Source: Vicugna vicugna
Taxonomy: Eukaryota
Assembly (NCBI GenBank): GCA_013265495.1
Contig: MU057711.1
Span: forward strand, 744,001-808,000
DNA: 64,000 nucleotides
Direction: 5' to 3'
In this document: positions 1-64,000 of the stretch, piece after piece
How positions within the stretch are numbered: position 1 is the first letter of the stretch
How the letters are laid out: every line of letters starts with the position of its first letter
Position numbers and translations under genes: made by a program
The notes under the pieces: model-generated
Databases searched by the model: none
What the model saw: only the letters and a program-made list of their open reading frames with translations
What the model was told of the DNA's origin: nothing

Positions 1-160
1 TCTCCTGTTACTGGCTGTGTGACCCTGGATAAGTTACTTTGCCACTCTGAGCCTCAGCTTCTCCACCTGTAAAGCTGCAATAATAATACCTATTGAACAT
101 GGTTGTCATGAGAGTGTCAAGGAGACAGAAATATCTGCCCACACAGACTGTGCTCAATAA
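1..160 (+). mobile_element. MIR remnant (one of several, e.g. also about 1725-1870 and 2860-3020)
   Basis: ctgtgtgaccctggataagttactt...tctgagcctcagcttctccacctgtaaa is the MIR core. Confidence 0.75.
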
Positions 161-254
161 AGTTACATTTTTCTAGACTATTGCTATGACTACTACTAAC
201 CAGATTCCAGAGAGTTGCGTCTAGTCTTCTATTCGGTTCTATTCTTTCAAAAAT

Positions 255-694
255 CTTTTTTTATTGAAGTATAATTGATTTACGAGGTTGTGTTAGTTTC
301 AGGTGTACAGCAAAGTGATTCAGATATATATACTCTCTTTCAGATTCTTTTCCGTTATAGGTTATTACGGTATTGAATATCGTTCCCTGTGCCATACAGT
401 AGGTCCTTGTTTATTTTGTATACAGCAGTGTGTATATGTTAATCTCCAGCTCCTGATTTACCCCTCCCCCCACCTTTCCCCTTTGGTAATCGTAATTTTG
501 TTTTCTACATCTGTAAGTCTATTTCTGTGTTGTAAATAAGTTCATTTGTGTCTTTTTTAAAGATTCTGCATGTAAGTAATGTCGTTTATTTGTCTTTCTC
601 TGTCTGACTTACTTAGAATGGTAACCTCCAGGTCCATCCAAGTTGCTGCAAATGGCGTATTTCATTCTTTTTATGGATGAGTAATATTTTATAT

Positions 695-732
<38 letters not shown>

Positions 733-1095
733 TCTTCTTTATCCCATCACCTGTTGATGGACATTTAGGTTGCTTCTATGCCTGGACTATTGTAAATAGT
801 GCTACTATGAACATGGGGGTATATGTGTCTTTTCAAATTAGAGTTTTCTCCAGATATATGCCCAGGAGTAGGATTGCTGGATCATATGGTAAGTCTATTC
901 CTAGTCTTTAGAGGAATCTCCATGCTGTTTTCCACAGTGGCTGCACCAGTTTGCATTCCCACCAGCAGTGCAGGAGGACTCCCTTTCCTCCACATCCTCT
1001 CCAGCATTTGTTATTTGTAGACTTTTTGATGACGGCCATTCTGACTGGTGTGAGGGGATACCTCATTGTAGTTTTGATTTGCATTTCTCTAATAT
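255..1095 (-). mobile_element. L1 3' end (ORF2 end and 3'UTR)
   Basis: T-run tail followed by typical antisense L1 3' sequence (ggacatttaggttgc, gggattgctggatcatatgg-like, ttttgatttgcatttctct). Confidence 0.88.
698..727 (+). repeat. (AC)15 microsatellite inside an L1 fragment
   Basis: Direct reading. Confidence 0.95.
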
Positions 1096-1894
1096 TCTAT
1101 TCTATTCTATTCCATCCTATTCATTCTCCTACTACTAATAATAACTGCATTTTGGGGGCAGAAGCTGAGTCTTTCCTCCTTCTCCTTTCTCTCTCTCTCT
1201 TTTTATTTTTTTGCTATAGAGTCTTCTGCCCACTCCCTCCTTCCCAAATATATACTGCCCAGTTCAGTGTATAAAAGCTGACATTCCAAATCACAACATA
1301 TTTAAGGAAACAATTCACTAATTAATGTCTTTTAGAATTACCAATCTGAATCCCTAAGAAGTGATTTCCTTCTAAATTTAATCTGATTTCCTTCCAGTTC
1401 CCAGAATTTGCCCCAGGCTGAGCCTTTAAAAATTTTACAGTGTATGTCGGAGCAAAATTTGGTACAGCCACTTTGGAGGGCAATTTAACAGTGTCTTTTA
1501 AAATGAATAATTGCAGAAACCCCAAGACCTGGCGATTTCCTTCTTCTGTTGGGAAACATTCACATGTGCTGGAGGAAGCATGTACACAAGATGTTCATTG
1601 CAGCATTGCTTATAGCAGCAAACCTGGAAACATCCTAAATGTCCATTGGTGGGAAGCGTTGAAGCGTCCACCAAAGAAGATTAGTTAATATTGGATCCTG
1701 GAGCAAACTGTCAGTGTTCATGTCATTTACTAGCTGTGGAACCACAGAGACATTACGCAGTCTCTCTGTGCCTCCATCACCTCACCAGTAAAGTGGAAAT
1801 AATAATAATACAACCTACTTCATCATGTTGATGTGACATCTGAATGAGATAATACATATAAAATACTGTCTTTTCACACATCGAAAGGTCTGTG

Positions 1895-2210
1895 TGGGGG
1901 GTGATGGAAATGGGTGAAAATGGTCAAAAGGCAAAACCTTTCAGTCATAAAATAAATAAGTCCTGGGGATGTAATGTACAGCATGGTGACTGTATTTAAG
2001 AATACTGTATTTTCTATCTGGAAGTTGCTAAGAGAGTAGATCTTAAAAGTTCTCATTACAAGAAAAAAAATGTACAACTATGTGTGGTAATGGATGTTAA
2101 CTAAATGTGTTATGGTAATCGTTTTGCAATATGTGCATATATTAAATCACTATGTTGTATAGTTTGCACTAATACAACGTTATATGTCAATTATATCTCG
2201 GTGAAAATGA
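1895..2210 (+). mobile_element. L1 3'UTR fragment
   Basis: gatgtaatgtacagcatggtgact...gagagtagatcttaaaagttctca; same family as 13425-13905. Confidence 0.8.
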
Positions 2211-4350
2211 GAGTTTTCCAAGAAAGAGCTGTAATTATGGGTGAGCATCACTGAAAAGGAAGGAGGATGATCTATACATGCATGGAAAGTTAAGACATAA
2301 TGAGGAGGGGAGGAAAAGCTATAAAATAACACAAGTGATGTAGAACCGTTGATGGAACAGCCCACCCAAAAAAAGCTGTATCACACATTTTGTATCGGTA
2401 AAAGCAAGTTGCAGAACACAATGTAAAATGTAGTATCATGTATGTAAAAACATGCACACTAAACACAATATATTTTCTATGGGTAACTTGCAGGTGTACT
2501 TAAATGTACTTTTAAAAGTCCGGAACTACACAAGTCAAACTGATAATGGTGGTCACCTCCAGGCATAAGGGGAGGGACCAGATCTAGGGGGTCACCTATA
2601 CTATATTTTCTTTCTGAGAAGAATGTCTTCAGGTGCTTTTAAAATTAATTTTGATATAAAATTTATGGAAGCAACTCTCTGGAAAGCCTCATGTGAGCAA
2701 GTACTTCCATCTCCAATTCCAAATGGGCCGTCTTGTTTTATGTTTCCGCAAAGATGCTTGGGGAAATCGGGCCTTGCCTCCAGCAGAGGCTTAGGACAGA
2801 GGCGTTCAGAAGGCCTCCACTGCAAGGCAGGCCTAGGACCTGGAATCTGCAGCCAGGGTCTGCGGCTCCCCAGTCATGTGACCTTGTGCAAGTTTCATAC
2901 ACTTTCCTGGCCTTAGTTTCCACCCCTGTGACAGTGGGAACAGTAACAGAAACTGTTGCATAGAGGGTAGTCAGAGGACCGGCTGAGCTAAAGCACCTGC
3001 GACAATGTCTGGCAGTTACTGTGCCGATTTTGCTGAGGTGAGCAGGGAGAAGGGCTGCCACGGATCCTTGGACTTCAGTCCAGTGCAGGACAACAGGGCA
3101 GCCTCCGTGCTTAAGGCCAAACAGAAATTAATGACACAATTTAACACATGAATCACTGCCCTCTTCTACACGCTCTTTTTTTTAATCCTCATTTAATTCT
3201 GTGAGACAACAATCCTGCAAGGTGGGTCCTGTTATTACTCCACAGCTTCAGAGAGGATGAACAAGTTGCCTAAGGTCCCAGAACTAATCAAATGGTGAAG
3301 AATTAACAGTAATGATGATGACAATACCTTACATTGGCTAGCACTTGTGTTAGAAAAAGCAGCTGCCTGGTGGCAATGGTTAATTCAGCAGACATAATTT
3401 TGGACATGGTCTTGTATAATTCAGATGCTGGGCTTTCTGAGGGATAGAATAGTGAATCTGAAATGATTCATGTCTTTGAAGGGGGCTTATCTGAGTGGAG
3501 CAGCCAGATTTGTGCTTGGTGGGGAGTGGGGGCAGAGGGTGGGGTCCAGAGACACTCTCATGAAGGAGCGCACATCTAAGCTGGGCCTGGAAGGATGAAT
3601 GGGATTTTAAAAGGGCAGTGATGTGAGCAAAGATGCCAGCAAGTGGGCATGCCTGGTCTATCTGGGGACTGGAGGTTTAGCCCCGCCTGGCCCGGAGGAA
3701 GGAGGCCAACCTAGGACCAGAGGAGGGAGCCTAGGAGGAGGCAAGACCGGAAAGTTGCCAATGCCGGGTCACCAAGGCGTTTGGCTTGAGGGTAAAGAGC
3801 CAAAGCAGTGCTGTCTTTTCCCAAAATTAAAATGTCTGTTTCAATATAAAAGTAATCCATGCTCCTCCGGCAACTGGTAAGCAGTGAAGAAATAGGGAAA
3901 TTGAAATTAAATATGTAAAATTCCAGTGTCCCCCATGACTCCAGGCCATAGTTGGAATACCTTCCTTCACTGTCTGTCAGTATTTGTTTGTGTTATGCTG
4001 TGAGGAACGCCAGAGCAAGGACTGACCAATAGCGCATCAGCTGGACGTATCCCACCTTTGCAAATAAAAAAGTGAACATTCAGGGAGGTTACCTTGGCCT
4101 GGCTTCTCCCAGATTGCCCTGCGCTAGCAAGTTCCCCCATCCCTTCCTCCCTGAGCAGTCTGCAGGGATAGGTGTCCCGGGAGCTTCCACTAAGGCTTTG
4201 TGTCTTTCTGTTCACTGCCGTATCCCCAGGGCCTAGACCAGGGGATCAATGAGCAGGTAAACCCTCCCTAAGGCTGTGAATACAACTGGCCTCTCCCTGG
4301 GTTACTGTTGACTTCCCAGACTGCCCTACAGGCAATTGTTGATGGTTATT

Positions 4351-4446
4351 TTTGCAGTGGGGTGGAGATGGGAGGAGGTACTGGAGACTGAACCCAGGCC
4401 CTCCTGCACGCTAGGCACACACTCCACCACTGAGCTACACTCTCCC
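4351..4446 (-). mobile_element. tRNA-derived SINE (Vic-1-like)
   Basis: tRNA-like head with A/B boxes; 14-bp TSD tgttgatggttatt (4337-4350, 4447-4460). Confidence 0.85.
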
Positions 4447-4608
4447 TGTTGATGGTTATTAACACTCACCCTGTGAACTATTTCCTTTCTCCTTCTTCCT
4501 TCTCTCCCAACTCCCTCTTCTCCCTCCCTTAGTCCCCAGGACAGCGATGTCTGGAGGAGGAGGAGGAGGAGGGAACTAGGGCCTCAGAGGGCAACCCCAG
4601 TCACTTAC

Positions 4609-4842
4609 CTCTCCCACAGAGATGTGTGTCAGAGACTTAAATTGTATCAGCCTCTCAAAGGCAAAGGAGAAGACGGCCGTACGAAACCTGACGCCCGTGC
4701 GCTGGTTGAGGACCCAAAATGAGCACAGACCCATAGACTTCAGACACTCGGTGAAAAAAAGGGCAAAGCAAAGCCCTATTCCATAGGCAATGCTCCCCGA
4801 CCGCTCTTCGGAATATTCCAGGAGCCTTGGTATGACCAGCAT
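4609..4842 (-). CDS. ABCC11: ABCC11 coding exon 5, 234 nt (TMD1 helices); gene continues beyond the left edge
   Basis: [13 protein letters not shown]...[14 protein letters not shown]...[19 protein letters not shown]; ccttttag| acceptor, GAG|gtaagt donor. Confidence 0.96.
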
Positions 4843-5049
4843 CTAAAAGGAAACGGGAGTTTGGGTCATCCCACCTTCCCAATCCTGCTTTCAGCCAACA
4901 CATACCCAACAAAGGCCGTGTGTGAGGTCCTCGAGTCAATGTAAGGGGCTTACTGAATGATCGAAACTGACTACACTCAGGGAGGTCACAGTCCGGTTGG
5001 AGGAGACTGAGAAATTCAGCTAACCCAGATCTGAATCCCAGCTCCGCCA

Positions 5050-5520
5050 CCTCGTAGCTGGTCCTGACAGGGAACAGAGGACGCCCAGAAACAGGGTAAT
5101 TCAAGGGTAATAACCTGACTGTTTACAAAGGTGTGGGTAGAATTTAGGTAGGAAACCCGCCAGCGGTGGAAGAGCACCCTGGAGCTTAGCAACAGCAGAG
5201 AACGAAGGGCAGAGGAGCGAGTGAGTTTACTGAAACCAGACAAAGCCATGCAGACAGGGCCCTTCGTTTTAGAAGTCTGGTCACCAACCTCCAGTGACAG
5301 GGAGGGAGGCAGTCAGAGCAATAAATATCCTGCCCTCACTTCTCCTTCCCTCCAGCCTCCAGTTGGAGTCTCCCACTGGTCAAACCCAACCAGAAGCCAA
5401 AGTCAGGGGACCCCACAGATGTGATCCATCCAAGTCACGTCATGTACTAGGGGCACAAGCGGGGCAGTGAGGACGAGGGTGGAGAGTGGGTCTGGAGGGA
5501 CGAATGGGGAATATCCAGGA
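5050..5520. mobile_element. MaLR (MLT1-type) LTR remnant
   Basis: ctcccactggtcaaacccaaccagaagcc and gggtggagagtgggtctggaggg resemble MLT1 consensus as recalled. Confidence 0.55.
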
Positions 5521-5982
5521 CGCTAACTGTCACCCAAGTCACTTATCTCTGTGGCATCATCAACCGTTGCTTCTTCCTGATCTGTATCCCTTCTCCCCTC
5601 AGCTGGTAACAGCGCCTTGGTTTTTCCCTAAGGGGACTCCCACCTGCCCCAGTGCATGCAGTCTAGGCTGGACTGTCAATCAAACACAGTCTGCAGGCCC
5701 ACCGGTGAACATGTGGCCCCAGTGAGGACAACCAGAGTCACTGACTGCAATCAGAATCTCGGGCTGAGGAACTGATAGGAAATAGAACCAGTTCATCCCA
5801 ACCATGGTACAAGGAGGAGACCAACATTCCCAGAGCTGCTCTGCTGTTTCTCAAAGCAGCTCAAACGTGCATGCTGAACCAGGCGGAGTCCTAAGTGTTT
5901 ATCTCAGTGTCACCTAACGAGGCAGGTAACTTTGTGCTCTCCAATTTACACATGAGGATTTCCATAAGAACTACTACTGAGA

Positions 5983-6140
5983 GGGGGAGGGTATAGCTTG
6001 GTGGTAGAGTGCGTGTTTAGCATGCACAAGGTCCTGAGTTCAATCACCAATGGCTCCACTAAAATAATAATAATAATTTTAAAATGCACAAATAAATCTA
6101 AATACCTCCCTCCCCCCCAAAAAAGACAAAAAACAAAAAC
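5983..6140 (+). mobile_element. tRNA-derived SINE (Vic-1-like)
   Basis: gggggagggtatagct...gagttcaatc head, A-rich tail, imperfect TSD agaactactac/agagctactac. Confidence 0.85.
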
Positions 6141-6422
6141 AGAGCTACTACCTAGAGTGTCATGGGGTTCTATGAGGAAACGAAGGCACAAAGGAGATAA
6201 ACAAATTGCCCAAAGTCACCCAGAAATTAAATAGCAGAGCCAAGTTTCAAACCCAAGTGGTGACTACAGAGCTCACACTTCTAACTAATACCAGCTTAAC
6301 TGCCCCAAAGGGTCTTCATTTTCTGAGCAGCAGCTGGGAGACAAAGACATCCCCATTTCCTGGCATGGACTTGAACATGCTCACCTCCAAGTCCCCTCAG
6401 CCTCACCGAACCTGCCGCTTAC

Positions 6423-6570
6423 CGGCCCAAACACACTTGCAGCCGAGAAGCAGCAGCCCACAAGTATATTGAAAATAACCCTTGTTCTTTGGAATCTCAG
6501 CATCACCCGAAACATTGAAGCTTTGTCAATCCCACGCCTTGAGACTTCTTCTTCCCAAAGGAGACGAAGC
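6423..6570 (-). CDS. ABCC11: ABCC11 coding exon 4, 148 nt
   Basis: [30 protein letters not shown]...SVFGP; tcttttcaag| acceptor, CCG|gtaagc donor; includes the codon equivalent to human Gly180. Confidence 0.96.
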
Positions 6571-6619
6571 CTTGAAAAGAGGAAAATTGAGCCAAGTGAA
6601 ATCTCTTTGTACATATCAC

Positions 6620-7680
6620 ACAAATGTCCTCGTCTGGGAGCTTTGTTACAGAAATTTTCAAACATAGCCAAAGTTGAGAGAAGAATACAGGGAGTCTCCC
6701 CAGATGTTCATCCCCAGCTTCAAGAATTATCAACATTTGACATTTTTGTTTCATCTCCTCTACCCTCCACTTTTTTTTTTGCTAGAGTATTTCAAAAAAA
6801 AAATCCCAGAGATACCATTTCATCTATAAATGCATTAGTGTCTATCTCTTCCAGATAAAGCCTTAAAAAATCCATGGTAACCATAATAATTATTAATTAT
6901 TAACTGTTAATATTAATATTATTAATAACTTTATTATTAATCATTATTAATTAATAAGTGTTACTGATAACTATTCACTAATAGTTGTACACTAATAACA
7001 TCATAACACTAATTCCTCAATGGCATTTAATCCAAACTTCTCTGATTATTTCAGAAATACATTATTACAGTCAGTTTGCCTAAATCAAGATCCAAGCAAG
7101 GTCTACCCATGGCAATTAAAAGACAAATCCAACAGGCCTCTTGCATGTCATTTTAGTCTGTAACAGTTTCCCTTCCTCTGCATTTTCCTGCCATTTACTT
7201 GTTGAAGAAACTGAGTCATTCATCCTGCAGGATTTCCCACAGTCTGGATTTGACTGATTGCACCCCTGGTGCTGTCTAACATAATTTCCTATGCCCTGTA
7301 TTTCCTATCAAAAGGCTAGTTAGATCCAGAGGCTTAATAAATTTCAGAATTTAAGTCAACTGGCAAAAATACTTCATAGGTGATGTAGTAGTGTACATCC
7401 TTTTGCATCACATCAGACAATGCACAATGTCTGGTGTCCCATTTTGAGTAATGTTAAGGTGGATCCGCGGGTTAAGGTGTGTTAACCTGACTCATTTGTT
7501 GCTAAGTTCCCCATCACTGATAACCACTGCCGAGACCCATGCCAATAGGGCTGGCAGAATGGTGGTTTTTCTAATTCTATCATTCTTTCTGTATTTAATA
7601 GTCTGAATTTTTCTGTAAAAAAAAAAAGACAACTTTCCCTCATCAACTATTTTGTTACCCTGAAATACAGTTAGTTGAGG
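6620..7680 (-). mobile_element. Old L1M(C/E)-type 3' fragment with AT-rich low-complexity insert
   Basis: Degenerate antisense L1M motifs (ttcccacagtctggattt, ttcaacaattatcaac-like); edges approximate. Confidence 0.6.
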
Positions 7681-10450
7681 AAACAGCCTGAGACTTTGAA
7701 TAATGTCCCTCTTCCTTTTTGTACACAAATTAAGATTTATATAACCCAGAACTCTGACCTCCAAAAAGTGTCCTGATTTATTTCAAAGTCCCCAAAAGGG
7801 TGCCCCAGTGTTGGTTCATCCAACCAAAACTTTACCCTTATTTTGACATTCCCAGCTGGGATATTTGTGTTAACACCAGCAAAACAAGTACACCAAAAAC
7901 ATTTCCTTGGGGGGTAAAAAAATATAACATACAATATTTTTTAAAAGCATCAAAGAAGTTACCATGAAAAAAATGAAATTTTTTTTGACTTTTACACTTC
8001 TTTTTTATTTTGAATTGTATTTGAGGCTGGGAGAGGTGACTGGACAGTAGTCATTGTGATGCTTAAGGCTTCCAGAGCTCTAATCTTGGATGCCTTCCTT
8101 GCATCCACAACCCAGTCTGTCAGCTGCAGGCACCATGCTGGTATCTATCTGCCTTTTGACCTCCTGGCTCCTGCCTCCCTGTGTCCGGCTCCACTGTCTG
8201 GAAAGCGGTCACCACTGCCCAGGATGAAAACATCAAGGACTATGCCAAGGGGCTCCAGGTCCTCCCCGAGGCTTCTGCCCCTCAGTGAGCAAGAACACAG
8301 CGGGCAGAATAGCGTCCCTTGTCCTGCCGCCCTGTGCCCCCATGCCCCGACAGCAGCACTGTTTGCACGAGTTCTCAAACAGCCCTATCAGCGTCTGGTT
8401 CTCAAACTCTGCCTGGAGTCTCACCCAGCCTCTCGCGGCAAGCGGTTCTCGCCCTTTCTACTCTTTGCTCCTCCAGCACTGGATGCTCATCCCAATGCCA
8501 GGAGGATATTACTGTGCTGCTTTCCTTCACCTGCAGTCAAAGCTCAGGCTTCTCCTTGTTTCTGAGTTATGAAAATGACCCCATCCCACACTCACCGAAG
8601 TGGACCAGACAACTTGAGAAGTCTGAGCTTCAGAGAACAAAGCAAAAAATGTACCCACAACACCTGCCTGTGTGGAAGTCTTTGCTTGCGGATGGTATTA
8701 CTCAGGCCAAACCCTGGGGCCACCACTCCTCATCGCAGCCCCACCCCCACACTTAACATAATCCACAGAGACTACAGCTCTAGGGTCAATTCGACTTGGA
8801 CTAAACAAACCCAAGTTTTCCACAGCCTGCCCACAGCTCTCCTGGCAACTCTATATATTTCTGGCCAGGATTATTAGACTCAGATTCAAAAGATTTGGAT
8901 TCAAATTTTACCTCGCCCATTCGTTAGCTACATGACGCAGGGGACGTCGTTTCCCTTCTCTTAATCCTGTTTCTTCATTGGCAAGACGGGAAAGATAATA
9001 TCTGCCCTGTTTATTTCATAACCCTATTGTGATGATCAAAGGAGGCCATGGATGGGGAGATGCTCTGTTACCGTAGAACAAGACAGATGTGAAGAATTAT
9101 GATGGTGATGAGGATGAAGATGATGGTGGTGAGCTACGGTGATGCTACTGCCAAGAGTGGAACCGATGATGATGGTTGTCAGTACATCCTTCGAGGAACC
9201 AAAGTAGCTCTTTGGAAGGGTTAGGGAAGACACATCCCAGAACTCTACCTGTTCAATGGTGAACATATGGGAAGGAACCCCTCTAAAGGTGAGAATGCCC
9301 AGATAATTACTTTTTCAAATAAACATCCAACAATGGAGTGATTGCAGAAGTGTTGGCGGTCAGACATTGTGAATTGTAGAATAAAAAAGGCAGCAACAGT
9401 AAAATGGAAGTGAACAGAAGTAACTCAGGTGACCTGGCACTCATAATGTTAGGGAAAGAACGAGCCAGCTAACATTTAACTGATCGCCTATTAGTATCTG
9501 GCAGTTTTCCATGTGCCTCTCTTACGTCTTTTGATTCTTACAACAATCCTGTGAAGCATCGTGAGATAAATTTTTTGTAATTCACTATTTTGTATATAAA
9601 AACACAGGGCTGACAACATAGCTGGTAAAAGGTGCAATTCCAACCCCCAAATCTGGCATTATCCAAGAGGTGCTCCCTGGAACTTTTTTTTTTTTTCCGA
9701 ATAAGTCTGAGAAGCAATGGGTCAAAGTTTAACCAGTCTCTACTTTCTCAGTGCCTTCACCCCACTGATTTTCTTTGTAAATCTCTGAGACCTGGTGAGA
9801 ACATGCAACTGTTCGCAAACTCCCTGACCGCCGAATGCTCTTTTCAGGGAGGCTCTTAGGGGACTGCCATTTCCCGGAACACATTTGGGAAATGCCATTC
9901 TACACCCTGGTGTCTCTCATGAAGTAGTTAGAGAGAGGAACATGAGTACAGGACATTTCAAGTCACTCACTTCCCCCCCCCAATTTGATCTTCCTGTCAC
10001 CTTGTGAGGTGGGCGGTACAGGAAATTTAATCACACAACTAGCTAAGGATTAAGAGGCCGGGCCACCAACCCACAATGTAATGATCAGTGACCCAGATCA
10101 GTGCCTGATCCAGGAAAAAAAAAAAAAGCAAAGGGGACAAGCGGTCATTTCTAACTTTCTCAAGGTCCTGGGCTCCCAGGTAAATCTGATAAAAGGTGTT
10201 AATTCTCGCTCCAGAAAAAGATCTCTAGCCCATACTTAGAAAATGTATAAATCATTTGAGGAGATTCATGAACCCCAGGTTAAGAACCTCCAGAGTAGAG
10301 CGAGGCCTCCTGCTACAAAAGAACTTACATTTTTCAGTTGTCTGAGGATGGACCACCACAACCCATCGCCATATTCTTAGCATCTCTGGTCACCATCCAC
10401 CAAGACGTGGTCTTTAACCAACCCTGCTGGCTTGCCCAACGCAACTTTAC

Positions 10451-10609
10451 CTTTCGCCATTTTTGGTTGAGGCGTCATGTACTGACATCTGGGGGATGGT
10501 GTTCTCATCCAAGCAATTCCGTGCACCTCGGATCATGAGTGGGGTGAGCCATGACACCGTGAGGTAGGAGAACAGGCCAGCATCATCCAGGGGCTGCGGC
10601 GCAGGAAAC
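10451..10609 (-). CDS. ABCC11: ABCC11 coding exon 3, 159 nt
   Basis: FPAPQPLDDAGLFSYLTVSWLTPLM...DASTKNGE(R), the ABCC lasso/L0 region; gctag| acceptor, AG|gtaaag donor. Confidence 0.96.
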
Positions 10610-11000
10610 CTAGCAGGGAAGTCACAGGCAAGGTGGCCACATTTATGATGCAGGCTCCAGAGGCAGACAATTAAGTCAAGGGCAAGATTTGGAAGGGATG
10701 GATTATAACTACGTAAAAACCACAATGTGGTCATCTGGATGTACAAAAAAGGCCTTTTTTTTTTTCTTTTTCATGAATCTATTATTTGCAATAGTTAAAA
10801 ACTAGAAACAACAAAAACATCCATGAATAGGGGAATGATTTAAAACGAAAGAAGACAAGTATAGTGTATCCTGTACACTTGTGGAAAACAATGCAAAAGT
10901 GTCTAAAAAAAGAATTGATCCATATGGAGAACATGGAAAGGGCTCTAAGAATATTAAATAAGATTTAAAAAAAAAGCCACTTGCAAATCAAGAAATTCCA

Positions 11001-11120
11001 GGGGAGGGTATAGCTCAAGTGGTAGACAGCATGATTAGCACGCATGAGTTCCCAGGTTCAATCCCCAGTATCTCCATTAAAAATTAATAAATAAACCTAA
11101 TTACATGCTCCCTCTCCAAA
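11001..11120 (+). mobile_element. tRNA-derived SINE (Vic-1-like)
   Basis: ggggagggtatagctcaagtggtag...ggttcaatcccc; TSD aagaaattc. Confidence 0.85.
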
Positions 11121-13174
11121 AAGAAATTCAGTAGTTTTTTACATAAGAAAGGAAGAAATAAGAGAAAGCAGAAAAAACTATATATATATAAAATATATAA
11201 TATATATCAAATTATATAACAATTTATATCAAATCATTAATAGTGATTGACTTTGAAGTAGGGATTAGGATTGGCAAAGGAACATGAAAAGAGACTCTCA
11301 TTGTTTTAATTTTTCTATGTTTTGCTTCTGTAACTTCCACAAAAACAATAAAAATGAAATAAAAAGTAAATACATAAGAATGATAAGGTCATATCTCTGG
11401 GAATGATTCACAAACACAGAATACAGAAAAGAGTGATTGGATTAGGGTGTTGAGATTGTGCGTCATTTCCACTTCTTTTTTCAAAAGTGCCCTTAATGCC
11501 ATATGTTTCAACAGGAAGAAAAGTCAATTTAAAAAAAGATTTGGGGAGGCTGGGAAGGCAGTGAAGAGAGTACCAAAGACAAATTTTTCTGACTTCCTAA
11601 CCTGACCAGTGGTTGGTTTACATATTATAGAAAGCAACCTAAGAATATGAAAATGAATATACATATGTTCATGTATGACTGAAGCATTGTGCTGTATACC
11701 AGAAATTGACACAACATTGTTAACTGACTATCCTTCAGTATAAATATATATAAATCAAAGGAAGGAAGGACGAAAGAAAGAAAGATAGATTTGGGGGAAA
11801 AGGTATGTAAACGAAAGTGCCCAACTGGTGGGATGGTTTGTTTTTGGCTGTGGCCTCTTTATTCCATACTCTGGCCCTTTTTTATATTCTCACAGCCACC
11901 AGCAACCATGGCTGGATATTCTGGGCAAGGCTGGCCACGCGTTTGCCTGAGATGTTGGAGAGTGAGGGACAGAAGGGAGGGTGAGACACTGCAGCAGATG
12001 TGTGGGGCCATCTGTGACCGCACAGGTAGGGCCAGAAGCGACGCCCCAGGGCTGATACTCTGATAGGCCCAGCAGAAACACTGTGTCTCTCTAGATGAGG
12101 CTGCCTGGGTGAACTCAAGCACCAAGATTCTTTGTTCCTGGTGGAGATCAGATCAATTCAGTGGGTTACAATGTAGCTAGTATTGACAGGAGCTCAGATT
12201 TTAAAAATTAGGAAAACAAATGCAGTTTGCTTGATAGATAAAACGGGCTCCTGCTGCTGAAATGCTGAGGAATCAGACTAGAAGTGATAAGATCCTGTCA
12301 ATAAGGGATGAACAGATGAACGTGTGCATGGCCCCTGAAACCAAGGATGTATAAATTAGAAACTCATTTGGGGATGGTTACTTTAAACCATGGTTTACTA
12401 GAGAAGGCTACACGGAATGTCTTTAGCTCTTAAGTTTAATGGTAACATCACAGGGCATTTGGCCCTTTCAGTGGTTCCCCATTTCTCTTGGGATGAAGAC
12501 CAACATACCTAATGTGGCCTGTGGGGACATGTATGATCTTTGAGCACCTGCCTCCACCTACAGCCTCATCTTGTACCTGGCCCACGCTCACACAGGACCA
12601 TCCAGAGACAACGGCCTCCCTCTCAGCTCCTGGACACATCCCTTGTGTTCCTTTCACTGCAAGGCTGGGCCTTGGCACATGCTGTCCCCTCTGCCCAGCT
12701 CATTCTTCCTTGACTCTTGCCTAGGAAAATCTTGTTCATTCTCCAGGTCTCGGTATCACTCAGAACCTGTCATATTGTCACTGTTTCATTGCCCCTCACG
12801 CCCCCACCTTTCTTCACAGCAACTTCCTCACACAGCTCATAATCACATGTTTATTTATGAGCTTACTGTCATTCTCCTCCATGTGGGGTCCAAGGTGGGT
12901 GAGGATCCTGTTTATCTCGCTCACCGCTACCCACCCACAGTCTAACACAGTGCCCAGCTCCTGTAGATGCTCCACGAATCCTTGCTGAACGACTGACTGA
13001 ATGAATGAAAGAATGAGCCCTGATGTGCCTCAGGCTTCTCTGGAGGTGCTGTCTGTGGTGGGTGACAGGACTGTGTGGGGATATGGTTATATAACCTTTG
13101 GGAGAGGTCTGGGTACAAGGGTCTGGGAGCCACTGTCCTGGTGAGTATGACCCTCATCACCCCTCAGGACTCAC

Positions 13175-13293
13175 TTTGGCTTCAGACGGAAGGGAATCAT
13201 GGTTCTCCAGGCAGCATGGTACTTCTCCCTTCCCCGTGCCTCGGGCTGCCTCACCTGCTGGCTCCAGCAGCCGTCTCTGACAGTGAAACTTTT
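13175..13293 (-). CDS. ABCC11: ABCC11 coding exon 2, 119 nt
   Basis: Acceptor ttttctttcccaag|, [39 protein letters not shown](K), donor AA|gtgagt; phase 0 to 2 fits both neighbours; not in the ORF track. Confidence 0.9.
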
Positions 13294-13424
13294 CTTGGGA
13301 AAGAAAAACCAAAAGAGCATCAATTTCAGACCTCACAAATACTGTCCGGAGGGAGTGATGGACCAGCCACCCAAGGAGGACGGATCTTTCCCCATCCAGC
13401 CTCCTAGAGAAAGGCTACAGGGGT

Positions 13425-13905
13425 TAGGCAGAGAAGGACAAATACTGTGTGATCTCACTCCTATGTGGAATAAAAAACACACAACCAAACAGAAAGCCTG
13501 AACTCACAGATACAGAGTACAGACTGGTGGGTGCCAGAGGCAGGGGTGGGGGACTGGAGGAGTAGGCGAAATGGGTGAAGGGGATCAAAAGGTACAAATG
13601 TCCAGTTATAAAATGAGTAAGTCATGGGATATAGTGACCATGGTTAATAATGGGGAATGCTGTATTGCATAATTGCAAATGCATAGTGGAAAGTTGTGAG
13701 AGTAGATCTTAAAATTTCTCACCACAAGAAAAAAAATGTGCAACTATGTGTGGCAACAGATATTGTAGTGATCCTTTTGCAATACATACAAAATATCAAG
13801 TCCTTACGTTGCACCCCTGAAACTAATATGATGTTATATACCAACTGCATCTCAAAATAATTAATTAATTAATTATAAGACAAATAAAATAAGATAAAAT
13901 AAATA
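13425..13905 (+). mobile_element. L1 3'UTR fragment with A-rich tail
   Basis: aactcacagatacagag...gagagtagatcttaaaa...cctgaaactaatat, then aaata repeats. Confidence 0.82.
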
Positions 13906-14065
13906 AAAGGCTGCCAGGCAGGGAATGAGCACCAGGCCAAGAATCAAGACAAACAGGTCCCAGCTCTGATTTGGTTCCTTATCCACTAGGTGACTCTGGG
14001 CAGGTCACTCCACCTCCCTGGGCTCTCATCTGTCCATAAACACTGCAGACAAGAATAAAGGGCGA

Positions 14066-14193
14066 GGGAGAGAGGATATAGCTCGGTGGTAGAGTGTGTG
14101 CTTAGCATGCATGAAGTCCCGGGTTCAATCCCCAGTACCTCCATTTTAACAAATAATAATAAATAAATAAACATAATTATCTGCTTCCCAAAA
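14066..14193 (+). mobile_element. tRNA-derived SINE (Vic-1-like)
   Basis: Same head; 15-bp TSD aagaataaaggg(c/t)ga. Confidence 0.88.
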
Positions 14194-14790
14194 AAGAATA
14201 AAGGGTGATATAGTCAGTCACCCCCAGGATGTGAGACTAAGTCACCCTCTGAGGTTAAATCTACTAAAAAGAAATCAATAAGTAAAAAAGGAAGTCTCAA
14301 AACATTACATGTTACCCTTTTGATAAAGTGAGAAACAACTAAAATAAACAAGATACATCATTTCTAGGACTTCATGTAGAATAAATAATGCTCTCCTTAA
14401 AGCATAGCAAGTGACAAGTGGGAAAGGATTCAGAACAGAGGTTTCTTCAGGTAGCGAGAGCTGGGGAATGAGATGGGAGAACAATAGCTGGACGTGACTG
14501 TCAAAGTCCAAGCTGATGAGTTGGTGGTGGGTTTAAAGATGCTTATTATATCATTATAAGTAAATACATAGATAAATAGGTGATAGACAGACAGACAGAT
14601 AGGCACATGAACCATGAATATGTGTCCTGACCAAGGATCATGATTCATCTGATTGTAAATGCCTGAGTTCCATTAAAAAAAAAAAAGCTGAATAACTATG
14701 GAACAAAATTCTTTGACCTAACTTATAACCATTGAGAACACCCTGTCAACTCAGTATCCTGGTGTTTCGATGCAAAGGACAACTACTTAC

Positions 14791-14889
14791 ATAGCTAAGT
14801 CCTGAAACCATGACATCATCTGCATCCAAGCCGAGATTCACAAGGCCACCAGAAGGCTCGGGGACCCAGGATATCCTCCTCCTCGTCAT
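14791..14889 (-). CDS. ABCC11: ABCC11 (MRP8) first coding exon, 99 coding nt
   Basis: MTRRRISWVPEPSGGLVNLGLDADDVMVSGLSY resembles the human ABCC11 N-terminus ([20 protein letters not shown]...); ATG context ctgaaaATG; donor TAT|gtaagt, phase 0. Confidence 0.93.
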
Positions 14890-15065
14890 TTTCAGTTGTG
14901 CTGCCAATGCTTTGTTTCCCAGAATCAGAGAAGCTGAAAAGGCAACAGGTAAGAGCAGCTTAAATCCAGCCCTGAGTGGCCAAGAGACAGGGGATATCAC
15001 CCTGCCGGGTCTGTGCCAAGGGCCACTGTCCCAGCGCCTGCTCTTCTCTCTGCCAGGAATGGGCT

Positions 15066-15185
15066 CACCTCTTCTGAGCAGTCCCTTAGAGCTATCTGAG
15101 AAGCTGTCTCCTGGGCTTGAAGTCCTCAGAAAATCCGCTAAATAATTCTCAACTTTTATGTTGTGCATTTTTTTTTCAGTCGACA
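15066..15185 (+). mobile_element. 3' fragment of an ERV LTR just upstream of the ABCC11 start codon
   Basis: agagctatctgagaagctgtctcc...aacttttatgttgtgcattttttttcagtcgaCA resembles a laurasiatherian ERV1 LTR end. Confidence 0.6.
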
Positions 15186-15419
15186 AGATACAGCTTTTGC
15201 CATTCAAATAAATATTGGATTGTGCTCCAAGTAAATAGACTTGAAGACTAGCCTGTCGTCTTGAGGGAAGATTTTCTAAATTCTTTTATGTTGTTTCCTC
15301 GCATCTCACTTCCTTTTCACAAGTCACAACCAAATCTGGTGGACTCAGTTTCTGGAATTCTCCTACAGGGCCTACTCCAGATCGACTCCACCGCCATGGC
15401 ACCAGGCCACTAAGGTATA

Positions 15420-15764
15420 TAGTTGGCCTCCTGTACCATGGGTTCAGCAACCAGGATTCAACCAACCAATGTAAGAAAATTCTTGGGAAAAAAAAATCCC
15501 AGAAGGTTACAAGAAGCAAAACTTGAATTCCCATCCGAAACTATTTACATAACATTTACAGTGTAGTTACAACTACTTACATAGTATTTACATTTTATTA
15601 GGTATTATAAGTAATTTAGAGATGACTTAAAATATGTGGGAGGATGTGCTTAGATTATGTGCAAATACTACACCATTTTATATACAGGACTTGAGCATTC
15701 TTGGAATTTTGTATCCTCAGGGTACCTGCAACCAATCTCCCTCCTCTGAACTGAGACACAACTG
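15420..15764. mobile_element. Tigger3a-like non-autonomous DNA transposon
   Basis: TA-flanked degenerate terminal inverted repeats (tagttg...caactg) and internal ggtattataagtaatttagagatg motif. Confidence 0.75.
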
Positions 15765-16004
15765 TACTTGCCATGTGATGGTAGAAGTAGACCTTTCGGG
15801 GAAAAAGAGAGAAGGAATGTGTTAGGTAAGAGAGGGCATCACAAATTCCTTATTTAAAACTCTGGGAAGAGGCCAGTTTTGTGGCTGTCATGAACCAGCC
15901 TAGGACATAGACACATAAAAGTGACATTGTGGAGGGAAAGTAAGGGTGCAGGGCAGTAAATTCTAGCTTGCAAGTCATGCACCCTGGCAAGGGGCTGCAT
16001 GTGT

Positions 16005-16720
16005 CAGTGGTTGCTGGTAAATATTTGTATCTGTAACGAACCTGTGCGGTTGCAGTTGGTGAATGAGCTTAGTTCCAATCCTGCAGCTGCAGTTGGTAAA
16101 TGGGTGTAGTTCCAATATGATTGCTACTTGACATTTGCTACACGTTAATGAGTTAGAGAAAAATGAAATATCAGACATATGTTGGTTGGATTATCATTCA
16201 CTTGCCAATGACCTGAATAACTCTCCTGAATAATTTTCAAATACTGAAAGAATATTTCCTCATTTTTTGTGCTCTTCACAATATAATAGCTACTGGCACC
16301 ACTTACTTGTAGATTTAATCTGCATCATTAACATTTCCTGCATTTATTTCTTAATTCTAGACTATCAGTAAAATAATAAAACAAGCCCTAATCTGTAGCC
16401 TTTGCTGATTTTTGTGGTGTAAATATCCCCACCTTGGATGATTTCAAGTTACCAACATGTTGGGAAGAGAGGCGCAGTAAGAAATCATTGGAAAGTACCT
16501 CCACCTTACAGATACAGTAGATGTAAATAATTTCAGAAGTATAAATAACTGAAATGTCGTGAATAACTAGGAAATGATAAATACTAAGTATTATCTTTGT
16601 CTTTGATATAACATAACTGACTGAAAGTTTATATAATTTAATTTTAATAAAGCTTGTGTTGAACAACTGGGCTCCCAAAATCCCTGAAGATTTGACAGTT
16701 GGTTCTCATGAACCAGTATC
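16005..16720 (-). mobile_element. MER63-like hAT DNA transposon remnant
   Basis: Ends cagtggttgctggtaaata and aacaactgggctcccaaaatccctgaagatttgacagttggttctc resemble MER63 as recalled. Confidence 0.6.
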
Positions 16721-17243
16721 TTAAAATGGTAAGCCTAAACAGTATTGTTCTCTTAATCAACCAGCAAGTAGGGGCTCATAAGGAAGACCAGGATTCCTAG
16801 AAAACAAACACAGAAAATAGATTTTTTTTTCCCCTCACCTTTCATATATACATACATATATATATATATATATTTGCCAACCTGGTTTATTTATACACAT
16901 CTGCAAAGAGATATGATGAGGGTTTCAAAGGTGTGATTCCATGTAGAAATATGAAATTTATCCAGGAAACTAATAAAGGGTTTATAGGACAAAGTAAACC
17001 AAATGGAAATGAAGGCAATGCAAATGGATGTGTTCACAGAACACAAATTGGTCATCACAACATAAATGAAACTCAGCCACACGTTAACTTGGGCCACCTT
17101 CTAATTCTGGGACACTCACCTCTGCTTCCTTGACTGGCCAGGGGAATTCCCTCCAGGACTTCCGTTGGCAGTCCTAGGAAAGTTCCCTGGCCTTCTAGCT
17201 TCCTGCCAGGAAGAGGACAGAGCTGAACTTTATTCACTTGATT

Positions 17244-17868
17244 TGTTAGAGCAGGCAGAGACCTAGATACGAGCAGAGAAAGGGGGACACAGACCGAACG
17301 GCTGGAATTGGGCAGAAAGGAGGGGCACAGGCCAAATGCAAGAAATCACACATCATGCAAGCATCAGGGGTTCCTGGGCAGAGAAAGAAAAGCAGGAACC
17401 TCTGGGCTGATAAGTGGCCCAGAGGCCAACAAAGAAAGTTGGGAAAAAGCAGGAATCTCCAGTGTAACCTTTTGATCATTATGCCCTCATTTCAATAAAA
17501 TTAGCCTTGCAGATTAGAAATATCCTTCATGCACCGATGCCATGACACTTCTGATCCATACTAAATAAGGACAAAAATCCCTCCTCCCTTTGGGAAGGTG
17601 GAGTTGGGATAAGAATCAGGAAATATGACCCCCAGACCCTTCCCTCCCTAATGAATATTCTGCACACTTATTTTTACACTCTATGTAACCAACTTGCCAA
17701 AAAACTCAGGGCAGCTGCTCACCTGAGCCTGCCTGCTCTCCCCTTCAGAATGTACTATCCATTACTTAATAAATCCTCACTTCACTTTTTTAATCTCCAC
17801 GTCTTGTCTCTGAGTTCTTTCTGGGACAGGATGAAAACCTGGAACTCCGGTTACATGCACTGGCAACA
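17244..17868 (+). mobile_element. Solo ERV LTR, about 625 bp
   Basis: TGTT...AACA termini, purine-rich U3, AATAAA near 17768 followed by U5-like sequence; no clean TSD. Confidence 0.75.
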
Positions 17869-18904
17869 TCTTCAGTGGCAAGACCATCATTGCGGTTAGG
17901 ATGCAGCCCAGGACATGACTAGGAATAAACAAAAGAGGCAACAGACGCTTCCAGCCCTGTGTTCCTTTCATCCCCGGAGTGGCCAAAGCCATGATTAGTT
18001 TAGACAAGGGCCCTTTGCATATGATGAAACAACCTGTGTATAGGAGGAGGGCCACTGGAGTGAGGTAACCTTTCTGGAGAAACTGACTTATTTCCTCATT
18101 GTTTTCACCACTTTCCCAGTAGGGTCTAGGGCTCAAGGCCAGAAGGAGCACCAGAGGGTAGGGCAGGTGCCCAAGGTAAGGGGCAGAGGCCTGAAGGGCA
18201 AGCCACGTCTCAAGAAGCAGAGGTGATCACACCTTACTCCTCCCGTCCCTCTCCCTTCCAGACCACACGTTCCCTGTGGGGGTAAGTTTCCTGGGGCTAG
18301 TTCTCCTAACTTCTGGGGCCCCTCATTGGCTATCTTGTCTGCTGAATCCTTCCATCCCAATGTCTGGTCTCCTCCTCTGTTCCAGAAACTGGGAAGCTCC
18401 TCCCTACCTTGGTCCTTGCCCAAGTCCTAATCTCTTACTGAGAACCTTCTTCAAGCTCCTTGCAGAGCGTGGCAGTTCTCATTCAGGTATCAGCTCAGAC
18501 ACCACCTCCTCGGGGTAACCTTCCCAGACCTCCCTCCCTAATGTTCTCCTGTCTCTAGCTTTTTTGACATATTTTCCTATTAGATTTCCTTATCACTTTG
18601 GGGGCTTATTTGTTTTCTGTCTACCTCGCTAGAATGTAAGCTCTTTGAAACCAGGGGCCTTGTGCCTCTTGCTCACTGATGTAGCCGTGAATCAAAAGAG
18701 TGCCCAGCACACAGCAGGTGCTTAGTAAGTGCCAAGTGGATAAATGATGTAGTAGATGTGGAGCCGGTCAAAGAAGGAGCCAGGAAAGTGACCTGGTCAC
18801 AGAAGACCTCACATTTTCATTTGTGATGCTTTCCCAAGTGGGCTGCCGTTCCATCATAGGATAGACTAGACAGGACTGAAAGAAGGTGCTCATCAAGCAA
18901 TGTA

Positions 18905-19001
18905 GGGGGAGGGTATAGCTAGCTCAGTGGTAGAATGTTGCTTAACATGTACCACGCCCTGGGTTCAATCCCCAGTACCTCCAATAAATAAACCCCCCAA
19001 A
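18905..19001 (+). mobile_element. tRNA-derived SINE (Vic-1-like)
   Basis: gggggagggtatagct...gggttcaatccccagtacctcc; aagcaat on both flanks. Confidence 0.82.
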
Positions 19002-20439
19002 AGCAATCAACTTAAATGTGGACCTGTTCCCTTAAGACACCACTACAGTGCAGTAGAACTCTTCTATTGTTGGTTGTGGTCAGGAGGAGTGTATATTAAA
19101 AGCATTGAACATAATATTTAAAAAAATACACTACAAGGTTTATAAGATGGTTTTTGAAGTTCTTTGTTAAAACACTGGGAGCCTCAAAAAAAAAAAAAAG
19201 GGCCCTTCCCCCTTGTCCTTGGAGAGGCTTTGATGAAAAGATAAGCTCTCCTGGACCTGGGAGGTGCATTTTGTATCTCAGTATCACCCCCAGTGCCTAT
19301 TACAGGGTAGGGTGCCCAGTACCATCCAGAGAGGTGGTCCAGGGCTTGCTGAGTAGATCCAGAATCTTCTGCTACCAGCCGGCTTCTCTTTAGGTCCTAG
19401 TGGCTCAGGCCCCAGTCTGGAAAGATACCCTTGACAGGGTCCCTTGACATCGGTTTCTCCTCCCCTCGTCCCGTCCAATCCGCCAGCACACTCTGGTGAA
19501 GGTACACTCAGACAAAGCTTGATCCACTGCTTCGGGTCCAAGTTCTCACACCTCCGGCCCGGACAAATTCAACCACCTCCTAGCCGGCTTCCGAGCGCCT
19601 GACCTGAAACCCTCGTGCTCCAGACCCCCCACAGCAGCCAAAACGACCTTTTGAGAACAGAAGCCTGAACAATTCTTCCGCAATGTGAAACCACCGGGCA
19701 TAGCGTAGGACCCAAACTCCTCACTCCAGCGGACTCGGTTCCCCAACCTCGCTCTATAGCCTGGCCCTGCCCCAGCCCCACCTCAGCAAATTCCGGCAGC
19801 AGGCTCCCCAGACGTCCTAAATTCATTCCAGCCACAGGCTTCGGGCTCCCTGCCTGGAATAGCGACCCTCAGTCACCCACCCCACGACTTTAGCGCAGCT
19901 GCCTCCTCGGTGCCCAGCTCGGGACCATCACAAGCTCTTCAGCGAGGCCTTCTCTGACCATTTAAAGGACGTGTCAACCCTACATAGTAGGCATTCAAAC
20001 TATATTTGTTCAGTGAGTAAATAAAAGGTGGGATTGTGTCAGAGAAAGAGCTTTAGGCAGCAGGCTCCCAGTTCCTGCATTTCTGTCTCCACCACAGTGG
20101 CCAGGGCACCTGCCTTCTCCTTTCCCTCACCTGCTGCACACGCGGAAACACAGTTCCATCTGCCCTGCATCGGACTCGGGGTCCAGGGGTCTGACCCCCA
20201 CCTCCAGCCCCCTAGCCCTTGCTGCCCAGCCAAGAGGAGCTTGAGGGTAGGCCCTTGCCTTACATTAGGCCCTCTACCCATCCACAGTCAGCCCAGGGCC
20301 TTGCACTTTGCACTCAACGAATGCTTGTTGACTTGGACATTGAACTCCCTCCTGGAGTCTGAGAGCATTGCTGGACTTTATAGCTGGGGAAATTTTTTCC
20401 CTCTGCAAGCTACAGTCAAATCCAAGTCCAGTCCCAACA

Positions 20440-21295
20440 TAAAGGAGCTAGCTCCCCATGGCTAAATCTGGAGAAAAAAAATTCAAGCAACAAAATATGT
20501 GATATTATTGGATTATAACTCATAAAAAAATTGAATAGCCATGAGTCCATACTAATATAAAAAATAATTGAATAAATAAATAAATGAGGGAGAGGGAGCA
20601 GCTTTTTTGTACAGAATTCCAATTAATAAGTGAAGAATTAACTCCCCACAGGCATTTATTACTGATGAGAAACATAGTAGCTTAAAGTGGAGAAACCCAG
20701 CAGATACCACCTTCAAGAAATCATGGCCAAAATCACCAGCCGTAAAACATTTCACCGTCATGTGTCACTAAGGCCAGATCACTTCTGTGGTTTTCCTGCG
20801 AAAAATGTATAACGTTGACCTAGAGAAAGCATCAGATAAACCCAAACTGAGGGACATTCTACGAAATAATGGACCCATACTTTTAGAAAGTACCAGAGTC
20901 TCAAAGGGGGAAAAAAAAGATTGAGGAGCTATCACAACCAAATGAAAAGTGGGATCCTGGACCCAAAGGACCTTAGTGAGAAAACTGGCAAAATTTGTGA
21001 AAGTCTATAGATTAAAAGTACCAGAGTCTCAAAGGGGGAAAAAAAGATTGAGGAGCTATCACAACCAAATGAAAAGTGGGATCCTGGACCCAAAGGACCT
21101 TAGTGAGAAAACTGGCAAAATTTGTGAAAGTCTATAGATTAGATAACAGTAATGTTCATTTCCTGGTTTTTATGGTTGAACGGTGATTATGTAAAACGAC
21201 TACAAGGGAAGCTGGGTGAAAGGTACATGGACATTTCCTTCTATATTTTTGCAACATTTGTGTACATCTACAATCAATTCGAATTGAAAGTTACA
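20440..21295 (+). mobile_element. Old L1M(C/D) 3'UTR fragment containing the tandem duplication
   Basis: aaacccaaactgagggacattcta and gggaagctgggtgaaaggtacatgg are typical L1M 3' motifs. Confidence 0.7.
20887..21141 (+). repeat. Tandem duplication, 128 + 127 bp
   Basis: 20887-21014 and 21015-21141 are identical except for A8 versus A7. Confidence 0.95.
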
Positions 21296-21466
21296 ACGTT
21301 TCAAGTGGACGTGATTTACACGGGATCATCCTTGGGCACACACAGCGCTGAGTGTGCCTCCCGAGAAAGCAAGCTGGGGAGCCGGCTGGGGAGGGGGCAG
21401 GTGCACGACGGGCGATGTGCGCCTCTTTTAGCATGTTTTCGGCGTGCGTGGCCGGCGTTCCGGGAG

Positions 21467-21484
21467 GGGGCGGGACCGGAAGTG
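21467..21484 (+). promoter_or_regulatory. GC box (Sp/KLF) plus ETS (GABPA/ELK-type) motif
   Basis: GGGGCGGG at 21467-21474 and CCGGAAGTG at 21476-21484, about 100 bp upstream of the ATG. Confidence 0.7.
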
Positions 21485-21584
21485 GCGGCGCGCCGGGACC
21501 GCAGCTGTGGTCCTAGCCGTGTAGGCCGCGCGTATCCGTGTGTCCGGCTCCTGGGGCCGTTCCCCGCCGCGGAGGGCCGTCACC

Positions 21585-21817
21585 ATGTCGTCGGTGAGCC
21601 CCATCCAGATCCCCAGCCGCCTCCCGCTGCTGCTCACGCACGAGGGCGTGCTGCTGCCGGGCTCCACCATGCGCACTAGCGTGGACTCGGCCCGCAACCT
21701 GCAGCTGGTGCGGAGCCGCCTGCTCAAGGGCACGTCGCTACAGAGCACCATCCTGGGCGTCATCCCCAACACGCCCGACCCGGCCAGCGACGCGCAGGAC
21801 CTGCCGCCGCTGCACAG
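21585..21817 (+). CDS. LONP2: LONP2 exon 1 coding part, 233 nt (Lon N-terminal domain)
   Basis: Kozak-like caccATG; MSSVSPIQIPSRLPLLLTHEGVLLPGSTMRTSVDSARNLQLV...LPPLH(R); donor AG|gtaggc. Confidence 0.97.
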
Positions 21818-21831
21818 GTAGGCCGGGCGGC

Positions 21832-21832
<1 letters not shown>

Positions 21833-21862
<30 letters not shown>
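21833..21862 (+). repeat. (CGG)10 trinucleotide repeat
   Basis: Uninterrupted run starting 15 nt after the LONP2 exon 1 boundary. Confidence 0.95.
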
Positions 21863-21865
<3 letters not shown>

Positions 21866-22599
21866 GGCCTTCTCCCGGGACCCCGGCCCGGCCTGGCCCG
21901 GGACGCGGGGCTCGGGGCGGCCGCGCGGCGGGGTTCGGCCTCTTCGGACGACTCACGTGCCAGGCAGGGGTGACAGAGGAATGCCTCGTGACCGTTAAAT
22001 GAGCTAATGCGTGGAGTGACAGCTGCACGTTAGCTGTTTGCAGTCAGATGTGAACTCCCCTCCCCGCCCCGCCCCCCGGGTCCTCAGACTCCGAGGCCCG
22101 AGGCCTGGACTCTTAACTCTCCAGCCCCTCTTCTTTCTTTCCCTTCCTTTCTTCCTTCCCTTCCTCCCCGTCTTGTAACTGAAATCCTTGCTCTTCACGC
22201 GCGTTCTCTTTTCCCTGTCCATCCTAAATTGCACCGTCTCTTCATTAACTTCAGGGTGCCTTCATTCCACACTCCCTGCCTACTCTTCTCCCCTCAGTAC
22301 TGTTTCCCTTCCTCGAAGGCCTTCCCTGTTCACATTTTCCCTTGTCTCCCTTTCTAGAACTTTCCTATCTTCTCATCTCTCCTCCTCTCATATCTTATCA
22401 TTTCTTAGGCCCCAAGCTTACCACTAGATTACCCCACGCCACGGCCCTAGTTGTGTGACTTTGTGTGACAGGCCGAACCTATGCCCGTTTCTTTTCTTCA
22501 TTTGTCATTTAGAAACCAGCAGCATCCGTTTACTAGGTGTGTTATGAGGATTAAGTGAAATCACGTGTGTGGTCTGCTTTGCCTCATGTGGGATAAAGG

Positions 22600-22990
22600 G
22601 TTGCACTGTCAGTATTATGCCCACCAGCCACCTGTGGCTTGAGAGCACTTGAAATGTGGCTTGTCCAAATTGATACTCTGAAGTGATCAGTTGTCCCGCT
22701 TTGCCAGGGATGGTCCTGGTTTTAGCACTGCAAGCCCTGTGTCCCAGACAAACCACGGTGATTGTCACCCTAAATGTGCTCGAAACGTACAATACACACC
22801 AGATTTTGAAAATTTAGTATGAAAAATGTTGGTGAATAAATAGATTCTAAATAGATTAAATGTTGGAATGGTAATATTTTGGCTGTTTGGGGTTAAATAA
22901 AATATTAACTTTCCCTGTTTCTTTTTTCTTTGTAATGTGGCTACTAAAAGTACCTATGTGGTTCACATTCTGTTTCTGTTGGACAATGCT
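22600..22990 (-). mobile_element. MER33-like hAT-Charlie element with nested MER81-like element (about 22680-22772)
   Basis: gagcacttgaaatgtggct...ttggacaatgctg interrupted by a palindromic gtcctggttttagcactg...gtcaccct element. Confidence 0.65.
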
Positions 22991-25900
22991 GTATATAGTA
23001 TGCTCTCAACAAATTCACCTCCCAAGCGCCCTACCTCTTGTGAAATTTTCAATTTAGAGCCCCTTCCTCATTCACCTGCAGTTATCCTCTTAAAATTAGG
23101 TGTACCTGACCCTGAATGGATTTCGGGAGGGTGAGGAATGTCTTGTCTTTGTCCAAAATATCGTGATTATATCCATTTTTTTTAAAAAGGAGAGTCCATA
23201 GTTTTAATCAGATTCTCAAAGGAGATTTAGTAGCCTTTCCCTCCCCTCCTAAAACAAAACAAAACAAACCATAATTGTCCATCATTAGTACACACTGTAA
23301 AAGCCTTGCTTTTCTCAAGTATGGAAAACATTTTGGTTTCCATTTGATCTGCTTTGCTTATTGCTTGAGTGGAATTAGATACTTTTCAAGTTTCAGTAAA
23401 CTGTAATAAATTGTGTTGGATTCTGGTTTGTCTACATATGACCCTACTCCTTAAACCTTTGTTTATTTCTACCATAGTTTTTTTGCTTTCTGTGCCCAGG
23501 CACTTAGTTGCCTGTTGAGGCAAGAGTGCTCCTGATTAGATTTTTTGTTTTATGTCTACTACTTACCCACTGGTACACTGTGAATTTCGAAAGTAGGTTT
23601 AGTCATGTTTCAGGTTTGAGTGACTGTTTGTTGGTATTATTCTGGCAAGATTTTGGAGGGTTTTTAATTTCCTTTATGTAAATCCCTCCAAAATAACAAC
23701 TAAATTCTCCTGCTTGGAAGTAATCACTCATATTCAGATGATATAATCTGAATATAAATCTGGTATAATCTGGTCTGATATAATCTGAGTATAATCTGGT
23801 CCTTGTTGTTCATATTGCCTTTGTTTTAAATGAATAACAATGTTAAAATTTAATCATTTTTGTTAGAAAACATACATTGAAAATTCTTTATAGAATTTCA
23901 GCATCATAAGGACCCACCAGACCATCTCGTTATCCTAGAAATACTGTTCGCTACTTGAAAAGTTTGTGTAGAAAGATTGCAATTCCTTAGTATTAGGTTC
24001 TAATGTCTTCTTTCTCTAATATGTATGACCTTTACATACTCTTACTTTAAAAAATTGAAAAACTGGTAGTAGTACAAATATTGAGTTATCCATAATTCTG
24101 TTTCAATACCCAAATCTGTCCTTTCCAATTACCTGCTTTTCTGGGTGGTAGTTGGACCCCAGGAGGAAGGCGAGGGCTCCACTCCTGTCTCGCATTTCCT
24201 TCAGACCATGCAGGTGAAGATGCCTCCGTCTTCAAGAGGAGCAGCAGAAGCAATTTGTTTCCTCTGTGCTCCTTGTCATATAGAGTGGCAGGGCCAGGTG
24301 TTGACTTACCTGAACCACTTCCTTCATGGTTTTGAACAGCACAGACGCTTTCTGCATGTCAGGGTGCAGGCATGTTGCCCGACCCAGGAGTCTTTATGAG
24401 GAAGAGCTTTGGATTATCCCCACGGTGTAGCATTTGGCTCCCGTGCCACCTCAGGACTGTCTTTTTCGTGGCCCCTTGGTGACCCATTGTTTTCTTAGTG
24501 AAAATGGATAACATTGTCCTCATGCATTTCAAGATGGCCCTCCAGTCTTGTATCCTTGCATTCTTCATTTCCTCATAGTGCTGACAGCTCATTCCTCTTC
24601 ATTTTTGGGTTACTTCATCTCTGAGACCCCAAATTAGTTTCATTGGCATTTGTCTGACAGAAAAAAAATGCTTTCTGTGTAGCAGGTGCACCAGTTCATA
24701 ATTTGGACAGTTTGTCCATGCCCTACTCTTATCTGTATCTATTAGCACTCTTAAGCACTTGACATATTACCTGATAATACTAACATTTTAAAATTTAATG
24801 TTTTATATTAGCAAGTATATAACGAATAGCTCTGCTTCGATTTTTCTACATCTGCCTTCACTCTTTTTAAGGAAAGTCTACGAGTAGAATTTCTTAAATT
24901 CAGAAATGAACTTTCAAGAAAGGAGTGAAAATCAAAACTCTTATAGTCACAGAAGCCTTGTCTGTTGTAGAACTTAGGCCTATCCTAGTAGACCACTTCC
25001 TTGTTTCTAAATCATTATTAATCATGATGATAAATTTCGCTTAACATCGTCAGGTATTCAGGAAGATAAGGTGAAACCAAGTGAAAACTGAAAAGAGGTT
25101 TCAGTGGTTCCAGAAGTGCATAACTTTTGCTTCCAGAGCTTTGGTAGAAATGCTTCTCTTCCATGAATGTTAAGATGTAAGCATCGGGTATTAAATAACA
25201 GCTGTGCTTTGCAGCACCCCAGCTATTTAGAAGCCACGTTAATAGTGTTTGCTTTTATACTTCTTTTAAGTACAAATTCATATTGTCCATTGTGAGGGGA
25301 AAAGAGTAAAATTTGTCTTAATAATTCAGGTCCCCAGTTTGCTGTGTAATATCCTTATAATTACAGGTAACTAACCTGTTACCCTTTTTGAGTCTCAGTT
25401 ACTCATTATGCTGAGGAGGTAGTGCTGTCTTCCCCACAGGGGTCAAAGGTGGTGTGTGATGAAATAATACTTTGGAAAGCCTTTTGTAAACTGCAGAGCA
25501 ATAAACCTGTATGTTAGTGGCATTATTCCATTGCCTAAATGGGTAGTTTTATTTATTTGTTTTCATTTTTTAAATTTACGTATTTATTTTACAATATCAC
25601 ACTTAAAAATTGAAGTTTAGTTGATGTATGGTGTTATGTTACAGGTACTGACTGGGTAGTTTTAAAGGTAGATTTCACAAATGGCGGTCGGGGAAGGAGT
25701 ACGAGGGCCTTTTATTCTTTCAGTATGGGCAGAACTGAACTAGCGCCGTTACAGAAAAGACTCCGACAATTAAGGGTTGCAAGACTAATGGAGGGCTTTA
25801 ATGTTAAAAAAAAAAAAAAGAAAGAAAAGAAAAGAAAGGTGGTTGGCATATATCCTCCGCAGTTGAGCTACCTACATAATCACCTCCTCTTGGAAAACTG

Positions 25901-27178
25901 CTTTTTGCAGTAGTGCTGCTTTTAGGTTTTCCCACCAGGGTAGCTGATGGTTCTCAGATACTTTTGGAACTCTTTTATTATCTAAGTTGGGTTTCTAAAT
26001 GACACAGATCTTACCCATTGTTGTCAGACTTTGTTTGGATGAAAATAAAACTTTACGACTCTCAAAAAGTAGCTCTCAGGAATCTCAAAAATTCTGTGAA
26101 CTGTAAAACAGCACAGTCATTAAGGTGTGGAGCTGCCACTTAAAGGGAAAGAACACCACTCATGGGGATTCTAATACATGTGGAGCTGTTGCAAAATCAA
26201 GATGTTGATTTTGGTTATGCCTAGTAAAGCGTGTGGTAGAAGAACTAGAATATTTAGAAAGATGACTTAACTTCATGTGAAATCTGTGCATTTTTATGGA
26301 TCATAGTTAGAAGGGAAGTATTAGATTAATAGAATAATTTGTTTACTTCATACCTACTTTTATGTTTACAACCTAGAGCCCAACAAATAGTACAACTTGT
26401 CTAAAATAGCATTAAACGTAGTCCTTTCCCCTAGAACTTTTACCCAAAATGTCTCTCTCTAGATACTCTTTCTAGCCATCTGATCATTTCACCCATCACG
26501 TTTTTTCTTTAAATAGGGTGCATTCAAGTCAACTATAAGTAATTAAAACTAAGAACCAGTTAACATGTTTAAAACCTTTATGTGTTTTTTCTCATTAGGA
26601 GGAAAGGCATAGTGTAAATCCCCCTTTATCTCTTTTCAGTTTGGAACATTTTCCTTTCACCAGTTAGCAAAAGTATTTTATTTGCTTTGTAAGAAAACTC
26701 AGTTTCAGTCTCACCTGTAATCAGTGACATAGCCCAAATAATTTAATGTGTTTCCTAGTCCGGAGGTTTGGATTTGTGCCTCTGGTTTCCCCTCGGTTTC
26801 TGGTTGGTTAATGCCTTAGGCTGGGGAACCGGTTCTGGTCTGTTGATGCTTCTCGTGGACAGATCTGTAAACTCTTTCTGCATTTGTGTAAGCATTGTTG
26901 TGTCATCTACAGTGAATTATAGTCTCAGTTGGTCTCTGATCAGTTTAGATTAGATTAGGGAGGTATGGCTAACTCCCTCAGGCCGTCTGGTTGGTTTTCA
27001 GACCCTGGGAGAGAAAATCCACTGTTGGTTGGTGACTGAAGGCAAGGAGCCACAACACAGATAACTCAAAATAATATGTAACTGCCAAATCATTTCATGT
27101 TTTTAAAGTATGTGATCTTTTTCCTTTCCACCAAATCATCATCCTAATTTTTTGTTTTAAATGATGGTTTAAATCAAG

Positions 27179-27331
27179 GTTTTTTTTTAATATATTTATT
27201 TATTTTTTGGTTGGGGGAGGTAATAGGTTTATTTAGTGTTTATTTGTTCTTAAAGGAGGTAGTGGGAATTGAACCCATGGCCTCGTGCATGCTAAGCACG
27301 TGCTCTACCACTTGAGCTATACCCTGCCCCC
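27179..27331 (-). mobile_element. tRNA-derived SINE (Vic-1-like)
   Basis: Reverse-complement head; TSD taaatcaag. Confidence 0.86.
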
Positions 27332-28504
27332 TAAATCAAGTTTTATCCCCCATCCCCGTGGTCTGACTGGAAGGGTAATGAGGAAAGATATGCACAGCTC
27401 AGAACAGACTGAGTGGCAGAGGGAAGCCAAAGGTTACAGGTAATCTATGAATGAATCACCTACAGGAGGTAATCAAGAATTCACCGCACACATAAGTCAG
27501 CAAGCTCACTAAATTATCCACATACCGAGTGTGTCCACCCTGAGTGTGTCTGAGACGGGCAAGTGCAGTTTCCTGGTGTCACCGTTTTCCAGGGTGTTGA
27601 GAGCTCTGGTCACTTTCACTTCAGTTTCTTTTCTGAAATGACCACCTTTCCTACAGCCGAGGGGAGAAAATATCGTTGTAGTTTGGGATCTGGAAGTGTC
27701 CTCTAACTGTTGGCCTTTCTGTTTTGTATAACTTTGGCATAGTTTGGAGGGGACTTCCTTTCTGTGCATTAAGTTTACTTGTGATTGGGTCAGCATTGCA
27801 TGATAAGGAGCTAGGACTGAAAACTTGTTCAACTAGTATTAGGTGAGGCGATTACCACTTAGTCGAGAACTAGGTTTATACCTTCTTGAGATGTAGGTCT
27901 GTGTTAACTCTCCTCAGTCCACGACAGTGTGGCCTCTGATATTCAGCCCCACATTTAGGAATTCAGAATTCAAGGGCATACACGTTAATTCCCCGATTTG
28001 ATGGCACTTTGTGATAAGGCAGACATGGAGGTTTATAGATTGTGTAAAAATCCTGGCTTGATGTCAGTAGCAGAGCTGGTATTGGAACACGAATTTCTTA
28101 GATTGGTTTACATCATGCTCTTTATATATAAATCTGTTTAAAGTGCTAATAATATATATTGTGGTGTAAGATTGCCTCATTCCTAGTTGGCAAATACAAT
28201 TTGAGCTGTGTAATTCTCCACTGCTTTTACTCTTACGTTTTTATGCTTAAATAATCCAAATATTTAGGAATTTCTACCTAATTCTTAAAAGAGGCGCTGA
28301 TTAGAATGAGATGGCCCCGTAGCAGATGGTAGGGACTTAATCAGGCTGTGTACTAGCTGCTAAATTAAATGGAGAAATAATTCATTTCCACTTTAGATGT
28401 TCTTTGTTTTTTAATGAATTTCTCAGAAAGGCAACAGTTTTGAGGTGAGTTTCTGTTCTGCCGTATCGAACACTTGTAACACGGATGTTCTGTGTGTTTT
28501 TCAG

Positions 28505-28739
28505 GATTGGGACAGCTGCACTGGCGGTCCAGGTTGTTGGCAGTAACTGGCCCAAGCCCCACTATACTTTGCTGATTACAGGCCTATGCCGTTTCCAGAT
28601 TGTACAGGTCGTGAAAGAGAAGCCATATCCCGTTGCTGATGTGGAACAGTTGGACCGGCTTGAGGAATTTCCCAACACCTGTAAAACCAGGGAGGAGCTA
28701 GGAGAACTCTCAGAAGAGTTTTACAAATACGCAGTACAG
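28505..28739 (+). CDS. LONP2: LONP2 exon 2, 235 nt (donor non-canonical in this sequence)
   Basis: tttttcag| acceptor; IGTAALAVQVVGSNWPKPHYTLLITGLCRF...FYKYAVQ; 3' end set by homology and frame with exon 3; followed by ATGAGT. Confidence 0.92.
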
Positions 28740-29882
28740 ATGAGTTGCTTTTAAGTTATTCCTTAAAACCCTATTTTGCTCGGTCTCTTCGTTGCCCTAA
28801 GATGTGATGAATGCGTTGAGTGGCGAATTTTTAGGACAGCATATGTTTAAATGATTTAGTAGTGTATTATAATATACTCATTTCAATTTGCTATTGTCTG
28901 GGATTGTACCTAAGACATACTAGCCAACCCTTCCTAAAATTTTTCCAAAGAGTATTTCTAGAGCTTTTCTTATAAGTTCCAGGGTCTCCATACCAGATAA
29001 TTATTAAACCTAAATAATCTTAAATATTAATATACTGTACAGAGCTATTTATCACTAGACTATCTAGGCATCAAATTATACAGGTTATGTTGGTTCAGAA
29101 GTCAAAGTCGCACTGTGACTGGTAATAAATGTGGAAGGTTAAGCCCGCGGTAGACTGATTTCAAGTGTGGTTAAACCTTGACCATCTAGAATGCTGGGAA
29201 GGAAGCACAGGTTAGGCATGCATTGACTATTGGGCTCTTTAATTCTAGGTTTGAGTTTTTTGGTTAACTCCAGATTGAACAGAAAGCTCATCCCATTTTG
29301 TTTCAAATCTTATTGAAATATATTATAAAATATATTTTTATATATAAAAATATTTTATCTATTGATGTAATCCAGTGATGAAACTGGATCTGTGAGAGTC
29401 ACGCAGCATGTAAACTGATCATTAAGAAGCATGTAGGGCAGGTATTCGTAGCGTGATTGTATTTGTACCTGATGTGGCATTTCAAGTGTGGTGAACATTG
29501 GAAAACTAGAAAATTTGGAGCTACAACTGCTGTTGGGGCTGAAAGGAAGAACCTACTTGAAGAAAGAACCAGAGCCAGTGAATATGCTGTTTAGGAATGA
29601 AGGAGGTAGAGGGGAAAATAGACTTTGCCTCTTTCTCTGGGTCATCCTCCTGGGTCTTCGTTCTCCTGTTGGACACAGCTTCATGGCTTCTTTCTCTTGT
29701 TCTTTATTTCTCCCCACTTTGAATCAACAGAAGAATTTTAAGCATATAAAGATTTTGCAATGACATTAAAGGAATTTTTGGAAAGAAACATAATTTTACT
29801 ATCATGCATCTGATTTAATTCTTGCTTTCTTCTGGTTTTGGTTCCTATTCAGTCTTATGTTTTGATTTTTGATCCATATCTA

Positions 29883-30335
29883 TTTTTTTATTGAGTTATA
29901 GTTAGTTTATAATGCTGTGTCAATTTCTGGTGTACAGCACAATTTTTCAGTCATACATGAATATATATATATATATATTTATTTTCATATTCTTTTTCCC
30001 ATGAGCTACCACAAGATCTTGTGTATATTTCCCTGTGCTATACAGTATAAACTTATTTATGTATTCTATATATACCTGTCAGTATCTACCAATCTCAAAC
30101 TCCCAGTCTGTCCCTTCCACTCTCCTCCCCGCTGGCAACCACAAGTTTGTATTCTGTTTGTGAGTCTGTTTCTGTTTTATATTTAAGTTCATTTGTCTTC
30201 TTCTTCTTCCTTTTTTTTTTTTTTTTTAAGATTCCACATATCAGTGATATCATATGGTATTTTTCTTTCTCTTTCTGGCTTACTTCACTTAGAATGACAT
30301 TCTTCAGGGATATCCATGTTGCTGCAAATGGCATT
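29883..30335 (-). mobile_element. Relatively young 5'-truncated L1 3' end
   Basis: T tail, L1 3'UTR motifs, TSD catatcta on both sides. Confidence 0.88.
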
Positions 30336-31239
30336 CATATCTAATTTCAATATTAAGTACTTTTATAAATTCCATTGATTCGGGATGTCATAATTATATC
30401 ATTTCTCTTCTTAGGCTTTAGGATTGTTTCCAATTAATGCTTTTCCTCCAACCCCTTGTACATCTGCTTCTACAGCCCTCATTGGTAGACCTCTTCAGTA
30501 GCTTCCTAACTAATCTCCTTCTAGCTTCTTCTTTCCCTGACCCACCTGCTCAGGAGTCCTTTCTCAGTAATCTTTGAGCATCCCTCTCCTGTGAGTAAGA
30601 GACTCTAATAGCTCTAGGATGAAGTTCACATTTCTTAGTATAACATTAAGGCCCTTCACACCTCTAGTTACTTCCATTTATACCTAAGGTTCTACCCACA
30701 CTGTACAGCAGAGAGCGTCACATTTTATTTCCCGTTTCTGTGATTTTTCCTTCTGTTCTCTCTTCTGGGAGTGTTCCACCTTCTTTGAATTTTTATATTT
30801 GATTTTTGCTTTCCCAGCTCCTGTAGATTGTTAATGCTCCTTTGCGTGTGTCTCCACAACCATTTAAACATCCCTTTTAACATAATGCTTATCACATTGT
30901 ATTGAAATGTGTCTTATGGGTTTGTTTCCCCTCCCAAACTAGAATTCACCCCTGCTTTAGCCATCCTGTACTGAGCACTATGTTGTGTCTGACAAATAGT
31001 TTGTACTCAATAAATACTCAGAGAATGAATTTTAACTGTTTTACTCTATTTTTTTAGGAGCATTTTCTAGTTTTGTTATCTACTTCCCCCACACCAGAAC
31101 AGCTTCATCAAAATTATGCTTTCATTCTTTTGGCTGTAGGCAGGTAACAGTTTCCAAGGTTACAGTGCTTTTAGGGAGGTTTGGTTATTACTGGCATATG
31201 AAATCTCGTTCGAGTGACTGTATGAGGATTCGGTACATT

Positions 31240-31630
31240 GTGAGTTAGTCAGTACGGGCTAAGTTTTGCTGTGTTAAGTACCCCCAAATCTCAGTCACAT
31301 AAGGCGACAAAGTTGTACTCCTCACCCGCACTTCATGCCTAAAACTAGGGGCAATGATCTCCCGAGTAGAAGTCACATAGGGACCCAGGTGGGTTGAAGC
31401 TTCATTTTAAAACATGCTTCCGTCATTGCTGAGGAAGGAAGAGGAAATGTGGCATGTTTCTCAATGGCTTTTAATGCTTCTGGCCAGAAGGAACTGTCAC
31501 CTCCCCTCATGTTTCATGGTTGAAGGCAAGACCCACAGCCACATCTGTGTTCAGAAGTGAGAAAGAGCAGCCCCCTACCATGTGCCCGAAAGGACAGGGG
31601 ACTCTGTCAGCAGCCCCAGTGACTATCACA
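31240..31630. mobile_element. MaLR (MLT1-type) LTR remnant
   Basis: ggctaagttttgctgtg...ccccaaatctcagt and cctaccatgtgccc motifs. Confidence 0.5.
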
Positions 31631-32324
31631 GTTACTGAAAGCTTGCCTTGAGCTTAATCTGTCGTAGCTCCAGGATGTCCCCTAGAAGTTGTTTTAAAAA
31701 AGATCACTCATAGTGCTCAGATTCTAGCTAACCCAGTGTTCTGCTAAAAAAAAAAAAACAACAGCATTTCGGTACTGATTGGTTAACATAATAGCCTTAA
31801 CCTTGTTACCTTTCCAGAATTGGATAATTATACTGATTGTGTAAGAGAATGCCCTTGTTCTTATGAACAAAGGTCATGATGTCTGCGATTTATTCTAAAA
31901 TGTTCAGCAATAATTGTGTGAGTGTATAAAAGAGAGGGAGAGAAGGCAAATGTGGCAAAATGCTAACAGTTGGTGAGTTTAGGGGAAGAATATTGGGGGA
32001 AGGAGTTTACTATCGCAACTTTTCTATAAATTTTGATTTTTTTCAAAATCATAATAATATAAAATCACAAATTTACAAAACCTTTTATAAATATTAATGT
32101 TATCCATTTTTGAGCCATTTTTGCTTTTCATCATGATTGACATTTTAAAAGTACTTCTTTTTTCCTCTGAGGTGGGTAAAAATGCCTGGATATAATAATC
32201 GGTGATCTTTCAAAAACAAATACTTTCTCTGAGGCCCAAACATTAAACTTAGATGATGGTCTGATTTTTTAAATCTACAAATAATGCCAGATTTAATTAG
32301 AAAGGCTTTTTTTTTCCCTTGTAG

Positions 32325-32456
32325 TTGGTTGAAATGTTGGATATGTCTGTCCCTGCAGTTGCTAAATTGAGACGTCTTTTAGATAATCTTCCAAGGGAAG
32401 CTTTACCAGACATTCTGACATCAATTATCCGGACAAGCAACAAAGAGAAGCTCCAG
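32325..32456 (+). CDS. LONP2: LONP2 exon 3, 132 nt
   Basis: cccttgtag|LVEMLDMSVPAVAKLRRLLDNLPREALPDILTSIIRTSNKEKLQ|gtacag. Confidence 0.96.
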
Positions 32457-32592
32457 GTACAGTGTGCCTTCTGAAATGCCAAGTTGCTATGGCACTTTTC
32501 ATTTGGGTCTAGATAGTGAGTAAGTTTTAACTTTCAGGTAAGAGATACTGGAGACTCCTAGAAGTACTTAAGATGCTTTTACGCTTAAATTG

Positions 32593-32686
32593 GCTTGCTT
32601 GTTTGTTTAATGGAGGTGCTGGGGATTGAACCCAGGACCTTTGTGCATGCTAAGCACATGCTCTACCACTGAGCTATCCCCTCCCC
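32593..32686 (-). mobile_element. tRNA-derived SINE (Vic-1-like)
   Basis: ggggattgaacccaggacc...gagctatcccctcccc; taaattg on both flanks. Confidence 0.85.
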
Positions 32687-32834
32687 ACTAAATTGACATT
32701 TTTTTTTCATTTACTTCATTGCTTTAAAAAAATTTTAGTTATAAAACTATCTTTTTAAAATTGTGGTTTAGTTGACATACATTATATTTGTTTCAGTGGT
32801 AGAGCATAATGATTCAATATTGACTTTAAAAAAT

Positions 32835-32985
32835 TTTTTTTTCCTTTTTTTGTAGGGGGCAGTAATTAGGTTTATTTACTTATATATTTAATTAATTAAT
32901 TTATTTTAAGTGAAGGTGCTGGGGATTGAACCCAAGACCTCGTGCATGCTAAGCACACACTCAGCTACTGAGCTATACCCTCCCC
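32835..32985 (-). mobile_element. tRNA-derived SINE (Vic-1-like)
   Basis: ggggattgaacccaagacc...gagctataccctcccc with T-rich tail. Confidence 0.85.
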
Positions 32986-34070
32986 TAGTATTAAGTTGAC
33001 TTTTGGTGTGATTGTTCTACACTGTTGTGTACTCAGGCAGTTGTTTTATTTGCATTATCAGTACTGGTAGTTTGTCAACTTATGGAAAAAGTTAAAGCAG
33101 AGAATAATAAAAAAGATAAATATTTAATTTAATTTAGATATATAAGTACACTTTGTCTCACTACTTTTTAAATGTGGAGCCAAGACCTTTCCCGTGTGTG
33201 TAGGCATGCTTTTTTGACCTCTTCATATTTCTTACATAAGCCACACCTGTGATGCGTTATCTGTGATTTTCAATTTCTGTTTCTTTAAAGTGAAATAAGT
33301 TTTAAAGATGCTTGAACAATAATCCAGGTGTAGACTCTTAGATTTGATTGTCTTTCCTCCAAACTGTAAGTTTTTTTGAATACTTAATTTGTAGTGTTTT
33401 TAAGCAGTCTGCTTCATCTTCCTAGAACATTGAAGTTAGTTTTCATTGAAGCAAGTCTCCTTATTTTATCAGTTTATTTAATACTTGAATCCAGCAACTT
33501 TATTTAATACTTAAATCCAGGAACTCATGCAGACAGGTTGGGTTTAAACACAAGAACTCAGCTCACCTGGTAGGAGCAGAGAGTGCAGGGGTCCTGAGAC
33601 TAACCTGGCTGTGGGCAAGAGTGTTCCACCAAGAGACCGGAGAACATCAGTCACTCAGACAAGTCAGTAGTGGAGTTTGGTTAAAAGTGCTCCTATTCTC
33701 TTGGGTATATAAAAATTTAATGCCGTGAACCTAGAATTTGTGTAGGCCTAATATGTAGATATATTCTGGGCTTTAGAAAGAATTGACATAAAATGTGGTT
33801 TTGTTCTTGCTCTTGGAACAGCAGATGTGGCTTCATTTTTAAGAGGGTAGATATTTTCATGCTTCTCTTTTTTTAGGATTCTGGCGCTGTGCCAGGTGAC
33901 CTTGCTGATTTAATACAGTGACTTTAGTCGTGTCAGCCATCGTGTAGCTGTGACTACTGATGGTAGTGGCCTTCTTTACCTGATGACTGAAGTCCTGACT
34001 CTTGACTGCCTTGTTTTGGAGCATGTGTTTCTGAGAGAGCGGTTCTGCAAATTGACTCACGTTTCCTCAG

Positions 34071-34193
34071 ATTTTAGATGCTGTGAGTCTGGAGGAACGG
34101 TTCAAGATGACCATACCACTGCTTGTCAGGCAGATTGAAGGCCTGAAATTGCTTCAAAAAACCAGAAAACACAAGCAAGATGATGATAAGCGG
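34071..34193 (+). CDS. LONP2: LONP2 exon 4, 123 nt
   Basis: tttcctcag|ILDAVSLEERFKMTIPLLVRQIEGLKLLQKTRKHKQDDDKR|gtaaat. Confidence 0.96.
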
Positions 34194-36720
34194 GTAAATA
34201 CTTCTTTTAATCCATTTCTTCAGTTTTCTCGTTGTTTTTGTGTGATGTGAAATTCAGGGATTTTTGGGGGGAAAAAAGGGAGGAATAAAGAAAGGAACAA
34301 AGAAGAAGTAAGTCCATTGTCTCTTACATTCAGGTTACTGATACAGTTTTCGATTCTTGTTTGCTTCCCTACCTCTCCGTGTCTGAGTTCTTTTTTTTCT
34401 TTTAAGCATGTAGACATTTTCTCATTTTTTGTTGTTTCTTTTGGTAATCATCGAAAGGGATAGTTTACTAAGCTATTTCTCTTTCTGCTAGACGTTGTGT
34501 GATGTTTTCAATGTTTTAAAAATTACCTTTCAAGTATAACTGTTTTCACTGCATGTAGTATTTGTTAAGAACGTACCACAAAATTGTTTCCTAAAAGGAC
34601 TCTGTCAGTGTGTTGTGCCCTAATTTGGCTGACTTTTAACTTAATAAATGTTTCAGTTTTCATTTAGTCAACTGAGTCTTTTCCTGTCTTCTAAACTTAG
34701 AGACCATCTTTCCTCCAAATATCCACTTTCTTTTAGTTCTCCTTTAGCTGATTGTTTAAATATTTAACTCTTTAGCACGTATGTTTTTATTTTGCTCTAA
34801 CACATTCGCCGCCTCACCCAAATCTAGGTGAGAGTTGTGTTTCCTCAAGGGCACCCGATCCACAGTGGGCGATCAATGTGTTAATAAGGTGAAGACAGCA
34901 GTTATATTTTTCCCCTAATAGCTTTCTATTTAATTTAACACCATTATTAAATAATGCTTCAGTTCCCCATTGATTTGTGACACCTTTATTATCATATATT
35001 GCATTTACTTGGATGATGAAATCTGCCTGAAGACTGCTTGGAGCTGTTGATCTTACTGTTATGCTGTAGGCACAGTTAAGATAGTAAAGTAGCTTTGATG
35101 TGGACAAGGGTGAAGATGACAGCTCTCTGAAAGCAGTGGGAGGTTAAGTGAAAGGTTGAAAATAATGTTGGAGATTTGATGCCATCAGCACAGAAACATT
35201 CCTCCATCTAAGAGACTACATTGTGGAGAAGGAAGAGCAGAAGTGAAGGATTCCTTGCGGGTGGGACTCAGGAAGGAGTGGGGAGGTAGGCTGAGAATGA
35301 TGGGAGAGAGGGGAGTCACTTATCTGTGGCGGATGTTCTAGGACATCGTGGGCGGCATCTAGGACATCGCACTGTTGAAAGCAAACACCAGAAATCTCAG
35401 TTATTTCTGGCTTGAGATCGGAGCACTAACTCAGTTACTCATTTTGTGCAGAAAGACAAACCAACGTGTACTCTGCATTGGGAGACACAGAAAACTTACA
35501 GCTCCCTATCAATAAATAATACCATTGCTTAGACAGAGAGTTGTTCAGAATTGCTCTAAACAAGCAGCAGCTGAAATGCAGCAATCAGAGGCTAATATTT
35601 GGAGTTTGCCTAAAACTGATTCTTTGCCTGCTCCCCTAAGAGTTCGAAAGTGCTCTTTTAGCAGCTAGAGGAAAAACTGCATGAAGAGTCCTTTCGTCTC
35701 AACAATGAAATAATTGATGTGTTCTTTAAAAATCTAACTTAAAAAATATTTTATTTTTGGTTTTTTATACTTTAAAATATTTTATTAATTTCATCTGCTA
35801 ATGACTTAAGGAAGAATAACAGTATATATTTAAATTTTGTTTCTATAAAATTAAATATTTTTCACTGTTTTTAAGCTTTTTATATTTGAGTAAGTTCATA
35901 GGTTAAAAAATAAATTCCAAGGCTTTTAAATTGAATACCAGCATACCATTTTGCTCCAGTAATGGCTAGAGTAGATTCATGATGTTAATAGAGAATTTCA
36001 AAAGAGCACAAAGGTAGTTTTTAAATAAGATAGAGAGCCTTGGAGAAAGAGAACTTATATAGGACTGTTTGACTTGGCATGGGAGACTGTTTTTGGATTT
36101 CAAAGAACAATTTCAGCGTGGTAGAAACAAAAGACAAAAGTACTGAGTATGAGTCACTGAAGTAATTGGTGATGAAGAAGCAGGACATCACGAGAAGGGA
36201 AGTAAATCATGTGTAGTAAACTAGGAGGGACCGTAGGTAAGATGGAATGTTTTGAAAGGAGAAGGACTTTTCTGTGTGTTGAAGACAAAGAAAATAAAGC
36301 CAGTGGTGAAAAGATTAAAGATGTTTGAAACTTTGTAGTGTAGGTTGGAAAAGGAAATTTATTCAGTTGCCAAATGGTAAATAGTAAGTATATCAAGAAA
36401 ATAGTGGCTGCAGTAATAACTCCAAAAAAGATAATTCCTAGATGTTTTAATTATTTCTAACAGCCAGTTCCTTGAATTTTTTCCCTCATGCTGGTCATCT
36501 AAGCAATGCCAAAGAACCATGTCCACCTTATATTGGTCTGCTTTTTAAATTCTGTAGCCTCCATGTGTGCACGTGCCTCCTACTTACCATTTTCAGCTTC
36601 ATAGTTCCTAAAGATTTAGACTCTAGCCAGAAAAATGTTTCTTCAGCACCAGTTATAACCTTAAGTGTAGCTAAGTACTTTGTTTTCGATTTATTTTGAC
36701 TCTTTTACTTTCCGCCTTAG

Positions 36721-36884
36721 GTTATAGCAATACGCCCTATTAGGAGGATTACGCACATCCCAGGTACTTTAGAAGACGAGGACGAGGATGAGGATAATGA
36801 TGACATTGTCATGCTAGAGAAAAAAATACGAACGTCCAGTATGCCAGAGCAGGCCCACAAAGTCTGTGTCAAAGAGATAAAAAG
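36721..36884 (+). CDS. LONP2: LONP2 exon 5, 164 nt
   Basis: ccgccttag|VIAIRPIRRITHIPGTLEDEDEDEDNDDIVMLEKKIRTSSMPEQAHKVCVKEIK(R)|gtaaat. Confidence 0.96.
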
Positions 36885-36955
36885 GTAAATTGTGGAAGCT
36901 GTGCATTCATGAGTATCTTCATTTTGCTTATTAATGTTAAAAATATTGCTCACGG

Positions 36956-37167
36956 ATTTGCAAATATTAACTGCTATATAGAAAATAGATAAAGAAGTTC
37001 CTTCTGTATAGCACAGGGAACTGTATTCAATATCTTGTACTAACCTATGATAAAAAGGAATATGAAAATGAATATGTGTGTGTATATGTGTGACTGAAAT
37101 GCTATGCTGTACACCAGAAACTGGTGCAACATTGTAAACTGACTATACTTCAATTAAAAAAAAAAAA
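36956..37167 (+). mobile_element. Short L1 3' end with poly(A)
   Basis: tatagcacagggaact...acattgtaaactgactatacttcaatt-A12; imperfect TSD ttgctc(ac/gt)gga. Confidence 0.85.
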
Positions 37168-37794
37168 TCGTTGCTCGTGGAAATGAATCTGCTATTTTGC
37201 ATTACAAAGCTGAGTGATTTGTTTTATATTCTTTGATCTTTCTCCTTTTTTTGTATTTAATATAGTCATGGACCACTCTAGTCATCTTTCCATTGTCAGC
37301 CTTAATCTCTTTTGTCTCTTGGCTTTCATGGCTTTTCTAATTCTCAGGGTATAGCTGCAATCTATGGAATACTTTTCCTTCTTTCCTAAACCAGAATCTG
37401 ATTCGTAAAACATTCTTAAGACTCCTGAATCAATACCGCTTTCAGGAATCTTGTTCTCAAATATGGAATATAAGTGACACAACTCTTCTACCTACCGTGT
37501 GCTGCCAGATACAATCACTGTTGCAACTGCCTTTTCATTGTCTTAAATACTTGGCCCACACTTGTTTAGACAGTAATGTTTGTTCAGTATATATTTGTGT
37601 TCTTTACACCTTTCTGTTTTATTCCTTAGACTATAAATTCTTAGAAGGCAGGGACTGTCAGTTTCTCTTTGTTCAGGATAAAGTGCAAGGGAACCTTGAT
37701 ACCAGAATAGGGCATATGGGTTGATTACATTCTCTGGATGATCTCAGGGTTAAATAGAAAACCAGTTTTTTTCTTTACCTACTTGCAGTGTTAT

Positions 37795-37987
37795 TCCTGT
37801 TTTTTTCTTTTCCTTTCTTTCTGTCTGTCTTTTTTTTTTTTTAGTAATCTTTCTTTTTTGTTTTTTTTTGGGGGGGTAGTAATTATATTTATTTATTTAC
37901 TTATTTTAGCAGAGGTACTGGGGCTTGAACCCAGGACCCTGTGCATGCTAAGCATGTGCTCTACCACTGAGCTATACCCTCCTCCCC
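37795..37987 (-). mobile_element. tRNA-derived SINE (Vic-1-like)
   Basis: Reverse-complement head, long T-rich tail, TSD tacttgcagt. Confidence 0.86.
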
Positions 37988-38605
37988 ATACTTGCAGTAT
38001 TGTAACTACGTTGCATTTTTTTTTATGAGTGAATTATAAGCAACCTGACTGAATGCTCAGTAACTGAAGATTTGGCTTCTGAGGTTCACAGTTAAGAACA
38101 TAAGTAAATGTACTTGAGGTCTATTTTATATTGACTCTGACATCAGTTAATAAATGCAGAACATCTGTTTTGTACAGAATACTATTTAATAAGCACTGCA
38201 TATATTATGGAAGTTGTACTTTTTAATTAAATATCTCATGAGCTGGCTTCATCTCTGATACAGAACAACATGTAATTATTATGCATGGTTAGGCACTTAA
38301 ATCTTATTGTCATAAGTAAATCAGTATGTAAGTGTGACTTGAGACTCTCCCTGTGAGATATTAATGTTGATAAGACCATATTTCAAGGATAGCATTAGAT
38401 CTTGTCCACTCTACCCCAGTTTACAAATATCTGTTTAAAACAAAATAATCATTTTAATAACTAGATTAAAAATTTTTTTTTCAGTTTTGTTTGACCAAAT
38501 ATATATGATATATCTGACCAAGAAAAGGAGATATGCTTGATTTTTCTGGTTTATGGAATTTTTCTATGTTCTTGAACAGGTTTGCTATGTATTCTTTCCC
38601 CACAG

Positions 38606-38700
38606 GCTCAAAAAAATGCCTCAGTCAATGCCAGAATATGCGCTGACGAGAAATTATTTAGAACTTATGGTGGAACTTCCCTGGAACAAAAGTACAACTG
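38606..38700 (+). CDS. LONP2: LONP2 exon 6, 95 nt
   Basis: ccccacag|LKKMPQSMPEYALTRNYLELMVELPWNKSTT|gtgagc. Confidence 0.96.
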
Positions 38701-41700
38701 GTGAGCAAACAAAAGAGCACCTTTTCCACAGCCTGTCACCCGGAAAGCTCATGCAAATTCTGTAGAAATACTGATTACCTCCCTGTCACAGGAGTTCATG
38801 ATGTAAACTGTTTAGAGACTGAACCTGAGTCACCTAGGTCTTAGGATTGAGCAGGAAAAGAAGGTGCTGCATGAAAGCACCCTTCACACGATTTGGAGAA
38901 AGTAGGATTTTCTGTACTTAGTGAAATATGTGTTTTCAATAGCAATAGTCAATCAGACAGCAACTTTTATATTTATGTCAGGAGCCAGAAGAAAACCAGC
39001 ACGTTTGAGGCAGTTGGCAATAAGTGCCCAGTCAGTCCTAGAGATGGTAAAGCTTTGTGTTTTCTAAAAGAAATAATTACGGATAAAGTCAGGATCACAG
39101 TAGAATGGTTTCACCATTTGGAAGTTTGTTTTTCTCCCACCAGAACCTGTGTAAAGAGTGTAGATTCTTTTTATCCCTCTTTCCTTCAATAGAATTTTTC
39201 TGTCCATCAGGAGCATTTTACACTGGTTTTCTTATATCTTTGCTTTGTATTTTCTCCTAGGATAAGAAATATACTTAGTTGTCTTTCAGAATTATTTTAT
39301 TTGCATCAGTTACTATAGAAACAAGATTTATTGAGTTCAGCAGTGGATTGATTTACCTCAACTACTCTTGGCATAAGAATAGCTGTATGGTTGAGTTTTG
39401 AGAATTCAACAGATTTATTTATTGATTATCCAGGCTGATGAAACTCCTACATTTAAAATGGTGCTAGAGATTTTGATAAGTGTTAGCCCTGAAACACACG
39501 TTTATGTGCCACATAAGGTATTTTTTACATACCAGATTTCAGGATGTTGAATTTTTAACATTAAATACTTTCCTGTTGACCTACAGAGGACTGTCCTCTT
39601 TGGTATGGAGAATTAAAATTTTTTTTGTCTCACAGAGGGCCCAGAATGAAGCATATTTATGTTCAATTAACTGTGCTGGGGCAATGTTAAGGTTAAAATA
39701 CCTCCCCCCCCCTTTTAATTAGCTTTTTTTGGGTAGGATCATTTAACAGTTATTAATGTGTATAGCTAGATACTGAGATGAAATTGGCCTAATCATCTTC
39801 CTTCTGTTTTGACCACCTTTGTTTTTATTTATTTATGTATTTTGTTTTGACCACCTTTAGATTTTATTCCTATTACAGTTCTTTGGTTCTTGTTTTGGGA
39901 AGCAAGTACATTCTAAGTTAGGCTAATTTTTCCTTTAGGAATATTCTGTAATTTTGCATTTATTCCAGTGTCTAGATTTTGGTTTAAGTGTCTCTTTCTG
40001 TTTGAATGTTTGTAAATAAAGTTATAAGGCTAATTGATACTTTGTTTTCTGTTAAATTCTGGGAATCCATAAATTTTCCTTAGGTTAAATCAGGTTATAC
40101 TGGTGAACTATAGGAGGAATCGTTCAGAAGCAACACTGGTAAATTTTTTCTTTATTTTCCAATTTTATTAGGGTATAGTTGACATACAGTGAACTGCACA
40201 TATGTAATGTGAACATTTTGATGAGTTTTAACATAAATGTGTAACTGTAGTACCATTACCATAATCAAGGAAATGGACATACTCATCACTTCTAAAAGTT
40301 TCCTCATGCTTCTCTGTGATTCCCTCCCTGCCTTCCCATTCCCGAGCAACCGCTGTGGACTAGTTCATATTTCCTAAAATTTTGTATAAATGAAATGATG
40401 TAGTATGTGTCCCCCTCCTTTTATTTTTTTTTTGGTTATTTCCCTCAGCATAATTATTTTAAAGTTCATTCTCCATGTTACTGTGTATATCAGTGATTGG
40501 TTTATCCATTTACCTGTTGATGGACATTTGTATTGTTTCCAGCATTTTAACAACTGTATATAAACTTGTTCTGAACTATGCTGGCAAATTTATTTTTTAA
40601 TTTATTTCATGTTTATATTTATGACAAAATATTGCCTTCTAGTTGAAGGTGTTTTACCAAATAAACTGAAGCCAAATATCTTGGTTTAATTTTTAATTCA
40701 GAATTTTCTGGAAACACCATAGTAAGTGAATGCAGGGGAGCGTGTGTTCCCATTGATTTAGCCCCAAGTTGTCAGCTGATCTGTTTGAGTTCAGATGTCT
40801 GTCTGGATCCAGCTGGGCTATGGGGAAATCCATTTTGGTTCAGATTGTCTTCTGTTAACTCATAACTCTCCAGTGCCTGCTTTTAAGTGAAGTGGCCCTA
40901 TTCTTAGAGATTTGAAGAGGGCCCTGCTCCCTGTTAGTTTAGACCTGGGAAAGGAATTACATTTAACCTTCATGTGTTTAGCTGCTCTGCTTCCATCTCA
41001 TCTGCCAAGCTTCCATGTTGGTATGTGTTTGCTAGGTATTTGTTTGTGTCATTGATGGAGTCATGATGATACCCAAATTCTGTTATTTTCCCTTTTGACC
41101 ACAGTGTGACTGCATGACATGAAGCACGTCTACATAGCTTGGTAATAACACCAACGGTCTTGTTTTGAAATTTTGGTGTTCTCTCGGTAATATTTTTCTG
41201 CACTCCAGGATTTGTTTTAACTAATGACTTAAGTGAGGGTGCATATAGTGTAATGGCCTGAGAATATTAAAATTGCAGATTTCATTATTTGGTAGTAGTA
41301 GCCTAGTAAGTTGCTCTTGCCTTCGTCCCTCCCTCACTTGTCCTTTTGATAAAGTGAAATTCATGACTAACGAGGACTTTTTATCAGGTTCACACAATGT
41401 AATTTTGGACAGTTGAGGCCAAAATGTTTATTTGAATGCAGAGTGCTGACTCCCATTTTTTACTGAAGTAATCCAGAAAATAGAAAATTAAGGCAAAGCT
41501 TTTTTTTTTTTTCACAACTCAGAGAGTTTATACTGGATGTGTGTGAGCATCATAAATGCGTAGGACTCATGGAGCCGTCATGAAAATCCTCCTGGTCCAG
41601 CATTTCAGCTGGGAACTGAAGATGGGTAACCTGTGGTGTGAAAGTAGGCATGTTGAGCTTCTGAACCATTACTACATAGACTTAGGTCTAAGTGGTTGTT

Positions 41701-43195
41701 GTGGGTCAGGTTATAAAACCATGAAAATGTCTTCCATAATCCTTGTAAGACAAGCTTATGTCAGTAGAGATTATCAAAAGTAGAGAGGAAAGCAGAGATG
41801 AATGAGTTGTAGGAAATAAGTTTCTTGATTTTCCCATCTTGGGAGCCAGTAGATACCATTTCAATCTTCTGATTATAAATAGAGAAATATATGTTCCAAC
41901 AGGTTTGAAATTTTTTACATTTAACCATGAGTATTATTCAAAATAGTAAGCGTGCATTCTGAATCATTAAAAAGAGCAATCAAAAAAATGCATCCTGTAT
42001 AGAAAAGATACACGATATATAACATGGAAATTATCTTTCCTTAAAAGTTTGAAGGAATGTAACTTTTTAAATTGTCTTTACTTGGCATGTTAGAAGAAAT
42101 TCCTTCATTGCTTTCATTTTTTTCTAAAATACACAGAATTCTATTCTTTGTTTACTGAACGTTAATCAAGAATGGATGTTACATTATAACAAGAGCCTTT
42201 TTAGTTACAAAATGACATTTTTGATGGAAAGTTTTTCTCCTTGGATGTGATAATGTAATAAATATGTTGATAACTTTATACTGAACCGTATTTGCATAAG
42301 TAAAATAAGTCCCACTGGGATTTAGTAGATTACTCTTTGAATAGATTTGATTTACCAGCATTTTAATATTTAGAGCTATGCAAAATGGAATTGGTCTGAA
42401 GTGGTTTCTTTTAATTTACTGTGGTAGGTTTTAGTGTCAGAGCCAGCATCGTAAAACAGGAAACTTTCTTTCATTTGTTCATATATTCATTGGTTGGGTT
42501 CTGAAACCAGGAAAGGGGGAAGAAATTTTATTCTTTCCTTTCCAAATCACTCAGCCAGGACTGACTAAAATCCATAGTACTATAAATTACATGTATTGCT
42601 GATTAGCTAGGTTTTTATAGACTAGCTTAGGAACCAAGTTACGATTTAAGGGCTTTTTTTTTCCCCCTGTAGGAAAAACACATGGCAAGTTCCAATAAGT
42701 GATTGAAAGAGTGGACGTGTGTGTGTGTGTTTCTCTCTCCCATTTTCTTCTTTTACTGTCGGTATGATCACATGGTTGTGGATTAGCTTCTGGCTGCCGC
42801 CCAGCTGATGAATTCATTTTGGCTTCCAGGGCCTAGTGTTTAATCGGTGATTATTTTAGGTACTAAAGCACATCAATAAACCTGATGAAAGCTTGGATAG
42901 AAGCAGGGCCTAATTCATACATTTCTGCTGAGACTTTAATCGATAGAACTTAGGCAGTTCTTTATGTCTTAATTTTTTTTTTGATCCAGCCCTTCTGTTT
43001 TAGAAAATTAGCTGAAGGAAATAATTACAGATGTATGTGGAGATTTAGTTACAAGGACTCACAGTGAAGCATGCTTTATAACTGTAAAGATTTGTAGATA
43101 GCCTAAATGCTCAGCAATAGGGAATTAGTTAAATGAGTGCGATTAAGTAATGGAATATTATGCAGCCACTAAAATGTTACTGAAGAGTACATTTG

Positions 43196-43231
43196 CAGTC
43201 AAATGCTCTTCCCCAGAGCTATACCCCCAGG
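43196..43231 (-). pseudogene. Tailless retropseudogene of the tRNA-Cys(GCA) 5' half
   Basis: Minus strand reads GGGGGTATAGCTCTGGGGAAGAGCATTTGACTG(CA); flanked by a perfect 17-bp direct repeat actgaagagtacatttg (43179-43195, 43232-43248). Confidence 0.85.
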
Positions 43232-43840
43232 ACTGAAGAGTACATTTGACACTGAAAAAGGTCCTCAATGTGTTAAGTGAAAAAACTTTTCCAAAACTTG
43301 AACTCCTCATAGAATCTTATTTTGAAAAATAGGCATGTAAGGGTTCATGTGCACATGCACGCACACACAGAACCTGGAATAATTAGTGTTGAAGTGAAGG
43401 TGGTGCTGCTTTCTTGGGGGCATGAGATTATGGGGACTATTTCCTTCTGATTTATTCATGTCATTAGGTTTTCTGGGATGAGCATATATTCTGTAATAAA
43501 CAAAAAAAGGAACAAATACCAGGACAAATAGAATATGTATAAATTATGTCTCCTTAGAAATAATGTGTATCAAGAAAATCATTCCCAAATGAAATGATAA
43601 AAGAATATTAACTCTTTGAGTTTTTAATTATGTAGTTTCTACTCTTTCTGTAAATACTAAATCTTCTTAAGCAAAAACCCAAATCCAGTTCTCCCTGAAG
43701 ACTCATTTAGAAGGATCCAAGCCTGTTCTTGTCATGTCTTTTTTTTCAAAAGAATATTTTGGCTCTTGCCAGCCTGAAAGGGAATTCTTCTATGTAAAAA
43801 TTCCACATGCTCAGATTATTTCTGTTGGATTATTTGGCAG

Positions 43841-44099
43841 ACCGTCTGGACATTCGAGCAGCCCGGATTCTCCTGGACAATGACCATTATGCCATGGAAA
43901 AATTGAAGAAAAGAGTGCTGGAGTACTTGGCTGTCAGACAGCTGAAAAACAACCTGAAGGGCCCCATTCTGTGCTTTGTCGGCCCTCCTGGAGTTGGTAA
44001 AACAAGCGTGGGAAGATCAGTGGCCAAGACTCTGGGTCGAGAGTTCCACAGGATTGCACTTGGAGGAGTGTGTGATCAGTCTGACATTCGAGGACACAG
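43841..44099 (+). CDS. LONP2: LONP2 exon 7, 259 nt (AAA+ Walker A)
   Basis: ttggcag|[17 protein letters not shown]...GPPGVGKTS...DIRGH(R)|gtagaa. Confidence 0.98.
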
Positions 44100-44963
44100 G
44101 TAGAATATTTCTTTCAGTTTCATCTCTGATTCCCTTCCTTTTCATATGACCAGAGTCCCCCAAAAAGCCAAGGCATAATATATATCTTAAAGGGCTATTT
44201 GCGGTGCCTTGAGTGGAGAGGACTAGCCTAGAGCCTCCACCATGACGTTATACCTACATTAACCTTGCTATGTGTGTGGCGATGGATGGGGTGTCTGGGC
44301 TGCAGCTTTCCTGGAGTCTCATTTGAATGTAATTACAAATTCATTGTGATTAAGTATTATAATGTCTTTACATTCATTTTGGCCCAGTATCATTTCATAG
44401 ATAATGACCCATGACTTTTAGAGTTTAAAAAATAGCTGGGGCTGGTAGAAGGAGGTAAGAAGTCTTTGGTAACAAATGTATTATATTTGCAGTTTAAACA
44501 TTGTTTTAAGAAGGATGATTTGCAGTGCAAGTATGAGTAATAAGGTAAAAGGTTAGGATAATTAAGGCCTTCCCTTGCATTTTGACGCCCTTACTATAAA
44601 AATACGTTCAACTGTAAGAACTGTGTCTCTGACTAATCTGACATTATTAGAATCAGATTTGCATGTCACATTCATTGTTTTGTTCTCTGTGGTCTCTGTT
44701 GCTCAGATTGGAAGATGCTTTAGGAAAGTGTGAACCTCTATTTCACAGTTGCGAATTGTAAGAAAACATACCTATAGTACAGAAGTATTTAAAAATGTAA
44801 AAATCATGAACTGCTTAAAATAATATGATGTACACCTGAAACTAGTATGATGTTATATGTCAATTATGTCTCAAAAAAAACCTTAAAAGGAGCTGTTTAG
44901 CTTTGAGTAGAAAGTAGTTAAACTAAAGATAAAACTTCTGTCCTTAATACTGTACCCTCAATC

Positions 44964-45033
44964 TTTTTTAAAAATTTTTTTTTTAATGGAGGTGCTGAGG
45001 ATTGAGCGCATGGCCTCATGCATGCTAAGCATG
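44964..45033 (-). mobile_element. 5'-truncated tRNA-derived SINE
   Basis: 3' half of the SINE head only; TSD accctcaatctt. Confidence 0.8.
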
Positions 45034-48000
45034 AACCCTCAATCTTAAAGTTGTAAAAGCAATCCAGATTATAAGTGGAGACTTTGGCAGGCATGCCAGG
45101 GCAGGCAGTGAACAACTGCCAGTAGCTAAGGATAATTTAAATGCATATGTGCAGTTTGGTGAATATGGAATACATGTGGATTGTGGGGAAAAAAAAGAAT
45201 GTGATGCTTTTATAAAAACATCTTATTTTCCACTTGACTTATTCACAGGATCTTTAGGCAGGGATGGGAAACTATTTCAGAAACTTTTGAAGAAAAATGG
45301 TTCTTTTTATTCTCTTTTGTTTGCTTATTTACAATTCTTAGGCATTGAAGAAAATCATTCCCAGATTTTTTAATAAACAAGCAGTGAAGACTGCAGATTA
45401 GATCAAGGAATTGATTTGGGGTTATTCTTTCTGGCAGTTTCAAGTGATAGGATGTTTCTGTTGCCCAGACTGTCTTATTCTCACATGTGCCACTAGGGGC
45501 TGTCATTTGCTTTCGTAAAGAAATCGGCAGGCATCTTGGACCAACCTTGGAGAAGCTGGATCTAAGGCCGAAATCTTCTAATTTTAGCTTCAGAGCTTTA
45601 GGGAGGTGTTCCCCATGCAAGTGACTTGATTCCTGCCCTCAGAGTTGTTTTTGTTTATCTCTTCCTTTCGTTATCTGTAGCAGTATTGTGTAAGAATTTG
45701 AAGGAATTTAAAGAGTGGGTCTGTGGAGTTACTGTCAGGTGAAATTAACGTCCGTGGGCACATGGCATGTAGGTGTTTGTCCTTATTTCTTTCTACATTG
45801 GTATTGATTATTCATTAAGGCTTGGAAAGTGCTTAGTGCCTCGCACACAGTGAGCATTCAATAAAAGTGAGCTCTAATTATTATTTTAATTCTAAAGTCT
45901 CAGGAAGGCAAGTTGAGATTTATAAGCTTCAATATGACTTTTTGTAAAATACAATCTGATTTTTAAACTGTACCTAAAATATTCTGTTTTTGGCATTATT
46001 GTCTAATTTACGTGGCAGAATTGTGAAGTTTATTTTATGATCCTGTTGGTGGACAGTATGTAATGTTGTAATTCCATCATTTCTTAAGAACATTGTGGGG
46101 TTTAAGCAGATCTTTGTTTTAAATCTTTACTGATATTGATTGATACAAAATTATTCACTTTTTTCAAGTGTCTGTACTTCCCCTGTGTGACTATCACAAA
46201 GAGAATTGAATCTGTAAAGAAAATAAGAACTATTTCCTTCACGAGTGTTTTGTGAAAGAGCTTGTGTATTCATCCAAAATCTGTGTAAATATAAGCTTTT
46301 TAGAAATGTGTAGAGGTTGTGATTGTTGCCAAGTAACAGGTATGTGGTTTTGTCTATGAAGCCTGACTTTTGATGCAGCTTGCTGGTCAGTACACGTGCT
46401 CCCTAGCCATCACTGGGTTAGGTGTTTCATTTGTGCTCTTGGGGACTTGTTACCAACCTGCCCCCTAAATTATCAGAGCCTGCAGAAAATTTTTATTTGA
46501 AAACCTGTTTGGAAGCAGGTGGAGAGTGGGGAGTGGCTGTTAAGAGGAGGAGGGGGTCGAGAGCAGAGTATGCGTTTATGTCAGAGTTATGGGTCGGAGG
46601 AGGAGAAAGAACAGTAGAGGATTCTAGCACAATCATGGGGTGGAGTTGGCAGGAACAAGTGGTTCCACATGACAGTGGAGGCCTTTGGGAACACCCAGGT
46701 CTTGGCATTTAAGTACTGGTCACATGCTCACAATTAGAGTTCATGCAAAGTTTTGTTTTTCCTCAGCCTGTGAGTAGGCACTACTGTTCTGCAGTCTGAA
46801 AATAGCCAAGGAAAAACAGAGCTGCTTTCTGTTATCTTCCTTGCTTATTCTCTTGATTTTGTCACACACTTTCTGTGTTTTCCCATGCACGGAACTCCAG
46901 TCTTTTGTGAGAAGTACCTGTTTACAGGAAGAAGAGTGCTAATGAGTTAAGACTTGATTTTTAAAACAACCTAAGTCATGTCTTTTAGAGTTAAAACGAT
47001 GGTGAGGCAAGAGATGGGGAGAAAAAAAAACATTTCGTTTGCATATAAATCTTAAACTGGGAAAATAATAGTTATCTGACTAAACGTTGGCCTGCTGTTT
47101 TTGTTCATATTATTTTGAACTGATTAAAGGAAAAATAGTTGTGCTTATTTTCCATATTAACTAATGCATTTTTTTCAGTGTAAACATTTTTCATTTCTCA
47201 TCCTCTCCATTGGGATTTTTCCGTCTACTTTTATAAGCCACAGAATCTCTGTTCCCATCTATCGGTTTTTATGACTTACATTTTTATATTTAAATATTAT
47301 ACTTAAATAACTTAAATCAGTTCATAGACATTAAATGTAAAGTGACTTCTTTTAGGATGAAGTTTTAGGAAATCATGTTTGTATAACAGTCTCTTTTTCA
47401 TTAGCTGTTCCTTGGTGAGATATAGTATTGTGACATTTCTTAAGTTATTGTCGATACTAACTTTTCAGAAGTCACTTACCTCTGTTTGCCCAGATAATAA
47501 AATTGTATCACTGCAGGGAACCCTTGGCTCAGTTTTCAAACAAGATGAGAAGAAAAACGAGCTTTTTCTTTCCATGGTGATACATTTTCATACGTAACCT
47601 GAAATTGCTGATGTTTTAAATAAATTAGCTGTTTCATTATTAGTCTCTACAAGGGGGAAATAACTGAAGCAGCAAGCACTTAATATATCTCTAGCATAGT
47701 ATGCCAGAAAGGGTACAGTTTGCTCACTGTCCTCCTTATAACCTGTATTTGCATACAGCTCGTCTTCGCCCTTCTAAAACGTGCGGGTTTATTTTTAAGG
47801 CCCTAACCCAGGGCTTCCTCCATTAAGATGAGTGCAGTCAGTTATGACCCTTCTCTCCTGTAAACTGACCGCTTATTATCTATCATGTTCTTGTAACGAT
47901 TGACACAGACCTTTGTTGTTTCGAGCACATACCCGTAGAGATAAAGCATATGTAAAAAGGAGGAGCACTGTGGAGTACGGCTTTTCCATGTCTCACACTC

Positions 48001-49553
48001 CTCTGCATCACTCTGGGCTGCCGAGCACGGTACCGCGTGCTCTCTGAGTGCTGTATGAGTTCAAGGAAGAGTAAAACGTGATTACACATTGGAAGTCATG
48101 CAGTCCTTTAGGTGAGCGCGCCCGTGCAAATGAATGTATGGAAAGATTGAGGGATGACTGCTCTAAGAACAGTTGGATTGGTTTAGACCTGCTATACTAA
48201 AGACTATTTTTAGTTCTTGAAAGACTCTTTCTTTTTTAAAAAGATCATTAGGATCTCTTTTAGGGTTATTATTTTTTCCATTTTGAGATATATGTGTGGG
48301 TGTGTATCTGTATATATACATACACATACATACATCCTTGGTAGAAAATTTCAAAAATAAAAGGGAAAAAAATCCCCCTGTTTTTCTGCCATACAAAGGT
48401 AATCACTTTCAGCATGTTATTTCCTGCCAGATGCTTCATTGAGCAGCTTTTGCCCTTTTTTTTTTAAAGCAGCTGAATTATAATCCTGCACTTTCTACTT
48501 AATATTATATATAAACATTTTATATTACTAATTGCTTATGAATATAATTTTAATACTTTGTATTACAGCCCACAAGCACTCCTTAATTCAATTGAAGAGG
48601 CATGAAAAAAATTGGTAGTAAAAATGCCTGGTTTTCCCCCTTGTCTGCACACCTCATTCCTGACATGTAGATGTCCTTGGCAGCGACAGGCTGACCAGCC
48701 TTTTGGATCACATTAGATTTGAATCTACCCAGAGGTGGTGCAGAGTAGTAAAATAGTTGGTTATCATGGAGCTGTAAATAGATGATGTTGTAATTCCATG
48801 TAGTTGTTCTCTGAAGTATAACACAGACTACTTTTTGGAAAATGAAAAATGCTGATCTCGTAACTTAAAATTTTGAAGTGTATAGACGCTTTTGTTTTTG
48901 CATATCTTATACACTAGTTGAATGGCCCTGAAAAGGCTGTGAACTGCCTGTAACAATTACAACTATGAGTTCATATATTTTTAAGTTAACTTGTATACTT
49001 CAGTTTTAAGAAAAACTCCTAGGTCATTATGTATTCAGGCTGAATAAGTACTCGAAGTGAAACATTCTTTGCAAACTTTCCTGTATTGTGCTGTATTGCT
49101 TTTTAGATGTTGTACCATAAGGATGACTGTAGAAAAGACAGTTATGTTTACCCTCAAAAAGGTTGGAGTTTGTAAACTCTAGTTTGTTGTGCTAGTTTCA
49201 CTTACTTCCTACCTATGCAGTTTCTCAGTAGGAAATTTTGATATGCTAATTTGTTTTTAAAATGTTTGTGTTTGGTGATGTTGAAAGAGAACATTTTTGC
49301 TTGTATATTGCTACATTTTTCAGCATCTGATTCATATTGCAAAGGTGTATTCAAAGAATATTCCATATCTTCAGTCAGCAAATTGCATGCTACCCATACC
49401 TTCTGGTAAAGGACAAGCACATCATAGGTATTTTCTGTAGCTTATGGGCTCTGACGATACTTGTTTTCTTGGTTTGACATCTTGACCTGATTTGACGTTT
49501 GGGGACTTTACCTGTGATTGAGCAGCTCTGAGGATGTTGAGTGTGTTTCATGC

Positions 49554-50101
49554 TGTTATCACCGAGCAAAGGGCTCGTGTGTCCACTGCACAGAAAGCCG
49601 AGCTCTGACAGCGGGTTTATAGCAAAGGAGGGGTTTATTGCAGGGCGCTAAGCTAGGGAGTGGGAGACAAACCTCAGGTCCACTCCTACTTGGTCTTTGA
49701 GTTAGGGTTTTTTTTTTAAAAGGCGTAGATGAAGAAGCTGGGGTTAATTATCATCTTGTGACATTTCTGTGACATTTCTTAGTCATAGTTTCAGGAATCA
49801 GGGTGTGTCTGGTTTATAATTTTCTGGCCAGGTGGTCCATGGCTCGGGGGTCTGTTAGCTCATCTTGCCCTGGAGAAACAACCTCAGTTAGTACGTTAAT
49901 AGTGATGTCTACAACAGCAATTTTAGTACATTAATGATGTTACCCACAACAGTAGTTTCAGTCATCTGACTCTGGTTGATCGGCGTTGAGTTACTGCAGG
50001 ATTCAGGTCAGAGGGGGCAAGAAAAGAATAACGTTTTGGATAAAGAAATTAATTATAAACTCAGTGAGAAAACTTGGTTTGAGGGTGGGGGCTCGGTTCC
50101 A
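49554..50101 (-). mobile_element. Solo ERV LTR, about 550 bp, antisense in LONP2 intron 7
   Basis: TG...CA termini, tttatt (AATAAA on minus) near 49634, relative CpG retention. Confidence 0.7.
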
Positions 50102-50114
50102 CTATGAAAAGACA

Positions 50115-50299
50115 TTTATAAGATTTGCTACGACAGGTTTCTTTTGTAGAGAACAGGGAACTAAACTATGTTCAATATCTTACAGTAATCTATAATGAAA
50201 AAGAATATGAAAAGGAGTATATGTCTGACTGAAACATGCTGTGCACCAGAAATTGAGACAACATTGTAAACTGACTATACTTCAGTTAAAAAAAAAAAA
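50115..50299 (+). mobile_element. Short L1 3' end with poly(A)
   Basis: Same 3' terminus as 36956-37167 (acattgtaaactgactatacttca-A run). Confidence 0.8.
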
Positions 50300-52609
50300 G
50301 TTGTCATGAGGTAGAGATTGAAATGAGACCCAAATTTAGGTGTACTGACTTCTGCTTTTGTATTTTTTTCAGGAAACCAGAAGTGGACTTTAAATAGCTA
50401 TTGCTAATAATAATTAGAGTTAACATCGTTTGAAAGCTAACTGTGTGCCAGACACTCTGCTGTGTGCTTTACCTGTTATGTTCTCTTGTGATCTCATGTA
50501 AATCCACCAGGATGGCACTGTGGTTATCCCCATCTTAGCAGATAGAGAGATACTTTGGATGCTGGCATAGCTGATCTGGTGTCCTTAAACAGGAGAAACA
50601 AGCTTCTGTTAGGGGAACAATCTCACGACTCTTAGATCCTACATCTAATCTGGATTAAGACCCACTCTGTCATCAGAGTGCTCACTGGCTCTTTTGAGGA
50701 GGCCGTATACTTGGTACCCAGGGATAAAACCTGGGTCGTAAGTATGTGTCAGGAGAATTGGAAGGCCAGCAAATGCTGCAGACATTGCATTATTGAAACG
50801 ATCACTTTGTGAGAGGTGGTTAGGAAAAGTTTCATAGAATTTCTGGAATTTATGTGGGTGGGGAGAGTCCTAAGAGCAGGAAGTTACCATATTAACAAAG
50901 GTTAAAAAAAAAACATAAGGAGTATTTAATAGGATCTTGATTGTGGGTGAAGCAAGAACATAACAAGTGAGTAAAGCTGTTGGGGGCTGGACTGTGAAGA
51001 GCCTTGAATTCCAGACAAAGGAGTTTGGACCTAATTCTCTAGGTTTAGGAAGCAGTGGAAAGTGTAGAAGGAATTGTTTATATACAGCAACTAGTATCTA
51101 GGTTTCCACTTCTTTAGAAAGGGCAGCTGCCTAGAATACTAGTTTCTTCCCATGACTTTAGGTCTAGAATTGTCAGTACTTATTTTTGTAATCTACCTGT
51201 CAAAAGCAGTAAGAAAAGGAAAAGAAATTAATGCAGCAAGAAATGACCATTAGAGGCTTTGAGGTTCTTTTGGTTTTTTGTTTTTTTAAATTTGCCATCC
51301 CTACTTATTCACAAAAGGCTGACAAATCTGTAAGTTCTCTAGAGGGATACTTCCAGGGGATTTATTAGTTTTGAGTCTTGGCCTTTCCTATACCCCATTC
51401 TGAAACCCTGAATGTGCTAATAACTGCTTATTGTAACAGGACAGTGTTTATTGTATCTAGTTCCAGGGCCTTGATCACTCCCCCAGATGAAGGGCATTCC
51501 CACGATATTTTTGAGGCTTCCTTGTCTTTTCAAAGGTCACTGTTTACTCTGCCCTACTTTACAGCAGTCATGTGGCCGAACCGAGCCTGGTCCCTGAGCC
51601 GGCTTTGTGCAGGTCATGAGATACAGCCCAGCCGCCGTCCCCCTTGCCGTTGGTCTGCTGCTCACAGGCACGCCCCCTTTATGCCTCTTCACAACAGCGT
51701 TTGACTTGTGCATGGCTGAGGCAGCAGGTTGTAGTTAAAACTAGTAAATCGCTGCTTAAAATAAAGTTTTTACTGGCTTTGTTTTAAAAAAAAAAGGCCC
51801 TTTTTTCCTTTTGACAAACATTTGTTTTTATTTCATATCACACTTTGCGTCTCAGTTACGTAGGTGATTCTTGTTCAGATATGTTGAAGCAGCCTCTACC
51901 GTGTGAATGCCCAGCAGAGTGTCTGGCTGGACTTGGTTATGCCAGTTAGTGTATACAGGATGAGCACAGTTTTATTCAAAAGGCCAGAAGTGATGGGATT
52001 TTAGCACAAACACTGTTGACCCCAGATCCTCTTACTCCAATTAATAACAAATTATTGCCTCTGAAATTAAAAATTTTGGAATTTTTCTTTCTTTTGGGGA
52101 CTACTTGTTGAGTGTCCCTTTGAGCCAATTCTCATTTCCTTCATGAAGATGGTGGTGGTGTTTTAACCAGCGCTGGGTCAGCCGTTTCAGTCTGTAAAAA
52201 GGAGGTTGTGTTGGGGGATAAGAAGTACCAGGAAGGAGGGTACTTGGAAAAACTGAAAAATATGGGAATTAAATTCATCGGGCTCTTTGGATGTTTTAGA
52301 ATCTTGAAGAATAAGAATAACTATGTGACTTTAAGAGTAATTTTTTTCAATTTCACTAAGTAGCAAGAATCAGATACAATGATTCCAGTACCCTGGGTTA
52401 AATAGAAAGACAGACAGAATTAAATAGAAAATAAGACAAGAATTGATACTCTTGGATGTATCAGAGGGCTTTTTAAATTTGCAGTACCTCTTGGCTGTAT
52501 TGCTCTGATAACTAAATGACTTTCTTCCGAGCCACAGTTTTGATGTCTAAATGACACTGCTCCTGCCTCCCGACATCTTTGTTGTGAATTTGCTGCTTGT
52601 CTTCTGTAG

Positions 52610-52751
52610 GCGCACCTATGTCGGCAGCATGCCAGGCCGTATAATCAATGGCTTGAAGACTGTTGGGGTGAACAATCCAGTGTTCCTATTAGATGAGGTG
52701 GACAAACTAGGAAAAAGTCTTCAGGGTGATCCCGCTGCAGCTCTGCTTGAG
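52610..52751 (+). CDS. LONP2: LONP2 exon 8, 142 nt (AAA+ Walker B); gene continues beyond the right edge
   Basis: ttctgtag|[47 protein letters not shown]|gtaaga. Confidence 0.98.
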
Positions 52752-55700
52752 GTAAGATTTAGAAAATTTCCTGTCTGTAATCACACTTGGAGAGTATGGA
52801 TGAGAATAGATAATCATATTAAGGCGACATGTACGTTGCCATGGGTTTAGTTGTGGGAAAAACACTTCGATACAGACTAAAACCTGAAGCAATTTGATAT
52901 TTAAATTAAAATGTCATAGAGATTTCTTTTTCTTTCCTTTTTCTGATAATTCCCCTCATTTCTTTTTTCTTTTTCTCTTTTTGTTTTTATCAAATAGTTT
53001 AACAAAATTCTGTGCATACTTTTTGTTTAAAGACCAGTAATTCTATAGGATTATTACAAAAAAAATCAGCAAGCTAGTCTCTCTTCCTTGGGTTCCTAAT
53101 TTCCTCTTCTGCACTTTGACCTCTGACTCTTAGTTCTTTCTCACGATAGCATGGCTGTATCGTTTTCTTGATTTTACAGTTTTGGGCTTTATCTGTTGAT
53201 TGCTGTCTGTGGGAGATGAGAGTTTGGCCTGCTTGCTTCCTCTGTCCCTACCACGTCATTTTTATACCCCCAAACTCCCAATACAAATTTTATCCTGATT
53301 TTGTTAAGTCATTATTGACCATTTACATTATAGTTATACAAGTGCTTTTCGCACCCGAGCCGTGTGGTGAACGATGGTCACTTTTCTTTTCCTGTCCTCC
53401 TTTTTGTTTTTATGTATGTGTTATCAAAAATCTTTGTTGAGTTAATAATTATATTGTGTCTTTTGTTTACTTGCACCAATTGTCTAGTTCTCCTTTCAAG
53501 ACTTTCAGACACTTTGTGCTCCATCAGTTTTATCTTCTCCAGGCCTCTGATCCAAGCTGGTCATTTCCACATCCGGTACAGAGCTCCCCCTCCCCCTCCC
53601 CGATGTTGGGGTTCCTGTTGCCTGTGTTTCACGCCTTCCTCTTTCTTGGTTTATTCTCTCATTGTCATAGTGTTAATCCCACAGTAGCTTCCTGAGAAAG
53701 CCTGCATAGGTGGTAAATGTTTTTCAACTTGCATATCAAAAACTTTCTTTATGTCTCCCTCATTCTTGATTGGTAGTTTGGGTATAGAATTCCGGTTGGA
53801 AGTAATTTTCTTGCAAAATTTTAAAGACGTTTCTCCATTGTTTTCCAGTTCCCAGTGTTGCTCTTGATGAGACTACCATTGTGGTCTTGCCTTTTGTGAC
53901 ATGTTTTGCTCTCTGAAAACTTTTCAGATCTTTTCTTTATCCCCCTGTTCTGAAAATGTGTATCAATGCCTTGGTGTGGATCTCTTAGTGTCCATTTTTG
54001 CTGATGCTTTGAAGATTCTTTGAATTGGAAAATCCTGTCCTTTTATTTCTGTAAAATTCTCTTGAATCCTTTTGTTGACAACTTCATTTTTTTTGGAACT
54101 CCTGTTCATTTGATGTTAGATCTTTAATTTTCTTCTCTCTCCTATTTATTTTTTGCTCTACTTTCTGTGAAGACTTCCTCAGTTTTATCTTTTAATCCTT
54201 CTATGAGTTTATCATTTCAAAGATCAACTTTTTAAAATTTCTCTGCATATACTTTTTATAGTATTTTGCCCTTGTTACACAGTTGTAATGTCTTTTTATC
54301 CCTGAGAAATATACTAATAGGTTTTTAAAAATTTTTTTTCTCTTTGCCCAAAAGCTGCATTTATCTATTTTCTATATATTTTTTCTGATCTCTGTCTTTT
54401 ATATTAGTTTTTCATTTTCATTAAATGTCTGATAATTTTTGTTTGTGTGTCATATTTAATAGTGAGGAACAAAAGCTGATTGGAAGCTGTGAACATAGGG
54501 GAGGGGCGTATTGATTATGAGTTTCCCAGTAGGGTCATCTGTGTAGGCTGTTGGATTACAGGACCTCCTGTGTCAGTAACTTCAGATCTTTCTGTTGAGA
54601 CTGATCAGATTTCTCAGAGAAGACTCTTCTAGTCTCTTGGCTTGACAGTGAAGGCCCAGCTGCCAGCATTCTGGGAACCCCGTAGGGAAAGTATCGCTGC
54701 ATTCTGTGTCCCGGATGTATGTGTTCACCTGAACTGTTGTGTGTGAACTGTTCAGTGTCGTACATACCTGCTCAGCTGTGTCCAGTGTCACCTGTGCAGG
54801 GAACCACTGTTTTTTGTTCTTAAGAAAATAAACCTCCAGGACTTTGCTGGGATAGGGGAAAGGGTCTGGGAACTGACTGCTTCATAAATTTACTTTAACC
54901 TGTCCTCCTTATTTATGACCTCTGCCCCCACGTTTTATCCCGGTTTAAGTAAAATATTAATATTCAGATTGATTTGTAAAATTGGGGGAAAACTTACTTT
55001 GTGAAACTTTTTTTTTTCTTGTTTATTTCCTTGCTCACAGTTCCCTCTGGCTTCCTGTTTCTTTTCTGTTTTTGTAAACTTAGAACAGAATGGCCTAGAA
55101 CATGTGCCTTGTAAGCAGGGAGACCTTACTTTCTGGTTTTCCTGGGACAGTCTCAGTTTATGCCTGATTATTAACTGCACTCTCTTTTAATCTTAGAAGT
55201 AGGTCCTATTTGGACAATAAAAAGGACACTCTACTTAAAAGCCCCAGAGCTTGGAGATAAGAGTTTGATTTGGTTTAGTTTTGCTTGTTTTTATTGGAAG
55301 GTAGTTGTCTGGTGGCTTGGTAATTGGTTTACTGATCAGTACTGTGAACAATAAAATAGTGACCGTTGTTTAAGATTTTAGTGGTTTCTTAGATGTTGAC
55401 TTTAGACTTTCAGTTTAATTTACATTGGGGCATTTTTCAGATAATCTGACAGATTTTCGCGTTAGACACTTATAGTTACTGTTGAAAAGAATTTAAGAGT
55501 AATTCCCTGATACTTAGGTTTCCCAAAAGACAGTGGGAATTGTGAAATAAGTCCACCAAATACAGCTTCACAAGTGGTAGGAGACGGTGATTAATCCCCC
55601 ATCTTTTTTGCAAAGTATATTTTGAGTGTTCACCTGGTGCTTCGTAGTGATGGAGTAACATTTGTTGAATTGAATTGATCTTTGATTACAAGCAGCTGGC

Positions 55701-57473
55701 ATAATGATATTTTCTTGTCTGATGGAGAACTTGGTGTTCACTTTTTTGACAACTGATTTCTTAAACTAAAAGTATGAAAGCCTCAAATAATGCCTCAGAG
55801 TAAATGCCACCTGGGGCCCCATGCTCATCACGGAGGCTTAGTGGTGAGTAGCGTCAGTTCCTTGTAGGCTGTGGTGCTGGAGAGTGAAGCAGGATACAGA
55901 AACGGAAGAACCAAGCGGCCTAGTCCCTGACCTCCTTCTCCTCCCCACCTGCCCCAAGCCTGGGTGAAAACCTCTCATACTTCACAGGTTGTTGAAACAA
56001 ATGAGAATATAAAAGCAGTCTGTAAACTGTAAAACACTCTACACATGTTATTTTACTTTAATATCCACTGACATCTCCTGTATGTCCATTTTGAAAGCCA
56101 CTTGCTATTTCCGTCACCAGTAGACCCACCTGAATGAAAAAAAGAACAAATTCAACTATTCAACACCTTGTGTTTAAAGTAGAATATATTACTAAGATTC
56201 CGGAATATCCAAGAGGGTAGTTTTTAAATCTTTCTACGTTGAAAGCCTACGTTCAAAAAACAGTTGGCATGTAGATATCATTTATGAAGTATACTTGTAC
56301 AAGATTATTTTATTTTGCAGCTAATGTATATCAAGAGAATATATACTAAATATGAAGTACATAATAGTAGATACAGAGTGATTATTCTGGATAAATTAGA
56401 GAATAAGCTTGTTCTGCCTGTAGATTCTTCTTGCTTTTATATTTGTTCATGAAGGATATGCTGATTTCCTTGAGCTTCCATGGAGTCGTTGCTTGTATAA
56501 AATAGAATGTATTTCTAGTTATTGTTACAAACATTTGGATAGCCTCTTTTGAAAATGTATTGGAAAAATATAAAAATAGATCCAACTACTTGATAAACAA
56601 ATGTTGGTAGACAGTAGAATTCAGGCAACTCTGTTGTTGGATACAAGGGAAGTCCTTTTATGTAATTATTAGACTCAAAATTACAGAATTTTTTTCTTAT
56701 CAGGTAGATTTTATCTTATTTATAATAGATGCAAAATTCAGACTTTTTTGTTAACTATGAGTGCATTTCTGAAATACACTTTCGTGTGATGGGCAAATAA
56801 AATACATGGATACTTTACCAATTTTCTATATAGGCAGTATTCACGGTTCTAAGTAATATATAGTATCCCCAAAGCAGAGAAGCCACTAGTCTAGATACAG
56901 TAAGCTTCTTTCTTTAAAACTGAAGTTCTTACTTACTTAATTAGAATTGTAATTACAATTGGTAGTTAGATCAAGTAGTGTATTTACTACGTAGACACAA
57001 CGAACGTATTCTCTTCTAAGCTTTACCACCATTGTCAAAGAATGTCAAAGAGAGGGGACTCAGGAAAATCCAGCCCTGTCCTTTTATAAATGAAAAACTT
57101 GAGGTTCAGGATATCTTAATTTTTTATCTTATCACATGCTCTGTTTACAATATAAATTCTGGAACTCTAGCAGAGTGAAAAATGCTGTAAATACTGATGT
57201 TATGAGAGAAGTGTAGTTGAAGACCCATGTCCATTTTCTGGCTTCTTTTTCTCTCCTCCATCTCTAATTAGGAGAAGGACTGCAGCTGACTGCAGATGAT
57301 CAGACTAAGCTAACTTAGGGAAATTTATGGCTTGCTAATCATTACTTTTCAGAGCTAGCAACCCTTTTTTTGGTTTGTTTTTTCCATTTCAAGCTTGTAC
57401 AAGGGAAGAACCTTCCAACTAAGCTTGTTCAAAGATTTAATATTATGGAGTCATCACATAGACAAAATGTTTA

Positions 57474-57771
57474 CATATTCTTTTCTATTATGGTTTATTA
57501 CAGGATATTGCATATAGTTCCCTGTGCTCTATAGTAAGACTTTCTTGTTTATTTTATATATAGTAGTTTGTATCTGCTAATATAAAACTCCTAATTTATC
57601 CCTCCCCCAACCCCTTTCCCCTTTGGTAACCATTAGTTTGTTTTCTATGTCTGTGAGTCTGTTTAACTTGAAAAAGAATATGAATATATATATATGCACA
57701 TATGCATAACTGAATCACTCTGCTGTACACCAGAAACTAACACAACATTGTAAATCAACCATACTTCAATA
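57474..57771. mobile_element. 5'-inverted L1 3' end
   Basis: About 57474-57663 antisense and about 57668-57771 sense, two adjacent pieces of the same L1 3'UTR. Confidence 0.75.
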
Positions 57772-58714
57772 TAGCAAACCTTGTTGCCAGTGCCAAGGCA
57801 TAGTTGCAGATTCCAGAAAAATGTCTTAATGTCTTTGTTAGCTTTTTGATTTTCTTTTTATACCCTACTTCCATTTTCTGTCTCTCCCTTATTACCCACT
57901 CTCTACCCCTCACATATACGTGCTCAGGCTGCCACCAGACTATCCACTGCCCTCCAGCCCTTAGCTGTGTTCTTAATGAAAATAACTATTTCTCATTTCT
58001 ACCCTGTTTAACACTCCTGTTAATTAGAGTTTGTGGTGATTGGATTGCATGACTAAATTTACATGAAAACTTATCTTGGAATTTGTTGCGACAATTACTG
58101 GTATGAATTTGAGGCTGGATAATTTCTAAGGCTTTCTTCTCCTCTGCTGCCATCCTCTGGGATGCTGTATCAGGGAATCATTGGACAAACATGTAGACCA
58201 CATCTTGGCCCTTGTCATCTTTCTGTCTCTATAAGGGCTTACCACTGGACTCACTCGTAGAATAAGAAGAGAAAAGAAAAAAAGAATACTTGACAGATAT
58301 AGAGACAGTAAATTGTAAAAAATAAGTTGAGAAATAGTAGTTTGATTAATGAATTGAGAAATAATGATGAGTTGGGCTTAGTCTCTGCCTCCCAGATTTT
58401 CAGGAACAAGCACTTTTCAAAATACCCTGTCTAAACATGTAAGGAAATATTTTACCAGTATTTAACATGTTATGTCTATATTCTTGTTTTTCATACAAAG
58501 AATAGAAAACATGTACAAAATTATATAGAAACCTCCTTTATATTAATGATTCTCTTTTGCCAAAAATAAATAAAATTTGGATATTTTGTAGAAAATGTAT
58601 GCTCTGCTTTGGGCAGTTTAATTCACAAATGGAGATGGGGATTCATTGATTAAACCAAAGCAGCTCACCTTTTAAAATGTTACTACTTAAATAATATTTT
58701 ATTGACTTTTTTTT

Positions 58715-61700
58715 TACCACTTCAGTGTGATATAATTGACATATAGTAAAGTGAGTATATTTAAAATGTACAATTTGCTGAATTTTGACATGTGTATAAA
58801 TTATGAAGCTATATGCATAATCATGATAATGAACATTGAGGTTCCAGTCTGAAATGAGAAATTCATTGGAGGGAATCAGCAGTAGATTTGAACTGGCAGG
58901 AGAAAGAATCAGTGAATTTGAAGACAGATTGATAGAAATTATTTAGTCTGAAGAACAGATAAAAAAGAATGAATAAAGTCAACAGACCATTAGGGAAATG
59001 TGGAATACCATTAAGCACACCAGTATATGCATAAGAGGACAGGAAAGGGAGACGGGAGCAGAAAAAATTTTCAAAGAAATAATAGATGTAAACTTTCCAG
59101 ATTTAATGAAAAACATAAATCTACACATCCAAGAAGCTTAGTGAATCCATGTAAGATAAACATAAAGAAATCCATGGACAAATAAAATACATCTTATCGA
59201 CATCTTGTGTTTTGGTTGTTTTCTGTCCCCTTTGTAAGAAGGATCCTACTTTTTTCCTTTGAATTACATTATTAACTATGTGGACAGTTTATTAGTTCAG
59301 AAGGCATATATTCTGTTGTATATTCTGTTTTTTTTAATACTACTTTTGGTACCTTTAATTTAAAAAAAAAAGCACATCTTTATTTCTCTTAGGTATCAAC
59401 ATTATAATGAAATAGGATTTCTTGTCCCTCCCTTGTATAAAATGAAATAATATACAGTAATCGATCCCTTCCTCATCTCACCTCCTGGTTACTTTAATTG
59501 ATTGTATTCTTTTTTAACATTATAAATCTTTATCAAAAACTATTTTCAACCTTTATATTCTTTCTTATTTTAAATTAATAGCTTTTTTAAAAGCAGTTTT
59601 AGAATAAAAGTGAGTGAAAAGTTCCAAGGACCCCATATAACTAACTTCTCACCCTCTGTTACCCAGTTTCCCCTTTTATTAATATCTTGCATTAGTGTGG
59701 TACATTTTTTAAATTGATGAGCCAGAATTAACACATTATTTTAGCTAAAGTCCATAGTTTACATCGGGGTTCAATTTGTACTGTATATTCTGTGAGTTTT
59801 GGTGAATATACAGTGACCTGTATTCCACCATTACATTGTAAAGAATAGTTTCATTGCCCTAAAAATCCCACATACTCCACCTAGTCTCCTGTGTCCTCTC
59901 CCTACATCCCTGTCAATCACTGTCTCCATATGTACTGTTTACTGTCTCTATAGTTTTGTCTTTTCCAGAAATGTCATGTTGTTGGACTTATGTAGTCTTT
60001 TCAGATTGACTTCTTTCACTTAGTAATAATGTGTTTAAGATTCTTCCATGTCATTTTGTGGCTCATTTCTTTTTATCGCAGAATAATACTCCATTGTATG
60101 GACAAACCACAGTTTGTTTATCCATTTATCTATTGAAGGACATGTCAGTTACTTCTAGTTTTTGACAATTAGGAACAAAGCTACCATAAATGTTTATGTG
60201 CAGGTTTTTGTGTGGTCATAAGTTTTCAGCCCACTTGAGTAAATACTAGGGAGTGCAATTGCTGGATCATAAGGTAAGAGCATGTTAAATTTTGTAAGAA
60301 ACTGTCACACTGTCTTCCAAAGTTGCCATACCATTTTGCATTCCACCAGCAGTGAACGAGAGTTCTTGTTGCTCCACATCCTCCCCAGTATTTGGTTGTC
60401 AGTGTTTTGGATTTTGGCCATTGTAATAAGTGTGCAGTAGTATCTTGTTTTTATATTCTTTTTTGTAAACACATTTTCCACCTTTATTTTTTAATTAACA
60501 GATTTATTGAAATACAATTCACATACCGTAAAATTCACCCCTTTAAATGTGCAATTCTGCAGTTTTTCAGTATTTTGAATAAATTACCCAGTTTTGGAAC
60601 ATTGTCATTGCCTATGTCTCTGTTAGCAGCTGCTCTCCATTGCCCCCTCCCACAAGCCCCTGGCAATGGCTAATCTTTCTGTCTCCATGGATTTGCCTAT
60701 TCTAGATACTTCATATAAATGAAATCATATAGTATGTGACCTTTTATGACTGTCTTGTTTCACTTAGCATAATGTCTTTCAGGGTTCATCCATGTTATAT
60801 GTATCAGAACTTTGTTCCTTTTATGGCTAAGTAATATTCTGTTGTATGAGCATACTACATTTTGTTTATCATTGGCTGATGGACATTTGGGTTGTTCTTA
60901 CCTTTCGCTTATTCTGAATATACTTCTATGATCATTCATATACAGGCTTTTGTGTAGACATAGGTTTTCAGTTCTCTTGGGTGTATACCTAGGAGTGGAG
61001 TTGCTGGATCATATGGGAATTCTGTATTTAACATTTTGAGAAACTTCCAAACTATTTTCCCTAGTGGCTACACCATTTTACCATCTCATTAATGATGTAG
61101 GAGGGTTCCAGTTTCTTTGCATCCTCCTCAACACCTATTATTGTCTGTCTTTTTTATGTTAGCCACCCGTTTGCTTAGTATGTGTAAAATGATAGCTCAT
61201 TGTGATTTTGATTTTCAGTCCCCTAATTGCTAATAATATTAAGCATCTTTTCATGTATTTGTTGGCCAATTGCAGATCTCCTTTGTAGAAACAGCTATTT
61301 AAATCATTTGCCCATTTTTAACTGGGTATTTTTCTTTTTCATAGTGAGTTTCTTATATATTCTGGTTACAAGTTCCTTCTCAGATTCATGATTTGCAGAT
61401 ACTTTCACCAGTTTTGTGGGCTTTTTTTTCACTTTTTTTGATGGTGTTCTTTGAAGCAGAAAAGTTTTTAATTATGATAACGTCTAATTTATCTATATTT
61501 TTCTTTTGTCATTTGTGGTTTTGATGCCATATCTAAGAAGCCATTGCCTAATCCAAGGTCATGAAGATTTACTCCTACGTTTTCTTCTAAGAGTTTTACA
61601 TTTTTAGTTTTTATATTTAGGTCTATAATCCATTTTTAGTTAATGTCTGTATGTGGTGTGAGATGTAGGGACCCTCTTCATTCTTTTGCATGTGAATATC

Positions 61701-64000
61701 CAGTTGTGCCAAGAACCATTTGTTGAAGACTTCTTTTTTCCTGGGATGTTTCCATGGAAAATCAGTTAACTATAAGTGTAAGGGTTTATTTCTGGACTTC
61801 CAACCATTCCATTGATCTGTATTTCTTTGCTTACTCCAGTATCACATGGTCTTGATTACTGTGGTTTTTGTAGAAATTATTGGAGTTGGAAAGTGTGAAT
61901 CCTCCAGATTTGTTCTTCTTTGTAAAGATTGTTCAGCCATTCTTGGTCTTTTGTATTTCCATATGAGTTTTAGGATCAGCTTGTCACTTTGTACAGAAAA
62001 GCCAGCTAGGATTTTGATAGGGATTACACTCAATCTGTAGATCACTTTGGTGAGTACTGCCATATTAATAATGTTAATTCTTCCATTCTATGAACTTGGG
62101 GGTCCTGTTTATTTAGGTCTTCTTTAATTTCTTTCAACTATGTTTTGTGGTTTTTGAGTATATAAGTCTTGCAATTCTTTTGCTAAACTTGTTCTTAAAT
62201 GTTTTATTCCTTTTGATACTATTGGAAATTGAATTATTTTCTGCATTTCTTCTTTGAATCGTTCATTCTTTATATAAAAAAATTACAGAAGGCAGGGGTT
62301 ATAGCTCAGTGGTGTGCATGCTTAGCATGCACAAGGTCCTGGGTTCAATCCCAGTACCTCTATTAACTAAAAATAAAAAAATAAACTAAATAAAAGCTAA
62401 AAAAAAAATAAGAAATACAAATTGATTTCTGTGTATCAGTCTTGTATTCTGCAACCTTTCAGAACTTGTTTATTCTAGTAGTTTTTTTCAGTGGATTCCT
62501 TAGGATTTTATAAGATCATGTTGTCTGCAAATACAGACACTTTTACTTCTTTCCAATCTGGATGCCTTATCGCCCCACCCCCTGGCCAATTGCCTTGGCT
62601 GGAACCTCTAGTACAATGTTGGATAGAAATGGCAGGCTCTATTCAGATCAAATTTATTGGCATACAGTTGTTTATAGTATAGTCTTACTCCTTTTTTATT
62701 TCTGTAAGTTTGATAGTAATGTGACCTGTGTCTTTCTTGATTTTAGTCATTTGAGTGTTCTCCCTAATATTGCTAAATGTTTGTCAGTTTTGTTGAACTA
62801 GTCAAAAAACCAACTTTTGGTTTATTGATTTTCCTAGTTGTTTTACTCTTCACTGTTCCATTTATTTACTCTCTAATTATTCTCTAATCCTTCCTTCTGC
62901 TTGTTTGTGTTCTGTTTGCACTTCTTTTCCTACTTTCTTAAGGTGGAAGGTTAGGTTATTGATTTGAAATTTAATATAAGCATTTCGGCTATCAATATAT
63001 TTATAAGCACTACTTTAGCTGCATCTCATAAATTCTAGTAACATATTTTAGTTTTTTTTTATTCATCTCAAAATATTTTCCAGTTTCCCTTACAATTTCT
63101 TTTTGATTCTTCTGTTATTTAGGGGTTAATTTCATGTTTTATGAATTTCCAGATTTTCTTTTTATTCATTTCTAATTTGATCACATTGTGATTGGAGATT
63201 ATAGTTTCTATGATTGCAGGCCTTTGAACAATAGACGTTTGTTTAAGGCTTGCTTATGGTCTTTGCTGGAGATTGTTATATGTGCCCTTGACAATAATGT
63301 GTATACTGCTGCTGTTGGGTGGGTTGTTCTCTAGGTTTTGTTATGTCTAATTGGTTTATAGTATTGTTCACGTCTGCACTGGTCTGTTGAAGACCTATCT
63401 TCAAGTTCATTGATTCTTTCTTCTGCCAGCTAAAATTGCTCTTTAGCCCATCTAGTGAATTTTTCATTTAAATTACTATATTTTTCAACTTTTAATTTCT
63501 ATTTGCATCTTTTTTATGATTCCTGTCTCTTTATTGGTATTCTGTATTTCTTAGAACATCATTCTTATAGTTTCCTGCGGTTCTTTGATTTCCTTTAGTT
63601 TTGTTTTTTAATTGTGGTAAAATAAACATAACATAAAATTGGCCGTCTTAACTATTTTAAAGTATACAGTTCAGTAGTGATAGATATAGTCACATTTTTA
63701 TGTAACAAACCTCTAGAACTTTTCCATCTTGCAAAACTGAAACTCTGTGCTAATTAAATGCAACTGTGTTTCTTCCTTCTTCAGCCCCTGCCACCTATTA
63801 TTCTCCTTTCTGTTTCTGTAAGTTTAACTAATCTATATGCCTTATATAAGTGGAATCATACAATATTTGTCTTTTTACAACTGATTTATTTCATTTTGCA
63901 CAGTATCTTGAAGGTTCACCCATATTGTAGCAGTTCTGTTTTAAGTATATTTTTAATAGCTGATTTTAAATCTTTGTCTAAGAAGTCTAACATCTGGGCT
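58715..64000 (-). mobile_element. Nested cluster of decayed L1 fragments (mostly antisense; a sense ORF1-like piece at about 58840-59180)
   Basis: Minus-strand translation KVIYRLSVIPIKI...DKLILKLIWKYKRPRMA resembles L1 ORF2; KNSLDGLKS resembles ORF1; several L1 3' ends; many stops. Confidence 0.88.
62291..62410 (+). mobile_element. tRNA-derived SINE inserted in L1
   Basis: tatagctcagtgg...gggttcaatcccagtacctc plus A tail, interrupting L1 ORF2-like sequence. Confidence 0.83.

Follow-up and report, generated by a model that had tools for sequence, protein, structure and literature searches.

The window, that is, the whole stretch of 64,000 nucleotides that was analyzed, carries on its forward strand the first eight coding exons of LONP2, which were placed by tblastn with the Camelus dromedarius LONP2 model (P0006) as query. 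Coding exon 1 (21585..21817, +), recovered by tblastn, by the junction search, and in the gene model, begins with the ATG at 21585 and ends at the donor CAG|GTAGGC. Coding exon 2 (28505..28739, +) is 235 nt long and encodes (R)IGTAALAV...EEFYKYAVQ, as seen in the sequence, its translation, the tblastn alignment, and the gene model. Coding exon 3 (32325..32456, +), of 132 nt, encodes LVEMLDMS...KEKLQ, carries residue N177, and ends at the donor CAG|GTACAG. Exons 4 (34071-34193), 5 (36721-36884), 6 (38606-38700), 7 (43841-44099), and 8 (52610-52751) follow on the same strand, spanning 34071..52751, and have GT-AG introns. Exons 9-15 lie outside the window on the same contig, where a search of the assembly itself gave 15 matches. 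The rebuilt gene comprises 15 coding exons and a CDS of 2559 nt (852 codons plus stop) with no internal stop and no frameshift.

The assignment to LONP2 is supported by several features. A Pfam scan of P0006, from which the product of the window gene differs at 2 of 852 residues, matched PF02190 (residues 13-220), PF00004, and PF05362, and the protein shows the Lon N-terminal substrate-binding domain, the AAA+ module, and the Lon_C protease domain that define LONP2. The window gene itself ends in NSKL and includes the C-terminal PTS1 tripeptide SKL. Among the matches listed, the top-ranking proteins all bear the name lon protease homolog 2, peroxisomal. The gene occurs as a single copy, at one place in its own genome; five weaker matches, with 44-63% identity, were located on another contig (G000:C6656:4060504-4068561) and presumably represent the mitochondrial paralogue LONP1. 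Six Rfam tRNA matches of 30-46 bits are scattered in the introns and flanks of the gene, four on the minus strand (27258-27323, 32612-32683, 32911-32982, and 37910-37981) and two on the plus strand (14072-14143 and 62295-62362). They are most simply read as the heads of tRNA-derived SINEs and not as tRNA genes.

Exon 2 ends with ...TACGCAGTACAG, its last base being 28739, and intron 2 begins with ATGAGTTGCTTTTAAG, with an A at 28740 followed by a T. At the 3' border the intron reads ...tttttttttcccttgtag (in a longer stretch, ...ctttttttttcccttgtag) up to 32324, and exon 3 opens with TTGGTTGAA (LVEML) at 32325. In the gene model and from its anatomy, intron 2 (28740..32324, +) is 3585 nt long with AT-AG borders. 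Its donor, CAG|ATGAGT (28737..28745, +), carries an A at 28740 where 30 read-through open reading frames (ORFs) or models of other vertebrates imply a G. Over positions -3..+6 this donor retains eight of nine possible pairs with U1 snRNA, the sole miss being at +1. When junctions were searched for over the 14 introns of the gene, 13 introns each had a single canonical GT-AG solution. In intron 2, AT-AG alone combines a terminal AG with the joined protein sequence AVQ|LVEML; two further offsets yield the same protein with AG-GT and GA-TA borders. Across the gene as it lies on the contig, the 13 donors other than this AT are all GT, and all 14 acceptors are AG.

The first-pass annotation had described this arrangement, with exon 2 ending in CAG at 28739, an intron opening with AT, the other donor positions fitting the consensus, and an in-frame joining to the exon encoding LVEML, and each of these points is borne out. 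It had also predicted that reading through the donor leads to MSCF and then a TAA stop, which the translation (AVQ-MSCF, then TAA) reproduces, and that skipping exon 2 would shift the frame, as it must because 235 is not a multiple of 3. It counted 12 other donors here, but the window, which contains exons 1-8 only, holds seven others, all of them GT. Around the junction, the 3' part of exon 2 is purine rich, with 39 purines among its last 60 bases and six GAR triplets, and the first 40 nt of the intron beyond +6 contain 45% T.

Other observations touch on the exons next to this intron. In twelve stored models, from many mammals, AVQ is followed at once by ILDAV, without the 132-nt in-frame exon 3, and in two it is joined to VIAIRP, encoded by exon 5. 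The donor of exon 2 is therefore one that normally works with several acceptors. A Camelus bactrianus UniProt model (P0007, 855 aa) reads KLQ-VQ.., past the exon 3 donor CAG|GTACAG (window 32457-32465), which implies an alternative donor some codons downstream.

An AT at the start of an intron raises the question of its class. U12-type donors follow the consensus RTATCCTTT (also ATATCCTTT), with a branch site TCCTTAAC located some 10-20 nt before the 3' splice site and no strong pyrimidine tract. Intron 2 departs from the canonical GT-AG type in having AT instead of GT or GC at 28740-28741. Outside +1/+2, its complementarity to U1 is that of a U2-type donor, and its 3' end (32303..32324, +) is also canonical: 15 of 19 bases are pyrimidines, followed by TAG, and TTAAT provides a candidate yUnAy branch site with its A at -29. 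Conversely, ATGAGTTGC matches the U12 donor consensus at only 3/9 positions, as the first-pass annotation had concluded in setting aside a U12 donor, and the best U12 branch-site match (5/8) lies 51 nt from the 3' splice site. With this donor, no TCCTTAAC branch site near the 3' end, and a clear pyrimidine tract, we rejected the U12 assignment. We also rejected membership in the AT-AC class, as the intron ends in AG and not AC. What the sequence presents is an AT donor and an AG acceptor in a U2-like consensus, and on these features LONP2 intron 2 is a U2-type, not a U12-type, intron. A motif resembling the U12 branch-site consensus, TTCCTTAAAA, occurs at 28760-28769, 21 nt into the intron; as this is the wrong end, the likeness was taken as chance.

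Stored proteins that read through the donor reveal the base at +1 in other vertebrates. All 30 such ORFs or models show AVQ-V, which corresponds to a GTN codon, and none of the 234 stored LONP2 proteins shows AVQ-M. The VSCF of the macaque and the MSCF of the window differ by a single base. As valine is found in 30/30 cases and methionine in none, the change is best polarized as G to A, from an ancestral donor CAG|GTGAGT, and the A at 28740 is by this comparison the derived state, one base away from it. Two stored proteins are unusual at this position. The macaque UniProt model P0002 (860 aa) continues past the donor of exon 2 (AVQVSCFCFFSKPICPS), contains the end of that exon a second time, and then goes on with AVQLVEML, a structure that looks like an annotation artefact. 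P0125, an ENA-derived entry of 121 aa, reads AVQHSR and is the sole stored protein with a residue other than V, L, or I after AVQ. The search of the genome itself found only the gene and the LONP1-like paralogue, and no processed LONP2 retrocopy recording the old junction.

Five proteins among the best 120 of 1108 matches are identical to the window over exon 2. They are NCBI or UniProt models from C. dromedarius and C. bactrianus and read AVQ|LVEML. The LONP2 of the window differs from the Camelus models by 2 amino acids in 852, and from those of hippo, pig, goat, zebra, cat, and human by 19-26. Residue 177 (window 32385-32387) is N in the window and S in all 11 compared proteins. It is the only private replacement of the window lineage, and N is also found in 5 of 162 stored proteins at this motif. 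Residue 617, whose codon lies outside the window, is A (GCT) in this gene, D in Camelus, and T in the six outgroups. The GCT codon is one step from both ACT and GAT, so that the gene holds an intermediate state, and the Camelus models therefore probably come from a sister lineage of the window genome. It follows that they provide no evidence on donor use in this genome.

We found no model of a camelid other than Camelus containing this exon 2 among the best 120 of 1108 matches, the 58 of 59 candidates, or the best 120 of 7928. Such absence would fit annotation pipelines failing at LONP2, although as an indication it is weak. Of 59 candidates among the short ORFs of camelid DNA contigs, 58 passed, and none was camelid-like (best identity 94%); these inform the ancestral state only. 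Full-length or RNA-derived camelid LONP2 was limited, among the best 120 of 7928, to the three Camelus entries P0006-P0008, with no form lacking VQ. Metagenomes were also scanned for host-contaminant contigs with a degenerate pattern spanning the exon end and the NT after it, and none matched.

The presence of the A in sequencing runs was assessed with 51 sampled 31-mers of the 501 bases at 28400-28900; 31 of the 471 possible words cover 28740, so that coverage of the A itself is deduced from the sampling. All 51 words were present in 14 DNA runs from 12 samples and six studies, with organism labels A and B. By our own arithmetic, the chance that 51 random words miss all 31 covering 28740 is about 0.03, and a run carrying the G would be expected to show a share of about 0.93 (a loss of about 3 of 51 words), against the observed 1.00. 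Seven of these runs, from two studies, carry no flag as a possible source of the window DNA; the other seven do. Since the run list comprises the best-matching runs only, it demonstrates a common allele and not fixation. In the run set of a relative (organism D), the share of sampled words present is 0.55. Five RNA runs contain exon 2 words, at a share of 0.35, and have organism labels other than A and B, so they may come from G-bearing animals. Furthermore, the candidate junctions differ by only 4-6 nt and cannot be separated by such word shares. The G to A change at 28740 seems, on these data, to be real and common in this camelid lineage. The first-pass annotation had left three readings side by side, namely a base-call error, a loss-of-function allele, and a lineage-specific shift, and it is the first of these that the 14 DNA runs indirectly disfavor.

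Three candidate cut sites lie around the end of exon 2, and we compared them by the number of U1 pairs at -3..+6 and by duplex energy in kcal/mol. Cutting in the AT register, at the old junction 28739|28740, would rely on 8/9 pairs and -5.5 kcal/mol and would give the normal protein in frame. Of the eight donors in the window, none has more U1 pairs than this register, and those of exons 1 and 4 have as many; the AT register also keeps AGU at +4..+6. A GT at +5/+6 (28744..28745, +) would be cut at 28743|28744; it has 6/9 pairs and -2.5 kcal/mol, and its use would add 4 nt and shift the frame. The third site is the exonic GTACAG 6 nt upstream (28734..28739, +), with the cut at 28733|28734, 3/9 pairs, and -2.1 kcal/mol; it is in frame and would delete V155-Q156. 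For reference, the exon 3 donor (cut 32456|32457), which has the hexamer of the -6 GT, shows 6/9 pairs and -9.1 kcal/mol. None of the 18 GT or GC sites from -40 to +120 exceeds six U1 pairs or a run of four. Direct use of the AT by the major spliceosome and the frameshifting GT at +5/+6 were both missing from the first-pass annotation.

We tentatively favor, as the best single reading of these data, a real, common, and derived G to A change that created a U2-type AT-AG intron still spliced accurately, if less strongly, at the old junction. A germline G to A substitution at +1 of intron 2 would have converted a strong U2-type GT-AG intron, with the donor CAG|GTGAGT, into a U2-type AT-AG intron. 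Because all the other donor positions are consensus, U1 snRNA would keep binding in the old register, and U6 would still find AGU at +4..+6. The purine-rich end of the exon and the U-rich start of the intron may assist the major spliceosome, which would cut at 28739|28740 and join the exon to 32325, giving the normal AVQ|LVEML protein. Efficiency would probably be reduced, with by-products from the +5 GT (frameshift), from the -6 GT (loss of VQ), and from exon skipping. The use of the AT-AG junction and the whole splicing outcome are what we infer from these features. Still more tentative is the wider proposal that a U2-type AT-AG intron has become frequent or even fixed in a camelid lineage, behind a constitutive exon of a highly conserved gene that has no other donor, and that the major spliceosome removes it accurately without editing and without a 3' AC.

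Published reporter experiments bear on this reading. Erkelenz et al. (2018) ranked noncanonical donors as GC > TT > AT > GA > GG > CT, and an AT site that otherwise matched U1 completely was the only one used when the competing GT sites were weak (PMC6280755). Usage mostly moved to the stronger of these GT competitors only once downstream TIA1 sites helped that competitor. In the same reporters, an AT site was cut at +1 with an exonic SRSF7 enhancer, also at +5 with both enhancers, and was unused without enhancers (PMC6280755). Against our favored reading, G to A at +1 is a classic class of disease mutation (PMC6280755; PMC4176328). The favored reading has a second difficulty, in the chemistry of splicing. 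In yeast and in in vitro mammalian systems, introns with G1 changed to A pass through the first step, but their exons are not ligated unless the terminal AG is changed to AC, and the intron described here ends in AG.

The alternative that survives best, possible in our view but on balance unlikely, is that the change is real and the donor yields no productive mRNA. Exon 2 would then be skipped, with a frameshift, or extended by 4 nt through the +5 GT, with a stop within a few codons, or splicing would stall, and LONP2 would be a young unitary pseudogene, a segregating null, or a strong hypomorph in this lineage. Changes at +1 form the main class of pathogenic 5' splice-site mutations, and the strict enhancer dependence of noncanonical sites in reporters, together with the cutting of AT sites in the +5 register, fits such a loss (PMC6280755). 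The frameshifting +5 GT and the frameshift upon skipping of the 235-nt exon also speak for it, an intact CDS is compatible with a recent event, and no protein model of the lineage itself containing exon 2 was found among the matches listed. The remainder of the gene argues in the opposite direction. LONP2 is very conserved, as the 19-26 differences in 852 residues separating the window from the six outgroups illustrate, so that a common null is unexpected. Neither the 2559 coding bases nor the 27 other splice sites show a further lesion, and the single private replacement, N177, is a residue seen in 5/162 stored proteins. Finally, the words were found in at least 12 samples under two organism labels, which is also unfavorable to a null allele.

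A second, improbable alternative is a shift of the donor, with the cut made 6 nt upstream at GCA|GTACAG and joined to 32325, giving an in-frame protein without V155-Q156. Activation of a cryptic GT is a usual outcome of +1 mutations, and this GT is the sole in-frame, stop-free one within -40..+13. The first-pass annotation had proposed it as an in-frame rescue and had pointed out that its hexamer is also the intronic hexamer of the exon 3 donor. Both the identity of the hexamer, which works as a donor in LONP2 itself, and the in-frame deletion of VQ hold in the gene model. The site is much weaker than that proposal implied, as it has 3/9 U1 pairs against 6/9 for the exon 3 donor, because GCA and not CAG stands on its exonic side. 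Its duplex energy of -2.1 kcal/mol compares with -5.5 for the AT register and -9.1 for the exon 3 donor, and its +4..+6 positions are CAG rather than AGU. The protein data are also unfavorable to this shift. Without exception, the 160 stored proteins covering the boundary between exons 2 and 3 show AVQLV[ED]M, and no stored LONP2 protein, out of 234, lacks VQ, so that V155 and Q156 are invariant. Moreover, AT sites outcompeted weak GT sites in reporters (PMC6280755). The two products would be distinguishable by their junction peptides, YALVEMLDMS... in the form without VQ versus YAVQLVEMLDMS... in the normal one, whose tryptic span is ...YAVQLVEMLDMSVPAVAK.

It is very unlikely that the A is an assembly error, or that the word evidence has been misread, and that the true base is a G in an ordinary CAG|GTGAGT donor. 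The word index is a sampled one and gives no certainty that a sampled word covers 28740, seven of the 14 runs containing every sampled word carry the flag of a possible source, and the Camelus gene models read the canonical junction. However, all 14 of these listed runs reach a share of 1.00, including the seven unflagged runs of the two studies. The local quality is good, with a CDS free of frameshifts and stops and 27/27 other splice sites canonical, and the Camelus models, probably from a sister lineage, are silent on this genome.

The weakest proposal is A-to-I RNA editing, in which ADAR would turn the A at 28740 into inosine and the spliceosome would see IU like GU. ADAR favors G least of all as a 5' neighbor, and the A at 28740 is preceded by a G. 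Although edited AT-AG to GT-AG introns are reported in human, including the U2-like one of C14orf37 (PMC4176328), we reject editing as hardly credible here because a double-stranded context is absent from the local fold (161 nt, z = 0.45, with 136 of 200 shuffles folding at least equally well) and from the inverted pairs listed (none of the 25 longest of 45 in 26700-30800 covers 28740, and the nearest arm is at 28701-28718), and nearly complete editing would be needed to support a constitutive exon. The probability left over belongs to mixtures of these outcomes and to causes that we have not thought of.

Whichever way the donor behaves, the locus is informative. If it is spliced at the old junction, LONP2 provides an uncommon, naturally occurring U2-type AT-AG intron next to a constitutive exon. 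It would reveal tolerance, at the level of the organism, of an A at +1 paired with a G as the last intron base, a single step from CAG|GTGAGT. The G-bearing sister lineage would then offer a built-in control, the ancestral GT form being preserved in close relatives, and the AT/GT pair would make a clean system for studying which context lets the major spliceosome complete both steps with an A at +1. If correct splicing has been lost, a camelid lineage would be carrying a common null or hypomorphic allele for its peroxisomal Lon protease, which would matter for the quality control of proteins in the peroxisomes of these animals. In both cases the site is an annotation trap, as one altered splice site is enough for homology-based pipelines to score the gene as possibly lost; the comparative annotators TOGA/TOGA2 label single splice-site lesions "uncertain loss" (bioRxiv 10.64898/2026.06.30.735536). 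Among the papers listed on LONP2 and camels, titles and the opening lines of abstracts mention nothing on splicing, and we found no print record of this site. A dromedary milk proteomics paper matched a spot to bovine LONP2 by MALDI-TOF, a weak sign that the LONP2 protein exists in dromedary, and it is silent on the window lineage.

Several known systems resemble this intron in part. Like pathogenic +1 G to A donors, it carries a lone substitution at the invariant G of a U2 donor, in front of an exon whose skipping shifts the frame. Unlike them, its words are found in at least 12 samples with two organism labels, and the gene shows no decay. U2-type AT-AC introns ("AT-AC II"; Wu and Krainer 1997, cited in PMC6280755) share the +1 A handled by the major spliceosome. 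They end in AC, which pairs with the +1 A, whereas LONP2 intron 2 ends in AG and the compensating change is absent. The U12-type AT-AG introns of ACTR10 and XPO4, which are AT-AG in human and GT-AG in mouse (PMC1557818), have the same ends and a similar lineage-specific switch between GT and AT at +1. LONP2 intron 2 differs from them in matching ATATCCTTT at 3/9 positions, in having no TCCTTAAC near its 3' end, and in its strong pyrimidine tract, and, as it lacks these U12 features, the tolerance of the minor spliceosome for a +1 A does not apply to it. ACTR10 is an evolutionary AT-AG example of Parada et al. (2014; PMC4176328), and since Sheth et al. (2006; PMC1557818) class it as U12-type, it provides no U2 precedent.

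The closest likeness is with U2-like AT-AG introns and AT 5' splice sites (PMC4176328; PMC6280755). As in these, the AT of LONP2 lies in a U2 context, CAG|ATGAGT, one base off the canonical dinucleotide, with a normal AG and pyrimidine tract at the other end of the intron. A GT at +5/+6 is present as in the reporter sites (PMC6280755), and the purine-rich exon end, which is enhancer-like, and the U-rich downstream intron complete the resemblance. Parada et al. (2014) described human U2- and U12-like AT-AG sites, of which some are edited to GT-AG and some are unedited (PMC4176328). Those human cases are mostly alternative or weakly used, whereas the LONP2 site, in a highly conserved gene, belongs to a constitutive exon of a length not divisible by 3 that has no other donor, and is predicted to be used as such.
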